IMG/VR virus record: IMGVR_UViG_3300019935_000003
Coordinates: 1 to 56,659 of that record
Strand: one strand, 5' to 3'
Source of the DNA: a virus
Taxonomy: Duplodnaviria > Caudoviricetes
Length of the DNA stretch: 56,659 bases
Notes under the pieces: generated by a model
Told to the model about the DNA's origin: nothing
What the model saw: only the letters and a program-made list of their open reading frames with translations
Databases searched by the model: none
Shown: positions 1-56,659 of the stretch, piece by piece
Position numbering within the stretch: position 1 is the first letter of the stretch
Layout: every line of letters starts with the position of its first letter
Translations under genes and position numbers: made by a program

Positions 1-49
1 ATAAATTATAAATATCGTTTTTTTTGGTAAATATAATTAAAACAGCGGT

Positions 50-110
50 TTAGCTACTTTGGGGATGGTGGGTCTGGAGTGACTCGAACACTCGACCTGC
101 CGATTATGAG
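50..110. repeat. Left att site (displaced 3' half of the tRNA)
   Basis: TTAGCTACTTTGGGGATGGTGGGTCTGGAGTGACTCGAACACTCGACCTGCCGATTATGAG is identical to 56533-56593; identity ends at the anticodon loop; ATAATTAAAACAG (33-45) also recurs at 56516-56528. Confidence 0.95.
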
Positions 111-238
111 CCAGATTTTTTTTATTTTTTCGCCTTAAAAAACAATTATTTACACATAAGTTATTAAAATATAAATATATTTTTTACGTTTGTTTTTTGG
201 TGTATTTACAGGCAAAGATAAAGAAAAGGTAAAGTAAA

Positions 239-1177
239 ATGATGCAAAATAACGGTATATACTTGAGTGCAGAGGAGTTAAATTCTCTTTCAGGATTAGA
301 TACTTACACATTTAAGTTGTATGTTGTTTTTATCCGCCCTCTTATGAATTATGGTACACAAGAAGTTGGTGTATTTTCTAAAATTTCGCTAAAAGGCTTG
401 GCAGATAGATTGTCTGAGAAAAAACGACAAGGTAAAAAAGAGCTTTTATTTTCAGAGGATCAGATTGCATATATGCTAAAAAAATTAGAAGCGGTAGGGC
501 TTATAAAAAGGATAAGTATAGTAAGTAAGCAAGCTAAAAGACTTCAAATAAAATGCTTACTTGTTTCTGTTAAAGGTGTGACTGAAGGTGTAAAAAACGC
601 CGCTAAAAATGCAGCTAAAAAGGTGCAAAACGTTGTTAACGGTAAGAACTCAGAGTACTCCTTTAAAACAAGAGGAGGGGCGTATACAGCACTAAAACAA
701 AAGCAACTTGACATGCTTTATAAGAAGTATGGAAAGGCTGAAAACATTGATATTGATTTAGAGCTTGAACGCATACAAGGGTGGTGTGAAGAGCAAGAGG
801 ATAACAAGTTGTGGGTGCAGTGGAATATATATAAACACATAGAAAGATGGCTTTTAAAAGAAATTGAGGACGCAGGGAAGCCACGCCAACAGGCTAATTT
901 TTACAGCTCAAAAAAACAAGTAAATGATGTTAATGACGATGACATACAAGAGTGTCGCGATGGTTCGCAGCGTCACAATTTGGGTTATGCAGAGCTGCAC
1001 AAAAATAAACAAGATATGCCTGTAAACCCTGATGTACAGCGCATAATGGATATAGAAGATGGGGACGAGATGGAGGACGCATTAAGTGCCTTTTTAGACT
1101 CTCAAAATGTAGAAAAGCAGCAGCCTGTAAATATCAGTGACTTTTTATACACAGGAGAACAAGAATGTCGCATTTAG
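239..1177 (+). CDS. Putative phage replication initiator (N-terminal winged HTH)
   Basis: HTH-like N-terminus (SLKGLADRL...QIAYMLKKLEAVGLIKR); overlaps the downstream DnaC-like gene, the usual initiator-loader pair. Confidence 0.6.
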   Translation: MMQNNGIYLSAEELNSLSGLDTYTFKLYVVFIRPLMNYGTQEVGVFSKISLKGLADRLSEKKRQGKKELLFSEDQIAYMLKKLEAVGLIKRISIVSKQAKRLQIKCLLVSVKGVTEGVKNAAKNAAKKVQNVVNGKNSEYSFKTRGGAYTALKQKQLDMLYKKYGKAENIDIDLELERIQGWCEEQEDNKLWVQWNIYKHIERWLLKEIEDAGKPRQQANFYSSKKQVNDVNDDDIQECRDGSQRHNLGYAELHKNKQDMPVNPDVQRIMDIEDGDEMEDALSAFLDSQNVEKQQPVNISDFLYTGEQECRI

Positions 1178-1980
1178 CAGCAGCGGAAATATTAAGAAAT
1201 AGTCCACAACTTAGCTCTCTTATTAAAAGCGGGGAGTGGGTAGAAAGAAATTGCGATCAGCATGGTGCTTATAAAGCATGGGTTTTAGGTGGGGAATTTA
1301 AAGAGACAGGTTGTCCTGAGTGTAAAAAAGTACGCTCTCTTGTAGAACATCGCGCCAATATTGAAGCAGAGAAAGAAGAAATTCAAAAAAGAAAAATGCA
1401 GGAATTCATGGAAAGCGCAAGAGTTCCAAAGATTTACAAGTCAGCGTCTACAAAGCAACTCGATGGCTATGTGAGAGATAAGTGTGTTGAATTTCTTTCT
1501 AACTACAGAAGCACAGAATCCCTAAACATGATCATTAATGGCGGGGTAGGTAGCGGTAAGACTCACGCAGTGTGCGCAATGGTTAACTTTATTCTTTATA
1601 AAAAGATAGTTGAATCTGCATTTTCGGATACAGTTTTATTTGAAACTTGGCATGATATGGCTGATAAATTGCGTCGAGCGTCTTCATTGGATAGTGTAGA
1701 AGAAAACCCTATAGAGCTGTATAAAAACGTAGATTTATTGGTGATTGACGAGGTAGGCGGTGCAAGCTTGCGTACAGAAGCACAAATCGAGTGGTTTTTT
1801 AGAATAATGAATGCTAGGTATTCAGAGGGGAAAAATACAATTATTACTACAAACTTAAATGCTAGTCAATTAGAAAAAACGGTGGGAACAAGGTCTTATG
1901 ACAGACTTATGAATGGTAGTAGCTTAACGCTTGAAATTAAAGGAAAGTCAAGACGACAAGCTATACCAAAAACTTTATAA
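1165..1980 (+). CDS. DnaC/IstB-like AAA+ helicase loader
   Basis: CxxH...CPEC zinc motif, Walker A GGVGSGKT, Walker B LLVIDEVG, TIITTNL, RSYDRL. Confidence 0.9.
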   Translation: MSHLAAAEILRNSPQLSSLIKSGEWVERNCDQHGAYKAWVLGGEFKETGCPECKKVRSLVEHRANIEAEKEEIQKRKMQEFMESARVPKIYKSASTKQLDGYVRDKCVEFLSNYRSTESLNMIINGGVGSGKTHAVCAMVNFILYKKIVESAFSDTVLFETWHDMADKLRRASSLDSVEENPIELYKNVDLLVIDEVGGASLRTEAQIEWFFRIMNARYSEGKNTIITTNLNASQLEKTVGTRSYDRLMNGSSLTLEIKGKSRRQAIPKTL

Positions 1981-2051
1981 GAAAACGCAGTAAGAAAGGG
2001 CTAACAATCCTACGGCATTTACCCAACCAATTATACTAAAGGGGTATTGCA

Positions 2052-2348
2052 ATGTCTAGGGAAGCAAGTGTAAAAATAAAAAGGGTTTTTCATAAAATGG
2101 GTTATATTAATGAGCTTTCTCATGCACTCAGAGTTAAGCGAATCGGTCAAGGCTTAACACAAAAACAGCTTGCAAAAAACATAGGCACAACACAGCAGAC
2201 AATTTCAAGTTTTGAGCGTGCAGTAGGGTGCCAACTCCCTAATTCTTCACACTTAAGACCATACGCAAAAGAGTTGGGCTTTAAAAAATTTAACGATTTT
2301 ATTAGATTTGTAAATGAAAATTCTAAACCGAAACTTGAAAAAGATTAA
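2052..2348 (+). CDS. XRE-family HTH protein
   Basis: RIGQGLTQKQLAKNIGTTQQTISSFER. Confidence 0.85.
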   Translation: MSREASVKIKRVFHKMGYINELSHALRVKRIGQGLTQKQLAKNIGTTQQTISSFERAVGCQLPNSSHLRPYAKELGFKKFNDFIRFVNENSKPKLEKD

Positions 2349-2352
2349 AGTA

Positions 2353-3882
2353 TTATTTGTACATTCTATGCCCACCCATTTTGCGTCCTGCACCTGAAAA
2401 AACAGCCTTTTTATTAAGGCTCTCGTCAAATGTTAATGCCAATGCATCCCCCTCATCTGGGGAATGCTTGAGGCGTTTTTTTATGCTGTCTTTGCTTTCC
2501 AGTACGCGCCGCCCTTTCTGATCGTATTTATATGTTGGGGCAGTTAAGTCAGCATGTAATGAATTACTGTCAGGAATATCTACTTCACCAGTTTCTAACC
2601 ACTCTCGCATTAGCCACCACATTTCTGCACGCCGATTTACATATTCATCTTTTTTTATGGCACTGCTGCCAAAATTAACCCCGTTTATCAGACGTTTATA
2701 GTTTGTTTTATGTAGTATATCGACAACACCAGCACCTACGCCCCCCTCGTCAATATTCATGCTTTTTACATCATTATCCCTTAGAATTTCCTCACATTTT
2801 TCTGCAATTTGTGTAATGCTTAGTTTGCTATATGTTTGTATTTTCTCGCATTTATTACCGCGCCTCAGTACTATGGCTGTGTTATCGTCACCAAATCGCG
2901 CGGGATCTACCCCTACTATTAGATCCTCCCAGCCTGTTAAATTCGCCTTATTTTCCCTTGCCTTCATGACAATACTTGGAATTATTAATGCATTCTCATT
3001 GGAACTTTGGAATGCTTCAATGTCATTAAGCGGATAGTCTCGTTTAAACCTGTACAACCCATCACTACCAAATTTCCCGATCTTCATTCTGCGCCAAACA
3101 ATTTGCTCTAAATCCAGCCCATACTCTTGCATAAGCTCATGCTCTTCAGGCTTTAATATGAAATCCTTAGGCACTTTGTGGCGGTATTCCTGCTGCAATG
3201 TCCAACTGAGAAAAACAGGAATAAATTCATTTTCTCCCCTCTTGGCTAACTCCCATATGTCATAAAATAAATTATTCATACCATTGGCTGTACTTTCTAA
3301 AATAACTTCTGTACCTGCTGCATTGGGAACAGTCTCCATTACACCAGAAGCGTGCTCGTAAGAATTTGCCCAAAAACCCACCTCCGATGCATGAAAATTA
3401 TGTGTTGTCCCACTGCGTCCTGTAGACTTATTCTCAGAAGTACCAATGGTGTAATCACTTGTTAATCCTCCAAAATCTAGGACTTTAGAATTATTTTTTC
3501 TGATGCTTGGCTTTATGAATTCAGGTAGGTTTTCATAAAACAGTTTTGACATGTTAAAAATTTTAGTCGATGCCGCCAACTCATGGGCTAGAATGTACGT
3601 GACGCGCCCCCTATTCATTGTTGTATTATGAAAAAAGCGTCCTTCTGTGTACGTTGAAATACCTTGCTGTCTACCCTTTAATACAATAGCCCTAACAACC
3701 CCTATATCTCTTTTTTGTTGTTCAATAATATTATGCAAAAATCTTTGTGATTCATTTATCTTTAATGCCTCCATGCGTCCATTTTTAGTCCTTATTTTTA
3801 GGGCGTGGTGCATATAAAAAATCAAATCATTTCTAAATTTTTGCCGCATTATATTTCTATTCATCAGTGGGCATTCCTGCAT
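2353..3882 (-). CDS. terL: Terminase large subunit
   Basis: LKGRQQGIST, HASEVGFW, ILESTANG, nuclease motifs GVDPARFGDD and SPDEGDALALTF. Confidence 0.93.
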   Translation of the reverse strand: MQECPLMNRNIMRQKFRNDLIFYMHHALKIRTKNGRMEALKINESQRFLHNIIEQQKRDIGVVRAIVLKGRQQGISTYTEGRFFHNTTMNRGRVTYILAHELAASTKIFNMSKLFYENLPEFIKPSIRKNNSKVLDFGGLTSDYTIGTSENKSTGRSGTTHNFHASEVGFWANSYEHASGVMETVPNAAGTEVILESTANGMNNLFYDIWELAKRGENEFIPVFLSWTLQQEYRHKVPKDFILKPEEHELMQEYGLDLEQIVWRRMKIGKFGSDGLYRFKRDYPLNDIEAFQSSNENALIIPSIVMKARENKANLTGWEDLIVGVDPARFGDDNTAIVLRRGNKCEKIQTYSKLSITQIAEKCEEILRDNDVKSMNIDEGGVGAGVVDILHKTNYKRLINGVNFGSSAIKKDEYVNRRAEMWWLMREWLETGEVDIPDSNSLHADLTAPTYKYDQKGRRVLESKDSIKKRLKHSPDEGDALALTFDESLNKKAVFSGAGRKMGGHRMYK

Positions 3883-4354
3883 CTTTCATCCACTGATCAA
3901 AGGAATCTTCTATTTTATTTGCGCCTAAATCATTTTTAAGTCTTTCTATTGCTTTATCTTTTGTGTATAGCTTGTATTTATATACTATTTTACCATTCCC
4001 CTCTGAGTCTAAATGCTCCACAATTGTAGCCTCTTGGACTGCTGCACGAATATGTGTAGGGAATTTATGAGGGCGCAAAGGTTCCCCTGTATTTTTATCA
4101 AATAACTCTGTGAAATCAGAAAAAGCAACACACATATCATGATAATTAATATGTAATGATGTTAGGCTTTTATCTCGCTCATTTAGTAAAGTTTTGCGCC
4201 TTTCTATATCACCTTGAATCCGTTCATTTTCTAGCTCTTGCTGTACTTCACCTTGTGTTTTTTTGCCCTTATGCGCGCCATTTTCTGCAAAGTAATCAAT
4301 GACATATTGGTCTAAATATGTCTTGCCTTTCTGTTTACTATCCATTTCATCCAC
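3857..4354 (-). CDS. terS: Terminase small subunit
   Basis: Overlaps the terL start; KYKLYTKDKAIERL C-terminal motif typical of small subunits. Confidence 0.7.
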   Translation of the reverse strand: MDEMDSKQKGKTYLDQYVIDYFAENGAHKGKKTQGEVQQELENERIQGDIERRKTLLNERDKSLTSLHINYHDMCVAFSDFTELFDKNTGEPLRPHKFPTHIRAAVQEATIVEHLDSEGNGKIVYKYKLYTKDKAIERLKNDLGANKIEDSFDQWMKDAGMPTDE

Positions 4355-4431
4355 TAACCTTTTCCTATATAATAAAACAAGTATGTATTGTATTTTACAC
4401 TATTATTTGTTATAGGAGCGAATAAACACCC

Positions 4432-5988
4432 ATGCCAAAGCCAAAATCTAGCAGTCTAACAAAGCAACAGGTTTATGATATTATTAATGATATCATTGAC
4501 TTAGATAGTATTGAACATGATAAAATTTTAACGGGTATTGGTATTACAAGGGGGCAACTTGAAGGTGTATTAAAAGATACAGAAATTGATGGAGTATTTA
4601 GTATACGTCTAAATTCTCTATTATCTTATGTCTCAAGAGAAGCCAAAGCGAACGGGAAAAAAAGCCATGAAAAACAAGAATTAAGAGAATCAAGATTATT
4701 AAAATTGGCAGGTGAAAAACATCCGCTTTATGATCATATTTATGATTGCGTGATGGATAATCTTGTTGTTTTTTCAAGAATGGTAATAAATTCATTAAAA
4801 TTTGGTAACAGTGTTACACAGCTGATTTATAAAGAAAAAGATGGTATTTTTATTCCTAATGAGTTGCTGGAGAGTCCAGTGGACTGGTTTTTCCCACTTG
4901 ACAGAATGCATATTTTCACACGCAAGGACGGTGTAGAGAGCTTAAGCAACCTAAGCTGGTCAAGCGGTATATCCCTTATAGGGGTTAATACAGGTGTCAA
5001 TAATGATTCGCTTCTGGACGTTGATAGAAAGTTTCTTTTGTTACGTAACGAGGCAACACACACCAAACCGCGCGGTGTAGCGATGCTTGCAAAATTATGG
5101 TGGTTTCAATTTTTTAAGCAAAACGGTTGGGGATATTGGGCTGATTTTTTAGAGTCCAGTGCTGTGCAGCGTGTCATAGGAGAGGGAAAAGACCCCGAAA
5201 TGATAGCGGAAAGCCTAGGAATGTTGGTTAATAATAGTGTAGCTGGTGTTCCGCAAGGTACTAATATTAAAGAGATTCCAGCGTCTAGCAATGGTGAAGC
5301 ATTCGACTCCTTTGAAAAGAGAATTGTTACACGCATATGGATGTATGTATTGGGACGCGCGCCCCTCTCTGAAATGAGTACAGGATCGCGTGCTGGTCAG
5401 CAGTCAGAGGATTTGCTTAGACTGGATTTGCTACAGTCGGATGTATTTAAATTCTTTGAAGTTTTGAACAAATTCACGGCTATGATTTGCCGCGCCAATG
5501 GGTTACCTGATGATGAATTAACTTGGTATTTTGATAATGAGGCGGGTATACGGCGCGAATTAGCGGATCGTGATGCTGTGCTTGCAAGCTCTCTAGGTGT
5601 CCAGTTTAGTGCTGACTATGTTGCAAGAGAATACAACATAGAGTTAAGTGATATAGAAATTCAAGAAAAACAAAGCGGTACATCGGCGGGGAATTTGTCC
5701 AGTAAGAAAGAAAGCATGATGTTTTCCAATACTGAAGAAAAAGCGGCGGAAAAACAGCATGATCAACTGGATAGTATTATTGAAAATGCAGCAGAAAGTG
5801 ATGATGTAAATGATATGGTACTCCAAGTGCTGAAAAACTCAGAAAATAAAGATGATTTTATAAAGCAGCTCGCATTATGTGCAAGCTATGGTGCAATGGG
5901 GGTTGATAATGAGCTACTTAATATAGTAGACACTGCATCCTTGTTAGGGCTTGCTAATGTCCAAAATGAGAGCAAAGACAATGCCTAA
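4432..5988 (+). CDS. Portal protein, Mu gp29/DUF935-like
   Basis: PRGVAMLAKLWW...WADFLE, GSRAGQQ..LRLDL and DYVAREYNI motifs; precedes a gpF-like gene. Confidence 0.75.
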   Translation: MPKPKSSSLTKQQVYDIINDIIDLDSIEHDKILTGIGITRGQLEGVLKDTEIDGVFSIRLNSLLSYVSREAKANGKKSHEKQELRESRLLKLAGEKHPLYDHIYDCVMDNLVVFSRMVINSLKFGNSVTQLIYKEKDGIFIPNELLESPVDWFFPLDRMHIFTRKDGVESLSNLSWSSGISLIGVNTGVNNDSLLDVDRKFLLLRNEATHTKPRGVAMLAKLWWFQFFKQNGWGYWADFLESSAVQRVIGEGKDPEMIAESLGMLVNNSVAGVPQGTNIKEIPASSNGEAFDSFEKRIVTRIWMYVLGRAPLSEMSTGSRAGQQSEDLLRLDLLQSDVFKFFEVLNKFTAMICRANGLPDDELTWYFDNEAGIRRELADRDAVLASSLGVQFSADYVAREYNIELSDIEIQEKQSGTSAGNLSSKKESMMFSNTEEKAAEKQHDQLDSIIENAAESDDVNDMVLQVLKNSENKDDFIKQLALCASYGAMGVDNELLNIVDTASLLGLANVQNESKDNA

Positions 5989-7186
5989 TATTCTCAATAC
6001 ACAAACATCCTTGGCTTTTAAGCAAGCAATTGAATCCGCTAAAAAGCGCGGCATTGTTCTGCCAAACGACTACTACACAAAGATTTTTGGTGGTTCCCGC
6101 GCCAAATATTTCAGCATTTCAACACTTAAAACAACGGCTTCTATACGCCATGTAATGGACTCATTAGAGAGTGCGTTAAGCGATGGGCAAAGCTTCCAAG
6201 CTTGGAAAAAAGAACAGCAGAAAAACAGCGGGGAATTACTGCATTTAAGCAAGCAAAGAAAAGAGTTAATTTTTAGAAATGCCATGATGACAGCCTATGC
6301 AGAGGGACGTTGTGCACAGTTTAAAGAGAATGAAGACACACACCCATACTTGCTGTATTTAACCGTAGGGGACGCGCGTGTAAGGGATGAGCACGCAGGA
6401 ATGCATAATTATGTTGCAAAAAAAGTGGCTAAAATTTGGCGATCATGGTTTGCCCCTAATGGTCACGGTTGCCGCTGCACAGTCATGCAGCTAACAGAAA
6501 AGCAGGCAATGCAGCGCATAGAAGCCGACAAGGCAGAATTAAGATCCGATAAGGAAAAAGCGCAAGCACGTATAGACTCCTTAAGTACCCCCCCTGACTG
6601 GAATTACTCAGTGTGTTCTGAGTCTAACAAACCAGCAGAAAATGCAGTAAATGAGCTACTGGATAAGGCAAAGAATGAAGACAACAAGGACTCCTTAGAG
6701 CTGGAGTTTTTAAAAGCACTGCTTATTGAGTTAACAGAAATAGAGGAAAAATTAAGCGATAAAAACCAGCTTGCCAAGAAAATAAGCAAGCAAAAAACAG
6801 AAACCAAGAAAGGAGAAAAAGAAGCAGAAAAACAACGTGATATGATTTTTGTTTCTCATATTTTAGATTTAATAGAGGGTCAGTTTTCTGCACTTCTGTT
6901 TAAGTATTTTTTACCTAATAAGGTGGAATTGAGCAAACAGAAAGCATTACTTGATGATGTGAAAAGCATGATTTTTAAGGACTTTTTTGATTATCTTGTG
7001 GAGCAGGATGACATACTTATGTTTATGCTTGACTTGGAAAAAGAGCATATACAAGAAAGAATGGCTAGTAAGCTAATCGACCCCAACCTAATAAAATCTG
7101 TTAACCAGTGGGGCGATAAGTACAAGAAATTAAAGGATATTGTGTTGAGTAGTGCGGGTATAGAGGATATACGCGCCATTTTTTAA
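5981..7186 (+). CDS. Minor head morphogenesis protein (Mu gpF / SPP1 gp7 family)
   Basis: YLTVGDARVRDEH...W..WFAPNGHGCRC signature; ATG at 5981 overlaps the portal stop. Confidence 0.88.
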   Translation: MPNILNTQTSLAFKQAIESAKKRGIVLPNDYYTKIFGGSRAKYFSISTLKTTASIRHVMDSLESALSDGQSFQAWKKEQQKNSGELLHLSKQRKELIFRNAMMTAYAEGRCAQFKENEDTHPYLLYLTVGDARVRDEHAGMHNYVAKKVAKIWRSWFAPNGHGCRCTVMQLTEKQAMQRIEADKAELRSDKEKAQARIDSLSTPPDWNYSVCSESNKPAENAVNELLDKAKNEDNKDSLELEFLKALLIELTEIEEKLSDKNQLAKKISKQKTETKKGEKEAEKQRDMIFVSHILDLIEGQFSALLFKYFLPNKVELSKQKALLDDVKSMIFKDFFDYLVEQDDILMFMLDLEKEHIQERMASKLIDPNLIKSVNQWGDKYKKLKDIVLSSAGIEDIRAIF

Positions 7187-7198
7187 TTACATAAAATA

Positions 7199-7259
7199 AC
7201 AATTTAATTTAAATATTTTAAATTATTTGGTTGACTTAAATGTATGACTATCCTATAAT
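7199..7259 (+). promoter_or_regulatory. Conserved cassette promoter P1
   Basis: TTGACT(7231)-17-TATAAT(7254), preceded by ACAATTTAATTTAAA 32 bp upstream of the -35. Confidence 0.85.
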
Positions 7260-7311
7260 GAAATCACTTTATAGGAAAACGCAACACATCAAGAAAAAAG
7301 GGCTTTTAATT

Positions 7312-8745
7312 ATGACTTCATTAAAAGGTAAAAACGTAATAGCAACAGTTATTCCTAACACCTCGAAAGGAAAAAAAGGTATTAACTACAACACGCATAA
7401 TTTATGCATTTTCAAGGTTGAGCGTGAAACAGCTAAACGTGCATACATTGAAATTGATGGGCAAGAAATTGCTTTTGAAAAGGAAAGTGGCGCTCTTTAT
7501 GGTGAAGGGCGTGATTTAGCGGTTGCTGTAGCCTTCTTTACATTAGAAGAGCTTGAAAAAATGTGTTCAAGTATTAGCTCTTTCTTGCCGATTGTGCGCG
7601 AATTATACCAACGCGCCCTTGGTGTTATTCGTGAATATGAAAATACGGAAAAGGTAAAAAAAGCTAAACATAATAGTGTTGTGGCTGAAGTTCGATGCCA
7701 TATTATTTTTGAGCAAATGGTAGAAGAGTGGCGCAAAGAAGATGGGTATAAAGGTATAAATGCAGCAATGTTACAACGTGCGTACACAAACTTAAGTGCA
7801 CGCGGCTATATTCAGAAAACAGGTGCTTGTAGTAAAAAAGGTGATTCTGTTGAGCAAATATTTTCTAAGCTCATGCAGGGCTACGGAAAAGAAGACGGCA
7901 TGGTTTATACCAAAAATCAACACGGATTATGGGATATTGTCGATGTAAATGAGGTGGTTACTTTACATACGCCCGTTTCTGATATATCAGAACAAGAAGA
8001 AAAAGGCTTTAAAAAACAATTGTTTTCTGAGCTTTGGGAGGATTTAGAAGCTAAAGGATTAAGCAAGCCTTACAACACGAAACATGCAGGGCTTACTTTT
8101 AAGCTTGCTAATATAGAGCTTTTTTCTTACACGCTTCTTAATTTCAAAGAAGGTATTGTAAAAAACGGTTTGGAAAGTTACATACTAGAAAATGATGTTA
8201 CGAATACATTGCATCATAACACTTTGAAAATTATTAAAACTTTCCTAAAGCAACAAGGTTTTAAACTTCAACGCATAGGTAAATGTGGTAGCTTTGACTA
8301 CAAAGTACTTTCCAAAGAAATGCACTTAAAAGTAAAGCTTGAAAAGCAACGTAAAAAGCAACGTAAATTAACGCGCCAAACTCTGAAAATTCAAGGTAAA
8401 CTTGACAAGTTAAAACAGGCGAAAATTCAGCATAATCGGTCTGTTGATTTGAGCGGTTACCAGTCCGAAGAATTTGAAATTAAGCTTGAATGCTTTGATA
8501 ATCAAGATGTTAAATACGCACTAATTCATAAAAAAAATGTAGGCACAGTAAGTTCTGTAAAAAAAGGAATTTGGGGTAAAAATTGGGCGATTTATGGTAT
8601 GGATTTTAGCGCAAACAAAGGGGAATATGAGCGCATAGAGGATGCTGTGCAAGCTATGTGGGATACTAAAGAGCAAGAGCTTAAACACTGGCAAGAGCGC
8701 GGACATTTTGCTGTAGAACAAGGTTACAAGGAGGAAGCTGCATAA
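7312..8745 (+). CDS. Hypothetical multidomain early protein
   Basis: Long ORF; the track start at 7240 lies inside promoter P1, so ATG 7312 is preferred. Confidence 0.7.
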   Translation: MTSLKGKNVIATVIPNTSKGKKGINYNTHNLCIFKVERETAKRAYIEIDGQEIAFEKESGALYGEGRDLAVAVAFFTLEELEKMCSSISSFLPIVRELYQRALGVIREYENTEKVKKAKHNSVVAEVRCHIIFEQMVEEWRKEDGYKGINAAMLQRAYTNLSARGYIQKTGACSKKGDSVEQIFSKLMQGYGKEDGMVYTKNQHGLWDIVDVNEVVTLHTPVSDISEQEEKGFKKQLFSELWEDLEAKGLSKPYNTKHAGLTFKLANIELFSYTLLNFKEGIVKNGLESYILENDVTNTLHHNTLKIIKTFLKQQGFKLQRIGKCGSFDYKVLSKEMHLKVKLEKQRKKQRKLTRQTLKIQGKLDKLKQAKIQHNRSVDLSGYQSEEFEIKLECFDNQDVKYALIHKKNVGTVSSVKKGIWGKNWAIYGMDFSANKGEYERIEDAVQAMWDTKEQELKHWQERGHFAVEQGYKEEAA

Positions 8746-8775
8746 TACATTTATTTAAGTCAATTAAATTTTTTA

Positions 8776-8835
8776 ACAATTTATTTTAAGAATTTTAAAT
8801 TATTAGGTTGACTTAAATATTAAGGAGCGTATAAT
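8776..8835 (+). promoter_or_regulatory. Conserved cassette promoter P2
   Basis: TTGACT(8808)-16-TATAAT(8830) with the same upstream element. Confidence 0.8.
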
Positions 8836-8907
8836 ACTACACATGTTAAAGATAAAGCCGCCCACAACGGGAAGGCGCAAAACCAGCGAAAGCAAGGTAA
8901 TTAAAAC

Positions 8908-9396
8908 ATGAAATATTTTGAAGGCTTAACAAAAGTTGAAGACGTTAAAACACTATTCAGACGTTTAGCAATGAAAAACCACCCAGATCGTGGTGGGGAT
9001 ACCGCAACATTTCAAGAGATTCAAGCCCAGTACCAATCTGCATTACGCGGCTGCAACGGTAGTACAAGCACAGGCAGCGACGGAAAAGAGCACACATACA
9101 AATACAATGAAGAATCTGAAATTGATTTAATGGATAAAATAAATGCTTTTCTAGCTCTTAATATGGAAAACGTCAATATTATGCTTATCGGTGTGTGGAT
9201 TTGGATTGATGGAGACACAAAGCCCCATAAGGATAAATTAAAAGAGTTAGGTTGTAAATGGCATGGGCGGCGTAAATGTTGGTATTTCCACAATCAGAAA
9301 AAACGATTCGGTAAGTATAGCAAAGGCAGTTTAGACGAATTAGCCGCAAAGTATGGGCAAAAGGGATTTACAAGAAAGTCTAATAATTTAAGGTAG
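8908..9396 (+). CDS. J-domain (DnaJ-like) protein
   Basis: VKTLFRRLAMKNHPDRGGD contains the HPD motif; C-terminal KLKELGCKWHGRRKCWY domain. Confidence 0.85.
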   Translation: MKYFEGLTKVEDVKTLFRRLAMKNHPDRGGDTATFQEIQAQYQSALRGCNGSTSTGSDGKEHTYKYNEESEIDLMDKINAFLALNMENVNIMLIGVWIWIDGDTKPHKDKLKELGCKWHGRRKCWYFHNQKKRFGKYSKGSLDELAAKYGQKGFTRKSNNLR

Positions 9397-9613
9397 GATT
9401 GAAGCAGGGGGGCAAATGATAATAAGCCCCCTTAAACCCTTATAGGGAGTCATTTTATTTTGATATATTTGACATATATATCACTTATCTCATAAACCCT
9501 TATGGGGATTTTAAGGTGGTGGAGGGGTGAATGCTCACAAGCCCTATACCGTTTTATTATAATCTCACAAGCAACAAGATAAATCAATTTTTTTAAAGGA
9601 TAAAAGTTTATTT

Positions 9614-10096
9614 ATGGATTTTGACAAATACTGTGATGTTGTTCCACAGAAAAAATTAGACGACAACACCAAGGGGATTTTTGCTAACGCAATTTATCAT
9701 AAAATTCCTGTCAAAGGTTTTTATTATCCTGCTGCTGAAGATGATGAACCGAAAGAAATTATAATTTCAATTCAGAAGCTTTTGAAAACTGAAGATGGGT
9801 ATTATGCTCATGCATACAGACATAATGAGAAGGACTATAGAACTTTTTCACTGTCTCGTTTTTCTAGTGTGGAACTTTGTCAAAGTACTATTTTTAAAGA
9901 CAGATTAAGCCCTGAACTGTTAAATGTTGAAAAACTTGTGTTTATTCCTAATGAAGAGCTGCCAAATAATAAGCGGCTTGCAATTTGTCAGGAGCGCGGC
10001 GTGCTGGACTCCCAAGAGTTAACAGTGGAGTGCGATCAATTTCAAGGTTTTTTTGTTACGCATCAACTAGAAAAACAAGGCTGGAAAATAAAATAA
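9614..10096 (+). CDS. WYL-domain protein without N-terminal HTH
   Basis: AIYHKIPVKGFY...YYAHAYRHNEKDYRTFSLSRF fits the WYL fold; WCX-like tail. Confidence 0.7.
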   Translation: MDFDKYCDVVPQKKLDDNTKGIFANAIYHKIPVKGFYYPAAEDDEPKEIIISIQKLLKTEDGYYAHAYRHNEKDYRTFSLSRFSSVELCQSTIFKDRLSPELLNVEKLVFIPNEELPNNKRLAICQERGVLDSQELTVECDQFQGFFVTHQLEKQGWKIK

Positions 10097-10127
10097 TTAT
10101 TAGTTATTTTTCAGTGATTTAGCATTG

Positions 10128-10156
10128 AAAGGGTGGCTATTTAGTCACCCTTTTTT
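10128..10156 (+). terminator. Intrinsic terminator
   Basis: AAAGGGTGGCTA-TT-TAGTCACCC followed by a T tract. Confidence 0.8.
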
Positions 10157-10176
10157 GTTGGGTACGTAAAGTTTTT

Positions 10177-10237
10177 ACAATTTAATTTAAAAAAATTAGA
10201 TTATTTGGTTGACTTAAATTTATAGCTACTCTATAAT
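10177..10237 (+). promoter_or_regulatory. Conserved cassette promoter P3
   Basis: TTGACT(10209)-17-TATAAT(10232) with the same upstream element. Confidence 0.85.
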
Positions 10238-10314
10238 GTAATACATACTAGAGAAAACAAAGCAACTATGTACTTATTCTAGTTAACGCACTAACCCTAA
10301 AAAGGAAATTGAAA

Positions 10315-10752
10315 ATGACAACTAACACAATTCAATTAGCAGATTTAGCAAAAACAATTCAACGTAACACACGAGCAAAAGGGAAGGAGCAAAAAATAAA
10401 TGGTATGGTTGTTGAAGAGGTCTTATTTCGCTTGGGAATGGAGGCAGCAACAAGCGTAGATATTGATGCAAAATCGCCAAATGGCGGTCTAACAGATGGG
10501 GATGAGAAAAGCATGATTCATGCAGTTGCTGGTAATATTGAGGAATGCATTTCTAACTTGCATGACTCAAATCCAAACGCAGCACAAAAACATTTTTTAA
10601 TCCATCCTGAAGATGCTGATTACTTGAATAAAATCATGGCTTTTGCTGAAAAATTTACGCGCGTATTTGTTGATGACTTGGGCTTATCAACATGGAGTAA
10701 GAAAGTGAAAACAGTGCGCAACATTTACAGAGGCGCGTTTTTAGCAAATTAA
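10315..10752 (+). CDS. Hypothetical protein
   Basis: ORF after P3 with AAGGA RBS. Confidence 0.7.
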   Translation: MTTNTIQLADLAKTIQRNTRAKGKEQKINGMVVEEVLFRLGMEAATSVDIDAKSPNGGLTDGDEKSMIHAVAGNIEECISNLHDSNPNAAQKHFLIHPEDADYLNKIMAFAEKFTRVFVDDLGLSTWSKKVKTVRNIYRGAFLAN

Positions 10753-10817
10753 TATTAAAGGAGTAGGAAGAGGGGCTTCTTACTCCAGCAACTTAAATTA
10801 TACAGGAATAGATAGTA

Positions 10818-11174
10818 ATGTCAGATAACCAACCTAAACACATACCTTGCTCTGTTATAGTGGGCTGTAAATCTCAGCCAATTCTTGTGTGCGACAAAAT
10901 GCCGCCTTATTTGATTATACATAAGGAAACAGACACGAATAACGACATATTGCTTGCAAGTGGAGACACAGATGTGAATTCGGACACAGTATTTAATACG
11001 CGAAATGGCTTCGATTTTGAAGAATGGGAAAATGTGCAAGACGCTGCTTTTAAATTATTCAAAGAGCTTGGGGAGGTTAAAGATACATTGTATTGTTATT
11101 ATAGTTTTCGTAAAAAAAGCTTTTCCGTTTCCCCAACAGGAAAGCGTGCATACTCAACATTAGCAGACATGTAA
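10818..11174 (+). CDS. Hypothetical protein
   Basis: ORF with AGGA RBS, followed by a terminator. Confidence 0.6.
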   Translation: MSDNQPKHIPCSVIVGCKSQPILVCDKMPPYLIIHKETDTNNDILLASGDTDVNSDTVFNTRNGFDFEEWENVQDAAFKLFKELGEVKDTLYCYYSFRKKSFSVSPTGKRAYSTLADM

Positions 11175-11194
11175 TACACTTGGGTTAATGCATA

Positions 11195-11224
11195 ATGGGT
11201 AGTGTAACAACTACCCATTTTTTT
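11195..11224 (+). terminator. Intrinsic terminator
   Basis: ATGGGTAGT-GTAACA-ACTACCCAT followed by a T tract. Confidence 0.8.
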
Positions 11225-11251
11225 GGATAAGATAATGATTTTAATTTAAAA

Positions 11252-11698
11252 CTAGTCCATATTTAACTTTTTAAGTCTAAATAAAACTGTATCGGCGTTC
11301 GGTGTTGTATTCTCTAAAATTGCGGTATAGGTTGACGCGCCGTCATTAATTTTTAAACACTTAATTTCTAATGTGTTGAATAATTCCAAGTATATTGCAG
11401 TACATTCTTTTTTGCCTGCTGTCTTGCCGTCTTTATAATATTTTTCAATACTTTGTGGATTCTCAGACATGGAATTTATTGTGGGCGTGCAGCCTGTTGG
11501 CGCGTCGGCACAAGAAAGTTTATTTATTCCCCCTCCACTTCCTGTATTAATATTTATGTTATTGCCGTTTTCGTCATGGCAATGGTGTCCTTGCTCTTGG
11601 CTGTCATGACAGCCGTTGCTGTCAGTTCGCCCCGATGTCGCAAGCACGTTACAACTGAAAAGTAAAGCTAATAATAGAAAATATCTACCCGCCATCAT
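11252..11698 (-). CDS. Secreted YHYH-domain-like protein (moron)
   Basis: Signal peptide then SGRTDSNGCH....GHHCH. Confidence 0.7.
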   Translation of the reverse strand: MMAGRYFLLLALLFSCNVLATSGRTDSNGCHDSQEQGHHCHDENGNNININTGSGGGINKLSCADAPTGCTPTINSMSENPQSIEKYYKDGKTAGKKECTAIYLELFNTLEIKCLKINDGASTYTAILENTTPNADTVLFRLKKLNMD

Positions 11699-11775
11699 TC
11701 TATCTCCTTAATCTAAAAATGGTATTCTAACAATTAAATTACATGAAATATAGCGGGGTTTATAAGAATATATAA

Positions 11776-12141
11776 TTATTCTGTCACACTCTCCTTATTT
11801 CTTGCTTTGCCCATGTACTTTTTTCTCTCTATTAACACGATCCCCTCCCCTGCTTTTATCCGCATTAACTCCAGTGTATCCATTAATTTATCATCAATAA
11901 CTCTTGCTTCTGAAGTTGATAATATAGGCGGGTTTTCTGATGGGTAGCCTGTTATTATGTACTGAATATCCGCACCTATTTCTGATAAATACTGCCAATA
12001 TTCCACAGGTGGGCTTCCTTTGCTGTGCTCGTATGCACTCTGTGAAGTCCTCCCTATCGGTGTGTTTTTCACTATTTCAGACTGCTTTAAATCTAGCCTT
12101 ACCCGCTCACCTTTCAATCTATCCCCCCATTTATTAGACAT
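11776..12141 (-). CDS. XRE-family repressor (switch 1)
   Basis: GDRLKGERVRLDLKQ...QSAYE...P..Y...L...GADIQYIITG; divergent from a cro/ner-like gene. Confidence 0.85.
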   Translation of the reverse strand: MSNKWGDRLKGERVRLDLKQSEIVKNTPIGRTSQSAYEHSKGSPPVEYWQYLSEIGADIQYIITGYPSENPPILSTSEARVIDDKLMDTLELMRIKAGEGIVLIERKKYMGKARNKESVTE

Positions 12142-12161
12142 TTCCCCTCCTTACAAAATAT

Positions 12162-12229
12162 TGACATGTCATAATAAAGCGTATTTTTATTTACAGATTA
12201 TTGACACGTCCATAATAATGACATACTAT
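12162..12229. promoter_or_regulatory. Divergent promoter/operator region of switch 1
   Basis: Palindrome TGACATGTCA at 12162, variant TGACACGTCC at 12202, third copy at 12506; promoter TTGACA(12201)-17-TACTAT(12224). Confidence 0.75.
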
Positions 12230-12268
12230 GTGTTCAACGTGAACACACTTAATAAAAAAACAAAGAGC

Positions 12269-12469
12269 ATGACATACTTAGAACTTAAAAAAATTCTATA
12301 TATAAATGGCATGACACTGTGTGACTTGGCAATGCAGCATGACGCAACTCGTCAAAATATATATAAAGCTTGGAACGACCCAAAAAGAAGGAACGGCAAA
12401 AGCTTTATAGATTTACGCTTACGAATTACTGAAGATGTAAGCAAAATGAAAACATCATTATCCCTGTAG
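12269..12469 (+). CDS. Cro/Ner-like small HTH protein
   Basis: ELKKILYINGMTLCDLAMQHDATRQNIYKAW; ATG 12269 lies downstream of the promoter. Confidence 0.7.
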   Translation: MTYLELKKILYINGMTLCDLAMQHDATRQNIYKAWNDPKRRNGKSFIDLRLRITEDVSKMKTSLSL

Positions 12470-12509
12470 TGTTATTTTAGCACACAGCATACAATATAGG
12501 ACTGCTGAC

Positions 12510-12890
12510 ATGTCAAGCCATAAAGAGACTGTTAATATATTATCCTTACCTTTCGTAACAAAAGAAGAAGGCGAACTTCCCAATTTATTCGACGTTGATG
12601 ACACTGTAACAGAGAAGCAAGGAAAGGAGTATGCAAGAATTTTTATGGAAAGTTTAGAGCGTTCTGATGATGCGCTAATTGCTCACATGGGCGTGCTAGA
12701 TGCTGCATTTCACACTAAAAATATTGCAGGCATACACTTTATACTTGAAGTTGTTCAAGGCTTAAAAGAGGGGCTTGAAGCGTCTCGTAAGCAACAAGAG
12801 TGCGAGCCTAAGCGTAAGTCAAAAAACACATTACTATTAAGTAAATCGTTGCTTTTATCGCCTCATAAAGAAGCACGCGCCCCCCATTAA
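12510..12890 (+). CDS. Hypothetical protein
   Basis: ORF with AGGA RBS; start overlaps an operator-like palindrome. Confidence 0.65.
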   Translation: MSSHKETVNILSLPFVTKEEGELPNLFDVDDTVTEKQGKEYARIFMESLERSDDALIAHMGVLDAAFHTKNIAGIHFILEVVQGLKEGLEASRKQQECEPKRKSKNTLLLSKSLLLSPHKEARAPH

Positions 12891-12957
12891 TTTTTTGGAT
12901 TTTTAAAAAGGTGGAATACATTTAAAACAGTATTTCACCTTTATTTAACACCTAATA

Positions 12958-13018
12958 ACAATTTAAATTAAAAAATTTATATTATTTGGTTGACTTAAAT
13001 TTATAGCAAGCCTATAAT
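12958..13018 (+). promoter_or_regulatory. Conserved cassette promoter P4
   Basis: TTGACT(12990)-17-TATAAT(13013); its 5' leader is also similar to that of P1. Confidence 0.85.
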
Positions 13019-13064
13019 GAAGTCACTTTATAGAAAAACGCAGCACACCAAAAGGCTCATTATT

Positions 13065-14327
13065 ATGAATATGCAGGTACAGGGGTTAGAAAAAAATACA
13101 GAGTTTAAAGTTGGCTCTAAAGTTCTCGTTAAGCATAAAGCGGCAAATGGCGCGATTAAGCTTATGAAAGAGTCTATTGTTAGCTCTGAAACTACGCACA
13201 ATGTGCGCGTTGATGGTACTTCTTATTCACGACACACAACAATTCAATATGGCTGTGCAAGTAATGAAGAGTACTGCTTTATTGAGCTTGTAGCAGAAGT
13301 TGCAGAAATCCAAGAACAACAAGAAGCCCCCGAAACTGTAGAAATTCAAGCACAGTTAACAGAAAAAAAACAAGAATATAACGTTGTAGAAGAAAGTGAA
13401 AAACAAACATCTTTGTTGTTACCTAAAAATACCTCTCTGTATTGCGACTTATCCAGTCAAACACCTGAAAACCTACCTTCACTTGTAGAAAAGTCCCGCT
13501 TTTTCGATAGCTTGCAAGAGGATGCATACTACAAAGTTTATCCGTGGGAATATTTAAGTAATAGCGCAATGAGTGAACTGAAAACCCCTGCACATTTCGA
13601 TTACTTTGCCAACAAAGAAAAAAAGGAAACCGCTGCTCTAAAATTTGGTAAGCCTTTCCACTTGTTTGTTCTTGAGCCTGAAGTTTTCATCAAAATGTAT
13701 GTTGTTGTCGACGGTAATTTAAACCTAAAACACAACAAAGAAATCATCGCAGAAGCCGAGATGATGGGTAAAAAAATCATTAAGCGTGATGATATGAACA
13801 GAATCATAGGCATGAGTGAATCAATAAGAAATCACCCTTTTGCTTTAGAATTATTAGAAAATTCATACAAAGAAGTAAGCTCCTTTTGGACGGATAAGGC
13901 GACAGGGGTTAAATGTAAATCACGCGCCGACATGATCAATACAGGTCATCTTTTTGGCGCAGGTACTGACCTGAAAAGCACAATCTGTGCAGAACCCAGT
14001 GAGTTTTTAAGATCAATAATTAAATTCGCTTATCACCGACAAGCAGCAATGTATATGCGTGCATTTAACCTAAGTGATTTTTATTTTATTCCTGTTGAAA
14101 AAGAGCCGCCGTACATGTGTTGCGTTGTGAAGCTTTCTGACGAACTTATACGGCAAGGAAATAAACTTGTAGATGAAGCTTTGATTAAATTCAAGGAATA
14201 CAGGGCTTTAAACCCCAACACAATTAAGCCTTACTACACAAACGAGGTGATAGTTTTAGGTGGGGGTAAGAAGTACGGGCTTGATGATTTGGCAGCCCTT
14301 GATGATGACGAATTTTTGCAAATTTAA
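13065..14327 (+). CDS. RecE/exonuclease VIII-like PD-(D/E)XK nuclease (DUF3799-like) with N-terminal extension
   Basis: EVSSFWTD..TGVKCKSRADM...DLKST...YHRQAAMY...FYFIPVEKEPPY. Confidence 0.85.
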   Translation: MNMQVQGLEKNTEFKVGSKVLVKHKAANGAIKLMKESIVSSETTHNVRVDGTSYSRHTTIQYGCASNEEYCFIELVAEVAEIQEQQEAPETVEIQAQLTEKKQEYNVVEESEKQTSLLLPKNTSLYCDLSSQTPENLPSLVEKSRFFDSLQEDAYYKVYPWEYLSNSAMSELKTPAHFDYFANKEKKETAALKFGKPFHLFVLEPEVFIKMYVVVDGNLNLKHNKEIIAEAEMMGKKIIKRDDMNRIIGMSESIRNHPFALELLENSYKEVSSFWTDKATGVKCKSRADMINTGHLFGAGTDLKSTICAEPSEFLRSIIKFAYHRQAAMYMRAFNLSDFYFIPVEKEPPYMCCVVKLSDELIRQGNKLVDEALIKFKEYRALNPNTIKPYYTNEVIVLGGGKKYGLDDLAALDDDEFLQI

Positions 14328-14393
14328 CAACACCAAGCATTGCAACAAAAAACAACACATAATCAATTCTAGTTTAAGGGAAGGACTAAAAAA

Positions 14394-15209
14394 ATGAGCG
14401 CAGCACAAAGCCAAGAGCTTATTTCTCATTTATCCGCTATATCATCAGTAGGGGAGGAATTTAGCGATAATTTTTGCCAAGGTGAAGAAATCGACGCAAA
14501 AACAGTACCTATTTTAACAATCCCAAAATCTGGGAATGGCGGTATGTGGGTTATAGACCATATTGACGGCAAAAAATCCACAGAAGTTTTAAGCGTTATC
14601 GTTGTAACACAGAAGCCCTCAAGAATCCTGTACACAGAAAGTTACGCCGATTCTGGAAAGGATAAAAGCCGTCCTTACTGCTTAAGCCAAGACGGGGTAC
14701 GCGGTGCTATCCATACGCATAAAGAAAATAAACCGTGGTGGCTCCTAGACAAAGGAGAGCCAACTTTTAATTGCAAAACATGCCAGTATTCAAAGTTTGA
14801 ATCTAAAGCATCTACAAAGGAAGGGGAATATACAGCAGGCAAGGCATGTGCTGAGCGTATGAATATATTCGTTTTAACCCAATATAGCCGCATACCTTTT
14901 ATGCTTAGCTTGCCGCCTTCAGCCTTGCACGAGTACGCACAGTTTCGCATGAATTTATTTGGTGCAGGTCAGAAGATAACAAGAATTGTTACAAATATTT
15001 CATTGACAGAGCAGTCAAACAAAAGCGGGCATACATTTACGGTACCTGTTTTCAGCAAAGGCGGGGATCTGACAGACGAGCAGTTTAATGATGTAAAAAA
15101 TACTGTAAAGCCATTTCTATCTGTGATGTCTTCAACTGTAAATGGTACGGCGCATGGCACAGAAGAAAAAGATGCTGTAGTTGTGAATTCAACACAAGAT
15201 CAGATCTAA
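14394..15209 (+). CDS. Putative ssDNA-binding/annealing protein
   Basis: CxxCxxxxF...GKAC...PFMLSLPPSAL motif; lies directly after the exonuclease. Confidence 0.55.
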   Translation: MSAAQSQELISHLSAISSVGEEFSDNFCQGEEIDAKTVPILTIPKSGNGGMWVIDHIDGKKSTEVLSVIVVTQKPSRILYTESYADSGKDKSRPYCLSQDGVRGAIHTHKENKPWWLLDKGEPTFNCKTCQYSKFESKASTKEGEYTAGKACAERMNIFVLTQYSRIPFMLSLPPSALHEYAQFRMNLFGAGQKITRIVTNISLTEQSNKSGHTFTVPVFSKGGDLTDEQFNDVKNTVKPFLSVMSSTVNGTAHGTEEKDAVVVNSTQDQI

Positions 15210-15226
15210 TTTTAACGCTGCTTTTC

Positions 15227-15892
15227 TTGATGCCACAAGAAAAGCAGCAAGCCACAATACTACCAACAAAGAAGAAAAAGGTAATAAAAGTGAATAACGG
15301 ATTATCCCAAAGCCAAGCAAAAAACGCAACAATTCCCCATGCACGTTTTGCTTTACCGCAAAATAACGAGCTTGTTATGAACGTGGAACGCGTTGTTTTT
15401 GCCTCCTTAAGTGTTGAGTACGGCGGTAACAGCAGTGTGTTGCTAAATAAAATAATGGTAGCTTGTGAGGAAACAGGCGCGTTATTAGTCTTAAATGCAC
15501 CTAAAAGCATCCAAAATGCGGCAAAAGAATTGTATTTACAAAGCCGTAATCTTTTCCCAATGCAATTTTTTGATAGCGAAAGTGATGCTTATTATTACGC
15601 TAAGGAGGAAAGTGTGGGGCTATCTCCTTACTGCAGCAACCCCTTACCCACCAAAAAAGGCGCATTAAAAAACGAGCCTCTGCCCATCACATCAATACAT
15701 CATGCTGAATTACAATCCGCTCTCATGTGTGACGCTCAATGCTTAGTTGTTCTTTGTGATGAAATTGATACAGAGAGCGCAAGCCAACAATTTAAAAACC
15801 ACAATGCATATTGCTTTAAAAACAGTCAGGCGAAAGATTCTAATTACTTGCTTTATTCTGCAATTAGTGGCGGCTTGGATCATCTAGGGTAA
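15227..15892 (+). CDS. Hypothetical protein
   Basis: ORF within the + strand operon. Confidence 0.6.
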   Translation: MMPQEKQQATILPTKKKKVIKVNNGLSQSQAKNATIPHARFALPQNNELVMNVERVVFASLSVEYGGNSSVLLNKIMVACEETGALLVLNAPKSIQNAAKELYLQSRNLFPMQFFDSESDAYYYAKEESVGLSPYCSNPLPTKKGALKNEPLPITSIHHAELQSALMCDAQCLVVLCDEIDTESASQQFKNHNAYCFKNSQAKDSNYLLYSAISGGLDHLG

Positions 15893-15959
15893 ATAAAAAT
15901 TTATGGTGTGCGGCGTGGTTTGCGTCGCATTTCTTAAAGTTAAATACAAAGGATTTATT

Positions 15960-16556
15960 ATGAAGAAACATAGAGTTAAGAAGCAGAGAAAAAAGCCACC
16001 TGCGGTTACTAAAAAGAGCGTGGTAGGTTGCAAAATATCTTTAGAGAAAACCGATGATCTGACTACTTCTGCTATAAAGGCAATTCAATCACTTCCTGAA
16101 AGTGGTGTTGTTGTGTTTTATCAGGCAGGCGTTGATCGGAGTGTTATTGATGAAATAAAAAAGAAAGTTAAATACACTAATGGAAGTTATGAATACAAGA
16201 TAGATTCTTTTTACAAAAAGCAGGGGTTCGTAGCGTCTTTCTTGAGAGCAAAGCTTTTATTTAGTCGTATAAATCGAATTTTATTTGTACTTCATTGCGG
16301 CAGTGATGCAGATGGGAAGTTGCTTAAGGTATTTCAAGATGAAGTGGATTGCTCTATGGGTGAGCATGATGTGCGACTTGATATTGTATGCCATAAAAGT
16401 GCAAGAGCTAGATTAAAGAAAGGTTTTGAAGGAAAGGTTTTTGTATGTCTTAATTCTGGAAAAAGAAAAGGCATAAAAGTTAGCTCTGGTAAGCCACCAG
16501 AAAATATATTTATCACAAACATAGGTGAGCAAAGTGGCAAACCCATCACAAATTAA
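15960..16556 (+). CDS. Hypothetical protein
   Basis: AAGGA RBS before ATG 15960. Confidence 0.6.
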   Translation: MKKHRVKKQRKKPPAVTKKSVVGCKISLEKTDDLTTSAIKAIQSLPESGVVVFYQAGVDRSVIDEIKKKVKYTNGSYEYKIDSFYKKQGFVASFLRAKLLFSRINRILFVLHCGSDADGKLLKVFQDEVDCSMGEHDVRLDIVCHKSARARLKKGFEGKVFVCLNSGKRKGIKVSSGKPPENIFITNIGEQSGKPITN

Positions 16557-17067
16557 AAACAGAAATCGCCGTATTGCATTAGGGCTTAATTTTCTAGCTC
16601 AAAGATTCCCCGCTGCTTTTGCTGCTGAAAAAGTTAATGCATTTTGTATTGGCATTCATGAGCAAATGCAAGAGGAATTAAAGGGGGAAACATTACCTGA
16701 AGGCGTTACTGTTTCCGCAATAAAACAAGCTTTGTACGCATACTGCAACAAATATGCATACATGAAAGCCAAGGGAAAAGTAGGCAACCCGCGTGTGAAT
16801 TTATGGGGGCATGTTGTGGGAGAAGTTACAGAGCAAGAAGTACTACTCCACAACATGGCGCGTAAAGCTAAAAAGCAAGCCTTAGCAGAAAAGAAGAAAA
16901 AGGCAGCAACCGCCAATAAGGCAAAGCAGCAGCAAGCAAAGCAAGTGCAGGAAAAAAAGGCTGTTAAAAAGCCTATTGCAGCTAAAAAGCAAGCTGAAAA
17001 AGTAGTACCTAACACGCCAATCATCAAGAAAAAGAAACGTCGTACTTTATATGTGGGTGCTGCGTAA
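16525..17067 (+). CDS. ProQ/FinO-family RNA chaperone
   Basis: FLAQRFPAAF...IGIHEQM...IKQALYAYCNKYAYMKA...GNPRVNLWGHVVGEVTEQE. Confidence 0.88.
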   Translation: MSKVANPSQIKNRNRRIALGLNFLAQRFPAAFAAEKVNAFCIGIHEQMQEELKGETLPEGVTVSAIKQALYAYCNKYAYMKAKGKVGNPRVNLWGHVVGEVTEQEVLLHNMARKAKKQALAEKKKKAATANKAKQQQAKQVQEKKAVKKPIAAKKQAEKVVPNTPIIKKKKRRTLYVGAA

Positions 17068-17780
17068 TGAGTAAGAAACTGAATATTTATACAAGTGAGA
17101 AGCCGACTCTTGTTAAAACTGACTTCTTGAGTGAGGACGCTACAGCCTTGCAAATACATTCATCAATGAATTTAAATTCTGATAACGCAATTGTGCAGCA
17201 GCTCATTGATTTGCCTATGCCCATGCGTACATTTGTTTTTACTCAAAGTGAAAATGGGGCATTTTTAAACTATACGGAAAATGGCAACCTAGTTTTGCTA
17301 GACTCCCCATTAGGTAATATTGTTGATGTTGGGACAGTGCTAGAAAAAATGACGCAATGGCTTTGTAAGCATGTAATTATTAATTTGCGTTATGAATTCA
17401 CTGGATTTATGAGTATACACACAGGCTCTCTAATTAAGGAGCTTAACGCTAATAATATGTCTGTTGTTGTTGTCACGCCTATGGATTTTGAAATTGATGA
17501 AAGCCAGTTTGGTATTGCGATCAAAAATCACAAGCCTGATGAGCCAAAAGAGGCTGATGCAGAACGCGTTGAAGCCCTAAAAAAACTTGACGAGATGTCA
17601 AAAAAATCAGTGGGTGCGGGCATTGATAGTGATAATTTTGTTCAATTTGTCGTGGGGCTTACGAAGGTTGAAGAAACGAACCCAGATCTAATGACCCTTG
17701 AAGAAATTCAGAGTGTTTATCAACTTCTTGATTGCTATATAGATTATCGCAAGGATAGAGGGTTTGATCTTGAAAGCTAA
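17067..17780 (+). CDS. Hypothetical protein
   Basis: TAATG-coupled to the ProQ-like gene. Confidence 0.65.
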   Translation: MSKKLNIYTSEKPTLVKTDFLSEDATALQIHSSMNLNSDNAIVQQLIDLPMPMRTFVFTQSENGAFLNYTENGNLVLLDSPLGNIVDVGTVLEKMTQWLCKHVIINLRYEFTGFMSIHTGSLIKELNANNMSVVVVTPMDFEIDESQFGIAIKNHKPDEPKEADAERVEALKKLDEMSKKSVGAGIDSDNFVQFVVGLTKVEETNPDLMTLEEIQSVYQLLDCYIDYRKDRGFDLES

Positions 17781-18267
17781 AAAACTCCTAGTCCTACAAG
17801 AGCACAAAAAATGCATTGCACTACGTGTTGCACGTTACGAAATACAAAAAACACGTAAAAAACAGCTTGTTGTTTTGAAAGATGGTTTTCATAGCTTAGA
17901 GGAACTCCTTAATGATTCTGGGAGTCAACTACTCAGAATAAAGAAGTATGACCGTTTTTGCTCACCTGTGGCGCGGGGAGTTTTGGCTGATTGTGAAAAG
18001 CATGGTGTAGAGTCCTGCATTTTTGAGCTTAACAGCTTTAATATAGATGACTCCTTTGATGCACTAAAAGATTGCTTCAATGCACTAAATAAGGCAGGAA
18101 TTGATGTATTAATTACTATGCAAAGAGCACCGAATTGTGTAGTAAAAAAATCAGTTTCTGAGTGGCTGAAAAGGTTTGATTTAAGCGGGTTTAAGGTGGC
18201 TTATGCTTTTATTCCTAATAAAAAAGATTTGGGGTTAGTAAATTCTTGTGAGGCAGAAGGTGGTTAA
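17764..18267 (+). CDS. Hypothetical protein
   Basis: Overlapping ORF in the operon. Confidence 0.55.
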   Translation: MILKAKKLLVLQEHKKCIALRVARYEIQKTRKKQLVVLKDGFHSLEELLNDSGSQLLRIKKYDRFCSPVARGVLADCEKHGVESCIFELNSFNIDDSFDALKDCFNALNKAGIDVLITMQRAPNCVVKKSVSEWLKRFDLSGFKVAYAFIPNKKDLGLVNSCEAEGG

Positions 18268-18269
18268 AA

Positions 18270-18560
18270 ATGGAGAAAGTACTAAGGTCTGATTTAGCTT
18301 TCATGATTGAAGCTAGAATGCGAAACAAAGAATTAACCCCTGAAAATTTTATTGATGCATTTACCGACTCTGTGCAGGACTGCATGAAAAAAGGCAAACG
18401 TATTTCACTTAAAGGCTTTGGGCGTTTTGAGCCTGTTCATAGACAGGAAAGAATGGGACGTAATCCTAAAACTGGAAAAGAAGCTGTGATAAAAGAGCGC
18501 ATACGCCCTGCTTTCAAGCCCTCAGATGGCTTTATGATATTGATTAATGGTTTTAGGTAA
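18270..18560 (+). CDS. HU/IHF-family DNA-bending protein
   Basis: ISLKGFGRFE...R.GRNPKTGKEAVI..R.RPAFKPS. Confidence 0.93.
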   Translation: MEKVLRSDLAFMIEARMRNKELTPENFIDAFTDSVQDCMKKGKRISLKGFGRFEPVHRQERMGRNPKTGKEAVIKERIRPAFKPSDGFMILINGFR

Positions 18561-18570
18561 CCCCATCATC

Positions 18571-18603
18571 AGGCGCGGTGTGTTTTATGCTGCGCCTATT
18601 TTT
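18571..18603 (+). terminator. Intrinsic terminator
   Basis: AGGCGCGG...CTGCGCCT followed by a T tract. Confidence 0.65.
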
Positions 18604-18626
18604 AGGCTTTTAAAAGGAGAGGGTAA

Positions 18627-19973
18627 ATGTATATAGCATTTGATAAAGCAACAAATAAGCCTGTTATCTCTGATAGAGAGGGTGCCATAAAAGATAAAAA
18701 TTTAGATATAATAGGACTTAGCGGCAAGGAGATGCCAGAAGAACTATTACCCAATCTAAAGGTAATGCTTGGTAATATTGATATAGAGAGCATTGAAGAT
18801 AATAAGAATTACCTTCATAAGCTAAGAGCAGATAGTGAAGTAAGGAAAAATTCTAATCTAGTTTGCCCTTTGTGTGAGGAAAAGGTTTTCCCTAAGAGGA
18901 ACGAAAAAAGCAACAAATACTTTTTTTCTCATCATCCTAATAATGGTTCCCATTGTCCTTTTAGAGGAAAGGGCGGTAAAGAAGGTTATCAAAGATGGTG
19001 GTATCACGCAAACAGAACATCTTCGCAGCATATAGAAATGCAGAATTTTATTGGGGAGTACTTAAAAAAAGACTCTAGTAACTTCAGTGATGTAAAAGTA
19101 GAGAGTCGTTATGTAGGTAAACACTCCAGCCCAAAAACAGAGAAGGAAGCGAAAGCGTGGCGTTTTCCTGATGTGATAGCTACATCTAATAATAACAATC
19201 TAAAAAACCCCGTAAATATAATTTTTGAGGTTCAAATATCCCCAGTAGCTCCGAAAATCATAGCGGAAAGAACTGGCTACTACAAAGATAGAGGGGATTA
19301 TATAGTCTGGGTTCTTTCTAGCTTCCTAAAAGATCATCGCTCATTTAAAGATGATATATTTTACACAAACAATAGAAATGCTTTTGTGCTCTCTGAAGAA
19401 GCAATGAGTGAGACTATTAAAACTGGGGTATTGCACTTTGAAGTTTATTATGATGAATGTTGCTACAAGGAGGGTCATGTTTTAGTAAAACATGCTAAAA
19501 AAGTAGTACCTATTCATGACCTATGTTATTACCAAGGTGGCTTAGTTATATATAAAGGATATGAAGAATCTATCCTAAAAGTAAAGCAGGAAAAGGCTTT
19601 AGATGAACAAGAAAGGGAAAAGAAAAGGCTGGATTTTGCAAGAGAGTTTTGGTCTAACTTCAAGATTACTATGAACTTTAACGGCAACACTAGAAACCTA
19701 TACACTGCTGACTTTTACCAAGAAAAAGTTGCACGTATTGCATTCACAGCATGGAATAACGAGGATAATTTTAATGTTGGGTTAAATGGGGAAAACTCCT
19801 ATATTTATAGAAATCGCAAGAAAGGAGAGAATAGCAGATCCCCTGATTTTATAGGCAGCATGGATACCAGCGGCGCAGGTCAACGCTTGAATATAGGTAA
19901 AATCCCCGTTGCAATTTGGGTTCGTGATGGGTGTATAAATCTTGTTTCTAATTTGGGGTATAGAAATAAGTAG
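18627..19973 (+). CDS. CoiA-like zinc-finger PD-(D/E)XK nuclease with an extra C-terminal domain
   Basis: CPLC...FFSHH...CP; WRFPDV...FEVQIS...RTGYY...YIVWV; C-terminal KGENSRSPDFIG...VAIW. Confidence 0.7.
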   Translation: MYIAFDKATNKPVISDREGAIKDKNLDIIGLSGKEMPEELLPNLKVMLGNIDIESIEDNKNYLHKLRADSEVRKNSNLVCPLCEEKVFPKRNEKSNKYFFSHHPNNGSHCPFRGKGGKEGYQRWWYHANRTSSQHIEMQNFIGEYLKKDSSNFSDVKVESRYVGKHSSPKTEKEAKAWRFPDVIATSNNNNLKNPVNIIFEVQISPVAPKIIAERTGYYKDRGDYIVWVLSSFLKDHRSFKDDIFYTNNRNAFVLSEEAMSETIKTGVLHFEVYYDECCYKEGHVLVKHAKKVVPIHDLCYYQGGLVIYKGYEESILKVKQEKALDEQEREKKRLDFAREFWSNFKITMNFNGNTRNLYTADFYQEKVARIAFTAWNNEDNFNVGLNGENSYIYRNRKKGENSRSPDFIGSMDTSGAGQRLNIGKIPVAIWVRDGCINLVSNLGYRNK

Positions 19974-20047
19974 TTTACACGTATTATTTATATGTGTTAA
20001 TATCACCCGTATAAATTAAGATATTTTCAATTTAACTAGGTGGTAAC

Positions 20048-20344
20048 ATGAATTTAGGTGAGAAAATCAACAAAATAAATGAGCTGCATGATGAACTAAA
20101 TAAGGTTATCGAAAACATTGATAAATTCAATAATATTAAAAGTGAGTTAGAAAAACCAAATTCCAATATACTCTTATCTTTAAGTGGAGCAAAAGATGAG
20201 AATACTGTTATCAACCTCCCTAAATTAGATAGTTACTCATATAAGAAAGAGATGACAGAAGCTTTTGAGTTAATTGGGAAGGCACTTAATTCCAAAAGGG
20301 TTTACTTAGCATTAGAACTCGAAAAACTTCTTTCCAAAGAGTAA
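20048..20344 (+). CDS. Hypothetical protein
   Basis: ORF with AGGTGG RBS, convergent with the tail operon. Confidence 0.6.
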   Translation: MNLGEKINKINELHDELNKVIENIDKFNNIKSELEKPNSNILLSLSGAKDENTVINLPKLDSYSYKKEMTEAFELIGKALNSKRVYLALELEKLLSKE

Positions 20345-20346
20345 CC

Positions 20347-20574
20347 CTAAACCCAAAACACCGCCACATTCCCCTGTTCTATCTTTTCAAGTTCCTTTGT
20401 GGCGGTATCAATCCTCACTGCATCCCCTTCTTTAAAGCCGCCAGAAACCACGAATTCAGCCCCACCATTGCGCGTTGCCACGATTACCTTTTTATCAAAA
20501 ACAGCAGTAATTACGCCTGTTTCGCTCTGTTTCTTCTCTCCTATAATTTCCTGTAATTGTGCCAAAGTATTCAT
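20347..20574 (-). CDS. Small tail-tip-associated protein
   Basis: Last gene of the tightly coupled late operon; short OB-like beta pattern. Confidence 0.55.
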   Translation of the reverse strand: MNTLAQLQEIIGEKKQSETGVITAVFDKKVIVATRNGGAEFVVSGGFKEGDAVRIDTATKELEKIEQGNVAVFWV

Positions 20575-20575
20575 G

Positions 20576-20854
20576 CTATACAGCCTTTAATAATGTAATA
20601 GACATATCATGCAAGCCCCTATACTGGACACTATCCACTATTCCGTAACCCATACCCATATCACCTTCATACCTTACCAAATCACCCTTGTGCAGTTTTC
20701 TTTGAATCATAGATAATTGCACCTCAATCAAGCCTGACTCGTCTATCTCAGCACGCCCCCGCTCAACTGCTGCACCAGTGGAGCATAGCAGCGGATCATG
20801 CACATCCAAAACCGCACTATCAGCAGGCAACCGCTTTACCATAATATTGATCAC
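20576..20854 (-). CDS. Putative tail protein
   Basis: Coupled in the tail operon; DPLLCSTGAAVERGRAEID motif. Confidence 0.55.
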   Translation of the reverse strand: MINIMVKRLPADSAVLDVHDPLLCSTGAAVERGRAEIDESGLIEVQLSMIQRKLHKGDLVRYEGDMGMGYGIVDSVQYRGLHDMSITLLKAV

Positions 20855-21408
20855 TTAATGTCTCCCAAAAAAGTTGCGATAATTGGTACATCACTATCAT
20901 TATTTATAGGCTTCTCAGGTGTTGGTATACGGTATACACTTGCACGCGTTTGGTACTTTAGCTCTAAAACAGCAAGCCCTAACTGTGTTGTTCTAAACGT
21001 CATGCCGTCATCTTGTAGGCTTAGTCCTGCTAGTTCCCCGCTTAAAAAAGCCATTGACTCTACTGTATGGATTGGCTTGCTTGCAGTGACATCATTAAAA
21101 TTATCACCTTCTACGCTGTCATCAACATTGTTAAAGCTTAGACTTTCGTGCACAGATTCAAGATAATTATCTTGCACTAATTCAGGCTGTTGGATACCAG
21201 AACACACCGCCTTAGCCACCACCACGCGTGAAGAATGATAAACCAATGCATAGGCAGTATCGTCAAATGTAAAAGAGGATGCATCAATATACTTACCATC
21301 AACTTTTTTTACAAGTCGTGCGGAAAGATGATCATTACTTGTTGTTTTTTCTTGCGCCGATGCTTTAAATGTAGCTGTAACAGTGGCTTTTATTCTTTTG
21401 AATCTCAT
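20851..21408 (-). CDS. Putative tail protein (paralog of 53109-53675)
   Basis: Coupled in the tail operon; aligns by eye with the 188-aa ORF at 53 kb. Confidence 0.6.
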   Translation of the reverse strand: MRFKRIKATVTATFKASAQEKTTSNDHLSARLVKKVDGKYIDASSFTFDDTAYALVYHSSRVVVAKAVCSGIQQPELVQDNYLESVHESLSFNNVDDSVEGDNFNDVTASKPIHTVESMAFLSGELAGLSLQDDGMTFRTTQLGLAVLELKYQTRASVYRIPTPEKPINNDSDVPIIATFLGDIK

Positions 21409-23597
21409 ATTTTAAGCCTTGCTAAGAATTGCGTTTTATCCCCGTCCTTATTGTTGTATACGCCGAATTCATGACGGCGTGCCGTGTAAGTTATTTCAGC
21501 AAGGGAATAGTGATCATCATGCGTAACCATGTTTTTTCCTGAAAATTTAACCTCACCTTCAGGTGGCGTGTAAAACCACTTAATTTTTACAATATCAAAA
21601 ATCGGATCACTTACACTTGCCGCGCCGTCCTTGAATTCTACTTGCTGCGTAATTTCCCTGACCGTGACACCCTTGTATGAAATTTTTACCCATTGACGAC
21701 CTGAGTGCAGTACCTCCACATTTTGCGCCCACGGTATGCGGTATAGGAAAAGCTTACCCCCGCTGTCATCATTACCCTCAAATGTAAACGACCATTGATC
21801 ACTCTCTGCATCGGTCACTCTTACTTGGTTTATATAATCTGTTTTTCCGTAGCCTTCTGAGTAGCTTAGAACGTCGTCATCATCAGTGATATCCACAGCG
21901 GGCGCGGCAATATTCCAGTTTTTACGTTGCACAGAAAAGTGTGGGCGTATCCACAGTGACCCATCACCCAACGTAACTATATTTGCACGTATCGCCCCTG
22001 TGATTTTCTGTATAACCTCCATTGGTGTGACATCGGTATACTGGACACGTTGCGGAAAAATAAACCAGTCTACCGCGTCCCACTTAACGCTAACCCCTGC
22101 CTCGTCTGCCATAAGCTGTACCAGTTCACTAGCCATTAAACCATTTTCAAGCATCACAGCACGTTTTTTAGCCCTAGGCTCTGCCAGTTTAGCAGTGGGG
22201 CAAATGCAATGTATTGTGTATTCAGTACTGGTGGGACTTTGGCGCGACATGCTTTTTTCTTCTACAAGCATCAAATAACTTTCGTCACCTAATACTAATG
22301 TAAACTCAGAATCATAGGAGAGTGCTAAAAATGCAGCGTTATCATGCAGTGTGACCGAACCGCTATACCCATACGTCCCTCTATCGTCATTTATTGAAAC
22401 ATCGGAAATATCATACTTTTTTGCGTTAACTTGTATGTAATATTCTTTATCTATTATTTGGGCACTTGGTACTATATCAGGTTCTGAAGTATTGGAGGAA
22501 TGCAGCGTTTTTATAAAAATGCTTTTCTGCTGTAATTCATTAGAAGAATGGATTCCTTTCTGTAAATATTTGGTACAGGAATTAACACCATGCAGCGTAC
22601 TATCTATTACTTTATTTAATGAATTTACACCGTGAATTTCAGATTCTAAAAACATAGTATTAAATGACTGAATACCCGCTTCTAAATACTTAAATTGCTG
22701 TAGCTCATTAACCCCATGCAATGTACTTTCGTGCTGCTTATGGCAATCATTAAAGCCCTCAATCGACACGGCAAACAGGCAAGTTTTAAACGACTGAATA
22801 CCAGCTTCTAAGTGCTTATACTGCTGCAACTCATTAAAACTATGTAAGCCGCTTTGGTGTTCTTTCTGACAGTCGTTAAAGCCCCCTAGTGATGCAGAAT
22901 GCAGGCAAGTGTTAAGCGATTGAATACCCACTTCTAAATGTGTAAATTGCTGTAATTCATTAACTCCATGCAATGTACTTTCAAGTTCTTTTTCACACGC
23001 ATTAAGCCCACCCAATGATGCAGAAAATAAACAAGTATTTTTTGAGTGTACAGTTGACTCTAATTTATTGTATTGCTCAATATCAAAAAAGCTTTGCAAC
23101 CCACTTTCAAAATAAACAACACTGGAATTTACACCCTGTATACCAGCCTGTAATCTATCTTTCTGCTGAATATGTAAAGTTGATTCTATTAGATTGATTA
23201 CTTTCTGTGTTATTGTGACATCAAATAATGATGTATTGCTACTTTGTATGCCATAATGCAGCTGTATGTATTGTTTCCAATTTATACGTAAAGCCATGTT
23301 GCTACGCATTGAACTCTTTTGTTTCCAGTTGAGCTGTAATGCATTACTACGCCTATTTGTACTATGTTGAACCCAATTTATTTGCAGTCCTGACTTTTCC
23401 CCATAGCTGCTTTTTTGAGTCCAATTAATACGAACTCCTATAGAGCTGGAGGGGCTGCCTTGGTTAGCGGAAAAGTTAAAAACAATATTATTCTTATCAG
23501 GGGGGGTGTAAGACTGCTTAAAATCAAAAACAATATTATTCTTGTTGGGGGGGTATAAGGCATATCGGATTACACTAAATACGTGAAAAAATAACAT
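21405..23597 (-). CDS. Tail hub/structural protein with internal repeats
   Basis: ~39-aa repeats (LESTLHGVNELQQFxHLExGIQSxxTCL) followed by a hub-like domain; start uncertain. Confidence 0.65.
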   Translation of the reverse strand: MLFFHVFSVIRYALYPPNKNNIVFDFKQSYTPPDKNNIVFNFSANQGSPSSSIGVRINWTQKSSYGEKSGLQINWVQHSTNRRSNALQLNWKQKSSMRSNMALRINWKQYIQLHYGIQSSNTSLFDVTITQKVINLIESTLHIQQKDRLQAGIQGVNSSVVYFESGLQSFFDIEQYNKLESTVHSKNTCLFSASLGGLNACEKELESTLHGVNELQQFTHLEVGIQSLNTCLHSASLGGFNDCQKEHQSGLHSFNELQQYKHLEAGIQSFKTCLFAVSIEGFNDCHKQHESTLHGVNELQQFKYLEAGIQSFNTMFLESEIHGVNSLNKVIDSTLHGVNSCTKYLQKGIHSSNELQQKSIFIKTLHSSNTSEPDIVPSAQIIDKEYYIQVNAKKYDISDVSINDDRGTYGYSGSVTLHDNAAFLALSYDSEFTLVLGDESYLMLVEEKSMSRQSPTSTEYTIHCICPTAKLAEPRAKKRAVMLENGLMASELVQLMADEAGVSVKWDAVDWFIFPQRVQYTDVTPMEVIQKITGAIRANIVTLGDGSLWIRPHFSVQRKNWNIAAPAVDITDDDDVLSYSEGYGKTDYINQVRVTDAESDQWSFTFEGNDDSGGKLFLYRIPWAQNVEVLHSGRQWVKISYKGVTVREITQQVEFKDGAASVSDPIFDIVKIKWFYTPPEGEVKFSGKNMVTHDDHYSLAEITYTARRHEFGVYNNKDGDKTQFLARLKI
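22560..23110 (-). repeat. Coding tandem repeats, ~117-bp period
   Basis: Recurring GACTGAATACC.GCTTCTAA and CCATGCAATGTACTTTC blocks. Confidence 0.75.
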
Positions 23598-23916
23598 CGT
23601 TGTATGTGTCCCCGTGGGGGTCTACACAGACAATATAAAAATCATTGCTTGTGTCATCTATATTTTCTATTTTAAAACCCCCATCTTGCGCTGTTCGCGT
23701 CTTAGCAAGTAACGCTCCTGTTTTTCTATCATGCAAAAATACAAGTTTATGCGCCAAAGCAACAACACCTTGTCGAGCTACACCAGAAATCACCCCATTC
23801 ATTTTTAATTGCAAGCTACCCCCCCCTTTTAGCTTACTATTTCTTAAGTATTTCCTACCAAAAGGGGTGAATTTATTTTGCAGTAAAATGCCAAGGTTAG
23901 CCATAATTAACCCCAC
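23575..23916 (-). CDS. Tail-associated protein (carboxypeptidase-regulatory-like beta sandwich)
   Basis: ISGV...VFLHDRKTGALLAKTRTAQDGGF...FYIVCVD...YNDVI. Confidence 0.6.
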   Translation of the reverse strand: MGLIMANLGILLQNKFTPFGRKYLRNSKLKGGGSLQLKMNGVISGVARQGVVALAHKLVFLHDRKTGALLAKTRTAQDGGFKIENIDDTSNDFYIVCVDPHGDTYNDVIFSRI

Positions 23917-24845
23917 TCACTTATACAGACAAATACTTGTCCAGTGTCGTTGTATGCTCTTAATGGGAGCGCAATGTAAGTGTCTTGCTCTTGCGTTTCA
24001 AAAGTATCAAAATTAGATAAAGGTTTGTCATGCATAGGGGCTAAAATTCCAGGCAATTCCCCCCTTAATAGAGGGGTTCCATCTTCAATTTCAGTGATTT
24101 TTATATCACTATAAAGTAACCCCCCTGTAATTGGATCGGGGTAGCTTGCCCCTTTGCTCCCCGCCAAACCTGTATTACTGCTTTTTAACGACTGTATCAA
24201 AAAAGGTACCTTGAAATCTCCCTGCGCTTGCGTGTAGCGTCTTGCGCAGTAGCTGCCATCTTTTGGGCTTGCTAAAGTTCCAGAATAAAGAAAAATATTT
24301 TGGTCGGGCTTATTGCCCGCTTTTATTTTCTGTGCTGCACATATAGAATTAAAGCTATCTGTGGGAAGGTATGTTTTAAAATCCCCAAAGTATGAAAAAC
24401 ACACATTATTATCTATTGAATCATATGTATCGACCCACAAATAAAATCCGCCATATTTAGAATTATGTATTATTTTCCAGTTTGCAGGGTCTGAATTTGA
24501 TGTGCTTTTGTAACTCTTATAAATATAAAGACCGCCCGAAAAATTCGACTCGCTGGGGAATTTGTTTGCTATATCATCAAAGCCAGAACATTCTTCAGAC
24601 ATAAAAACACGCGCAAAAAGCGGATCGTTATCAAAAATATGTAAGTAAAATTCATTAGAACCCAAGGGCTGTTTGTATACCGCTTTATTCTCTACTGCGT
24701 CATAGAAAACCTTTTGCCAGCCTGCTGCTGATTTTGAGCCAAAGCCATCTACAAGGCATTTATCAAATAACTTTATCAGCTTCCCACTTTCTGCTGTTAA
24801 CACTGGACTAAGCGGATCAGAGTTAGCATAAACAGTTGTTGGCAT
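23907..24845 (-). CDS. Virion structural/tail protein
   Basis: N-terminus PVLT..SGKLIKLFDKCLVDGFGSKSAAGW recalls siphophage tail proteins. Confidence 0.65.
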   Translation of the reverse strand: MPTTVYANSDPLSPVLTAESGKLIKLFDKCLVDGFGSKSAAGWQKVFYDAVENKAVYKQPLGSNEFYLHIFDNDPLFARVFMSEECSGFDDIANKFPSESNFSGGLYIYKSYKSTSNSDPANWKIIHNSKYGGFYLWVDTYDSIDNNVCFSYFGDFKTYLPTDSFNSICAAQKIKAGNKPDQNIFLYSGTLASPKDGSYCARRYTQAQGDFKVPFLIQSLKSSNTGLAGSKGASYPDPITGGLLYSDIKITEIEDGTPLLRGELPGILAPMHDKPLSNFDTFETQEQDTYIALPLRAYNDTGQVFVCISEWG

Positions 24846-24856
24846 TAATAATTCCT

Positions 24857-25612
24857 TTAGTCAAAAGATGAGTAGCGCAATCCAATTGATTCATCATGAG
24901 CCAGCCTATTTGCAGCGGGAATACTTCTTTTTAGCCACACAACAGCGTGCTCTTGCGGGGGGATTTCCCCTATAAGCAGAGAAGATTCTTCTGTTGCTGT
25001 GTTATGAAAAACGACATCGACGGGTGCTATATCATCAGATTGTAGCAACTCCGCCTCGTAAGTCCCTGTCAGCCTTGGATCTAATCCTATTTGTGATTCA
25101 CTATCCCCTTCAGACTGCTGTTCTATCCATATGCGCACATTATATTCTATATTATTGTTTTCAGAGGAAACTGGCGCGGTATTTTTTAGGTAAAAACAGC
25201 TGTAATCTGTATTACCATTCAGTGCCTCCAAGGGGGTAATATCATCATGCAAATTTCTTTCTATATCGCCGACATTCACACTTGTAGAAACTGATTGACC
25301 AGAAGGAAAATCATCCTTATTTATACTTAGAAATAAATGCCCGCCACTTGCTGCGTGAACTATAACTTTTTGTTTGTCAATAATTTCTATTGCACTTCCT
25401 GCCTCACCGTTTTTATCTTTCCATGAAATTCTGGGAGGACTATTTACAAATACAAGTTCACCTTGACCTGTTTCATTGTTAGCTCCATCAATTATATTTA
25501 TACCGCTTATTGGGCTTTCAATAAAAAAGCTCTGTGATAACAGTGGGTTTATAGATATTGCTCCACCTTTTTTTGTTGTAGCATTAAAACACTGTATATT
25601 TTCTACACTCAT
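24857..25612 (-). CDS. Putative tail protein
   Basis: NLHDDIT..EAL.G.TDYSCFYLKN motif, related to the motif in 28319-29341. Confidence 0.6.
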   Translation of the reverse strand: MSVENIQCFNATTKKGGAISINPLLSQSFFIESPISGINIIDGANNETGQGELVFVNSPPRISWKDKNGEAGSAIEIIDKQKVIVHAASGGHLFLSINKDDFPSGQSVSTSVNVGDIERNLHDDITPLEALNGNTDYSCFYLKNTAPVSSENNNIEYNVRIWIEQQSEGDSESQIGLDPRLTGTYEAELLQSDDIAPVDVVFHNTATEESSLLIGEIPPQEHAVVWLKRSIPAANRLAHDESIGLRYSSFD

Positions 25613-27381
25613 AAAATACCTATTTTATTCAACACTTCAATTTCACCTGATTTTTTTAAGATTGTTTTTTTATTGTCAATATCAATCAAATAATTACCGT
25701 AACTATCAACAGCATATTTTATTTTTTCATTATCAGCCCACACACCAATTACATCATCCACCCCATTTTTTTCGTAGAAACCAACAAAAAAGTTTTTTAC
25801 ATGCGGAAAAGGAACATCAAATTCATAAAGCAACGCATTATCAACGTATATCTCTAGTTTTTCATGTGAAAGATAGCCAATAACGTCATTAACAACATCT
25901 ATAAATGCTATGCTTCTTGTATATGCAGATTCCTCTTTGTAGCGTGTAAATGTAAAACTATCACTTTCACCTGTTGACAGCGTTATTGTGCCGTTTTCCT
26001 CGTCCTCTTCTATTCCTCCATCAAAAGGAGTTAATGTCCTAGTGCCCGGTGTCCAAATGATTTTTTTAATTGAATTTAGATTTACATCCCCATCTTGAAA
26101 TAACCCCCTTATTGCTGTTCTAGCGTCAAATAGAAAATTGGGATAATAGCCGCTAAATATAGCAGCTTTTAAAAAAGGGATTGCATCCTCATGAATGCCA
26201 GGATTTATGACAGGATAGTGCTCTAAAACATTGTAGGGCCATCTCCACCACGGGTAAGGCTCTCCATTGCTATAATAATAAATTGATAAAGCATCCAGAT
26301 CAGTTTGATAATATTTTTTATCAAAATATTTGCCATTTATTTTTTGATTTATAAACGCTACACGCCCCCTTATTTGTCTGAACCCATAGAGCCGTATACC
26401 TTCATTTTTACAGGCAATTAAGACGTGTTCATCCATGTATGCAGAAAAGTGCGTTCCATCACATGTTAGAAAAGTTGACTCTCCATGCTTGCGACCGTTT
26501 GGGCAAAATGGATCCTCACACACAAGCATTTTTGTCCTTATTGTTTCTAAATCACCATAAAACCAAAATTTTCCCGTTGTTGGGCTGTCGGACTCATAAC
26601 GAGAAACCTTTAACTCAAATTGACCGCGCACCGTTTTAAGCTCTTTGTCTTTGAATTCTGAAGCTAATTCTGCTTCTACTTTTACCTCATCCGAGCATAT
26701 ATTTTTATGTGTTATTTCTAGTGTGTATGCATCTTTTGTGCGTACATGCAGACTATCTAAATCCACTTCTAGCCTTACGGGGAGTCTTATTTTTTCCTCC
26801 ATTTCAGAGTGGTCTAGGCTGAATTTATGCGGATATTTTCTTTGCAAGTACGTAACAGCCTTTAGCCCATCCTCTGAAAAATACATAATATTTGTTACAG
26901 CATAATCTTGTTTTTGATAGCTAATTTCTTTTATATTTAGCCACCCTTTGCTAGATTTAACATGAAAAACTATAGTGTTTTCATCTTTTCTTGTTGCAAC
27001 AAGCGGCGTTTTCTTTTCTTCAAATAGAGTAAAGCAGGCACCAATGACAAGGTATGGGAGTTCGGGCTTTAAGGCTTTACCGCACTTATAAACTTTCTTG
27101 CTTAAATAATGCAAATCCTTCCCAAAAAAGTGCCGATTAGGGGGCGCGTCGATGGATATTGTGCCTGTTTTCTTACCGTTTAATTTTCCACTAAAGCCCA
27201 CATAGCCATATTCTTTTTCCTTCTTTTTCCCTTGTTTGTAATCTTGTGTTTTTTCTTTCCATGAGTAAGTTTTCTGTTGCTCGTTACTACTTGAAATAAC
27301 ACCCACAAGAGCTTCACTACATGCGGGAATGTATTTAGTATAAGTCTCAGTTTCTGTGCCAGCATCAGGATGATAAACCAT
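25609..27381 (-). CDS. Hypothetical tail-region protein
   Basis: 590-aa ORF coupled within the tail operon. Confidence 0.6.
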   Translation of the reverse strand: MVYHPDAGTETETYTKYIPACSEALVGVISSSNEQQKTYSWKEKTQDYKQGKKKEKEYGYVGFSGKLNGKKTGTISIDAPPNRHFFGKDLHYLSKKVYKCGKALKPELPYLVIGACFTLFEEKKTPLVATRKDENTIVFHVKSSKGWLNIKEISYQKQDYAVTNIMYFSEDGLKAVTYLQRKYPHKFSLDHSEMEEKIRLPVRLEVDLDSLHVRTKDAYTLEITHKNICSDEVKVEAELASEFKDKELKTVRGQFELKVSRYESDSPTTGKFWFYGDLETIRTKMLVCEDPFCPNGRKHGESTFLTCDGTHFSAYMDEHVLIACKNEGIRLYGFRQIRGRVAFINQKINGKYFDKKYYQTDLDALSIYYYSNGEPYPWWRWPYNVLEHYPVINPGIHEDAIPFLKAAIFSGYYPNFLFDARTAIRGLFQDGDVNLNSIKKIIWTPGTRTLTPFDGGIEEDEENGTITLSTGESDSFTFTRYKEESAYTRSIAFIDVVNDVIGYLSHEKLEIYVDNALLYEFDVPFPHVKNFFVGFYEKNGVDDVIGVWADNEKIKYAVDSYGNYLIDIDNKKTILKKSGEIEVLNKIGIL

Positions 27382-27386
27382 TGTAA

Positions 27387-28313
27387 TTAATCCAGTTTAA
27401 TGCCTTTGTAGCGGTCTTTTAGCACAGAGTGATAGCTGTCCCAATTAAAAGAATTAATATACTGTTTTGCCCACTTTTCCCGTGAATTCCCTTTCTTTAG
27501 ATTGTATTCTGGATTATAGGAATGCACGCCGACATAAGGCTTATGTATGGCGGGGTTGTTACGGCGGCGGTAGAATTGCCCTTCTGGTGTAAGCACTAAA
27601 AGCTCATGTACACGCTCAGCTTCATATGATCCTTCTTCATCAGGCACAGGGTGATTATTTGCGGGGTAATAGGGTTCTTCGCCTCCCCAATCGTTGGGCA
27701 TCTCATATGCCCCACGCTCTCCCTCTGATTCTGCCAGCAGATAACGAGACACAACCCGTGCCACTTCTACCTCATCACGCCCATCATCAAGATCATAAGA
27801 AGGTACGTTAAATGTAGCTGTTTTACCATTTAAAACAGAAATTATTTTGCCTCGAACATTTTCCCGATCCACAAAATCCCCTGCTGTATACTCTAATATT
27901 AAGTAGCTTGTTTTATAGCTGACTTCACCGAATCCGATAATTGGCACATCGCTTTCAAATTGACCGCTTTCAATATTAAAAACAATATTAGCATTAACAG
28001 GTTCAAGTGTTTCTGCATGTAGAACAGGCTGGGCAAGCACAAGAGGCTTTATGATCTGGGAAGCGGGATAGGAGGTTGTTGCAGTATTTCCGTTAAATTC
28101 CACAAGCTCACTTGGCACATCATAGATACCTGTTACGCCCTTTGATTTTACGCTACCAATAACAGCGTAAAATCGATCTGGATTGGCAGGATAATGACGC
28201 ACTAAAACAGTAGAATACCCGTTTTTATGCAACTCCATTTTAGGGCTTATTCTACTTATACCGACTTTGTTTTCTGCTGCAAAAGTAGCTTGTAAGCTTT
28301 CACTTAATGACAT
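27387..28313 (-). CDS. Putative tail protein
   Basis: Position within the tail operon. Confidence 0.55.
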   Translation of the reverse strand: MSLSESLQATFAAENKVGISRISPKMELHKNGYSTVLVRHYPANPDRFYAVIGSVKSKGVTGIYDVPSELVEFNGNTATTSYPASQIIKPLVLAQPVLHAETLEPVNANIVFNIESGQFESDVPIIGFGEVSYKTSYLILEYTAGDFVDRENVRGKIISVLNGKTATFNVPSYDLDDGRDEVEVARVVSRYLLAESEGERGAYEMPNDWGGEEPYYPANNHPVPDEEGSYEAERVHELLVLTPEGQFYRRRNNPAIHKPYVGVHSYNPEYNLKKGNSREKWAKQYINSFNWDSYHSVLKDRYKGIKLD

Positions 28314-28318
28314 AAAAA

Positions 28319-29341
28319 TTAATCCGAGCTTGCAAGAGCTTTGAATGCAAAATTATTATTGCTAAATGCTGCTGTATTAGGTTCTACGACATTTTTAACC
28401 CACCACGGCGCGGTGGCTGAATTTGTTGTAAAAGTGATAGCATTCCCACTAAAAAAAGAGCCACTAAATGCAGTGGGGGGAATAGTGAAATATCGCGCTG
28501 TTCTATCCACAGAGAAATCATTGTTTAACGGCGCGGTTTCTGCACTCACATTACCCGTCAAACCTAAGTCTCCCAGCGTGTCGCCCATTACAGTAAATGT
28601 TGTGGAGGAATTAAATGTAAGTGTCCAAGTCTGATCAACAACGCCAAGCTGATCTAACCCAATAAGAGACTCATTAATCACACCATTAGCCGATGTGTTA
28701 GAAAGCCCTGTTATTGTTGCTTTAATATCCCCGTATTCCACAAGGCTTGCGACAATACAATAATCTGTTGGGACTCCATCTGTTTCAATCTTTTCAGAAC
28801 TATAACTATTATTAACACCTTCATTTAGCGTAATCTCTGCAACTGTTCCCGCATAAGTCACAGAGGAAATTGTTTTAATATCATAGTCATGCAATGTACC
28901 CGAAACCATGCGACCAACAACAATTTTACCCCCCGCTTGAAAAACAGGTGTTGATGTTTCACACGCTGCTTTTATCACCGTTGCATTTGCGCTTACATCC
29001 TCATGCAGGAAACCAGCACCATAAACCTGTTCACCTTCTACACTTTCCTGAGTATCTAACGCCGCACCTTTTACTAAAAAAATGCTGTCATTTGCAGTTG
29101 TTGGCAGGGAATTAAAGACATAAACTTCTCTAAATATTTCATTATCTGCATTAGTGAAGTGTGTAAAAAACTTTCTGTAATTTGTTACACCACTTGTGCG
29201 ATTTTCCCGTGTAATAGCTGGCAACATGGCATTACGCTGCATACTTGTGACTTTTTTTGCAATCATGCGCCCCCCATTTTGTGCAGGGGCTGAATTACTA
29301 AATTCAGGATATCTATAAAATATTTCGTTACTATCTGGCAT
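28319..29341 (-). CDS. Virion structural/tail protein
   Basis: NGGRM...RNAMLPAITRENRTSGVTNYRKFF motif; second gene after the tape measure. Confidence 0.65.
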   Translation of the reverse strand: MPDSNEIFYRYPEFSNSAPAQNGGRMIAKKVTSMQRNAMLPAITRENRTSGVTNYRKFFTHFTNADNEIFREVYVFNSLPTTANDSIFLVKGAALDTQESVEGEQVYGAGFLHEDVSANATVIKAACETSTPVFQAGGKIVVGRMVSGTLHDYDIKTISSVTYAGTVAEITLNEGVNNSYSSEKIETDGVPTDYCIVASLVEYGDIKATITGLSNTSANGVINESLIGLDQLGVVDQTWTLTFNSSTTFTVMGDTLGDLGLTGNVSAETAPLNNDFSVDRTARYFTIPPTAFSGSFFSGNAITFTTNSATAPWWVKNVVEPNTAAFSNNNFAFKALASSD

Positions 29342-29344
29342 TTT

Positions 29345-29725
29345 CTAAACTTCCATTAATTTTACGGTGCCATGCCATTTTGTGGCATTTGGTTTAATTA
29401 AGCCTTCAGGAAAAAGGGGGGAAAACTCACAAGCTGGTGGGGCATGGTGACTGAATACCACATTGAAATTTTTATTGTGGAGCACTAAGCCATAGGTATC
29501 ACCAGTGGTAGATAAATCGGTTATTTTTTCCACAGCTCCATAGTCCAACCATGCAGAATTTTCACCAAATACCAGCGTGATATTTATACCGTTTTTCAGG
29601 CGTTTAGGAAAAACTTTATGGTAACCACCTAATGTCTGTACAACGTTCTGCTGTACACCTTGGCTGGTAAATTGCTCCTGCCAAATTGTTTGCGCGGGTA
29701 GCTCTATTCCTGCCAAACTGATCAT
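29345..29725 (-). CDS. Distal-tail-like protein
   Basis: Directly follows the tape measure; ISLAGIELP...W.EQF...VVQTLGG. Confidence 0.6.
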   Translation of the reverse strand: MISLAGIELPAQTIWQEQFTSQGVQQNVVQTLGGYHKVFPKRLKNGINITLVFGENSAWLDYGAVEKITDLSTTGDTYGLVLHNKNFNVVFSHHAPPACEFSPLFPEGLIKPNATKWHGTVKLMEV

Positions 29726-32700
29726 CTTGCCATACCCATTTTTTTAAGTGCTTGCGCTAAATTTCTAACATCATCAGTGCTTCCAAATGTTGCAGCAATG
29801 GGTTTATCTACCCCTGCAATATTGAACACAGCAGGGGCTTTATCAGTATCATTTTGCAGAAAGTTATTTATAGTATTAGAGATACCGCCTAAGCCTGATG
29901 TATTTTTGACTGCTTTTAAGCCTGTGGACACTATCCCCCCTGTGGCAAATGCTGGGAGGTTGAATTTTTGAGAGCGCAGGCTGTTGAGAAAATCTACACC
30001 ATAATTTTTTACAGCAGCAGCAGGGATAATAAACTCGCCATCACTTAATCTTGCCAGAATAGAATCGCTTGTACCCGTGCCTGCACCTCTAACATGCCCA
30101 CCAGTGGCAAAAGCTGGCAAATCAGATCCGCCGCTTTCCCTAACTTCTTTAACTTTTATCGTGTGCACGCTTTCTGTATTCTTACTTATGCGAGCTAAGA
30201 CAGTATCAAATTGACTGGTATCAGGGTTAAAAATAACGACTTTTTGAGCTGGCGAATTTAGCTTTTTCTCGTCATCAGTAAAGGTTGCATCTTTCTGGTA
30301 AATCAGCTTTTGCTCTATCGTTTCTTGTGCTGTTTCACTCTGTAATGCTTGCAGTTTTTCCTTAGCTTTTTCTGTGCTTACATCAGCTTTATACATAATG
30401 ACACGACTATCAGTATTGATGGTTTCTAGGCTTTGGGTGATAGCTTCTTTATCTCCCATTTTCATTGCAATTTTAAAATCTTTTTGCCTGATACGCTCTT
30501 GTATAGAGTCCAGTTCTTTATTTAACTCTTCTTCATTTACACGTAGTTTTAATGCAATTTCTTTTTGCTGTACACTTGCCACAATCCCCTCTATCACTTC
30601 TACTTGCTTTTGCAGGCTGTCCACATAAGTTTTTTGGGAGTTTGCATTTTCTTCAGTCACTTGTTTTTGTGCTGCCATAGCTTCATTAACTTGTGCATAA
30701 CTGTCTTTTACAGCGTCTACAGCTTGACGGCGCGCATCCTCTTTGCTTATGAGTACATCACCATTATCATCTTTAACATCACCAGCCGCTGCCAAGGATT
30801 TTGCTAATGCTTCACGTTTTTTAGCTATTTCTTGTGCTTTGGAGTAATTGCGCTCTTGCATTGCTTGCTCAAATTCAGCCGATAAACTAGCAAGCTCCTT
30901 TTTCTTGTCTTGGAATGCAGCATAATCACTCATGCCAGCGCGTTCTAAATCTCTTAATGTTTGGCTTTGTCGGCTTTTTTCTTCTACTATGGCTTGTTCT
31001 AATTCCCGCACCTTTTGGGCGTAGGAGTCATAATCTGTTTTAGCTTGGCTTAAGTGTGAGCGGGTAGCATCAAGGGCTTGTTGTGATGCGGCAACCCGCG
31101 CGGCTGCTAATTCTTGAGCGGCTTGTTTTAGCTGTTCGGCTTGCTGTGTGGCAGTTAGTTTATTGCCTTGCTCATCAGCCTGATTTTTTTGTATATAGTC
31201 AGCCTTAGCGGTGTATGTTCGTTCGGCAAGTTCGATGCTTTTAGCGGCTTTTTCTTGCTCAATATTTACAATAGCGTCCATTGCCGTTTGATTTGCTAAT
31301 ATAATTTTTTGGGGATCTGTATCACCATTAATTGTGGCAAGTGTCTCTTTTAAGGCACTGTTAACCTGCAATATTTTTTCATCGGCTGTAGTGTTATTTA
31401 AGCCATTTAGGGAATCAAAGAAGCTTAAAATATCCTCTTTTGAATCAGGTATATCTATCTTTAAATCTGGCATTTTTACGTCAGGTGAAGCGGTGTTTTT
31501 TAATGCTTCACTTACAGCTACTAGCTGCTGCCTAACATTACCGCTTTCCTTTCCTAGCTCTTGCATTTTTGTAGCAAGCTCACTATCACTTAACCCGCCT
31601 ATCTGAATTGCGTCCCAATCTACACCGAACGCCTCCAAGGGGTTAACACCGCTAGAGGCTGAATATAAAGCCCCTTCTGCCTCGTTTAATGCAGAAGACT
31701 GTGCTATTAACTCTTGTTTTAATGTTTCTAATTCTGCTTTTGTTTTCCCAGTAAGCTGCTCTGATAAATTCCCTGTAGCATCTAGTTTTTGATTTTCTTT
31801 AACTTCTTTTAACTTTTCATTGTAGGAATGCAGGCTTTTTTCACTGTCATCTATAACCTTGCTTAAGAATTCCCACGTCTCAAAAGCTGCAATAATTGGC
31901 GCGTAGATTAAAAAGAATTGAACAGCTAAGGCGCGTAGTGTTGTAATTAATGACATTGCTGCACCTTTAACCAAAAACAAAGATTTTGAGAACACTCCCA
32001 TCTTTGCAGCACCTGCTGTACCACTTGCCCCCACTTTTACAAATGTTCCCGCCATGATTGAAAGGCGCACAATTGTGGATTTAATAAGAAGTATTAGAGG
32101 GGCTATAACAAGCTTGGCTAATACACCTAGAACACCCATAAGGGTTGTAACTTTAACCAATGTACCCGCTATTGCGGCAGTCGTACCTGGGAAAATTTCC
32201 TTGAACTTCTCTACAGCATTAGTGGCTAAATTTAATGTGGCTGTTAAAAATTCGGTGTGTTCTTGAAGTGGTTCTGTAAAGGGTTCTTGGATTGAAAGCT
32301 TTAATGCATCCCATGCACTTTGCAGCTCAATAAGTGCACCTGCTGCTGTGTTTTTCATAATCTGAGCAGATTCAGCAGTAAACCCCGCGCTATTTTTTAA
32401 TTGCGTCTCAAACTCAAGCATGGCATTTGCGCCACCTTCTAATGCTTCTCGACTTTGGTCAACTAATGCGCGAAGTGCCGGGCCCGCTTCTATACCAAAC
32501 GCGCGGATTGCATTCTCTCCCTCTTTGCCGCTTGACGCTATAGCCTTAATTGCTGCATGAAAATTAGAAGTATTTGCCCCTATTTTTCTTAACTCTTCTC
32601 TTGCCTTAGATGCAGGATCGGATATTTGTCCCAGCATATTACGTAATGCTGTACCCGCTTTTTCACTACGTATACCCGCTTTTGCAAGTGAATCAAGTAT

Positions 32701-33657
32701 TGCAACCAACGATTCATAACTTAGCCCTATAGCCTTTGCACTACCACCTGAGTATTGAATTGCTAGAGCTAGATCGGATACTGTTGTATTAGCTAAACTT
32801 GCACCCTTTGATAAAACATCTACAACCCGCGCTGTATTTTCAGAACTAATACCAAAAATCCCCATTATATTAGTTGTCATGCTTGCGGCTTCACCCATAC
32901 CGATCATGTTGCCAGTGGCTAGATTCAATACATCAGTAATTGTATTTACAGATTCTGATGCTTTCAAACCTGCACGGGATAATGTTTCTATTCCTTGTAG
33001 GGACTGAATAGCAGTAAAAGGGGTTGCTGCTCCTAACTCTTTAGCTTTATTTATTAGGCTTTGCATTCCCTCTTGAGATGTGCGAGTTACTGCATAAATC
33101 CCAGCAGCAGTACGCTGTAAACCGATTGCTATACTGTTATCTTGTCCTAGCTGATCAAGGTCACCTTTCCATTTTTGCAATGATGTACCGACAGCGGTTA
33201 CAGCTTTTTTTGCACCATTGGTTATAACGCCAAATGCGTTATAAACATTATTTAATGTTCTTGTGATAGGGTTAAATTCTGCAGCAATGTTACGTGCTAA
33301 TGTGCTTGTGTTTGTCGTTACAGACTCTAATGCTGTAACCGCGTCAGACGCGAATGCAGTTATCCCATTTGAAAATGCCTGCAGCGTTGAAACTACAGTC
33401 ACAACCCTCTGTTTTACACCATCGTAACTTTCTTTTAATTCACCATTTTTACTAACAACGCTATCAGCCGCCGCCACAGTTTCATCAATTGGGGTTGCTA
33501 TGCTATTAGCTAAATCTCCATTATTTTTCTTTAATGCATTGACGGTTTCAGCTAATTCATTAAGCACAGACACAGCAGCTTTTGCAAAATCATCAATACC
33601 CGACTTTGCACCACTATCATTAAAATTAATTGTAAATTCTGTGCTTAAACCTGACAT
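29722..33657 (-). CDS. Tail tape measure protein (TP901-type core)
   Basis: AKELGAATPFTA...LSRAGL, GIRSEKAGTALRN; C-terminal FATGGHVRGAGTGTSDSILARLSDGEF. Confidence 0.93.
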   Translation of the reverse strand: MSGLSTEFTINFNDSGAKSGIDDFAKAAVSVLNELAETVNALKKNNGDLANSIATPIDETVAAADSVVSKNGELKESYDGVKQRVVTVVSTLQAFSNGITAFASDAVTALESVTTNTSTLARNIAAEFNPITRTLNNVYNAFGVITNGAKKAVTAVGTSLQKWKGDLDQLGQDNSIAIGLQRTAAGIYAVTRTSQEGMQSLINKAKELGAATPFTAIQSLQGIETLSRAGLKASESVNTITDVLNLATGNMIGMGEAASMTTNIMGIFGISSENTARVVDVLSKGASLANTTVSDLALAIQYSGGSAKAIGLSYESLVAILDSLAKAGIRSEKAGTALRNMLGQISDPASKAREELRKIGANTSNFHAAIKAIASSGKEGENAIRAFGIEAGPALRALVDQSREALEGGANAMLEFETQLKNSAGFTAESAQIMKNTAAGALIELQSAWDALKLSIQEPFTEPLQEHTEFLTATLNLATNAVEKFKEIFPGTTAAIAGTLVKVTTLMGVLGVLAKLVIAPLILLIKSTIVRLSIMAGTFVKVGASGTAGAAKMGVFSKSLFLVKGAAMSLITTLRALAVQFFLIYAPIIAAFETWEFLSKVIDDSEKSLHSYNEKLKEVKENQKLDATGNLSEQLTGKTKAELETLKQELIAQSSALNEAEGALYSASSGVNPLEAFGVDWDAIQIGGLSDSELATKMQELGKESGNVRQQLVAVSEALKNTASPDVKMPDLKIDIPDSKEDILSFFDSLNGLNNTTADEKILQVNSALKETLATINGDTDPQKIILANQTAMDAIVNIEQEKAAKSIELAERTYTAKADYIQKNQADEQGNKLTATQQAEQLKQAAQELAAARVAASQQALDATRSHLSQAKTDYDSYAQKVRELEQAIVEEKSRQSQTLRDLERAGMSDYAAFQDKKKELASLSAEFEQAMQERNYSKAQEIAKKREALAKSLAAAGDVKDDNGDVLISKEDARRQAVDAVKDSYAQVNEAMAAQKQVTEENANSQKTYVDSLQKQVEVIEGIVASVQQKEIALKLRVNEEELNKELDSIQERIRQKDFKIAMKMGDKEAITQSLETINTDSRVIMYKADVSTEKAKEKLQALQSETAQETIEQKLIYQKDATFTDDEKKLNSPAQKVVIFNPDTSQFDTVLARISKNTESVHTIKVKEVRESGGSDLPAFATGGHVRGAGTGTSDSILARLSDGEFIIPAAAVKNYGVDFLNSLRSQKFNLPAFATGGIVSTGLKAVKNTSGLGGISNTINNFLQNDTDKAPAVFNIAGVDKPIAATFGSTDDVRNLAQALKKMGMAR

Positions 33658-33662
33658 TTTTA

Positions 33663-33881
33663 CTACTTTATAAAATCACTAAACCCGTCTTTTTCCGAAT
33701 ACACTGCAACACGTATTGCAATAGCCTGTTTTTTCTGTTCTAAATCTTGTCGTTGCTGGTGCAGAGTGTAGTACTGACAAAGCTGTAAAGCGGTATAATT
33801 CAATGCATCATGACCGCTTGAAATTAGACTCTCTACAGCTATTGCCGCTAATTCCTCCCAACCTATTTGCTGCCCTTTCCC
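33663..33881 (-). CDS. Tail assembly chaperone -1 frameshift extension (gpT-like)
   Basis: Slippery G GGA AAG at 33881-33875; the -1 frame stays open (GQQIGWEE...SGHDALNYTALQL...DFIK*) to just before the tape measure. Confidence 0.8.
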   Translation of the reverse strand, partial: GKGQQIGWEELAAIAVESLISSGHDALNYTALQLCQYYTLHQQRQDLEQKKQAIAIRVAVYSEKDGFSDFIK

Positions 33882-34303
33882 TGTGCTTTTCCGCCTTTAT
33901 TATTGCCTGTATACATGCTCATTGCGGCAGAAATATCAGACATACTAAGCTTGTAAGCTTCTGCTAAAATCGTTAACTGGGAGCTAATAGAAAGGTTGTT
34001 TTTTAGAGCATCCTTTTCATTATCATCTAAGGGGCAACAAGTCATTTCAAGTAGTGTCTGAATGATTTCAGGGGTTTGTAATAGCACATTTTTTAGCTTA
34101 GGAATTGCAGATAAAATATCACCCGCCTTCAACTCTCCACCTTTGCCGCTTGCCGCTGTAATAGTGTTTAAAACTTGCTCTACAACCTCCTTATGCTCAC
34201 CTAGAAGTTTGCCGATATTGCCTACACTTAATGCATAAATTTCTACACGCCCCTCTTTTAATTCAAGGGCTTTTGATAGTGGAATTAAATTTGCTAATGA
34301 CAT
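33863..34303 (-). CDS. Tail assembly chaperone (gpG-like)
   Basis: Lies between the major tail and tape measure genes and ends in a slippery site. Confidence 0.8.
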   Translation of the reverse strand: MSLANLIPLSKALELKEGRVEIYALSVGNIGKLLGEHKEVVEQVLNTITAASGKGGELKAGDILSAIPKLKNVLLQTPEIIQTLLEMTCCPLDDNEKDALKNNLSISSQLTILAEAYKLSMSDISAAMSMYTGNNKGGKAQGKGSK

Positions 34304-34306
34304 TTT

Positions 34307-35338
34307 TTATGATTCCTGTAGTTTGGTAGCAGTAAAGAATGCGCTTTCGCCTTTTGGCACATTTTCCAGTGCGATCAATTCCCCTTCTAATTCCATAGAG
34401 GCGAAATCATCACTGATTAATCCTAATTCTTTTAGCGGTTTAAACTTGATTCGTGAAATATCAATGACCACAGGCGCGTCACTGTCAGCAGTGTTTAAGC
34501 CTTCTACAAGCAATACATATTCTTTACCACTGTTAAGTAAGGATTTAATTAATGTATGCGCCGATGCTGTTGCAGTAATATGTAAAATAGAGTTTTCTTG
34601 AATAGCACCTTCTGACATGACGACCACACCAGCGGCTGTCACTTCAAAATCTGCATCACTGTACTGCACACCGCTAGATAAGGTAGCTTGTGATGATGCG
34701 GTAACCAACTCTTGTGGGTCGCCTGTGATCACATAAACACCAGCATCATTATTTTCCAAGTAGGCGCGAATATCGGACGCTGTTGTAATTGCTTCAGCAC
34801 TGGAATTAGTCGCAAGATTTACAACAATATCACCCGCAGTGTTGGTAATATTCAGGGATTCGTTACTTGTTGCAGGCTTGATAATTTCAATGCTTAGCGT
34901 ATTACCAGCAGTGCCCGATTCCTTAGCATAGAATCGCAAGCCGCCCACTGATAATTCTGCACAAGACTTGACTACAACATTTTTTGCATTCAATCCTTGT
35001 AGGCGAATTAAATCATCATAGTTTCGCAAAACGGCATAGGTTTCCGTTGCCATTTGCCCCTTGTTTTCACTTTCCCCATAGAGGGCTAGAGCCAAGTTTC
35101 TGTTATTCAGGTTGCTTGTGCTAAGTGTTGCGGTAACAGATTCAATACGCGTAGAGCTTGCTGTATTACCGCCGCCCCCTTGGTAATTTGCCAAGGTTTT
35201 AGTGTCTTCAGCAATACTAATTTTTACTTCAGAACAGTTACCTAATCGCATAAGTGACGACTGGATACCGTTGCTCGTTCTTTCTGCTAAAAATACTTTT
35301 CCATTACCAATAAATGCTTGTTCTCTATGCTGTGCCAT
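34307..35338 (-). CDS. Major tail tube protein with an inserted domain
   Basis: FIGNGKVFL...LGNCSEVKI...NLALALYG; C-terminal LGLISDDFASMELEGE. Confidence 0.8.
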   Translation of the reverse strand: MAQHREQAFIGNGKVFLAERTSNGIQSSLMRLGNCSEVKISIAEDTKTLANYQGGGGNTASSTRIESVTATLSTSNLNNRNLALALYGESENKGQMATETYAVLRNYDDLIRLQGLNAKNVVVKSCAELSVGGLRFYAKESGTAGNTLSIEIIKPATSNESLNITNTAGDIVVNLATNSSAEAITTASDIRAYLENNDAGVYVITGDPQELVTASSQATLSSGVQYSDADFEVTAAGVVVMSEGAIQENSILHITATASAHTLIKSLLNSGKEYVLLVEGLNTADSDAPVVIDISRIKFKPLKELGLISDDFASMELEGELIALENVPKGESAFFTATKLQES

Positions 35339-35355
35339 AGCAACCTCTAAATCTT

Positions 35356-35814
35356 TTAATTACTTTGAATATTAATATTGATACTTAAACCCAATGGAAA
35401 ATAACCCATATTACTAATGAGTTGCGGGGTAAATGGGTTTGATTCTGGTTTTATTCCACTGGTAAATATAATACCGTTTGATTCTGCTGTTTTAGGTCTA
35501 AATTCGTAAACACTCTTGGCAAGCTCATGCATTAATTCGCCTGCTTCTTTTAGTCTGTATTGAGAAGTTGAGCCATTAACAGAACTTGATACAGCAACAA
35601 CAAGCAACCAATACTGCTTGTGAAGTTTTGCGTTTCTTGTTGATTTATGATCACCATCCAAAGGTGCCATATTATTGTAAATAATTGCACATGCTGGTGT
35701 GGTTTTTGAGCCTTCCATAAAAGAATTTAGATCGACATAACTACCCACATGCTGAAATATTCCTAATTCTTTTATGCGCTCTTGTAGCAGTTCACCGAGT
35801 ATAAATAAGCTCAT
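35356..35814 (-). CDS. Tail terminator-like protein (Mu gp37-like)
   Basis: TPACAIIY...QYWLLVVAV...AGELM...YFPLG; position. Confidence 0.65.
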   Translation of the reverse strand: MSLFILGELLQERIKELGIFQHVGSYVDLNSFMEGSKTTPACAIIYNNMAPLDGDHKSTRNAKLHKQYWLLVVAVSSSVNGSTSQYRLKEAGELMHELAKSVYEFRPKTAESNGIIFTSGIKPESNPFTPQLISNMGYFPLGLSININIQSN

Positions 35815-36245
35815 TGTTTAGCCCATATGTCTAATGCGTCTAATAATTCGGCTTTTAACCTTGCTGGCAACCCACGGCTGTTATCAGGCACCACTGCACG
35901 TTGTGGTAAATTCTTTGAACCAGCCTGATGATATTGAGAGTAAGCAGCATTAAAACCTATGTGCACATTAGACCCCATCACTTGATAATTAGCTGAATTA
36001 AAAAGATTTCCTGTATCTTTTAATATCTTTGCACCTGCACCTTTTTTGCGGCGTGCTCGGATTGTTTGAATGCTGAGAGCTTGCCATTTCAACCCATACG
36101 GATCGGTTTCATTTGTGTATGTGCCCTGTATGTAAGAAAGGGAGACAGCCCCCAACAGGTTTAAAATTCGCTGTTTATCGACTTTACTCTTTAGCTCATC
36201 AATTTTTGCTTGTAGATTTCTATCGTTAAAGCTTGCGGATAACAT
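35811..36245 (-). CDS. Virion morphogenesis protein (Mu gpG / P2 gpS family)
   Basis: DPYGLKWQALS..TI..R.....KILKDTGNL..S...YSQYHQAG..NLPQR. Confidence 0.85.
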   Translation of the reverse strand: MLSASFNDRNLQAKIDELKSKVDKQRILNLLGAVSLSYIQGTYTNETDPYGLKWQALSIQTIRARRKKGAGAKILKDTGNLFNSANYQVMGSNVHIGFNAAYSQYHQAGSKNLPQRAVVPDNSRGLPARLKAELLDALDIWAKQ

Positions 36246-36409
36246 TATGTAATCCACTTAATAAATTGATAAACAAGGAAAAAGAATGATATACCAGAAC
36301 CTATCAGCAGTAGGTGGATGACATCAATATTTACATTGATATAACCTGCACCAATGCAGTACAAATACACAAAGAAAACTAGAATTATGAAAATTGATAG
36401 TGCGATCAT
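36245..36409 (-). CDS. Small two-transmembrane protein (54 aa; holin-like candidate, not in the ORF track)
   Basis: MIALSIFIILVFFVYLYCIGAGYINVNIDVIHLLLIGSGISFFFLVYQFIKWIT*, TAATG-coupled to the next gene. Confidence 0.5.
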   Translation of the reverse strand: MIALSIFIILVFFVYLYCIGAGYINVNIDVIHLLLIGSGISFFFLVYQFIKWIT

Positions 36410-36424
36410 GGTGTGTTACCCACC

Positions 36425-36452
36425 CCCTCCATATTTTAGAAATATGGAGGGG
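36425..36452. terminator. Strong hairpin / possible terminator
   Basis: CCCCTCCATATTT-TAG-AAATATGGAGGGG. Confidence 0.55.
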
Positions 36453-36464
36453 TAAACTATTTAT

Positions 36465-37499
36465 TTAGCCTGAAATACGGAATGTTGCCGCCGCCTTATC
36501 ATAAATATAAGTAAGTGAAGTCCCCCCTTCAAAAAGAACGTGATCTACAGAGTTCGGATCGGTAAATGTGCCATCTGCTTTTTGGAACTTATGGGCAGCC
36601 ATATTTGCTGGGCTGTCATTAACAACAATAGGAGCTGTACCAATGTTATGGATACGGATTTTCATGCCATCTGTTAATTGTTCTTCAATCATCGTTAAAC
36701 CGCCTTTAGGTGTCACACCGTCGGCTGCAAACTCATCACTTTCTACATAAAAATGAGGGAAATGATTATTGATTGTCCCCATGATTGTGTTTTTATCAAC
36801 ATTAATAACAGCAGGCTCACCGCGATCAACATGCCATTCTGTGGCAGATTTTCGGGTAATAGTATCGCCGGGATAAACGCGTAAAGTCTGATCGCCGTTT
36901 GTTGCATCGGTTAATGTAGTAACTTCATAAGTCCCTGTTACGCTGTACATATCGCCTAAGCGTGTACTGCCTGCTGTCTGGGAAAGTGCGGCAGCATCAC
37001 CAATGATTACATTTGCATTTGTTAATGTTGGGTTAGGGAAAAACGCCATAGTATTTATAAACCTCAGCCCATCAGAAACTATTTGCAAAGTTTCATAAGG
37101 GCTATTAAAATTATAATTAGTCAGCCCGCTGGGTGAATTTAGCCCAAATAGCTGACATCCTTCAAAATTTACGCTTGCATCAATTCCACTCGAGACGAGC
37201 GTAAATTTTTTCCCCGCTAAAAGAGAAGCCGCATTTATTGTGACGACTGCCCCCTTAGCTAGAAATACAGTTTCAATGAATGGGGACGCTGTATAAGTTT
37301 CATTTTCTTCAGTAACATACGTACCGCCCCCACTATTTGCCAGCCCCAAAGATTGAGGGGTTACAGGTTCGACTGTTAAGCCTGTACCCGTGCTGACAAA
37401 TAGCATTCCCTTTGGCAGATTTCCGCCTTCAGGGACTTGTGCTAGTCCTATACGCTTGGGTATTTCAGCATTTACAAAACTCTGAAATGGACTAGCCAC
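36465..37499 (-). CDS. Putative head/neck fibre protein
   Basis: Beta-rich; N-terminal ASPFQSFVNAEIPKR; located among neck genes. Confidence 0.5.
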   Translation of the reverse strand: MASPFQSFVNAEIPKRIGLAQVPEGGNLPKGMLFVSTGTGLTVEPVTPQSLGLANSGGGTYVTEENETYTASPFIETVFLAKGAVVTINAASLLAGKKFTLVSSGIDASVNFEGCQLFGLNSPSGLTNYNFNSPYETLQIVSDGLRFINTMAFFPNPTLTNANVIIGDAAALSQTAGSTRLGDMYSVTGTYEVTTLTDATNGDQTLRVYPGDTITRKSATEWHVDRGEPAVINVDKNTIMGTINNHFPHFYVESDEFAADGVTPKGGLTMIEEQLTDGMKIRIHNIGTAPIVVNDSPANMAAHKFQKADGTFTDPNSVDHVLFEGGTSLTYIYDKAAATFRISG

Positions 37500-37515
37500 G
37501 AATTAAAAACCTTTT

Positions 37516-39708
37516 TTAAAGCTCTTCTATTTCAACAGTTAAAAGCCCTGTTGTATTAGAAACAGAATTATTCAAGTCACAGTTATAAAACACACTATCA
37601 TTTAAAATTGTGTACTTATTATTGGTATCGTCAGTGGTTGACTGATAGGAGTAGTTATAAGAGCCGCTTTCCCCTTCAGATAAGTTACTGCAACGTAATC
37701 GGCTTGTGTCGTACACTTTGACACCTAAATCTGTTTGTCGATTAGTCCATGCTGCAATCTGTAAAGAGCGACGTAAGAAACCACCTAATGTGTATGTGCT
37801 GCCACTACTGTTTATTGTCGTGACTTCACGCCCTGCCAAGTTGACCGCGCTAATCTCTTGCCAGTCAAAAATCCCTTTTAAATTATCATCATGTACGTTA
37901 ATCGTGTTGATAAAGCGTGTATTATTATTTTGCCCTTGCCAGTTTCCAATAAGTTCACCTGCATCTTCGACAACATCAATTGATGCATTTAGTAAACGTT
38001 GTGTAGAATTAAGTTGTACCGTGTAACTAGGAACACTTGTACCCATATTCCCGCCACTAGCAAGACGCGAAAAAGGCAAGGAAACCGATAATTCAGGCAA
38101 TGTATGAGCAATATTTACAACAGTACTGCGCGTTGTTACTGCACTGTTGGCTGTACGCGTAGCCTTCATTGTTAAGTTGGGCGTATCAATGTTGTAGCCC
38201 CCACCATTGCGTGTCACGGCAAGCTGGGAGGGGGTAGGCGATTCTATTAATAATTCAGAATTTGAAGAGAATGCTGTGGCGGTGTCTGCATTGATCACAC
38301 TGTGAAACACAGTTGCCTGCTCACTATCTTTTAATGCTTGCTGACCAGTTGGGTATTCTGTATTTATAAAGTCGATGCTAGGGTGCAAGTTATTGACATT
38401 TAAGACATGTATACCATTATCACCACCATGTTCTGCTGTGTTGTACATATCAGAACTTGATCCTGTTGAGTCAGTCACATTAAGTACAGCCCCTAGCTGC
38501 TGCAATGTATTACCTTTATCAGCAACTGTGACCGTAAATGTATGGACTGTGTCTTCACTTGCTGTATGCGTTACGGCTTTTAGTGCTTCAGCATTAAATA
38601 CTTGCACCATCTCAACAGGTTCTGACGCGATCACTTTTAAGAGGAATGTATCCCCTTCTTTTAATTCTGTTTGCCCTACTGGATATTCACCAGTGAAATA
38701 AGCATTTAAAATTTTAGGCTTAGATTTCATGGTAACCGTGGCAACATCTTCACCACCGTTAGACTTGACCGCTTTAATATCAAATGTTTGTAGGCTTGCG
38801 GGAATCTCTAAATCAATCACACCACGATAAAGCAGCGGGCTATCAGTACCTGACATTGTTACCGTTTCACCGTTCACCTCAACAACAGGCACATAATTCA
38901 CACCGCTCATGGCATCAACTGTTACACGAATTAGGCGCGTGTCAGATTGGCAAGTTTCAAGCGTTTTGCCTTGACTGCTGAATACTTTAGAGCCAACATT
39001 TCCAGAACCTTGTGGCTCAATATTCGTAATAAAAACACCACCTTGGTTTGTTGTTTCGGTAGGTGCTGTGGGTTCTGTAGGCGTTGGTGCAGTAGGTGCA
39101 CTGGTTACTGTGTTAGGCATAGTGTTGCAACTTGATTTCGCTTGGCAGTTTGGTTGATCATAAAACGTAGCAGGTGAACGCCCATGAAATTTATCCATCA
39201 CATTCTGTGTAAGCCGTTTTGGTTTTCCACATACAAAAATACGACTTGAATTATCAAGTTGCTTTTCTGTAACTGGCAATAAATTTATGTCACTATTAGC
39301 AATTTCTTTTAAGCGTTTTAGAGCTTTTTCGTAACGCTTTAGGACATCTTCAGCAACTGCACCAGACCCGCCACCATGCAGATAGTAGTAAGCAATATCA
39401 CAAGATATGCCGCTAATCATTGCGGGAACTGGTGCGGGTAAAGGTGTTTGATATTTCTTAAAAAGGTACGAGTCCACATCGCTATCAGCACGCTGGCAAG
39501 ACCATGACAACACACGCTTAGCAGATAAAAGCGCGGCATTTTCTTCTTCAGAATTACCGACCGTGTTTAGATCACAAATAGCTTTATAGAAAAATGCTTC
39601 AGTTAACACATAGGGTTTATCGTCTTTTGGCTTAAAGCATAAGTCTTTTAAAGAGCTAGGAAACTCTAAAGACATATATTCAAAAGTTGCATAAACCCCT
39701 GTGTACAT
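37516..39708 (-). CDS. Head-tail adaptor (Mu gp36/DUF1320-like) fused to a long beta-rich extension
   Basis: ADSDVDSYL..KYQTPL..VP.MI..ISCDIAYYYL...V.KRYEKALKRLKEIA, then a PT-rich linker and ~500 aa Ig-like region. Confidence 0.75.
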   Translation of the reverse strand: MYTGVYATFEYMSLEFPSSLKDLCFKPKDDKPYVLTEAFFYKAICDLNTVGNSEEENAALLSAKRVLSWSCQRADSDVDSYLFKKYQTPLPAPVPAMISGISCDIAYYYLHGGGSGAVAEDVLKRYEKALKRLKEIANSDINLLPVTEKQLDNSSRIFVCGKPKRLTQNVMDKFHGRSPATFYDQPNCQAKSSCNTMPNTVTSAPTAPTPTEPTAPTETTNQGGVFITNIEPQGSGNVGSKVFSSQGKTLETCQSDTRLIRVTVDAMSGVNYVPVVEVNGETVTMSGTDSPLLYRGVIDLEIPASLQTFDIKAVKSNGGEDVATVTMKSKPKILNAYFTGEYPVGQTELKEGDTFLLKVIASEPVEMVQVFNAEALKAVTHTASEDTVHTFTVTVADKGNTLQQLGAVLNVTDSTGSSSDMYNTAEHGGDNGIHVLNVNNLHPSIDFINTEYPTGQQALKDSEQATVFHSVINADTATAFSSNSELLIESPTPSQLAVTRNGGGYNIDTPNLTMKATRTANSAVTTRSTVVNIAHTLPELSVSLPFSRLASGGNMGTSVPSYTVQLNSTQRLLNASIDVVEDAGELIGNWQGQNNNTRFINTINVHDDNLKGIFDWQEISAVNLAGREVTTINSSGSTYTLGGFLRRSLQIAAWTNRQTDLGVKVYDTSRLRCSNLSEGESGSYNYSYQSTTDDTNNKYTILNDSVFYNCDLNNSVSNTTGLLTVEIEEL

Positions 39709-40226
39709 TATTGTTTCCCTTCTTTTTCAGAATCAGGAATGGCTTCTTTTAACACTTTCACAGCATCTTGTACTGCTGCTACTGCCTCCAAAGCATCGGC
39801 TATTTTTTCAATATCGATACCTTGAACTGCATCATTAACTTTTTCAGCTTCAGGTGCTTCTTTTGGCTGTGGGGTATTAGATACAAAAGCATTGATATCA
39901 ATCCCTGTCTTCTTGTGTGCAGCACTAAAAATAAGACGCTTTACAGTATCAATTCCTACAAGCGAAATACCGACAACAACACCAAATAAAAGCGGTGCTT
40001 CTGCTGCAATATCAATTTTAAGGAAATGAAATGCTAAGACACCGATACCCGTCGCCACTACACTATTCGACAGTGCAAGAATAAGAATACCGTTCCACTC
40101 TAAATGTGCGTGTGACTTATGGACGCGTGGAATGAAGGCAACAAAACCAGCCAGTACAACAAGAAAAGCGGGTAAGTATTGTTCTAATGAGCTAAGGAGT
40201 TTTTCAGGCATATCCATAGACTCCAT
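39708..40226 (-). CDS. Membrane protein, putative holin
   Basis: Three hydrophobic segments and a charged C-terminus. Confidence 0.5.
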   Translation of the reverse strand: MESMDMPEKLLSSLEQYLPAFLVVLAGFVAFIPRVHKSHAHLEWNGILILALSNSVVATGIGVLAFHFLKIDIAAEAPLLFGVVVGISLVGIDTVKRLIFSAAHKKTGIDINAFVSNTPQPKEAPEAEKVNDAVQGIDIEKIADALEAVAAVQDAVKVLKEAIPDSEKEGKQ

Positions 40227-41263
40227 TAGCTCATCTTGGCGCGTACAAGAGCTTTAGGGCGATGACAAAACAGTAAGCGGTTACTCTCTGTTTCCACAAC
40301 AACATTACGTGCTTTTTGCGGATCTGAATGATCTAACCCTTGGCTGGCATAAAGAGGTTTACCAAGTGTGTTTACTTCAGAAATTAAGTTAGCAGGGGCT
40401 TGGTAATCAAAAAATGTATTTGAAGTGCCATCAGGGTATAAAATTGCTTCGCCGTCTGGGATTGTTTCCAACTCTTGACCATTTTTACTTTTGAATTTAG
40501 TTTTCTGAACTTGAAATGTAATACCGCCAAATGTAAAACCATCACTAACGCGATCACCTAGTCGAGCCTGTGCTTTTTCATATCCACGATACACTTCAAC
40601 AACGCTTTCATGCTCAACAAATGCATCAAAAAAGCTTCGAGAACAAAGTGCTCTGACACCTGTCATGCGCTCATTTTGCAAGCCTTCATAAACTTTTTGA
40701 TACGCGTTGTCGCACATGCTACGAACTTTTGTTGTGCTAACATTTAACTTGAAATTCACAACCTGCTGCGCAATCTTGTATTCACTAAACAGATCAATAA
40801 ATTCTGTACCCTCACCATCTACAATCCGACCTTTCAAGCACCCAATCATCATAAATTCAAGTGTAAATCTATGAGAATTAACAAGAACACTTAATTTTTG
40901 ATTCATTAAGTTTGCCAGCGACTCAAGATTGTTTGGGTTGTTGGGGTTGTTATAATTCTGCAATTCTTGCACTGAAATGTTTGTGTCATCTGTAAAATGA
41001 GGCACTTCTATATAGCGTCTACGCTGCGTACTTTTTCCACTAGACTTTACACGCGGGGCTTGTCGGTCTGTAAAAGCTAATACACCAGAACGCTCTTCAA
41101 TTTCACGCACAGAAAATGATGTTGTGCTGATAGGTGAAGGCGTAAAAACACTTAATAAATTTAAGCTGTTATCGACACTATCCATATAAGAGATAGTTTC
41201 TGTTAAATTAGCGTGGCTGAAATGATCGCTATCAAAGGGGTTTTGTACTAGGGGCTGTGGCAT
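40226..41263 (-). CDS. Major capsid protein (lambda E family)
   Basis: NPFDSDHFS..NLTETI...H.FTLEFMMIGCLKG.IVD.EG...ESNRLLFCHRPKALV. Confidence 0.9.
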   Translation of the reverse strand: MPQPLVQNPFDSDHFSHANLTETISYMDSVDNSLNLLSVFTPSPISTTSFSVREIEERSGVLAFTDRQAPRVKSSGKSTQRRRYIEVPHFTDDTNISVQELQNYNNPNNPNNLESLANLMNQKLSVLVNSHRFTLEFMMIGCLKGRIVDGEGTEFIDLFSEYKIAQQVVNFKLNVSTTKVRSMCDNAYQKVYEGLQNERMTGVRALCSRSFFDAFVEHESVVEVYRGYEKAQARLGDRVSDGFTFGGITFQVQKTKFKSKNGQELETIPDGEAILYPDGTSNTFFDYQAPANLISEVNTLGKPLYASQGLDHSDPQKARNVVVETESNRLLFCHRPKALVRAKMS

Positions 41264-41265
41264 TA

Positions 41266-41616
41266 TTAAATTACCTTAATATCTAAATCTTTGAGCTGAC
41301 CAGTGATTTGCACCGTTTCTTCAGGTGTTACAGCTTCAGGAAAGTTCAAGCAATCGCCATACACCAGTGCAGTACCGTTAATCAGCGCGGGGCACGATGC
41401 AGTGGACGTAAACGTTTTATTTTTAATGCAAAGCCCAGCTACAGGGCGCGTGTCAAGTTCTGCTAAAACAACAGGAATCATTAACCCTGCATCGTTTTTT
41501 ACCAAAATGTCGCCATTTTTATATTCACCAGCGGCAAATAAAACATTTTCACGGCAAAAATCTGGGTGTACTTCAAAGTTAATTATATTTTTAATTTCTG
41601 ACTCAACGACTGGCAT
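41266..41616 (-). CDS. Head decoration protein (lambda D-like)
   Basis: FE.HPDFCRENV...; lies between the protease and capsid genes. Confidence 0.7.
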   Translation of the reverse strand: MPVVESEIKNIINFEVHPDFCRENVLFAAGEYKNGDILVKNDAGLMIPVVLAELDTRPVAGLCIKNKTFTSTASCPALINGTALVYGDCLNFPEAVTPEETVQITGQLKDLDIKVI

Positions 41617-41618
41617 AA

Positions 41619-42611
41619 TTAAGCATCCCCGCGTTGTGCTTTGGCAGCAGATAATAAAACATTAGTCTGCGCTGGCTGTTGAACACCAGCGGGCGGCTGT
41701 TCATAATTACTTAAGTGCTGCGCTCCTAGCTGCACGGATTTCTGCTGCTGCAACTGAGACATAAGAGAGTCCACAACCTTTAGTTGATGACTACTAAAAC
41801 TCATAAGGCAGTCAGTAATATTTCCCTCAAGCTTAATATCGAACTTGTCGGCGAGAGCTGTTAACTCCATTTTCTTTTTATCATTTTCCATCGCTTGCTT
41901 ATCAGCATTTGCTTTTTCAAGCTCTTGTTTTAAACGTTCATTTTCTGCTGATAGCTCAATAGAATTATCAGTGGCTGGCTGTTCTGTTTTTTGCTGCGGT
42001 TGAATTGTCGCGTTGGGTTTTGGCATGTTTTCCCCTAAATTTTGGTTTTGTTTATGGTAAGTTTCTGCAAAAGTATCTCTGTCGGCAGGATCAATTGTAA
42101 AAGCAATATGCTTAATAGTGGCATTGCTGATAATCACACCATCATTGAAATCTATACCATTAACCTTGATGGGGTCTGCATTTTTACCAACAGCCGTAAC
42201 CGTTTGATACTCAAAGCCAATACTAAAACGCCACGGCGCATCCTGCTTAGATTCGTTGTAAATGTTTTCCGCATTTTCATTCTGGTGAAAAAATTCACCG
42301 CTCACATGAACTTTGTCTTTTATATCTACTTTTGACACGCCGACACGTTTAGAACTCATATGGTCGAGCAGAGCAAAGATTTTCCCTGTATGTGTTTCTT
42401 CTACTTTTGTAGTGCTTAAGTCGACAATAAAGCGTTGGTATTCTTTACCGTCTACCCACATCCATCTATCGCTGACAACACCACCCGAATAGCCGACACC
42501 ATCAAATCTTTTTTGCTCAACACCTTTTTCATCAGGCTTTGCAGCAGAAAAATTAAATTCCCCCCCTATACAGTCAAGACGAAGGGATTGAACGGGATCG
42601 GGTTGTGGCAT
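41619..42611 (-). CDS. Prohead protease/scaffold
   Basis: RFDGVGYSGG...ALLDH...RVG...PWRFSIG...PADRDT followed by a coiled-coil scaffold. Confidence 0.75.
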   Translation of the reverse strand: MPQPDPVQSLRLDCIGGEFNFSAAKPDEKGVEQKRFDGVGYSGGVVSDRWMWVDGKEYQRFIVDLSTTKVEETHTGKIFALLDHMSSKRVGVSKVDIKDKVHVSGEFFHQNENAENIYNESKQDAPWRFSIGFEYQTVTAVGKNADPIKVNGIDFNDGVIISNATIKHIAFTIDPADRDTFAETYHKQNQNLGENMPKPNATIQPQQKTEQPATDNSIELSAENERLKQELEKANADKQAMENDKKKMELTALADKFDIKLEGNITDCLMSFSSHQLKVVDSLMSQLQQQKSVQLGAQHLSNYEQPPAGVQQPAQTNVLLSAAKAQRGDA

Positions 42612-42764
42612 GACGTATTACACCTATTTTTTATCTGAAATGATATGTAAAAGAATGTAGAAAACAATTATAATTGTTAAAATGTAGCAGCTAAAAAATG
42701 ATACAGCAAAAAAACCTGTGCCTAGGTGTGCATATGAGCAACTAAAATAAGATGGAGTTAAAGC

Positions 42765-43031
42765 GTGCTGAAAAGTGAAGTGATAAATCAACTATCTGAA
42801 AAGATAGATTTTTTAACTAAAAATGGGTACAGTTATTATGCAATATCAAAATTTATAGGGTGTGCACGAACAACAGTTGCAAGACTGCACAAAAAGGAGC
42901 TTAAGGACGTGGGGGGAGATGTTATAGTCGGTTTGTGTTTGTATTTTGACATGGAATTTCCATGCATACAGCACAGGAAAGATTTTCTGAAGCGCGTAGA
43001 TATAGCGCAAAGAAAAAAATACCTGGCATAG
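42765..43031 (+). CDS. Small HTH protein divergent from the late operon
   Basis: NGYSYYAISKFIGCARTTVARL. Confidence 0.7.
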   Translation: MLKSEVINQLSEKIDFLTKNGYSYYAISKFIGCARTTVARLHKKELKDVGGDVIVGLCLYFDMEFPCIQHRKDFLKRVDIAQRKKYLA

Positions 43032-43052
43032 AGTAAACTATGCCTAAGCATT

Positions 43053-43886
43053 TTATATATTAATGGTGTATTGTGAGGCAATAAACTTAAAAACAAACTC
43101 GTCGAACTCGAATCGTTTTAAGTCTAGCCTATTTCTAAGTAGATAATTAGAGAGCTTTGCTTCTTTGTCCAAGTACATTGTGTAGTTTTTGCAGTCATTT
43201 TCTTTATATTCGACTTGCCCTCTCCCTGCTGACGATAAACCTTCTTTTATATCAGTAAAGCGTTCAAGACAGTCAAAACCCGATATAAAATCGACAGCAG
43301 AAAGGTATAAATCTCCTATTTCAACCCCTTCTGTTTTGGATATAACGCTTAGTTTTACATAAAGGTAAGTTGGTATAGAAACAAAATCCGCCTTATGAAT
43401 TTTACTTGTTTTTCTACCTCTGCGCTCTTCAGAAAAAGCAGATTCATTTATAAATTCAACGCTTGTTTTTTCCACTCTTAAACTACTGTGTCTTTCTATT
43501 ACACGAAAAGCCATATATGAGTTTAATACGTTTGCAGTGAGGTACAGTCCTTCGCGTAATACAGTCATGCAATCACGAAAAGTTTTCGTAGTAATGCTAT
43601 TTAGGACATACGCTCCTTTTTTTCTTGTTGAGTACTCAATACTGTCTTTGTATTGCGCAAAGTCTTTGTCGGACTGAAAGTCTCCCTTATTATCAAATTC
43701 AGCAATATATTCAGCAAAAATTAAATCAATTGGTGCTCTCCCATAGTACGCTGCGATAACAGTTAAACGTCCTCTATACTCTTCGGGAATAGACATATTA
43801 AGAGACCTGACTGGCTCAATATACTCTACGTTTCTCCTTCTTTTTATTTCATTAACTCTTTCAAGCAGCTTATCAAAACCTTCCAT
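43053..43886 (-). CDS. Internally duplicated ribbon-helix-helix-like DNA-binding protein
   Basis: SLNMSIPEEYRGRLTVIAAYYGRAPIDL and DFVSIPTYLYVKLSVISKTEGVEIGDL align with each other and fit the RHH pattern. Confidence 0.5.
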   Translation of the reverse strand: MEGFDKLLERVNEIKRRRNVEYIEPVRSLNMSIPEEYRGRLTVIAAYYGRAPIDLIFAEYIAEFDNKGDFQSDKDFAQYKDSIEYSTRKKGAYVLNSITTKTFRDCMTVLREGLYLTANVLNSYMAFRVIERHSSLRVEKTSVEFINESAFSEERRGRKTSKIHKADFVSIPTYLYVKLSVISKTEGVEIGDLYLSAVDFISGFDCLERFTDIKEGLSSAGRGQVEYKENDCKNYTMYLDKEAKLSNYLLRNRLDLKRFEFDEFVFKFIASQYTINI

Positions 43887-43910
43887 AATTATTTTTTCTC
43901 CATAATATAC

Positions 43911-43955
43911 TGTGTATTTAAGTCATAATTATAATTTATTTATCTTAAATACACA
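43911..43955. promoter_or_regulatory. Perfect 12-bp inverted repeat (putative operator)
   Basis: TGTGTATTTAAG-21-CTTAAATACACA between the translocase stop and the RHH gene start. Confidence 0.65.
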
Positions 43956-43964
43956 ATGTGTTTT

Positions 43965-46553
43965 TTATATCGCTGCTGCCTTTTTTTCTTCTCTTAAAGC
44001 CTTTAATGCTTTGGAAACTGTTCCCTTGTGTGTGTCGAGAGCTACAGCAATTTTAGACTGTGTTACTTCTCCTTTTGCGGAAAGTATTTTGTATACCTCT
44101 ATTACTTTCTGCTTTGTCGTCATACCAGCCGATTCCTTAATAACTTGAATTGGATCAGTTTCCACTTCTTTACTTTTAATAACTGGAGTTTCCTCCTTAA
44201 CTCCCAAGTTTCCACTGGCTACCGTTTCCACTTTGTTTTCCTCACTTCTCTGTGGCTCTGTGTGTTGAGCTGTATTTTCAATATTTGAAGGCTGGTTTCC
44301 AATGTTTCCAGTGGAAACAGTAGAAACACCCTTGGGAGTTGTTGTAAAACTACCACTATCGGCAAAGTTCATGCCATAATATAAGGGAGTCACACCAAAA
44401 TCACGAGGATATTTATTTGCTTTGTTAATGGTAGTATTTGCATTACTAATACTTGGAATGTCTTTTTTATCATGTGGTTTATTAAAAAACCCATCTTTTT
44501 TCTGTGTGGTTTCCATAGTTTCCACTTGAGTTTCCCGCATGGTTTCCATTGATTTAGGGGTTTCCACAGGGGAAACTTTTTCCTTTAAAGGTCTTTCGTT
44601 ACTGGCAACACTGGAAACAACAGGGGTATCTTTCGGTAATGGTTTACGTAAAACTTTCTGTAATTTTTCACGCAATAAAGGTGTAAAACCATGGTGCCGT
44701 GCTTCTAATTTATCAGCAATGTCGTATGTGTCTTGCTCGGATATAAACATTGTTTGAACCTTAATAAGATTCTTACCTTCAAATGCAAATAACCCTTGAC
44801 CCTGCCCCGCTAAATCTTCAGCCCCCTTGTAACCGATAACAGGAACAGATTCACGCCACGAATTTACACGTAATGATAGCTTTGCTGAATTCCCTTTAGC
44901 ATAGCGCGGTACAGTTTCTGCACTGGGAATCTGCGTGGAGAGTATTAAATGTATTCCTGCTGCACGCGCCTTACCTGCTAATTCATTAAGCACCCAAGCT
45001 GCTGTTTGTTCACTATCAGCATTCCCCTTATCATCTAATTCCACTTTTATTTTACTTGAACCAAGCCCTGCAACCTCGTCAACGACAAAGAAAATATAAG
45101 GCATTTTTTCTGCTGAAAACTTAGCGTGAAACTTTTGGATATTAGAGCAACGATTACTACTTAAGCGGCGCAAACGTTTAAGCATTTCATTGTATGTAAA
45201 TACAAGTAAAGCACAGCTATCTTGTACTGTATCTGAGAATCCTATTGTGTGTGGTAAATTTTGGTAGCGGGATAATTCAACGCCACACTTAAGGTCATTT
45301 AAAATTATGTTGACTTGCTCAGGTGAATGATTTTCTAAAATCTGCGTGATATAGGAGTGCATTGCCACTGACTTTCCACTATTAGTCATACCACTAAAAA
45401 TAAGGTGGCAAAAATCTATAAATGATGCATTTAGTTGCTCACCACTACCGATAGCTTTACCTATGCATACAGTAAGTTGTTTTTGCTCTTGCTGCATTTT
45501 TTGATAATGTTTGGGCAAGTAATCAATGATCATGCCTTCCTTTTTTTCTATTTCAGATTGCGCTACTTCAGATGCTACAAGTTTACCAATCTGATCATCA
45601 TCTTTATTTTCAAGCGTAGGGGGGGGGGTGTGACTTTTTACCCAGCCTTGAGAATTACCAGTGTCGCCTTTATTTTTGCCTTTCTTTTTCTTTTCCTGAA
45701 TAACAGCAACGCCCCCTGAAAAATGCGGCGCAAAAAAGCAGAAACTACCAGCAAGCTCGCACAGTATCGCCATAAACCACAATAGGTAAGTTATTGAATC
45801 ATTATAAGTTGCATCACTCCCAAGAGCGTTAAGGATGGACTGTAACATGGTAAATGCGTCATTTCGCTCTTCATTTATGTTAACCGAATTTTTAGATATA
45901 CTATTGAAGTTTTCCCGCGCCTTTTGCTCACGCTCTAATGCTAATTCATAAAGCTTTTTGTTCTCTATAATTTCCAGTGTGTTCTGGTAACTATGGCAGT
46001 ATTTTTTATAATAAAATGAACTGCTTTTAGAAGGCTCACAAGTTTCCGTCATTGCTGCAACAGTTTGCCCTGTGTACTTTCCTGCACTATTTTCAGCAGC
46101 TTGGTTTAATATGTTTTCAGCGTTAATATAAAGTTGCTCAATAGTTTCCCCCCCCCTGTATGTCACAAGCTTGTTAACTTCTTTTCTTGCCTCATCGAGT
46201 TCATTTCTAGCCCCCTCATAAAGCAAACTCTCACGTTTAAGGGTTTCATGACGCTCTTGTATTGTATCGCGCGTATAGCCTGAAAATGAGACGAGAGAAA
46301 CAGCGGTTAATGCCAGCCAGACAAGGAATGTAAGCGCAAAAGAAACAGGCTTTTCATTCGCCCGATGGTATGCCATTAAGTATGCGGTTGAATACTTCAG
46401 TAAATCGAATGCAACACCCATTGCTGCAACAACAAGGCTAAATTGAATGTAAAAATTGAAATTAAAAAATATAGATATAGCACCTAGCACTATACCAATA
46501 AGTGTCATGAAAAATGCAGGGGAATCCCTAAAAAAAGAAGTCTCTTTAGACAT
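43965..46553 (-). CDS. Membrane-anchored FtsK/SpoIIIE-family DNA translocase with C-terminal HTH (TraB-like architecture)
   Basis: Four TM segments; HLIFSGMTNSGKS, DLKCGVEL, NEMLKR, FVVDEVAGL, LAGKARAAGIHLILSTQIP, GAEDLAGQG; C-terminal VTQSKIAVALDTHKGTVSKALKAL. Confidence 0.92.
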   Translation of the reverse strand: MSKETSFFRDSPAFFMTLIGIVLGAISIFFNFNFYIQFSLVVAAMGVAFDLLKYSTAYLMAYHRANEKPVSFALTFLVWLALTAVSLVSFSGYTRDTIQERHETLKRESLLYEGARNELDEARKEVNKLVTYRGGETIEQLYINAENILNQAAENSAGKYTGQTVAAMTETCEPSKSSSFYYKKYCHSYQNTLEIIENKKLYELALEREQKARENFNSISKNSVNINEERNDAFTMLQSILNALGSDATYNDSITYLLWFMAILCELAGSFCFFAPHFSGGVAVIQEKKKKGKNKGDTGNSQGWVKSHTPPPTLENKDDDQIGKLVASEVAQSEIEKKEGMIIDYLPKHYQKMQQEQKQLTVCIGKAIGSGEQLNASFIDFCHLIFSGMTNSGKSVAMHSYITQILENHSPEQVNIILNDLKCGVELSRYQNLPHTIGFSDTVQDSCALLVFTYNEMLKRLRRLSSNRCSNIQKFHAKFSAEKMPYIFFVVDEVAGLGSSKIKVELDDKGNADSEQTAAWVLNELAGKARAAGIHLILSTQIPSAETVPRYAKGNSAKLSLRVNSWRESVPVIGYKGAEDLAGQGQGLFAFEGKNLIKVQTMFISEQDTYDIADKLEARHHGFTPLLREKLQKVLRKPLPKDTPVVSSVASNERPLKEKVSPVETPKSMETMRETQVETMETTQKKDGFFNKPHDKKDIPSISNANTTINKANKYPRDFGVTPLYYGMNFADSGSFTTTPKGVSTVSTGNIGNQPSNIENTAQHTEPQRSEENKVETVASGNLGVKEETPVIKSKEVETDPIQVIKESAGMTTKQKVIEVYKILSAKGEVTQSKIAVALDTHKGTVSKALKALREEKKAAAI
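44158..44618. repeat. Intragenic GTTTCC/GGAAAC hexamer array
   Basis: GTTTCC at 44158, 44188, 44208, 44224, 44295, 44304, 44509, 44518, 44530, 44542 and 44560; GGAAAC at 44313, 44571 and 44613. Confidence 0.9.
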
Positions 46554-46853
46554 AATATAAACCTGTAAAAAAATGTAAAAAACACAATAACAGGTTTAAT
46601 TATACTACATAAAACAAAAGACAGGAATGTAAAAAGCTTTAATATACAGGCATATAGAGGGAGTATGAAAGGCGTTTGTTATTGCGTTCTACAAAGTCTA
46701 TATATCTAAAAAACAAAGAGAATACACGCCTTTCAGGGGGTATACATGGTACTTTACACAGAAACATAAGGCAAGCTATGTATTTTATAATTCATACATT
46801 TTTTAACATTTAGATTTAAGAAAATAAAATTATTTAAAAAAACAAAAAAGTTA

Positions 46854-46882
46854 TTGACTAATAGGCTATATATGCCTATAAT
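46854..46882 (+). promoter_or_regulatory. Cassette-type promoter P5
   Basis: TTGACT(46854)-17-TATAAT(46877). Confidence 0.8.
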
Positions 46883-46947
46883 ATCCCCCAACAAAGCCAG
46901 AAAAAACTTTTTCAAGGCACAAATCCAGCACTAGCGAGAGATAGAAA

Positions 46948-48138
46948 ATGATTACCAAGAAATTAGCAGCGCGCGCAAAACAAATACAAGAACAGTGCTA
47001 TGAAGATTATGGACATCAATATGATGAAAAGGGTAATGAGATTAACAAATTCCATTATTGTGATTGTTTGAAAGAAGCTATTGAGGAGGAAAAAATGGCT
47101 AAAAAATACTTCAAAGACACAAAAGAAGGTGAAAACCTTATTCTAAACATCCCTTTTGAGAAAAACGCAGAAATCAAGAGCCAAGTCATTGAGTACTTAA
47201 AAGAAAAAGGCGTTATACGAGGATACAATGAGTACAGCAAGTACTACTTTTTTGATTTCAATAAACGCATTAATCGCCACTATAAAAAGTGGTATTGGAT
47301 TCACAACAGCGATGTTCAAATGCCAGAACTTCTGTACCCATATTGCCTAAAAGTTCAGCAAGAAAAAGAGCGCATAAAGAAAGAAGAAGAAAATAAAGAA
47401 TACGCTCCTTTCCATAAAGCCGCGGATTTGGAAAAAGAAGGGACTTTAGAGAGCCTTAAAGAGGCTTTGGAAATACGCCAAGAGATGCTGGCAAAGGAAG
47501 GGGATCCAGATAGACAACAAAGCAAAGAATACAGCATTCGAGTCATTGAAGATAAAATTCTTAAGCTTGAAAATCCAAAGGCTTATGAAGAATTACAAGA
47601 GCGCATAAAATGCGAAGGTGAAGCGCGCGAACAGGAGTACAAGAAGCAACAGCAAGAGCGGGAAGATAAAATTAAAGCCAAGTATACGAAAAAAGAGGAT
47701 AGCTTATTAGAGGGTATTGGCAAAATAGAGGGTTCTATCAATAATGATGATGCTATTAGCTTTATTTTCAGCTACTACAACAAGAGTGTTAAATACCTTG
47801 AAAATGAGGCAAAAGAAGAGCTTGAACGTGACACAGAAAACCAAGAATTTTCAATAAAATACGGTGACCTTGAGCCGCATCGTGCGCAAGATTTTAAATT
47901 AAAAATACACACTCTTGAAGAGAAAGTTAGCAAAACACTTTGGGAGTGTCGTTTTGGAAACATGGATGTAACAATGGACTGTGTAGAAATAGATAACTCA
48001 CCTGTTCATGTAAAACCTCTCTACAATTTGCTTTGTGAGCACCAAGGTTTTAGTGAAATGAAGCGATTACAAGCAGCTTACGACAAACTTTTCAGTGAGC
48101 TTTGCAAGAAAGTAAAACAGAAACTAGAGCAACACTAA
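46948..48138 (+). CDS. Hypothetical highly charged early protein
   Basis: 396-aa ORF after P5, followed by a hairpin at ~48146-48173. Confidence 0.75.
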   Translation: MITKKLAARAKQIQEQCYEDYGHQYDEKGNEINKFHYCDCLKEAIEEEKMAKKYFKDTKEGENLILNIPFEKNAEIKSQVIEYLKEKGVIRGYNEYSKYYFFDFNKRINRHYKKWYWIHNSDVQMPELLYPYCLKVQQEKERIKKEEENKEYAPFHKAADLEKEGTLESLKEALEIRQEMLAKEGDPDRQQSKEYSIRVIEDKILKLENPKAYEELQERIKCEGEAREQEYKKQQQEREDKIKAKYTKKEDSLLEGIGKIEGSINNDDAISFIFSYYNKSVKYLENEAKEELERDTENQEFSIKYGDLEPHRAQDFKLKIHTLEEKVSKTLWECRFGNMDVTMDCVEIDNSPVHVKPLYNLLCEHQGFSEMKRLQAAYDKLFSELCKKVKQKLEQH

Positions 48139-48192
48139 ACCTATCACCCCCTCTTTTTCAGCCTGGAGGGGGATTATTTTATAAGTGCAATT

Positions 48193-48660
48193 ATGAATAT
48201 AGAAAAGCTAAGAATCTCACTTTACACACATAGACAAACCAACAATACAAGCCAGAATAATTTTTCAAAAAGGTGTGGGTTGTCCCCTAGAAAATTTCGT
48301 TCATTGACTTCACCTAATGAAGAAAAAAGAGAGAAGGTAACAGTATTGCAAGAAAATTCAATACTATACATTCTATACCTAATTGAAAATAAAGATATAG
48401 ATTGCAAGGATTTATCGACTGCAAATAGTATCAATGTGGATGAAATTAGGAATGATTTACTAAAGCTAAAAATAAGTCAAAATAGTTTTGCAAAGCTTGC
48501 AGGAATGACATCACGCAGAATTCGAGCATTACTATCTCCAACCATAACAAAAAGATCATTACCTCGTATTTTAGAAGCTAATTCAATGCTTTACACTCTC
48601 ATGCAAATAAAAAATGGTAGTATGGAATACAAGGTATCTGAACGTCCACGTACCATCTGA
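48193..48660 (+). CDS. Tandem double-HTH protein
   Basis: SQNNFSKRCGLSPRKFRSLTSP...ENSILY and SQNSFAKLAGMTSRRIRALLSP...ANSMLY are duplicated halves. Confidence 0.7.
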   Translation: MNIEKLRISLYTHRQTNNTSQNNFSKRCGLSPRKFRSLTSPNEEKREKVTVLQENSILYILYLIENKDIDCKDLSTANSINVDEIRNDLLKLKISQNSFAKLAGMTSRRIRALLSPTITKRSLPRILEANSMLYTLMQIKNGSMEYKVSERPRTI

Positions 48661-49014
48661 TCTTTAAAATGTAGCACTAAAACCACCTAGTGCTACCCCC
48701 TTTTTCTCTATACAGACAAAACCCCCTCCACATTAAATCTTGATAAAACACATAAAATAAGAGGCAATACAACTGCCCAATGAATATTTTTTACTGCATA
48801 TGAGTACATTTTGCACACAAAATTATTGTTTTTTACATTATTTAACCATTTCTTCATTGCACTTATCACCCTATAAAAGATCATGATATATTGTTTTAAC
48901 TTTATGATATAGAATATATTATGCACTTCATTACATATGGGAGTCAAAAAATTATCGATTGTTAATTAATGTAAAATACTTGTATCAATAATTAATTCAT
49001 AATATAATAAATTC

Positions 49015-49121
49015 TCTTCTTAGGTATCCTTACTTTTTTCTCCTCCTTAGAAAAATGAAGATTTAGCGCATAGCATACGCTCAACCCTCCTTAAAATATA
49101 ATGCTATGCGCTCCCTTTTTT
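49015..49121 (+). ncRNA. Candidate small RNA with three anti-Shine-Dalgarno motifs
   Basis: Promoter TTGTAT(48980)-17-TATAAT(49003); TCCTTA at 49027, 49044 and 49088; 12-bp stem 49065-49076/49101-49112 then CCC-T tract; no long ORF. Confidence 0.55.
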
Positions 49122-49213
49122 ACCCCCTCCATACCCACATTAATCACAGCATCTTTTTAATCACTTTTGCTTTCATGTAGAATACACCTTTATATCTAAA
49201 TAAAGGGCTAAAA

Positions 49214-49591
49214 ATGAAGGGTTCAAAGTTATTAAAGGTATTGGCTTATGTATTTCTTTTTATAGCCTTAATTTCCCTATTAATGTTTCTTGCCAATATG
49301 TTCATGGGCGGTAGTGGGGCTGCAATAAAGATTCCTGCATTCTTCTTTTCTTTCCTATTCAATACAGCAGTGGGCGCGGCATTTTCAGCAGCGGCAAGCT
49401 TTATGAATGCAGCACAGGAACACATGGATAAAAGCGCAGCACAAGACAGAAATACAAAAAAGCAACTGGAGGAACTTGTGCAAATTCAGAAAAGCATACT
49501 TATGACACAACGCGCTTTATTCAAGCAAAGTGGGGGGAATGCTGGCAAGAGCGCAGGGACAAGTAGAAAGGTAAAAGTAACACCTGAGTAA
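49214..49591 (+). CDS. Two-TM membrane protein with coiled-coil tail (moron)
   Basis: Two hydrophobic helices followed by a Q/K-rich helix. Confidence 0.7.
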   Translation: MKGSKLLKVLAYVFLFIALISLLMFLANMFMGGSGAAIKIPAFFFSFLFNTAVGAAFSAAASFMNAAQEHMDKSAAQDRNTKKQLEELVQIQKSILMTQRALFKQSGGNAGKSAGTSRKVKVTPE

Positions 49592-49611
49592 GGTTTATCT
49601 ATGTATTGATA

Positions 49612-49791
49612 TGGTCGCATGTTAAGCTATTGTTTTACAAAGACAAAAGAAGTAAATATGGTCTTGTTTATTAGTTTACTTGGTCGTACTTTATGATGGG
49701 GTTTAAGTGCGACTTGGTCGCATACCAAACCATTGATTATAAACAAAAATATATCCTAATAAGGTGGGGGCGCGCCTTGATGTGGTCATAT
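49612..49791. repeat. TGGTC(G) repeat cluster with IHF-like sites
   Basis: TGGTC at 49612, 49659, 49681, 49715 and 49783; palindrome TGCGAC-TTG-GTCGCA; CAAACCATTGATT at 49726. Confidence 0.55.
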
Positions 49792-49800
49792 TTCAGATAC

Positions 49801-49841
49801 AAAAAAAGCTGTGATAATTGGAAGTTATCACAGCTTGTTTT
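49801..49841. terminator. Bidirectional terminator
   Basis: A tract-AAGCTGTGATAA-TTGGAAG-TTATCACAGCTT-GTTTT. Confidence 0.75.
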
Positions 49842-50113
49842 GAGATTGTTTTAAAAAATCTTTTTCAAGCAAGGCATTTATAAAGCAAGTCCCTTTTTAC
49901 AAGGGCTACACAAGTAGTTCTATTATATAGGTACTAACATATGCATACAAATTTTAGAATTTAAAAGTAACGCCAGCATAATACAATGGTATAAAAATGT
50001 AAAGCACATCTAATACTTGTTTTTAAATTCCCATGCATTTCAAAAGAGCTGTAATAACAAGCCCTATACCATAAGAGCCATGCAGCACCACGCGCCGCGG
50101 TCTTTTTTTCTTC

Positions 50114-50563
50114 TTAGTCATCTATCCCTCCATTGGTAACTAGCTCAACAAAAGGATTATTACAACCGCCACGAGGTGCGTTTTCTGCATCAATAAAGGC
50201 ATCTTTTACAGGCTCACCAAGCCCAACCCCAACCCCGTTTGGTGTGGATGCAAGATAGTAGTTTTTAGTTCTATCACCACTTCTACCACCGCATGAGGCG
50301 TAATCAAAGGCACTAGGCGGATCAAGCTGATAAGGGTTGCTGGGATTTGCAATGGCTCTATTTAGAAGCATAAACCCCATCATTAAATGATTTACAGCAT
50401 GAGGTATCATACCTTGATCATATTCTGGATTTTCAGCAATACGCTCTTTTATTGCCTGTGCAACATCAATCTCTAATTTTTTGAAAAAATTGATATCTTC
50501 GAGGCATTTATACCTTAACGCGCGATAGTCTTTTCTTTCTTCTGTCATGAGTTGCTCACACAT
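50114..50563 (-). CDS. Acb2-like cyclic-oligonucleotide sponge (anti-CBASS candidate) with C-terminal extension
   Basis: KDYRAL.......INFFKKL...DQGMIPHAVNHLMMGFMLLNRAIANP parallels the recalled Acb2 pattern GYRxL...N..K.L...T..QxGxMx.xRAIAQP. Confidence 0.65.
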   Translation of the reverse strand: MCEQLMTEERKDYRALRYKCLEDINFFKKLEIDVAQAIKERIAENPEYDQGMIPHAVNHLMMGFMLLNRAIANPSNPYQLDPPSAFDYASCGGRSGDRTKNYYLASTPNGVGVGLGEPVKDAFIDAENAPRGGCNNPFVELVTNGGIDD

Positions 50564-50654
50564 GGGTTAGGGAATGTTTTTCTTGGATCTTTTTCTTGCC
50601 AATCATCAGGAATCTCTTTAGGTGGAGGCACATCTATGATGCTAGACATGGGCA

Positions 50655-51338
50655 TTACTTTCCTGTATCAACGATAATCTGCATATCACTATATTTATCA
50701 CGCAGAAAACCCAATGTATTTTCAATAAAATTATTTCGCTCCTTACCTTCTTCAATACTTTGGCGCAATATTTTATCATCCACTTTATCAGGTGTTATAT
50801 CTGATAATAAAGCAATAGCGTCCCTGCATTGACTCTCCCTTTCTTTATCACCATCCCTAACGGCTGCACAAAGGATTGATTCTAACTCAGATATACCGTC
50901 ATCATGTATCTGTTTTTTGTTGATATATAACCGCGCATCAATAAAGCAACTAGTGGCAATATGAGAGTGGTAGCGATTGATTAACTGGGTATTTGATTCA
51001 ACACCACAACTATGATTCCAAAAAACAAAAAAAGCGCGTTCAAAATGCGACATACTACCCACTTGCAAAGGCTTATCAAAATCAAAACCTGAAAAAAGAA
51101 ATGGATTGCAAATAAATACATCGCAGACCGTGATGCAATCAGGGTCTTGACCAATTTCAATACGACAATCTTCCCACACGCTTAACACCATTTCTCTTAC
51201 GGCATTAATTGTGCTTACACTACAGTTACAAGCAACAATAAATCGCTCTTTCTTCACTGCTGCACTTTTAATTTCACTCTCGAATTCACCTAGACGCGTA
51301 TCATCTTTTTCTGATGTGTCAATATATACTTTCATCAA
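50655..51338 (-). CDS. Hypothetical protein
   Basis: 227-aa ORF in a minus-strand block. Confidence 0.6.
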   Translation of the reverse strand: MMKVYIDTSEKDDTRLGEFESEIKSAAVKKERFIVACNCSVSTINAVREMVLSVWEDCRIEIGQDPDCITVCDVFICNPFLFSGFDFDKPLQVGSMSHFERAFFVFWNHSCGVESNTQLINRYHSHIATSCFIDARLYINKKQIHDDGISELESILCAAVRDGDKERESQCRDAIALLSDITPDKVDDKILRQSIEEGKERNNFIENTLGFLRDKYSDMQIIVDTGK

Positions 51339-51395
51339 TGTTATACACCTTATTTTCTTGATTACGTTTTTTAGAAGCAGAGGCTACCGTGATCA

Positions 51396-51905
51396 TCAAA
51401 AATTCCCCACTCGTTTTTTATTGATCAAGTTATCTGCATTTGCACGCTTTCTTAGCACTACATTATCCCTATATATACGCTTCTTGAAATACTCAGAGCC
51501 ACCAAACGCTACAGACCAGCCTTTATAATTATTGATATCTCCAACAATATTTAACACACCTATATTTGCATGATTAGCTAGACATATTGCTGACATCCTT
51601 GAATTAAATTTACCTTTATCAAGCAAGGCAAGTTCATCATGAAAAGAAAGATTTGTAAAAACAAGTACGTACTTAAGCTTAAACCCCTGCTTATTTGGGA
51701 GAGAAAATCTACTTCGCATATATGATATAGCTTGCCAAAAAAGCCTTGTATTCTTATGAGTAAAGCCGTTTGCTCTATGGGGAATATGTTTAACCTCAAC
51801 CCCAAAAGGAGCAGCCTTGAAGCCATTTTTTATGAGATGCTCTTTAGGGTAGAGTACGTAATCTATTCTTACTCCTGTATTTGTGTCTTCGCAAATACCA
51901 GACAC
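51396..51905 (-). CDS. Putative PD-(D/E)XK nuclease-fold protein (start uncertain)
   Basis: RIDYVLYP...FGVEVK; in frame with the upstream ORF across a single TAG. Confidence 0.55.
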   Translation of the reverse strand: MSGICEDTNTGVRIDYVLYPKEHLIKNGFKAAPFGVEVKHIPHRANGFTHKNTRLFWQAISYMRSRFSLPNKQGFKLKYVLVFTNLSFHDELALLDKGKFNSRMSAICLANHANIGVLNIVGDINNYKGWSVAFGGSEYFKKRIYRDNVVLRKRANADNLINKKRVGNF

Positions 51906-51962
51906 TTCAGGGAATATTTTAAAATCATCTACAAGGTAATCCTCAAGGTATTGTTTTAACTG

Positions 51963-52502
51963 CTATTCATTTTGAAATACATCATTAAAACTCTGAATTC
52001 TTTGAAGCTTAGCATCTTCAATTTTATCTAGCTCTTGTCTTAATATAGAAGCAACCTTATCCTCACCAAGCTCACCTACACAGGTTTTTATCATGCTGCA
52101 AAGGGCGTTTTCTTTGTCTTCTTCATGTTTATCACAATCTTTATAGTACACCCCCTCCTTTTCATGTAGAAGCCGTTCCATATCCTTCTTATCTCTCACC
52201 AAGTCAGGAATTTTTTCCCTAGCATAAGGAACAACAGGAGAAAAAATCCCCAAAGAGGAGAGATTACCATTCGTTAACTTTTCAGCTTCTTTTTTACTTA
52301 TTGCATTACCCGCTTGGTGATAACAGTCTTCACACTGCCTCACAAAATGTAAATGATTGTTTATAAATCTCTTTACCACCTTGGTGTTAACATGGTGCTC
52401 ACACTCTTTATCTAAGACATCTTGCAATCCATTAATTTCAGAGCTAATCATGCCGATGATTTCTTGTATCGCTTGTAGCTCTTCTTTATCCCTATTTTTC
52501 AT
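51963..52502 (-). CDS. Hypothetical protein
   Basis: 179-aa ORF ending in TAG, in frame with the next ORF. Confidence 0.6.
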   Translation of the reverse strand: MKNRDKEELQAIQEIIGMISSEINGLQDVLDKECEHHVNTKVVKRFINNHLHFVRQCEDCYHQAGNAISKKEAEKLTNGNLSSLGIFSPVVPYAREKIPDLVRDKKDMERLLHEKEGVYYKDCDKHEEDKENALCSMIKTCVGELGEDKVASILRQELDKIEDAKLQRIQSFNDVFQNE

Positions 52503-52505
52503 ACC

Positions 52506-52937
52506 CTACCCTTGAAACAAAAAATAAACTGGCATACCAAAAATTACAGACAAACCCCATATCTCCACAATAATTTTTTCAGTATTTTTATCTAACATAA
52601 GGCGCGGAAAAATAACACTAATATAATGCATATGAAGATAGAACATGCATAACAATGGCACACATAATTCAAACAATGAAATATCAGGGGAATAAGTTGC
52701 TATTGAAAGTGACACAAGTACTGCAGGAACTCCCAAGACATAGGAGCGTGGGTGTGGGCGTAAAAGAGATATAGATGCATGTATAAGAAATGATATGTAG
52801 ATAACAATAAGAAATATGTAGAGTGCATACTTACTTGTTATTAAATCTTCTGACAATGCAGCAAGGGAAAGTGCAGCTAATATATCTAACCCTAGCGACA
52901 TAAACAGCCATTTTTTACGTTTTCTTGCCAAGTTCAT
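52506..52937 (-). CDS. Polytopic membrane protein
   Basis: Four to five hydrophobic segments. Confidence 0.65.
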   Translation of the reverse strand: MNLARKRKKWLFMSLGLDILAALSLAALSEDLITSKYALYIFLIVIYISFLIHASISLLRPHPRSYVLGVPAVLVSLSIATYSPDISLFELCVPLLCMFYLHMHYISVIFPRLMLDKNTEKIIVEIWGLSVIFGMPVYFLFQG

Positions 52938-53108
52938 GGGAGGATAGCCTTTTTGTTTTAGCCTTTAAAATCCCCGCTGCAATGGCTAAAAAAACAGCAG
53001 GGCATAACGTTACTTATATCAATTAATGCATTTAAAACCTGAGCACAAAAAGTAGGTTAATAAATGTAATATACATATTATACTTGTATTTTTTGACAGC
53101 GTAAAGGC

Positions 53109-53675
53109 TTAGGTGTCTGTTACCGCGCCGATAAAGATCACGTGGTTTACAGCCTCCTCCCCATTTAGATCGTTGGCTTTTGGTGGAGATTGTATTTCGT
53201 AAATATCGACGGTGGTGCTATACGTCACTGCGTAGCTTGCTAAGCCTGCTTGTGACGTTGTAAAAGTTAAGCCGTCACTCTCTAGCTTTATACCTTCCAA
53301 TGCGCTCCCATAAAGCAGCTCTAAGGAGTAGTTATTGCCGTGCACTGGCTTATCAACCTTATCATCATTTATAAACTCCTTTTCAGGGTCTATATCCGAT
53401 TCTAGTTTATTAAAGACAATAGCGTCTCGCATGTCTATTGTTTTCTCCCCTACCTTTGCTGCTGTTCCAAAGCTTGTATGTACTTGCGCCACAAATACGT
53501 TAGGACTTCTATAAACAAAAGCATAAAGAGACTCCCCTATTTTTCCCTTGCTTGATGCTGAATATTCCCCAGTGCTTAGTTTCTTCATAAGCTTTGCAGA
53601 AATGTGGGCATCTGTATCCGCGTCTGAGAAAGCAAATCTTGCTTCAAGCGTTGCTGACAAACCCATACTTATCAC
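53109..53675 (-). CDS. Displaced paralog of tail-operon protein 20851-21408
   Basis: HISAKLMKK/HLSARLVKK, YAFVYRS/YALVYHS, KPVH/KPIH, DGLTFTTSQAGLA/DGMTFRTTQLGLA. Confidence 0.75.
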   Translation of the reverse strand: MISMGLSATLEARFAFSDADTDAHISAKLMKKLSTGEYSASSKGKIGESLYAFVYRSPNVFVAQVHTSFGTAAKVGEKTIDMRDAIVFNKLESDIDPEKEFINDDKVDKPVHGNNYSLELLYGSALEGIKLESDGLTFTTSQAGLASYAVTYSTTVDIYEIQSPPKANDLNGEEAVNHVIFIGAVTDT

Positions 53676-53786
53676 CTTTACCCTTCTAAATAAAAAACAG
53701 CATAAAAAACAGGGCGAAGCCTATTTCTTTCTTTATTTATTTTATTATATACATTGTTATGCAACAAGCTTCTCATTTGTTAACAC

Positions 53787-54104
53787 GTAAACATACCGTT
53801 TGTGTATAATGTAAGTTACTTATTTTATTTAAAATAATTGCGGTAAAGGTCTATTAAGCTTCTATGTAAACTAGCCGTAAACCTTTTTCTTGCTTCCCTA
53901 AGTGATTGAAATTTAGATAGTAAAAAATACACGTTTCAAGTGGTGGCGTGTGTATTTGTATGTTTTATTGCGACCTAAGTAAACATCCACCGTAAACCTA
54001 GCAGTAAGCTTATTTATTTCTTATTGTAAGTACATGTATTCAATCGTTTTTTATGGCAAATATAACGAGTAAACATACCCGCAAACATAGCCGTAAACCT
54101 TTTT
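53787..54104 (+). repeat. Intergenic direct-repeat array (GTAAAC core)
   Basis: GTAAAC at 53787, 53866, 53877, 53979, 53992, 54069 and 54093, variants at 54004 and 54081; TAGCCGTAAACCTTTTT occurs twice. Confidence 0.8.
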
Positions 54105-54137
54105 TAAGTAAAAAAATATAGGAGAAAAATTCTTTGC

Positions 54138-54611
54138 TTACATAAGGGAGTTTATTAGTGTCTGTAGCTTGCTATTTTCCTCTTTAAGCTCTTGTATCTG
54201 CGTTTTTAAAGCTCTTTCGTCGCGCAATATTGCGAGCAATTCGCTCTCCATTTTCTGTCTTTCTTCTCGCTCTCTTTGTAGTTCAAGTGTTAGTTGGGCT
54301 ATTTTTACATTTTCCTTTCTCTGCTCGGGGGCTGCCCTGTCCATTTCTCCGCGCCCATGTAAAAGCCAGTCGTGACTTATACCGAGGGCTTGGGCAAGCT
54401 CATAAGTCATTTTGGAGTGCTTTATGTCTCCCTTTTCAAGCATACTTATATATTGCTGCTGAGCACCTTCGCCTGCTATGTCTTCGCCATTTTTTTCCCT
54501 TATTTCGTTGACGAGTTTTGCAAGCTTTGACTGTGTAAGTGAGCGCAGTCCTCTTGTGAATTTTAACCTGTCGCTTAGTGTATTTAAAATTATACCGCTT
54601 GTTTTTCCCAT
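54138..54611 (-). CDS. CI-like XRE repressor with coiled-coil C-terminus (switch 2)
   Basis: TLSDRLKFTR..RSLTQSKLA...QQYISMLEKG...ELAQALGISHDWLLHGRGEM; no S24 peptidase domain. Confidence 0.85.
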   Translation of the reverse strand: MGKTSGIILNTLSDRLKFTRGLRSLTQSKLAKLVNEIREKNGEDIAGEGAQQQYISMLEKGDIKHSKMTYELAQALGISHDWLLHGRGEMDRAAPEQRKENVKIAQLTLELQREREERQKMESELLAILRDERALKTQIQELKEENSKLQTLINSLM

Positions 54612-54694
54612 TACCTTATTCTCCTATATAATCGTTTATATACAATTATTTATGTGATTTTTTATGTTTTTCGCTTGTTTTTCGCTTGTTTTTT

Positions 54695-54725
54695 ACTTGT
54701 ATTTAACAAGTCTATAGTATACAAT
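54695..54725 (+). promoter_or_regulatory. Rightward promoter with an overlapping palindrome (switch 2)
   Basis: TTGTAT(54697)-17-TACAAT(54720); ACTTGT-ATTTA-ACAAGT at 54695-54711. Confidence 0.6.
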
Positions 54726-54808
54726 TTTTCTTGTTGGCAGTAAGTATACATAAAAAAAATACATTGTCACATTAAGCAAATAAATGCTTGTTTACTAAGG
54801 AATACATA

Positions 54809-55024
54809 ATGCGACCAAAAAAAACAATGGCAGAAAAGAAAATACAGACAACTGTCCACATGTCAGCGCATGCAATAAGCGAAGTTGAGGAATACCGCGC
54901 GGCATTCGGTGCAACTTTTTCAGGGGCTTGTGAACATCTTTTGAAAGAAGGGCTTAAGTCAATGGGGCAAAAATTCGGTAAAATAGAGAAGAAATTGATA
55001 GCATGTTTACCCATCTTTATTTAA
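54809..55024 (+). CDS. Small ribbon-helix-helix-like regulator
   Basis: IQTTVHMSAHAISEVEEYRAAFGATFSGACEHLLKEGL; AAGGA RBS. Confidence 0.65.
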   Translation: MRPKKTMAEKKIQTTVHMSAHAISEVEEYRAAFGATFSGACEHLLKEGLKSMGQKFGKIEKKLIACLPIFI

Positions 55025-55236
55025 TCGCCTTAATCACATTTTTCGCCTTTGTGGGTAGTGTTTCAGCAGCTGAAACTTACCCACGTTGCTTTAAGCGCAT
55101 ATGTCCTGTGGGGGCTGTTGTAAAAGATGCGGATAAACATAAAATATACAGCAAGCCGCCACAGTACGTGAGAATAGAGAAGCCTGAGCGATGCAAGTGC
55201 ATATATCCGCTTGAATTGCGAGCGTCATTGAAGTAA
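55003..55236 (+). CDS. Small exported Cys-containing protein
   Basis: Signal peptide ending VSA-AE; four cysteines. Confidence 0.5.
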   Translation: MFTHLYLIALITFFAFVGSVSAAETYPRCFKRICPVGAVVKDADKHKIYSKPPQYVRIEKPERCKCIYPLELRASLK

Positions 55237-55253
55237 TTAGGAGGGGCTAAGGA

Positions 55254-56348
55254 ATGCCAAAAAAAATAGGAGAAATGATACATATTGTATTTTATGTAAA
55301 TGGAAAACGTATGCAACGCACAACCGGGTTAAAATTTAACTCAAGAAATTGGCGTAAAGCTGCAAAAATGGAAACAGAAGAAAGAAGTAAAGCATTAAAA
55401 GATAAGCCATTTTTAAGCATTCCCTCTGAAAAAGAGCGTGCAAATAGATTAACAGTAGAACGTGTTTTAAGTGAATACTTAGAATACCTTGAGTTGAGAG
55501 TCAGATCAGGCGACGAAAAAAAACGCGTATTTGATGAAAAAAAGCGTAACTCTTTAAAATTTGAAGCATTATTTCCTGTAATTATTTTTGAACTGACAAA
55601 AAAAAATGTTTTGGAGCATATAAATACTAGGCAATTAGAATTTAACGAGACAAATGATAATGTAAACAGGCAGTTATCCGTTCTTTCATTGGCTATACAA
55701 CATGCACAAAAATGGCATGGCGTAATAATAAGCAATGTAACAACGGGGTTAAGGTTGAAAAGAAACTCTCCTAGAACTCGACATGCAAGTATTGAAGAAA
55801 TTGAACTGTTATTGTCAGCAGCAAAGAAAAGTGAAAATGTAAAATTATATGATTACGTAGTCATTCTTTTAAATACAGGTATGCGCGTCACAGAGCTGCT
55901 TAGTTTAAAAGAAAGTGAGTTATGTATAGAGGATAGAACAGCGACATTAAAAGACACTAAAAACGGCTCTACGAGAGTAGTTATATTAAATAATAAGGCT
56001 GTTAAATCGTTTAAAAGCCTTTTAGCTATAAAAAAGGCTCAAAGTAAAGGTATTTATAGTCCTTATATATTCCCGTCCGACTCTGAAAAAGGACATGTAT
56101 TATGCTTCAAAAAAAGCTATAACTCAGCGTTAAAAACATCAGGCATAATATGGAAAGGAGAGGATAAATTAACAATGAGGGACTTAAGGACAACATATGC
56201 AACACACGCACTGAACTCAGGTGTACCCCTGAATGTTGTGCAGGGAATGCTGGGGCATAGCAGCCCAGAATTGACAGCTCGTGTATATGCATTTACAAAA
56301 CTATCAGAAGATAAAAATAAAAATATACTGCTAAGATTTAAGATTTAA
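55254..56348 (+). CDS. int: Tyrosine integrase
   Basis: NTGMRVTELL, DTKNG, RDLR (HxxR variant), LGHSS and catalytic Tyr in ARVYA; adjacent to att. Confidence 0.95.
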   Translation: MPKKIGEMIHIVFYVNGKRMQRTTGLKFNSRNWRKAAKMETEERSKALKDKPFLSIPSEKERANRLTVERVLSEYLEYLELRVRSGDEKKRVFDEKKRNSLKFEALFPVIIFELTKKNVLEHINTRQLEFNETNDNVNRQLSVLSLAIQHAQKWHGVIISNVTTGLRLKRNSPRTRHASIEEIELLLSAAKKSENVKLYDYVVILLNTGMRVTELLSLKESELCIEDRTATLKDTKNGSTRVVILNNKAVKSFKSLLAIKKAQSKGIYSPYIFPSDSEKGHVLCFKKSYNSALKTSGIIWKGEDKLTMRDLRTTYATHALNSGVPLNVVQGMLGHSSPELTARVYAFTKLSEDKNKNILLRFKI

Positions 56349-56361
56349 TTTTTTAAAAAAA

Positions 56362-56403
56362 TAAAATTATTTGGTTGACTTATGCGTGTATTTATATAAT
56401 AAT
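56362..56403 (+). promoter_or_regulatory. Cassette-type promoter P6 pointing toward att
   Basis: AAATTATTTGGTTGACTTA matches P1; -35 at 56375, AATAAT at 17-bp spacing, then GAAAATCACTT like the P1 leader. Confidence 0.6.
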
Positions 56404-56532
56404 GAAAATCACTTGTTAATTACTTGTTTTTTTAAAAAGTTGGTAAAAAATTGAGAAACAAGGCTATAATTCACATCAACAGTGTAAATTATTAGTATTT
56501 GTAATTAAGGCAAACATAATTAAAACAGTAAC

Positions 56533-56593
56533 TTAGCTACTTTGGGGATGGTGGGTCTGGAGTGACTCGAACACTCGACCTGCCGATTATGAG
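56533..56593. repeat. Right att site
   Basis: Second copy of the 61-bp repeat, overlapping the intact tRNA. Confidence 0.95.
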
Positions 56594-56625
56594 TCGGATG
56601 CTCTAACCAACTGAGCTACAGACCC
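56549..56625 (-). tRNA. tRNA with CAT anticodon, probably tRNA-Ile2 (lysidine type); integration target
   Basis: Reverse complement GGGTCTGTAGCTCAGTTGGTTAGAGCATCCGACTCATAATCGGCAGGTCGAGTGTTCGAGTCACTCCAGACCCACCA folds as a 77-nt cloverleaf with CCA; the GACTCATAATC arm resembles Ile2. Confidence 0.9.
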
Positions 56626-56659
56626 CCTAAGTGAGGCAGGAATTGTAGCAAAACAGAAA

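Follow-up and report, generated by a model that had tools for sequence, protein, structure and literature searches.

The TraB/Tra proteins of Streptomyces plasmids and AICEs, among them KilA, TraA and TraSA, are the closest described systems for the locus presented here. AICEs are tRNA-integrated elements which carry int, rep and tra. The Tra proteins have one FtsK-family motor between an N-terminus associated with the membrane and an HTH at the C-terminus. According to published reports, clt loci are arrays of direct and inverted repeats of 5-9 bp; the clt of pWTY27 overlaps the 3' end of tra, and the clt repeat of pIJ101 is G(C/A)AAC. For TdtA of the Thermus thermophilus element ICETh1, a transjugation has been reported in a diderm in which the donor actively pushes DNA out at a cell contact; the system needs the competence machinery of the recipient. 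TdtA is likened to the present locus by description only. In the literature outside most subscription journals we found no report of a TraB-like module or a clt-like array in a tailed phage.

FtsK-like genes as such are common in phages: 377 of 50,697 phage records and at least 373 IMG/VR stretches have an FtsK-like match. Single-motor ATPases of this kind are collected in PHROG 1358 and are found in mycobacteriophage cluster J (gp201-203), in Bacillus gamma-like phages and in Herelleviridae phages. The hosts of the cultured examples are nearly all Gram-positive; a match in Acinetobacter belongs to the host chromosome and one in Xanthomonas is classed as Caeruleovirus. The literature states the role of these proteins as unclear, and they have been annotated for more than a decade without a function. 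According to one report, the cluster J proteins possess a private C-terminal DNA-binding domain and are devoid of a membrane domain, and phage FtsK-like proteins are assumed to bind phage DNA and to translocate along it (PMC3706429).

Here we describe an FtsK-like protein encoded by a tailed prophage which stems from a microbial mat. The window, i.e., the whole stretch of DNA analysed, has 56,659 nucleotides. Judged from its sequence, the protein, together with an array of short repeats located within the 3' portion of its gene, is a candidate TraB-like, cis-addressed phage DNA pump. By analogy, such a pump may move phage DNA without virions.

Domains and lineage of the FtsK-like protein

The gene (43965-46553, minus strand) starts with ATG and encodes a membrane-anchored FtsK/SpoIIIE-family protein of 862 aa, assigned from the ORF and by Pfam and PHROG profiles. 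The architecture given in the preliminary description, i.e., an anchor of four hydrophobic segments, then an intact FtsK/SpoIIIE ATPase, followed by a low-complexity linker and, at the C-terminus, an HTH, was confirmed by Pfam, PHROG, Kyte-Doolittle and profile comparisons; all domains are read from the minus strand. The hydrophobic segments comprise residues ~13-31, 35-52, 70-92 and 255-276 in a Kyte-Doolittle scan. The first three (residues 13-92; 46278-46517) are TM-like and appear as helices in a low-confidence AF2 model. The fourth (45726-45791), taken from the hydrophobicity scan, is followed by a lysine-rich stretch. Residues 93-254 in between (45792-46277) are predicted to form an extracytoplasmic helical hairpin with long helices at 95-130 and 180-245 (AF2; pLDDT 73-88 in parts), the single-sequence model of the N-terminal domain having a pLDDT of 59 overall. 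Searches with this domain against shorter proteins yielded no sequence relatives, and a Foldseek comparison of the model with BFVD gave 0 matches at E ≤ 0.001. By sequence and predicted fold, the N-terminal membrane domain is an orphan, unlike anything named. The Atlas yields look-alikes in unnamed clusters, viral and from Pseudomonadota, to be taken as leads only.

The RecA-type ATPase (residues 346-620; 44694-45518) was identified by Pfam, PHROG and PDB relatives, FtsK motors being the top PDB relatives. The protein belongs to Pfam FtsK_SpoIIIE (PF01580; residues 351-544, 79.4 bits against a cut-off of 24) and matches the PHROG 1358 profile 'FtsK/SpoIIIE-like' as a member with its ATPase only (residues 346-620, E 1.2e-56, 193 bits). 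Walker A (GMTNSGKS, residue 388; 45369-45392) and Walker B (FFVVDE, residue 488; 45075-45092) are both intact. The motor is followed by a linker of ~180 aa (residues 621-800; 44154-44693), which by composition is of low complexity and rich in T/K/E/P/V/S. As in chromosomal FtsK/SpoIIIE, there are four hydrophobic segments near the N-terminus and a linker, and the RecA-type motors are ~30-39% identical. In chromosomal FtsK, however, the linker precedes the motor; further, the tail of the window protein is unlike the gamma domain, and the FtsK motif TQRP is changed to TQIP.

The chromosomal FtsK equivalog PRK10263 (NCBIfam) scores 84.2 bits against a cut-off of 1566, and FtsK_4TM (PF13491), FtsK_alpha (PF17854) and FtsK_gamma (PF09397) are absent from the Pfam matches at E up to 1. 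The plasmid TraB equivalog NF041214 (NCBIfam) reaches 22.8 bits against a cut-off of 800, in the ATPase part only, and a six-frame search with this model returned a best piece of 13.3 bits. The EssC/EccC proteins of the T7SS have 2-3 tandem ATPase domains, the window protein a single one, which scores 62-65 bits against cut-offs of 509-778.

Close relatives are scarce. A word-indexed search returned nothing beyond one 100%-identical fragment, and an exhaustive phmmer search found two partial relatives, P0073, in which the linker is 71% identical, and P0074. One distant FtsK from Patescibacteria was obtained when genome contigs were queried. No relatives emerged from a single-protein query against viral contigs or from two scans of metagenome contigs; queries with the capsid and neighbouring ORFs against viral contigs, and megablast of 22 kb against phages, were likewise negative.

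In an ATPase tree of 94 rows the protein and P0074 constitute a long-branched, deep lineage of their own within a basal comb. It is positioned outside the clade which holds all sampled chromosomal FtsK (SH-aLRT 89 and 82) and apart from the one sampled phosphorothioation-associated, defence-type ATPase. Thus, a grouping of the homologs with chromosomal FtsK or with defence ATPases, which would have spoken against the initial proposal, was not seen, one defence-type ATPase being sampled. In AU tests on a 38-row subset chosen by us from this tree, a clade with pIJ101 Tra, the one TraB in the tree, was not rejected (p-AU 0.49). The ATPase tree neither supports nor rejects a kinship with TraB. The cluster J proteins, unlike the window protein, nest among chromosomal FtsK.

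The C-terminal HTH and the heptamer array

The HTH (residues 805-862; 43968-44141, minus strand) ends the protein, which terminates ~10 residues beyond the recognition helix. In Pfam it remains sub-threshold (DUF7343 17.2 bits, MarR 15.5, HTH_24 14.2, each under its cut-off); its TraB/Tra-like character emerges from hhalign and BLASTP. Against a profile of seven Streptomyces Tra/TraB C-termini hhalign gave a probability of 87.5% (E 3.6e-6), and 87.1% when the HTH was used as a single-sequence query. The match covers 31 columns, i.e., helix, turn and recognition helix, and is partial in that the wing of TraB is absent. BLASTP aligns the last 73 residues at 28% identity (E 0.002) with residues 564-623 of the 648 of pIJ101 Tra, which is the homologous position at the C-terminus; this E-value, as that from hhalign, stems from a single targeted comparison. 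The tail compared with eight chromosomal FtsK yielded 0.08%, i.e., no match to FtsK gamma, and three of three control HTHs were unmatched by the TraB profile (0.29%, 0.06% and 0.48%). The comparison with TraB and FtsK gamma, as initially suggested, therefore comes out on the side of TraB, and the HTH is homologous to the clt-reading wHTH in part, its wing missing.

The DNA which encodes linker and HTH harbours twelve exact TGGAAAC heptamers within 607 nt (44012-44618, both strands), detected by k-mer counts and synonymous resampling. Nine are on the coding, i.e., minus strand (44158, 44208, 44224, 44295, 44304, 44509, 44518, 44542 and 44560) and three on the plus strand (44012, 44312 and 44612); two of them form an inverted pair with a one-base spacer (44304-44318). 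Five further copies in the array have one mismatch. The whole window contains 19 copies against 8.15 expected, 12 of the 19 in the array, and no other 7-mer in the window forms a stronger cluster. For GTGGAAAC there are 7 copies against 1.4 expected. TRF detected no larger tandem unit under the heptamers.

Can the array be a by-product of the repetitive linker? The heptamer is read as (V/M)ET six times, as xGN three times and, from the template strand, as VS three times, hence in three frames and on both strands. Synonymous resampling gave 2.0 copies on average and never more than 7, and 12 were reached in 0 of 20,000 resamples; considering any 7-mer at all, 12 were never reached in 2,000 resamples. 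The array region is identical in contigs of four other sequencing runs, which therefore are no gauge of conservation.

The core G(C/A)AAC of the pIJ101 clt repeat sits inside TGGAAAC, an identity noticed post hoc; only 192 of 16,384 7-mers contain such a core. A density scan for G[CA]AAC did recover the known clt region of pIJ101, where the densest cluster has 7 copies in 200 nt (6824-6915), including one exact TGGAAAC. In a 7-mer scan of pIJ101 the known clt was not the top cluster; the 7-mer scan is thus not validated on a true clt. Over-represented 7- to 9-mers with a polar distribution, like that of FtsK guide motifs, were sought across the whole window with no convincing outcome. In our view, the heptamer array is probably the loading site of the FtsK-like protein.

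A second phage shares the layout. In L008, an uncultured phage on an IMG/VR contig, a multi-TM FtsK-like gene contains a linker-coding array, then an HTH. Here the word is CGCACA, present 13 times in 220 nt in all three frames; 13 copies were reached in 0 of 20,000 resamples. As in the window protein, the N-terminus is multi-TM, Walker A is of the variant GMTNSGK and the HTH is C-terminal, and this phage, too, has its own TerS and TerL. Unlike the window protein, the L008 protein has no large outside loop; its HTH is of another type and not TraB-like, and the identity of the ATPases is 28%. A clade of both was not rejected (p-AU 0.51). Of 20 FtsK-like genes of viruses whose tails have 50 aa or more, 18 were without arrays; the two with arrays are the window gene and L008. 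A site array in the DNA of a protein's own flexible linker has a precedent in principle: in phage lambda, the ori iterons are inside the linker-coding part of the gene for the O initiator. O is a replication initiator, not a translocase, and the comparison is an analogy only.

The prophage and its neighbouring genes

The prophage is integrated at a tRNA-Met (56549-56625, minus strand) and bounded by att sites: the left core of 61 nt (50-110) is identical to 56533-56593, the right core, which overlaps the 3' part of the tRNA. A tyrosine integrase is encoded at 55254-56348 on the plus strand (Phage_integrase, 93.5 bits). TerL (2353-3882), TerS (3857-4354) and portal (4432-5988) are accompanied by major head, tape measure, major tail and sheath-like proteins, and replication genes are also present. 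The preliminary description called this prophage complete and tailed. The att pair is the reason for considering the element complete; on the other hand, CheckV estimates a completeness of 67% and IMG/VR classes the record as linear. A cluster of GCTAAAA at 388-614 had been considered as ori iterons and was dropped, as the word is common (37 copies) and has no extended consensus.

Relaxase and T4SS families matched none of 54 distinct ORFs, each of which was scanned against PHROGs or Pfam, a set to which several ORFs of 90-150 aa did not belong. With TerL and TerS located, the earlier statement that the prophage has its own terminase and no recognisable relaxase or T4SS holds for the scanned ORFs. 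Spd-like genes were not recognised.

Downstream of and co-directional with the FtsK-like gene is an ORF of 277 aa (43053-43886, minus strand) which had no family match in PHROG, Pfam and PADLOC-type profile searches. It is possibly a ribbon-helix-helix DNA-binding protein. Language-model and fold comparisons in the Atlas point to Arc, ParG, NikA-like and CopG proteins as look-alikes, a lead only; the AF2 model of this ORF is unusable (pLDDT 35). A terminator-like hairpin (43025-43044, minus strand), from a consensus scan only, marks the end of the two-gene unit. In the divergent intergenic region (46554-46947), a consensus scan revealed a strong sigma-70-like promoter at 46854-46882 (11 of 12 matches), directed towards the rightward genes; leftward candidates are weak only.

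The host is probably a Gram-negative, low-GC gammaproteobacterium, because TerL has its relatives in Pseudoalteromonas and Vibrio phages and the nearest homolog of the FtsK-like protein is in a MAG of Gammaproteobacteria. We know of no precedent for single-protein dsDNA transfer in such hosts.

Possible functions of the module

To what extent is the designation 'TraB-like' justified? The similarity of the HTH, the clt-like array and the core of the repeat argue for it and give the analogy in architecture a better footing than the preliminary description had. As in TraB/clt systems, short direct and inverted repeats are clustered at the 3' end of the gene or close to it, and tRNA integration, integrase and replication genes are reminiscent of AICEs. 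On the opposite side, the score on the curated TraB model stays far below its cut-off and the anchor, four segments with a 160-aa outside loop, has no TraB counterpart; the HTH is wingless, spd genes were not found and the ATPase represents a separate deep lineage, the tree being neutral. Further, the element is a tailed prophage which carries a terminase and whose host is probably a low-GC gammaproteobacterium, not a mycelial actinomycete.

We propose that the FtsK-like protein, like FtsK and TraB, would assemble in the cytoplasmic membrane as a hexameric ring. When the phage genome is excised or replicates, the HTHs of the ring would bind to the heptamer array on it; the downstream ribbon-helix-helix-like protein may assist in this. 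The motor would then thread this dsDNA through the membrane at a septum or a cell-cell contact. By analogy with TraB of plasmids and AICEs, the most likely purpose would be virion-free delivery of the phage genome into a neighbouring cell, while the replication module of the phage would keep a copy in the donor. The entire chain, i.e., a TraB-type, self-addressed pump of a temperate tailed phage including intercellular passage, is a tentative proposal which may well fail at one of its steps. If such a pump moves DNA between cells, temperate phages would gain a virion-independent route, which would not be subject to receptor-based host range or to many envelope-level defences and would be missed by virome sampling; transfer of dsDNA by a single TraB-type protein would then no longer be confined to actinomycetes.

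A wider generalisation appears doubtful to us, yet is worth stating. The element may be a hybrid of a tailed temperate phage and a conjugative element with an AICE/TraB-type module, the dsDNA genome, after excision and replication, being pumped into an adjoining mat-dwelling, possibly filamentous gammaproteobacterium with no virions built. It may further exemplify a broader class of 'self-addressed' phage FtsK-like pumps with loading-site arrays hidden in the DNA of their own disordered linkers; the window phage and L008 would be independent cases, each with its own word and reader.

The same loading logic could serve an intracellular purpose: guided by the array, a pump at the closing septum would clear phage genomes, whether replicating or excised, or partition them into the daughter cells, in the manner of FtsK and SpoIIIE. 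Anchor, motor, reader and site would fit this equally well, the motor is of the FtsK family with FtsK as best structural relatives, and translocation along phage DNA is the published view of phage FtsK-like proteins in PMC3706429. A ParG-like role as site-binding partner is conceivable for the downstream neighbour, whose look-alikes ParG, Arc and CopG are leads only. However, the reader resembles TraB and not FtsK gamma, the XerD-interacting domain, which is absent; the sites are clustered in a clt-like manner instead of dispersed and polar like FtsK guide motifs, and an integrating prophage scarcely needs partition. We consider segregation rather unlikely, though only slightly less likely than transfer. 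If it is the function nevertheless, the module would be the first partition device of FtsK type in a phage to be addressed by sequence. Either way, we have a handle on the function of phage FtsK-like proteins, i.e., a candidate binding word, a candidate TraB-homologous reader and a second phage of the same design, and binding-site arrays which use every reading frame of linker-coding DNA are a signature which could be mined genome-wide.

It is unlikely, in our view, that the array has nothing to do with the FtsK-like protein. In this case the heptamers would be operators of another regulator, e.g., the ribbon-helix-helix-like neighbour, or a low-complexity by-product, and the protein one of the many accessory FtsK-like ATPases of phages; that L008 has an array and a non-TraB HTH is in line with this. 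Yet the occurrence in three frames and on both strands is far above synonymous resampling, the layout recurs with a different word in the unrelated phage L008, the 18 tail-bearing genes without arrays demonstrate that such arrays are not a general property of linkers, and the core of the heptamer is that of the pIJ101 clt repeat.

A defence function, i.e., superinfection exclusion by a membrane pump which expels or blocks incoming related phage DNA, or a DNA-modification-linked system, is quite improbable. PADLOC reports SspH (E 1.4e-33) and mad8 (E 7.2e-10), the gene region is mosaic among related contigs and the membrane position would suit the interception of incoming DNA. These matches, however, are limited to residues 352-615, hence to the ATPase, and do not place the protein in a defence family; the sampled phosphorothioation-associated representative is elsewhere in the tree. 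PADLOC had no match for the flanking ORFs of 277 and 396 aa, the two that were queried, and the site array is on the phage's own genome.

Least probable by far is a type IV coupling or TcpA-like ATPase which delivers phage DNA to a relaxase and T4SS provided by the host or a different element. There are matches to PDB chains named 'DNA translocase coupling protein' (E 2.4e-14), and the basal comb also holds a TcpA-like plasmid protein; yet the tree shows no specific grouping with the latter, the scanned ORFs are devoid of relaxase and T4SS families, and a sequence-specific C-terminal HTH and a double-strand-type repeat array are traits of TraB and not of coupling proteins.

Architecture and affiliation of the FtsK-like protein

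The FtsK-like gene occupies 43965..46553 on the minus strand, starts with ATG and encodes a protein of 862 aa (the window protein). A Kyte-Doolittle scan marks four hydrophobic segments (residues ~13-31, 35-52, 70-92 and 255-276). By the positive-inside rule the 160-aa stretch between the third and fourth segments would be located outside the cytoplasm; in an AF2 model of low confidence (pLDDT 59) it is a long helical hairpin. Walker A (GMTNSGKS) is at residue 388 and Walker B (FFVVDE) at residue 488. Residues 351-544 match Pfam FtsK_SpoIIIE (79.4 bits, cut-off 24) and residues 346-620 match PHROG 1358, 'FtsK/SpoIIIE-like protein' (E 1.2e-56). The subsequent linker, residues 621-800, abounds in T, K, E, P, V and S. 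Pfam HTH matches of the final 60 residues are all sub-threshold (DUF7343 17.2 bits, MarR 15.5, HTH_24 14.2). The preliminary description of four TM segments, an intact FtsK/SpoIIIE ATPase, a low-complexity linker and a C-terminal HTH is borne out by open frame, hydrophobicity, Walker motifs and Pfam/PHROG matches and, for the HTH, by the profile comparison below. Downstream follows a co-directional ORF of 277 aa (43053..43886, minus strand) which forms one unit with the FtsK-like gene, with a terminator-like hairpin at its end. Language-model and fold look-alikes hint that this neighbour could be an RHH protein which helps in site binding.

The protein is rare. A word-indexed search returned a 100%-identical fragment and otherwise chromosomal-type FtsK at ≤37% identity over about one third of the query. 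An exhaustive search of 1.84 billion representatives yielded 22,191 proteins with E ≤ 0.001, among them two near relatives, both partial: P0073 (211 aa, 71% identical to residues 656-859) and P0074 (464 aa, one TM segment, 43% identical over the ATPase). The N-terminal 340 residues found no protein matches. Scans of viral, genome and metagenome contigs brought up no close relative and one distant viral one, L008, a contig of an uncultured phage. As a side observation, the FtsK motif TQRP is TQIP in the window protein (residue 542, ~44926-44937) and TQLP in P0074; the lineage is thus without the arginine of the motif.

FtsK-like genes are common in phages at large: matches were obtained in 377 of 50,697 phage records, 270 from Bacillus and 52 from Mycobacterium, and in at least 373 IMG/VR stretches. 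Their role and that of phage gamma-like domains is called unclear in three papers (PMC3706429, PMC4113786, PMC8190038). Two seemingly Gram-negative examples were rejected as artefacts. 'Acinetobacter phage MD-2021a' (L005, CAKLQF020000028.1) carries chromosomal ftsK, minCDE and trxB and is host DNA; 'Xanthomonas phage Xoo-sp15' (L006, MN364664.1) is flagged UNVERIFIED_ORG and classed in Caeruleovirus, a Bacillus-phage genus.

Where does the ATPase belong? Scores of the window protein with curated models are 84.2 bits for FtsK (cut-off 1566), 64.9 for EccCa and 62.1 for EssC; the plasmid TraB model gives 22.8 bits, below its cut-off of 800. PADLOC matches to SspH and mad8 are confined to the ATPase. 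In the PDB the FtsK motors come closest, and next are chains labelled 'DNA translocase coupling protein'. In a quick IQ-TREE analysis of 94 ATPase domains, with long branches and a single TraB (pIJ101 Tra), the window protein pairs with P0074 (SH-aLRT 98). The pair is positioned outside a 71-row clade (SH-aLRT 89) which contains all sampled chromosomal FtsK, mycobacteriophage and Herelleviridae proteins and one phosphorothioation-associated plasmid protein. It stands in a basal comb together with pIJ101 Tra, the Bacillus phages Finn and Gamma, and a TcpA-like protein. A quick tree of a 38-row subset, chosen by the analyst from the 94 rows, is consistent with this. In AU tests on the subset, with its one TraB, a clade with pIJ101 Tra was not rejected (p 0.49, delta lnL 1.04), nor was a clade with L008 (p 0.51). 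The grouping with chromosomal FtsK or defence ATPases, which the preliminary description had considered, is not seen: the window protein is outside the clade holding both, the latter sampled by one phosphorothioation-associated protein. We read the ATPase, on these sequence comparisons, as a putative lineage of its own, neither FtsK proper nor demonstrably TraB. The same tree contains a fully supported, long-branched clade of giant proteins of 2,312-3,075 aa with 6-8 FtsK-like ATPase stretches each (P0075, P0077, P0080, P0082, P0083, P0085, P0087, P0089, P0098, P0209).

The putative C-terminal reader and the heptamer array

The last 73 residues align in a single BLASTP comparison with residues 564-623 of the 648 of pIJ101 Tra, i.e., at the equivalent C-terminal position (28% identity, E 0.002); one chromosomal FtsK gave no match. 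A TraB profile was assembled from the last 100 residues of seven Streptomyces Tra/TraB proteins, pIJ101 Tra and six others 43-80% identical to it. With hhalign the window tail plus P0073 matches this profile with a probability of 87.5% (E 3.6e-6, 31 columns), the window tail alone with 87.1%; all HTH and motif E-values are from targeted single comparisons. As controls, window tail plus P0073 scored 0.08% against eight full chromosomal FtsK including gamma; with the TraB profile, two further HTH proteins encoded in the window scored 0.29% and 0.06%, and the L008 tail 0.48%. The 31 columns comprise helix 2, the turn and the recognition helix. Helix alpha-3 of the C-terminal domain of TraB reads its 8-bp repeats (PMC3583192). 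The window protein stops about 10 residues past the recognition helix and therefore has no wing.

The 3' third of the FtsK-like gene was flagged in a k-mer cluster scan. TGGAAAC is present 19 times in the window versus 8.15 +/- 2.9 times in shuffles, none of 100 of which reaches 19. Twelve of the 19 copies are within 44012-44618, in DNA coding for linker and HTH, and form the highest-ranking 7-mer cluster in the window. Allowing at most one mismatch the array holds 17 copies, versus 1.9 expected if uniform. The word GTGGAAAC occurs seven times in the window (1.4 expected), six times within 44012-44618. Nine of the twelve heptamers read along the coding strand, the remaining three in inverted orientation; at 44304-44318 two form an inverted pair with one base between them. 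The array uses three reading frames: xTG-GAA-ACx encodes (V/M)ET six times, xxT-GGA-AAC encodes xGN three times, and template-strand GTT-TCC-A encodes VS three times. GTG is the Val codon in each of the four VET tripeptides, although only 10 of the 54 Val codons of the gene are GTG. When the protein was kept and synonymous codons were redrawn for residues 640-850, TGGAAAC appeared 2.0 times on average and seven times at most; none of 20,000 redraws reached 12, and in 2,000 redraws no 7-mer of any kind did so. Three frames, both strands, the GTG bias and the redraw statistics thus establish the array as a DNA-level feature written through a tolerant coding region. The array region is identical in contigs from four other sequencing runs.

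How does the array compare with known clt loci, the cis-acting repeat loci of TraB systems? These are described as clustered direct repeats of 5-9 bp accompanied by inverted repeats: four 7-bp repeats within 175 bp in pWTY27, taking in 16 bp of the traA 3' end; nine 9-bp repeats in pJV1; and three 5-bp repeats, G(C/A)AAC, plus an inverted repeat near korB in pIJ101 (PMC3583192). TraB hexamers form on 8-bp clt repeats, according to two further reports (PMC4447253, PMC4170104). The GAAAC form of the pIJ101 repeat is contained in the window heptamer, and GCAAC in a one-mismatch variant of it. Only 192 of 16,384 7-mers contain G[CA]AAC on either strand; the match was noticed after the array had been found and is post hoc. 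The densest G[CA]AAC cluster of pIJ101 (seven sites in 200 nt, 6824-6915, with one exact TGGAAAC) is placed between a GntR-type gene and the next small ORF. Post hoc as it is, the core match would tie likeness in the recognition helix to likeness in the DNA core. The TraB likeness proposed in the preliminary description is partly supported: the HTH resembles that of TraB and a candidate clt-like array is present; for the ATPase, which scores below the TraB cut-off, the tree neither favors nor rejects kinship with TraB. We file the system, by its sequence features, as a candidate translocase module, TraB-like and cis-addressed, that is carried by a tailed prophage; by the curated model it is not a member of the TraB family. 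In the literature, incompletely covered, we came upon no tailed phage for which a TraB-like reader or a clt-like array is described.

A second array in a distant phage

The phage contig L008 contains TerS, TerL, methyltransferases and a repressor-like gene. Its FtsK-like protein (gene at L008:2758-4521, 587 aa) is hydrophobic at its N-terminus, carries the GMTNSGK variant of Walker A and, after a linker of 70 aa, closes with an HTH which is sub-threshold for HTH_38 and HTH_23. At L008:4200-4420 the linker-coding DNA carries 13 CGCACA in 220 nt; 12 of them lie on the coding strand, where each of the three frames is used. Synonymous redraws gave a mean of 1.2 and a maximum of 6; none of 20,000 reached 13. 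The design is that of the window gene, a linker-coding array followed by an HTH, but the word and the HTH type are others.

We surveyed 82 viral open frames with the ATPase, i.e., the window, L008 and 80 IMG/VR loci; many of the latter are near-duplicates of one 428-aa family, which makes the effective sample smaller than apparent. Tails of at least 50 aa are present in 20 of the 82 frames, and only two of these, the window and L008, possess a significant array (p ≥ 0.15 in the other 18). In thirteen other FtsK-like loci the top clusters have 3-7 copies.

The prophage, its probable host and the proposed destination of the DNA

The record is classed as linear in IMG/VR. Both ends carry an identical 61-nt core (50-110 and 56533-56593). 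On the right this core overlaps a tRNA-Met in its 3' part, and a tyrosine integrase adjoins it. The packaging and head genes comprise TerS, TerL, portal, minor head protein, head protease and major head protein; for the tail there are genes of a tape measure, a major tail protein and a sheath-like protein. The phage further encodes an exonuclease, a helicase loader similar to DnaC, and proteins similar to HU and to the nuclease CoiA. As previously described, the prophage has its own terminase, with both subunits found, and no recognizable relaxase or T4SS: none of 54 distinct ORFs, each scanned against PHROGs or Pfam (not all against both), matches such families. CheckV estimates 67% completeness; despite this, both att junctions are present, as are the integrase and complete modules for head, tail, packaging and replication. 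The estimate is probably too low because the phage is without close relatives.

Window DNA is present in 13 sequencing runs, every one labelled microbial mat metagenome, and the window protein is also on record in a 233-kb contig. P0074 originates from a Gammaproteobacteria MAG and TerL is ~40% identical to TerL of Pseudoalteromonas and Vibrio phages; together they point to a probable host among low-GC gammaproteobacteria. Contigs of other mat runs break off into unlike sequence at 43941, 44494, 45939/45974, 46470 and 46824-46860, and past 44494 this starts like the P0073 allele. Thus, the FtsK-like gene region is mosaic among related phages of one habitat. Divergent alleles at 44799-44880 and 46302-46542 differ mostly in third codon positions.

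The window encodes a membrane anchor, a motor, a linker and an HTH like that of TraB, and it contains the heptamer array. By analogy to FtsK and TraB, the protein would form a hexamer in the membrane, its HTH would bind the array and the motor would thread double-stranded phage DNA, which, as with TraB, might then pass to an adjoining cell. Tentatively, we favor this whole chain including the passage, because a reader combined with a clustered site is a TraB and not an FtsK trait, and because the element possesses the set of the AICEs, the integrative elements carrying TraB: integrase, tRNA att site and replication genes. Against transfer between cells stand a host which probably is diderm and, in distinction to TraB systems, an orphan membrane domain and the absence of Spd homologs. 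Septal segregation of phage DNA fits the same anatomy from anchor to array; we rate it as somewhat less likely, reader and clustered site not being FtsK traits.

Several other features of the phage deserve mention. A conserved element of ~56-100 nt, ending in a near-consensus TTGACT...TATAAT, precedes rightward genes in five to six copies (7185-7292, 8762-8840, 10163-10270, 12944-13051, 56352-56407; partial copy 46795-46834) and probably represents a phage promoter family with a common upstream operator. The rightward early region encodes WYL-domain (9614-10096), HU-like DNA-binding (18270-18560) and CoiA-like, i.e., competence nuclease-like (18627-19973), proteins. The gene of a 730-aa tail protein (21405..23597) contains three tandem 126-nt units (22656-23033, 72% identity). 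Another 730-aa protein (37516-39708) has a match in a tail-sheath PHROG and shares ~40% identity with the sheath proteins of phiKZ-like jumbo phages of Pseudomonas; near it, 34307-35338 matches 'major tail protein with Ig-like domain', and the two together are an unusual mix for a 56-kb phage.

Follow-up and report, generated by a model that had tools for sequence, protein, structure and literature searches.

A dense array of the hexamer GGAAAC (GTTTCC on the opposite strand) lies within a phage gene that encodes a membrane-anchored FtsK/SpoIIIE-type ATPase, and it is very probably an array of protein-binding sites operating at the DNA level. The window, the whole 56,659-bp phage record, holds 36 copies of this hexamer with both strands counted, against a shuffle mean of 24.06 (sd 4.32), and one of 100 shuffles reached 36. 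Fifteen copies, with two inverted pairs among them, fall in the final 650 bp of the translocase ORF, compared with 0.25 expected per 650 bp from the hexamer frequency in the remaining record. This is the strongest hexamer cluster of the record; the next independent cluster has 7 copies. Our tentative overall reading, held with somewhat less than even confidence, is that the array is a localized cis set of at least 15 protein-binding sites by which phage DNA may be loaded or tethered at the pump through the pump's own helix-turn-helix (HTH) domain. The gene, its parts and its downstream neighbors are as follows.

43965-46553, minus strand: ORF of the membrane-anchored FtsK/SpoIIIE-type ATPase, 862 aa, with a C-terminal linker and HTH
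46272-46526, minus strand: N-terminal hydrophobic segments, aa 10-94, about three predicted transmembrane helices (Kyte-Doolittle)
45726-45794, minus strand: fourth predicted hydrophobic segment, aa 254-276 (Kyte-Doolittle)
44694-45518, minus strand: FtsK/SpoIIIE ATPase domain, aa 346-620 (Pfam, PHROG and motifs)
44181-44630, minus strand: linker, aa 642-791, about 150 aa, predicted disordered (AF2)
43971-44153, minus strand: C-terminal helical domain, aa 801-861 (AF2 helices, pLDDT about 70-80)
43053-43886, minus strand: downstream gene, 277 aa, possibly ribbon-helix-helix (RHH; Atlas leads)
42765-43031: gene of an 88-aa HTH protein, with its own candidate repeat upstream at 42679-42714

The match to PF01580 (aa 351-544) scored 79.4 bits, well above the family cut-off of 24, and PHROG 1358 matched the translocase with an E value of 1.2e-56. 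Both the Walker A motif (GMTNSGKS at aa 388) and the Walker B motif (FFVVDE at aa 488) are present. The NCBIfam FtsK equivalog model was not reached, with 84 bits against a cut-off of 1566. Windows of 19 aa with a Kyte-Doolittle score of at least 1.6 marked the N-terminal membrane segments at aa 10-36, 34-52 and 69-94, and an Atlas search of the N-terminal 345 aa returned low scores only. PADLOC matched the ATPase domain (SspH, mad8) and, weakly, the HTH, and found no defence-system partner among 7 other ORFs.

The linker is rich in T, K, E, S, V, N and P. It had pLDDT values below 50 and no DSSP elements in an AF2 model of aa 622-862 built from an alignment of 2 sequences only. The C-terminal domain modeled after it is probably an HTH without a wing. 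Its sequence matches were all below threshold (DUF7343, E 0.0046; CARF/CasR HTH, E 1e-3; MarR chain 7dvn, E 0.0084), and Foldseek gave no match to the model at E <= 0.001. The preliminary description had placed the array in a disordered linker just upstream of an HTH, and this placement agreed with the predicted disorder and the probable HTH. The array itself is laid out in three clusters and a solitary copy.

44509-44618, both strands: cluster A, 7 hexamers (44509, 44518, 44530, 44542 and 44560 on the minus strand; 44571 and 44613 on the plus strand), containing the inverted pair 44560-44576
44331-44505: inter-cluster spacer, 175 bp, GC 0.326 against 0.41-0.43 in the clusters
44295-44319: cluster B, 3 hexamers at 9-bp spacing (44295 and 44304 on the minus strand, 44313 on the plus strand)
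44158-44229, minus strand: cluster C, 4 hexamers (44158, 44188, 44208 and 44224), all in the coding orientation
44013-44018, plus strand: solitary 15th copy, TGGAAAC, encoding V846-S847 within the final helix predicted for the putative HTH

The 14 hexamers first reported at 44158-44618 were recovered exactly as listed, and the copy at 44013-44018 had been overlooked. Local enrichment, for which a count across prophage and host had been suggested as a check, held for the phage record; the record is entirely viral, and the window has no host DNA in which to count. Cluster B holds a perfect palindrome, TGTTTCCA-G-TGGAAACA at 44303-44319 (8-1-8), next to a one-mismatch copy, AGAAAC, at 44322-44327. 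The inverted pair in cluster A reads GTTTCC-ACAGG-GGAAAC. Both inverted structures were read directly from the sequence, as the preliminary description had it. Overall, 11 of the 15 copies share one orientation. The spacer between clusters A and B codes for a conserved peptide, YPxDFG..P..YGM.FAD.

Reading the codon phase confirmed that the word is written in three peptide contexts. Eight copies encode x-E-T (phase 2), three encode G-N (phase 0) and three, inverted, encode V-S, a number that becomes four with the copy at 44013. Under the genetic code, the remaining three combinations of frame and orientation, which are unused, would put Phe or an (R/G/W)-Lys pair into the protein. The restriction of the word to three combinations is best read as a matter of fit, the x-E-T, G-N and V-S peptides being suited to a flexible linker.

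We examined how often the word arises when the protein is held fixed. Resampling synonymous codons at phage usage gave a mean of 2.55 copies (sd 1.22) and a maximum of 8, and none of 20,000 samples reached 15. By class, 0.14 copies were expected against 3 observed for G-N, 0.17 against 4 for inverted V-S, and 2.2 against 8 for xET. A more conservative null, in which the region's own synonymous codons were permuted, averaged 4.22 copies and never exceeded 11, again with none of 20,000 reaching 15. The codons themselves are uncommon. GGA and AAC make up 0.16 and 0.30 of their families and are both used at three of three G-N sites, TCC makes up 0.09 and is used at four of four V-S sites, and GTG makes up 0.20 of its family, yet encodes all four Val residues at x positions.

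The similarity also extends beyond the hexamer. Among flanking bases that had no part in the choice of copies, C at -4 and A at -3 each occur in 10 of 15 copies and T at -1 in 12 of 15, giving an extended motif of approximately CAnTGGAAAC. All six copies of this 10-mer in the record lie inside the array (CANTGGAAAC; 0.49 expected), as do 12 of the 19 copies of TGGAAAC in the window.

These results bear on a protein-level explanation, in which short ET, GN and VS motifs were selected in a low-complexity linker and share their codons through small duplicated units. The T/E-rich linker is enriched in ET dipeptides, cluster A copies are spaced by 9, 12, 12 and 18, all of them multiples of 3 that slippage could have produced, and the dipeptides are kept in a homologue, as selection on the protein would also give. 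Against this, dipeptides of three unrelated kinds, read in two frames and in either orientation, have one hexamer and its CAnT flank in common, codon choice at the G-N, V-S and x-Val sites is far from usage, and neither resampling test reached the observed count. No exact direct repeat longer than 11 nt occurs in the array, so recent duplication does not explain the codon identity. We therefore regard this peptide explanation as improbable.

A natural variant covers part of cluster A. In run X11, a metagenomic contig of 198 nt matches 44497-44672 with 92% identity and keeps six of the seven covered hexamers letter for letter, the seventh being lost through an E to K change at 44564. In this single contig, with a depth of 2.3, none of the 10 third-codon bases inside the five xET hexamers had changed, compared with three of the five third bases of the adjoining Thr codons (hypergeometric p = 0.022). 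Only one of the 14 differences fell in hexamer bases (42 of 176), where 3.3 were expected, which is not significant alone (binomial P(<=1) about 0.12).

The sole homologue with both linker and HTH, P0025, is encoded on a 1707-bp JGI contig and has 71% identity. It carries the same dipeptides as the translocase linker, 14 of them conserved in place, and the comparison shows 3 extra ET/GN sites. Motif-encoded residues are conserved at 28 of 28 positions against 110 of 162 others (Fisher 5.5e-5), and at 26 of 26 against 67 of 111 in the linker alone (p = 1.1e-5). Since P0025 was compared as a protein only, this conservation fits selection on peptides and on DNA alike. The x residue of xET differs at five of the eight sites, and every replacement can be encoded with G in the third position. 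In variant and homologue, then, x varies while its third base stays G, in the DNA of the variant, or could do so, in P0025, a pattern that speaks against the peptide explanation. Taken together, the codon-resampling tests, the flanks common to frames and orientations and the pattern of change in the natural variant support selection on the DNA word and not on the peptides alone, and to that extent the earlier claim of DNA-level selection was upheld.

Other relatives were remote. Protein searches with the whole translocase, with residues 641-862 and with the C-terminal piece returned only a self-identical fragment (P0001), P0025 and canonical FtsK proteins. Against phages, blastn found no relative of the gene or the phage, and the 377 records found by tblastn were all below 60% identity and matched the ATPase part only. 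Viral contigs, scanned with the translocase, capsid and P0025 as queries, yielded no relative. A locus in genome contigs (L001) had 32% identity and a metagenome locus (L119) had 31%, both in the ATPase only; five other FtsK-like loci (these two with L120, L121 and L122) had no comparable array. At least 117 stretches of viral contigs have three close TGGAAAC words, and among the matches listed none codes for a translocase relative by tblastn, so they were taken as unrelated repeats.

The preliminary description had compared the array with both clt and KOPS. Our motor resembles FtsK-gamma/KOPS and SpoIIIE/SRS in its FtsK/SpoIIIE engine, its putative C-terminal DNA-reading domain and a short, asymmetric word with biased orientation (11 of 15). 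KOPS and SRS, however, are words dispersed genome-wide and skewed in polarity, with the polarity directed toward dif. The phage word is concentrated in one 600-bp cluster, and the FtsK gamma domain (PF09397) gave no match at E <= 0.01. Because the 21 hexamers outside the array are at background level and unskewed (10 on the plus strand and 11 on the minus), the array is not KOPS-like, and that half of the comparison had to be dropped. It is best read, by analogy, as a local cis site of the clt kind.

The analogy with clt plausibly fits the anatomy. The clt loci are arrays of 5-9-bp direct and inverted repeats beside a tra gene, read by the C terminus of TraB (PMC3583192, PMC4447253), and the clt of pWTY27 overlaps the 3' end of its translocase gene, traA, which contains 16 bp of the site (PMC3583192, PMC4447253, PMC3429521). 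The TraB/Tra-clt systems of Streptomyces plasmids and AICEs (pSVH1, pJV1, pIJ101, pWTY27) share with the phage a cluster of short repeats, direct and inverted, at the translocase gene, and a membrane-associated FtsK-like ATPase whose C terminus recognizes DNA, though only putatively so in the phage. The differences are that the phage array is contained entirely in the ORF, where it occupies linker-coding sequence in three peptide contexts, and that its carrier is a tailed temperate phage instead of an actinomycete conjugative plasmid or AICE. In addition, the pump fails the NCBIfam TraB model (NF041214; 22.8 bits against a cut-off of 800, in the ATPase region only), and no spd-type genes were seen in the phage.

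On this reading the core GGAAAC, extended to approximately CAnTGGAAAC, is written into linker-coding DNA and kept there by selection on the DNA. The pump is presumed hexameric from the behavior of its family. If the analogy holds, its C-terminal HTH domains, each on a tether of about 150 aa, could bind the clustered sites with high avidity. Such binding would mark phage DNA and load or tether it at the membrane motor, in the way that TraB acts on clt in Streptomyces plasmids. We consider it possible but somewhat doubtful that the translocase's own C-terminal HTH is the reader. Still further down the scale, and rather unlikely, is the complete arrangement in which a single ORF supplies motor, reader and address, the coding DNA of the tether serving as a multi-site address for the pump's own HTH so that the phage genome alone is captured and pumped or tethered at the membrane or septum.

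All of the DNA-level evidence fits equally well with a real site read by another phage protein, as a centromere-like or regulatory array that would either provide the pump with an adaptor site or form an autoregulatory roadblock. First among the candidates is the 277-aa product of the downstream gene, which may be a tandem RHH protein; the gene probably shares an operon with the translocase, given a gap of 78 bp and a terminator-like site at 43044-43025. Every Pfam-family match in Atlas belonged to the RHH clan (Arc, ParG, RHH_3, NikA-like), with scores of 0.85-0.86, and the structure rows included CopG/RHH proteins and a ParG/56B-like row with a TM of 0.76 by target over residues 21-134; all scores were at or below 0.90, which makes them leads only by the tool's own standard. 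Pfam and PDB phmmer gave no RHH match to this protein at E <= 10. Mixed direct and inverted sites spaced 9-12 bp suit RHH dimers, and the array has copies of both kinds at this spacing. The RHH proteins omega (pSM19035) and ParG (parH) bind arrays of heptad or tetramer repeats, heptads in the case of omega, with centromere-like or regulatory roles. The phage array resembles these in its very short direct and inverted repeats about one helical turn apart, and in the possible RHH gene next to it. It differs in that the scanned ORFs yielded no ParA-type partner and in the standing of the RHH assignment as a lead. The 88-aa HTH protein is a weaker candidate, having a repeat candidate of its own. 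A reader other than the translocase is a minority possibility, though an appreciable one.

A third role for a DNA site is a replication origin. In ori-lambda, the repeats sit in the inter-domain linker of O. They are protein-binding repeats embedded in the coding sequence of the O gene (PMC5043065), and the array here would similarly be an iteron set of putative binding sites inside a phage gene, with clusters flanking an AT-rich unwinding region. Two repeat clusters do flank the 175-bp stretch of low GC. The gene is a translocase, however, and not of an initiator family, its repeats are 6-10 bp instead of 19 bp, and the phage has a separate replication module. This comprises a DnaC-like loader (1165-1980), 42 kb from the array, and an upstream 312-aa gene that holds a local repeat cluster of its own, with seven CTAAAA/TTTTAG copies from position 378. 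Only 2 array copies come within one mismatch of the DnaA-box consensus TTWTNCACA. We consider an origin quite improbable, slightly more so than the peptide explanation.

Least probable of all is that a host factor such as DnaA or ParB/Spo0J reads the word, or that it acts in RNA, for instance by mimicking a CRISPR repeat or serving as a GGA sponge of the CsrA type. There is a loose likeness between GTTTCCAC and a parS half-site or a DnaA box, the coding-strand RNA has 11 GGA motifs, and Rfam gave a sub-threshold match to CRISPR-DR58 at 44542-44577. That match is at chance level (E 0.84; 21.6 bits against a gathering score of 38), while the four inverted copies and two palindromes point to recognition of duplex DNA instead of RNA. 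The invariant half of the motif corresponds to the variable half of the DnaA box. A cluster of DnaA boxes was rejected, with just 2 sites within one mismatch of the consensus in 44000-44650. A parS reading was likewise rejected; 16-mers with up to 3 mismatches to the parS consensus numbered 4 in the window against 1.74 expected, and none of them lay in the array.

What a TraB-like pump would do for a tailed temperate phage is not known. Our literature search on FtsK-like translocases and clt found no phage case, the papers found all concerning Streptomyces or Thermus conjugation, and PHROGs files phage FtsK/SpoIIIE-like genes under 'moron, auxiliary metabolic gene and host takeover'. Were the array the loading site of the pump itself, recognition of double-stranded DNA in the manner of TraB and clt would exist outside actinomycete plasmids, in a tailed phage, and would offer the first testable handle on the function of such phage-borne genes. 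Dual coding, too, would have a clean example here, with fifteen binding sites fitted to three reading contexts of a disordered linker, which bears on how linker sequences are interpreted and how freely they can be recoded. Should motor, reader and address indeed reside in one ORF, phage DNA could move between host compartments or cells independently of virions, and the linker would be a clear natural case of a disordered sequence dictated mainly by a DNA-level code. Even with another reader, the array would still be a cis element under strong constraint, concealed within an ORF where gene-centred annotation would miss it. The carrier was recognized as a tailed temperate phage from its terminase, Mu-type portal, capsid, sheath and integrase genes. 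Its source was a microbial-mat metagenome.

GGAAAC or its complement GTTTCC occurred 36 times in the window, with 15 copies concentrated inside a single translocase gene. The preliminary description had reported 14 copies at 44158-44618 together with two palindromes; the hexamer count returned the same 14, both palindromes were found in the sequence, and a 15th copy was located at 44013. Local enrichment was confirmed within the record, since the rate at which the hexamer occurs elsewhere in the record predicted 0.25 copies for a 650-bp stretch. In an unbiased k-mer count, the top words were GGAAAC among 6-mers, GTTTCCA among 7-mers (12 versus 0.09 expected) and GTGGAAAC among 8-mers (6 versus 0.02 expected). 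GGAAAC formed the strongest hexamer cluster in the record, the next independent hexamer reaching 7 copies. On the coding (-) strand, eight copies read as x-E-T, three as G-N and four, inverted, as V-S; these were the reading contexts already described, with the 15th copy raising V-S from three to four. Four other viral contigs (L021, L111, L061 and L023) also carried 14-16 copies within 500 bp, among the matches listed; these contigs were unrelated, and their fetched flanks held no relative of the translocase. The gene is laid out as follows.

43965-46553 (-): translocase ORF, 862 aa
aa 10-94 and 254-276: four hydrophobic segments
aa 346-620: FtsK/SpoIIIE ATPase with Walker A and Walker B motifs
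aa 642-791: stretch without secondary structure in the AlphaFold model (pLDDT <50; alignment of two sequences only)
aa 801-861: final helical domain in the AlphaFold model (pLDDT ~70-80)

The final domain looks like a helix-turn-helix (HTH), with sub-threshold matches to DUF7343 (E 0.0046), a CARF/CasR-type HTH (E 1e-3), the Csa3 HTH (E 0.0097) and a MarR chain (E 0.0084). Foldseek returned no match for this domain at E <= 0.001, and no FtsK gamma domain was detected in the translocase. An in-frame ATG (Met811, 44121-44123, -) lies just ahead of the domain, preceded by AAGGAA at 44133-44138 with a 9-nt spacer, and a start there might yield a separate putative HTH protein of ~52 aa.

Several independent tests favoured a DNA word over a peptide repeat. 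When the protein at aa 641-862 was held fixed and codons were drawn from phage usage, 2.55 copies were expected (sd 1.22, maximum 8), and none of the 20,000 draws reached 15. The excess extended to the minor classes, with 0.14 G-N copies expected versus three and 0.17 inverted V-S copies versus four. A harsher control, in which the region's own synonymous codons were shuffled among positions and the skewed pool was thus kept, averaged 4.22 copies and peaked at 11; here too, 0/20,000 reached 15. The flanking bases, which had no part in choosing the copies, followed a pattern shared between frames and orientations: C at -4 and A at -3 in 10/15 each, and T at -1 in 12/15. All six record copies of CANTGGAAAC fell in the array (0.49 expected), as did 12 of the 19 copies of TGGAAAC. 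No exact direct repeat was longer than 11 nt, so the shared codons were not a residue of recent duplication. Under the genetic code, the word in any of the three remaining combinations of frame and orientation would give Phe or an (R/G/W)-Lys pair; it occurs only where it encodes small polar residues, which are compatible with a linker being flexible.

The translocase lineage is nearly orphan. When 1.84 billion representatives were searched exhaustively with HMMER (E <= 0.001), 22,191 proteins were returned, and among the best 150 of these, all but one matched the ATPase only. The exception, P0025, was also the top match; this 211-aa fragment, from the edge of a contig, aligned ungapped with aa 656-859 at 71% identity. 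Across the 14 covered hexamers, P0025 kept 28/28 hexamer-encoded residues versus 110/162 others (Fisher 5.5e-5); in the linker alone the figures were 26/26 and 67/111 (p = 1.1e-5). The x of x-E-T differed at 5/8 sites (M to V, R to Q, V to G twice, E to K), every replacement having a G-ending codon available, and P0025 exceeded the query by one ET and two GN. This conservation, read as protein, would fit selection on the peptide as well as on the DNA, and alone does not separate them. The protein P0026, from a Gammaproteobacteria MAG, was 43% identical in the ATPase; its N terminus consists of a transmembrane segment and a coiled coil, and it stops directly after the ATPase. It follows that the linker and the putative HTH are particular to the translocase lineage. 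Five other FtsK-like loci (from two named phages, an unverified phage contig, a Patescibacteria MAG contig and a metagenome contig) contained no comparable array.

Comparison with contigs of four sequencing runs yielded one informative piece, a 198-nt contig from run X11 (one contig, depth 2.3) that covered 44497-44672 with 14 differences. Four of its substitutions (P to T, S to P, M to V, R to Q) were common to P0025, so it appeared to be a genuine intermediate relative rather than a sequencing error. Six of seven hexamers were kept exactly, the seventh having been abolished by an E-to-K change at 44564. At five x-E-T sites, 0/10 third-codon bases inside the hexamers had changed versus 3/5 of the adjacent Thr third bases outside (p = 0.022, hand hypergeometric). 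Within the hexamers (42 of 176 bases) lay 1 of the 14 differences versus 3.3 expected, a depletion that alone is not significant (hand binomial ~0.12). This variant agrees modestly with a DNA-level reading. Together with both resampling tests and the shared flanks, it supports the earlier proposal of selection on DNA, and the array is very probably a DNA-level array of binding sites.

The carrier is a temperate tailed phage. The virus record is complete at 56,659 bp, and the window is the whole record. Its main features are listed below.

1165-1980: DnaC-like helicase loader
2353-3882 (-): large terminase
3857-4354 (-): small terminase, weak match
4432-7186: Mu-type portal and MuF protein
13017-14327: PD-(D/E)XK exonuclease
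37516-42611 (-): sheath, major capsid and head protease
55254-56348: tyrosine integrase
56549-56625 (-): tRNA-Met at the record's right end, adjoining the integrase

The tRNA-Met is the likely integration site. A 233-kb contig elsewhere carries a protein identical to the translocase, and the phage therefore exists as a prophage. Every sequencing run in which the stretch occurs was a microbial-mat metagenome. In the tail region, a 126-bp tandem repeat (3 copies, 72% identity, 22656-23027) lies within a 730-aa ORF (21405-23597, -).

The array had been proposed to be a clt/KOPS-like loading site. The KOPS part did not hold: outside the cluster the word was at background and unskewed, with 21 copies, 10 on the plus and 11 on the minus strand. 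A DnaA-box array was rejected, as only 2 sites fell within one mismatch of the consensus and the motif's invariant half is the DnaA box's variable half; parS was rejected because the array held no parS-like 16-mer. No Rfam family matched the array above chance level. A replication origin is possible but unlikely. A 175-bp spacer of lower GC parts the clusters, and ori-lambda is a precedent for repeats within a gene (PMC5043065); however, the phage has its own replication module 42 kb away, where repeats cluster locally in the gene that precedes the loader. That gene, ORF 239-1177 (312 aa), just upstream of the DnaC-like loader, holds seven CTAAAA/TTTTAG copies in 460 bp (378-840) as well as GCTAAAAGRCTT repeats, and the cluster is a candidate phage origin inside a putative initiator gene.

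In anatomy, the array is closest to clt of Streptomyces plasmids. There, direct and inverted repeats of 5-9 bp form local arrays adjoining an FtsK-like tra gene, with 16 bp of clt inside traA in pWTY27; the translocase binds these arrays, its C terminus recognising 8-bp repeats (PMC3583192, PMC4447253, PMC3429521). However, the translocase scored 22.8 bits with the TraB profile, whose cut-off is 800, and clt sits on plasmids whereas this array is on a phage. We therefore say that the array works like a clt, not that it is one. Our literature search found no phage case; the matches all concerned Streptomyces or Thermus conjugation.

The gene's own putative HTH would be an economical reader, carried on a ~150-aa tether directly past the array-encoding stretch. 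An FtsK-type ATPase ring, with hexamer formation assumed from the family, would offer several HTH domains to the 15 clustered sites. The array might instead be read by the 277-aa protein encoded by the following gene (43053-43886, -), apparently in the translocase operon (78-bp gap, terminator-like site after the gene). The ESM Atlas placed this protein near ribbon-helix-helix proteins (Arc, ParG, CopG and NikA-like) at lead-level scores only; it had no sequence match in Pfam, PHROG, NCBIfam or PDB. Two other phage HTH proteins have repeats of their own, a weak argument by elimination: an 88-aa protein (42765-43031) has one nearby at 42679-42714, and an XRE-type HTH gene (54138-54611, -) adjoins a separate GTAAAC array. 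We tentatively hold clt-like self-recognition to be the best single mechanism, though somewhat short of probable.

The GTAAAC array (53787-54098) comprises seven copies in one orientation, one base off GGAAAC, in paired units such as GTAAACATAC..CCGTAAACCT with 11-13-bp spacing. It lies within an intergenic region of 462 bp, bounded by ORF 53109-53675 (-) and the XRE-type HTH gene, and probably represents an operator, or a set of iterons, in a lysogeny/regulatory region. Three weak CRISPR-flavoured matches probably reflect generic HTH similarity: Rfam CRISPR-DR58 at 44542-44577 (E 0.84, chance level), the C-terminal HTH (43971-44153) with the Csa3/CasR HTH (E 1e-3 to 1e-2), and the 88-aa protein with the CRISPR repeat-binding protein Cbp1 (E 0.0039, 17 bits versus a cut-off of 140). 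The gap downstream of the translocase gene holds a 19-nt inverted repeat (43904-43962). In runs X6 and X11, short contigs matched only this piece, over ~34-42 nt, with 4 differences and unlike flanks, so a similar palindromic element may recur in these metagenomes.
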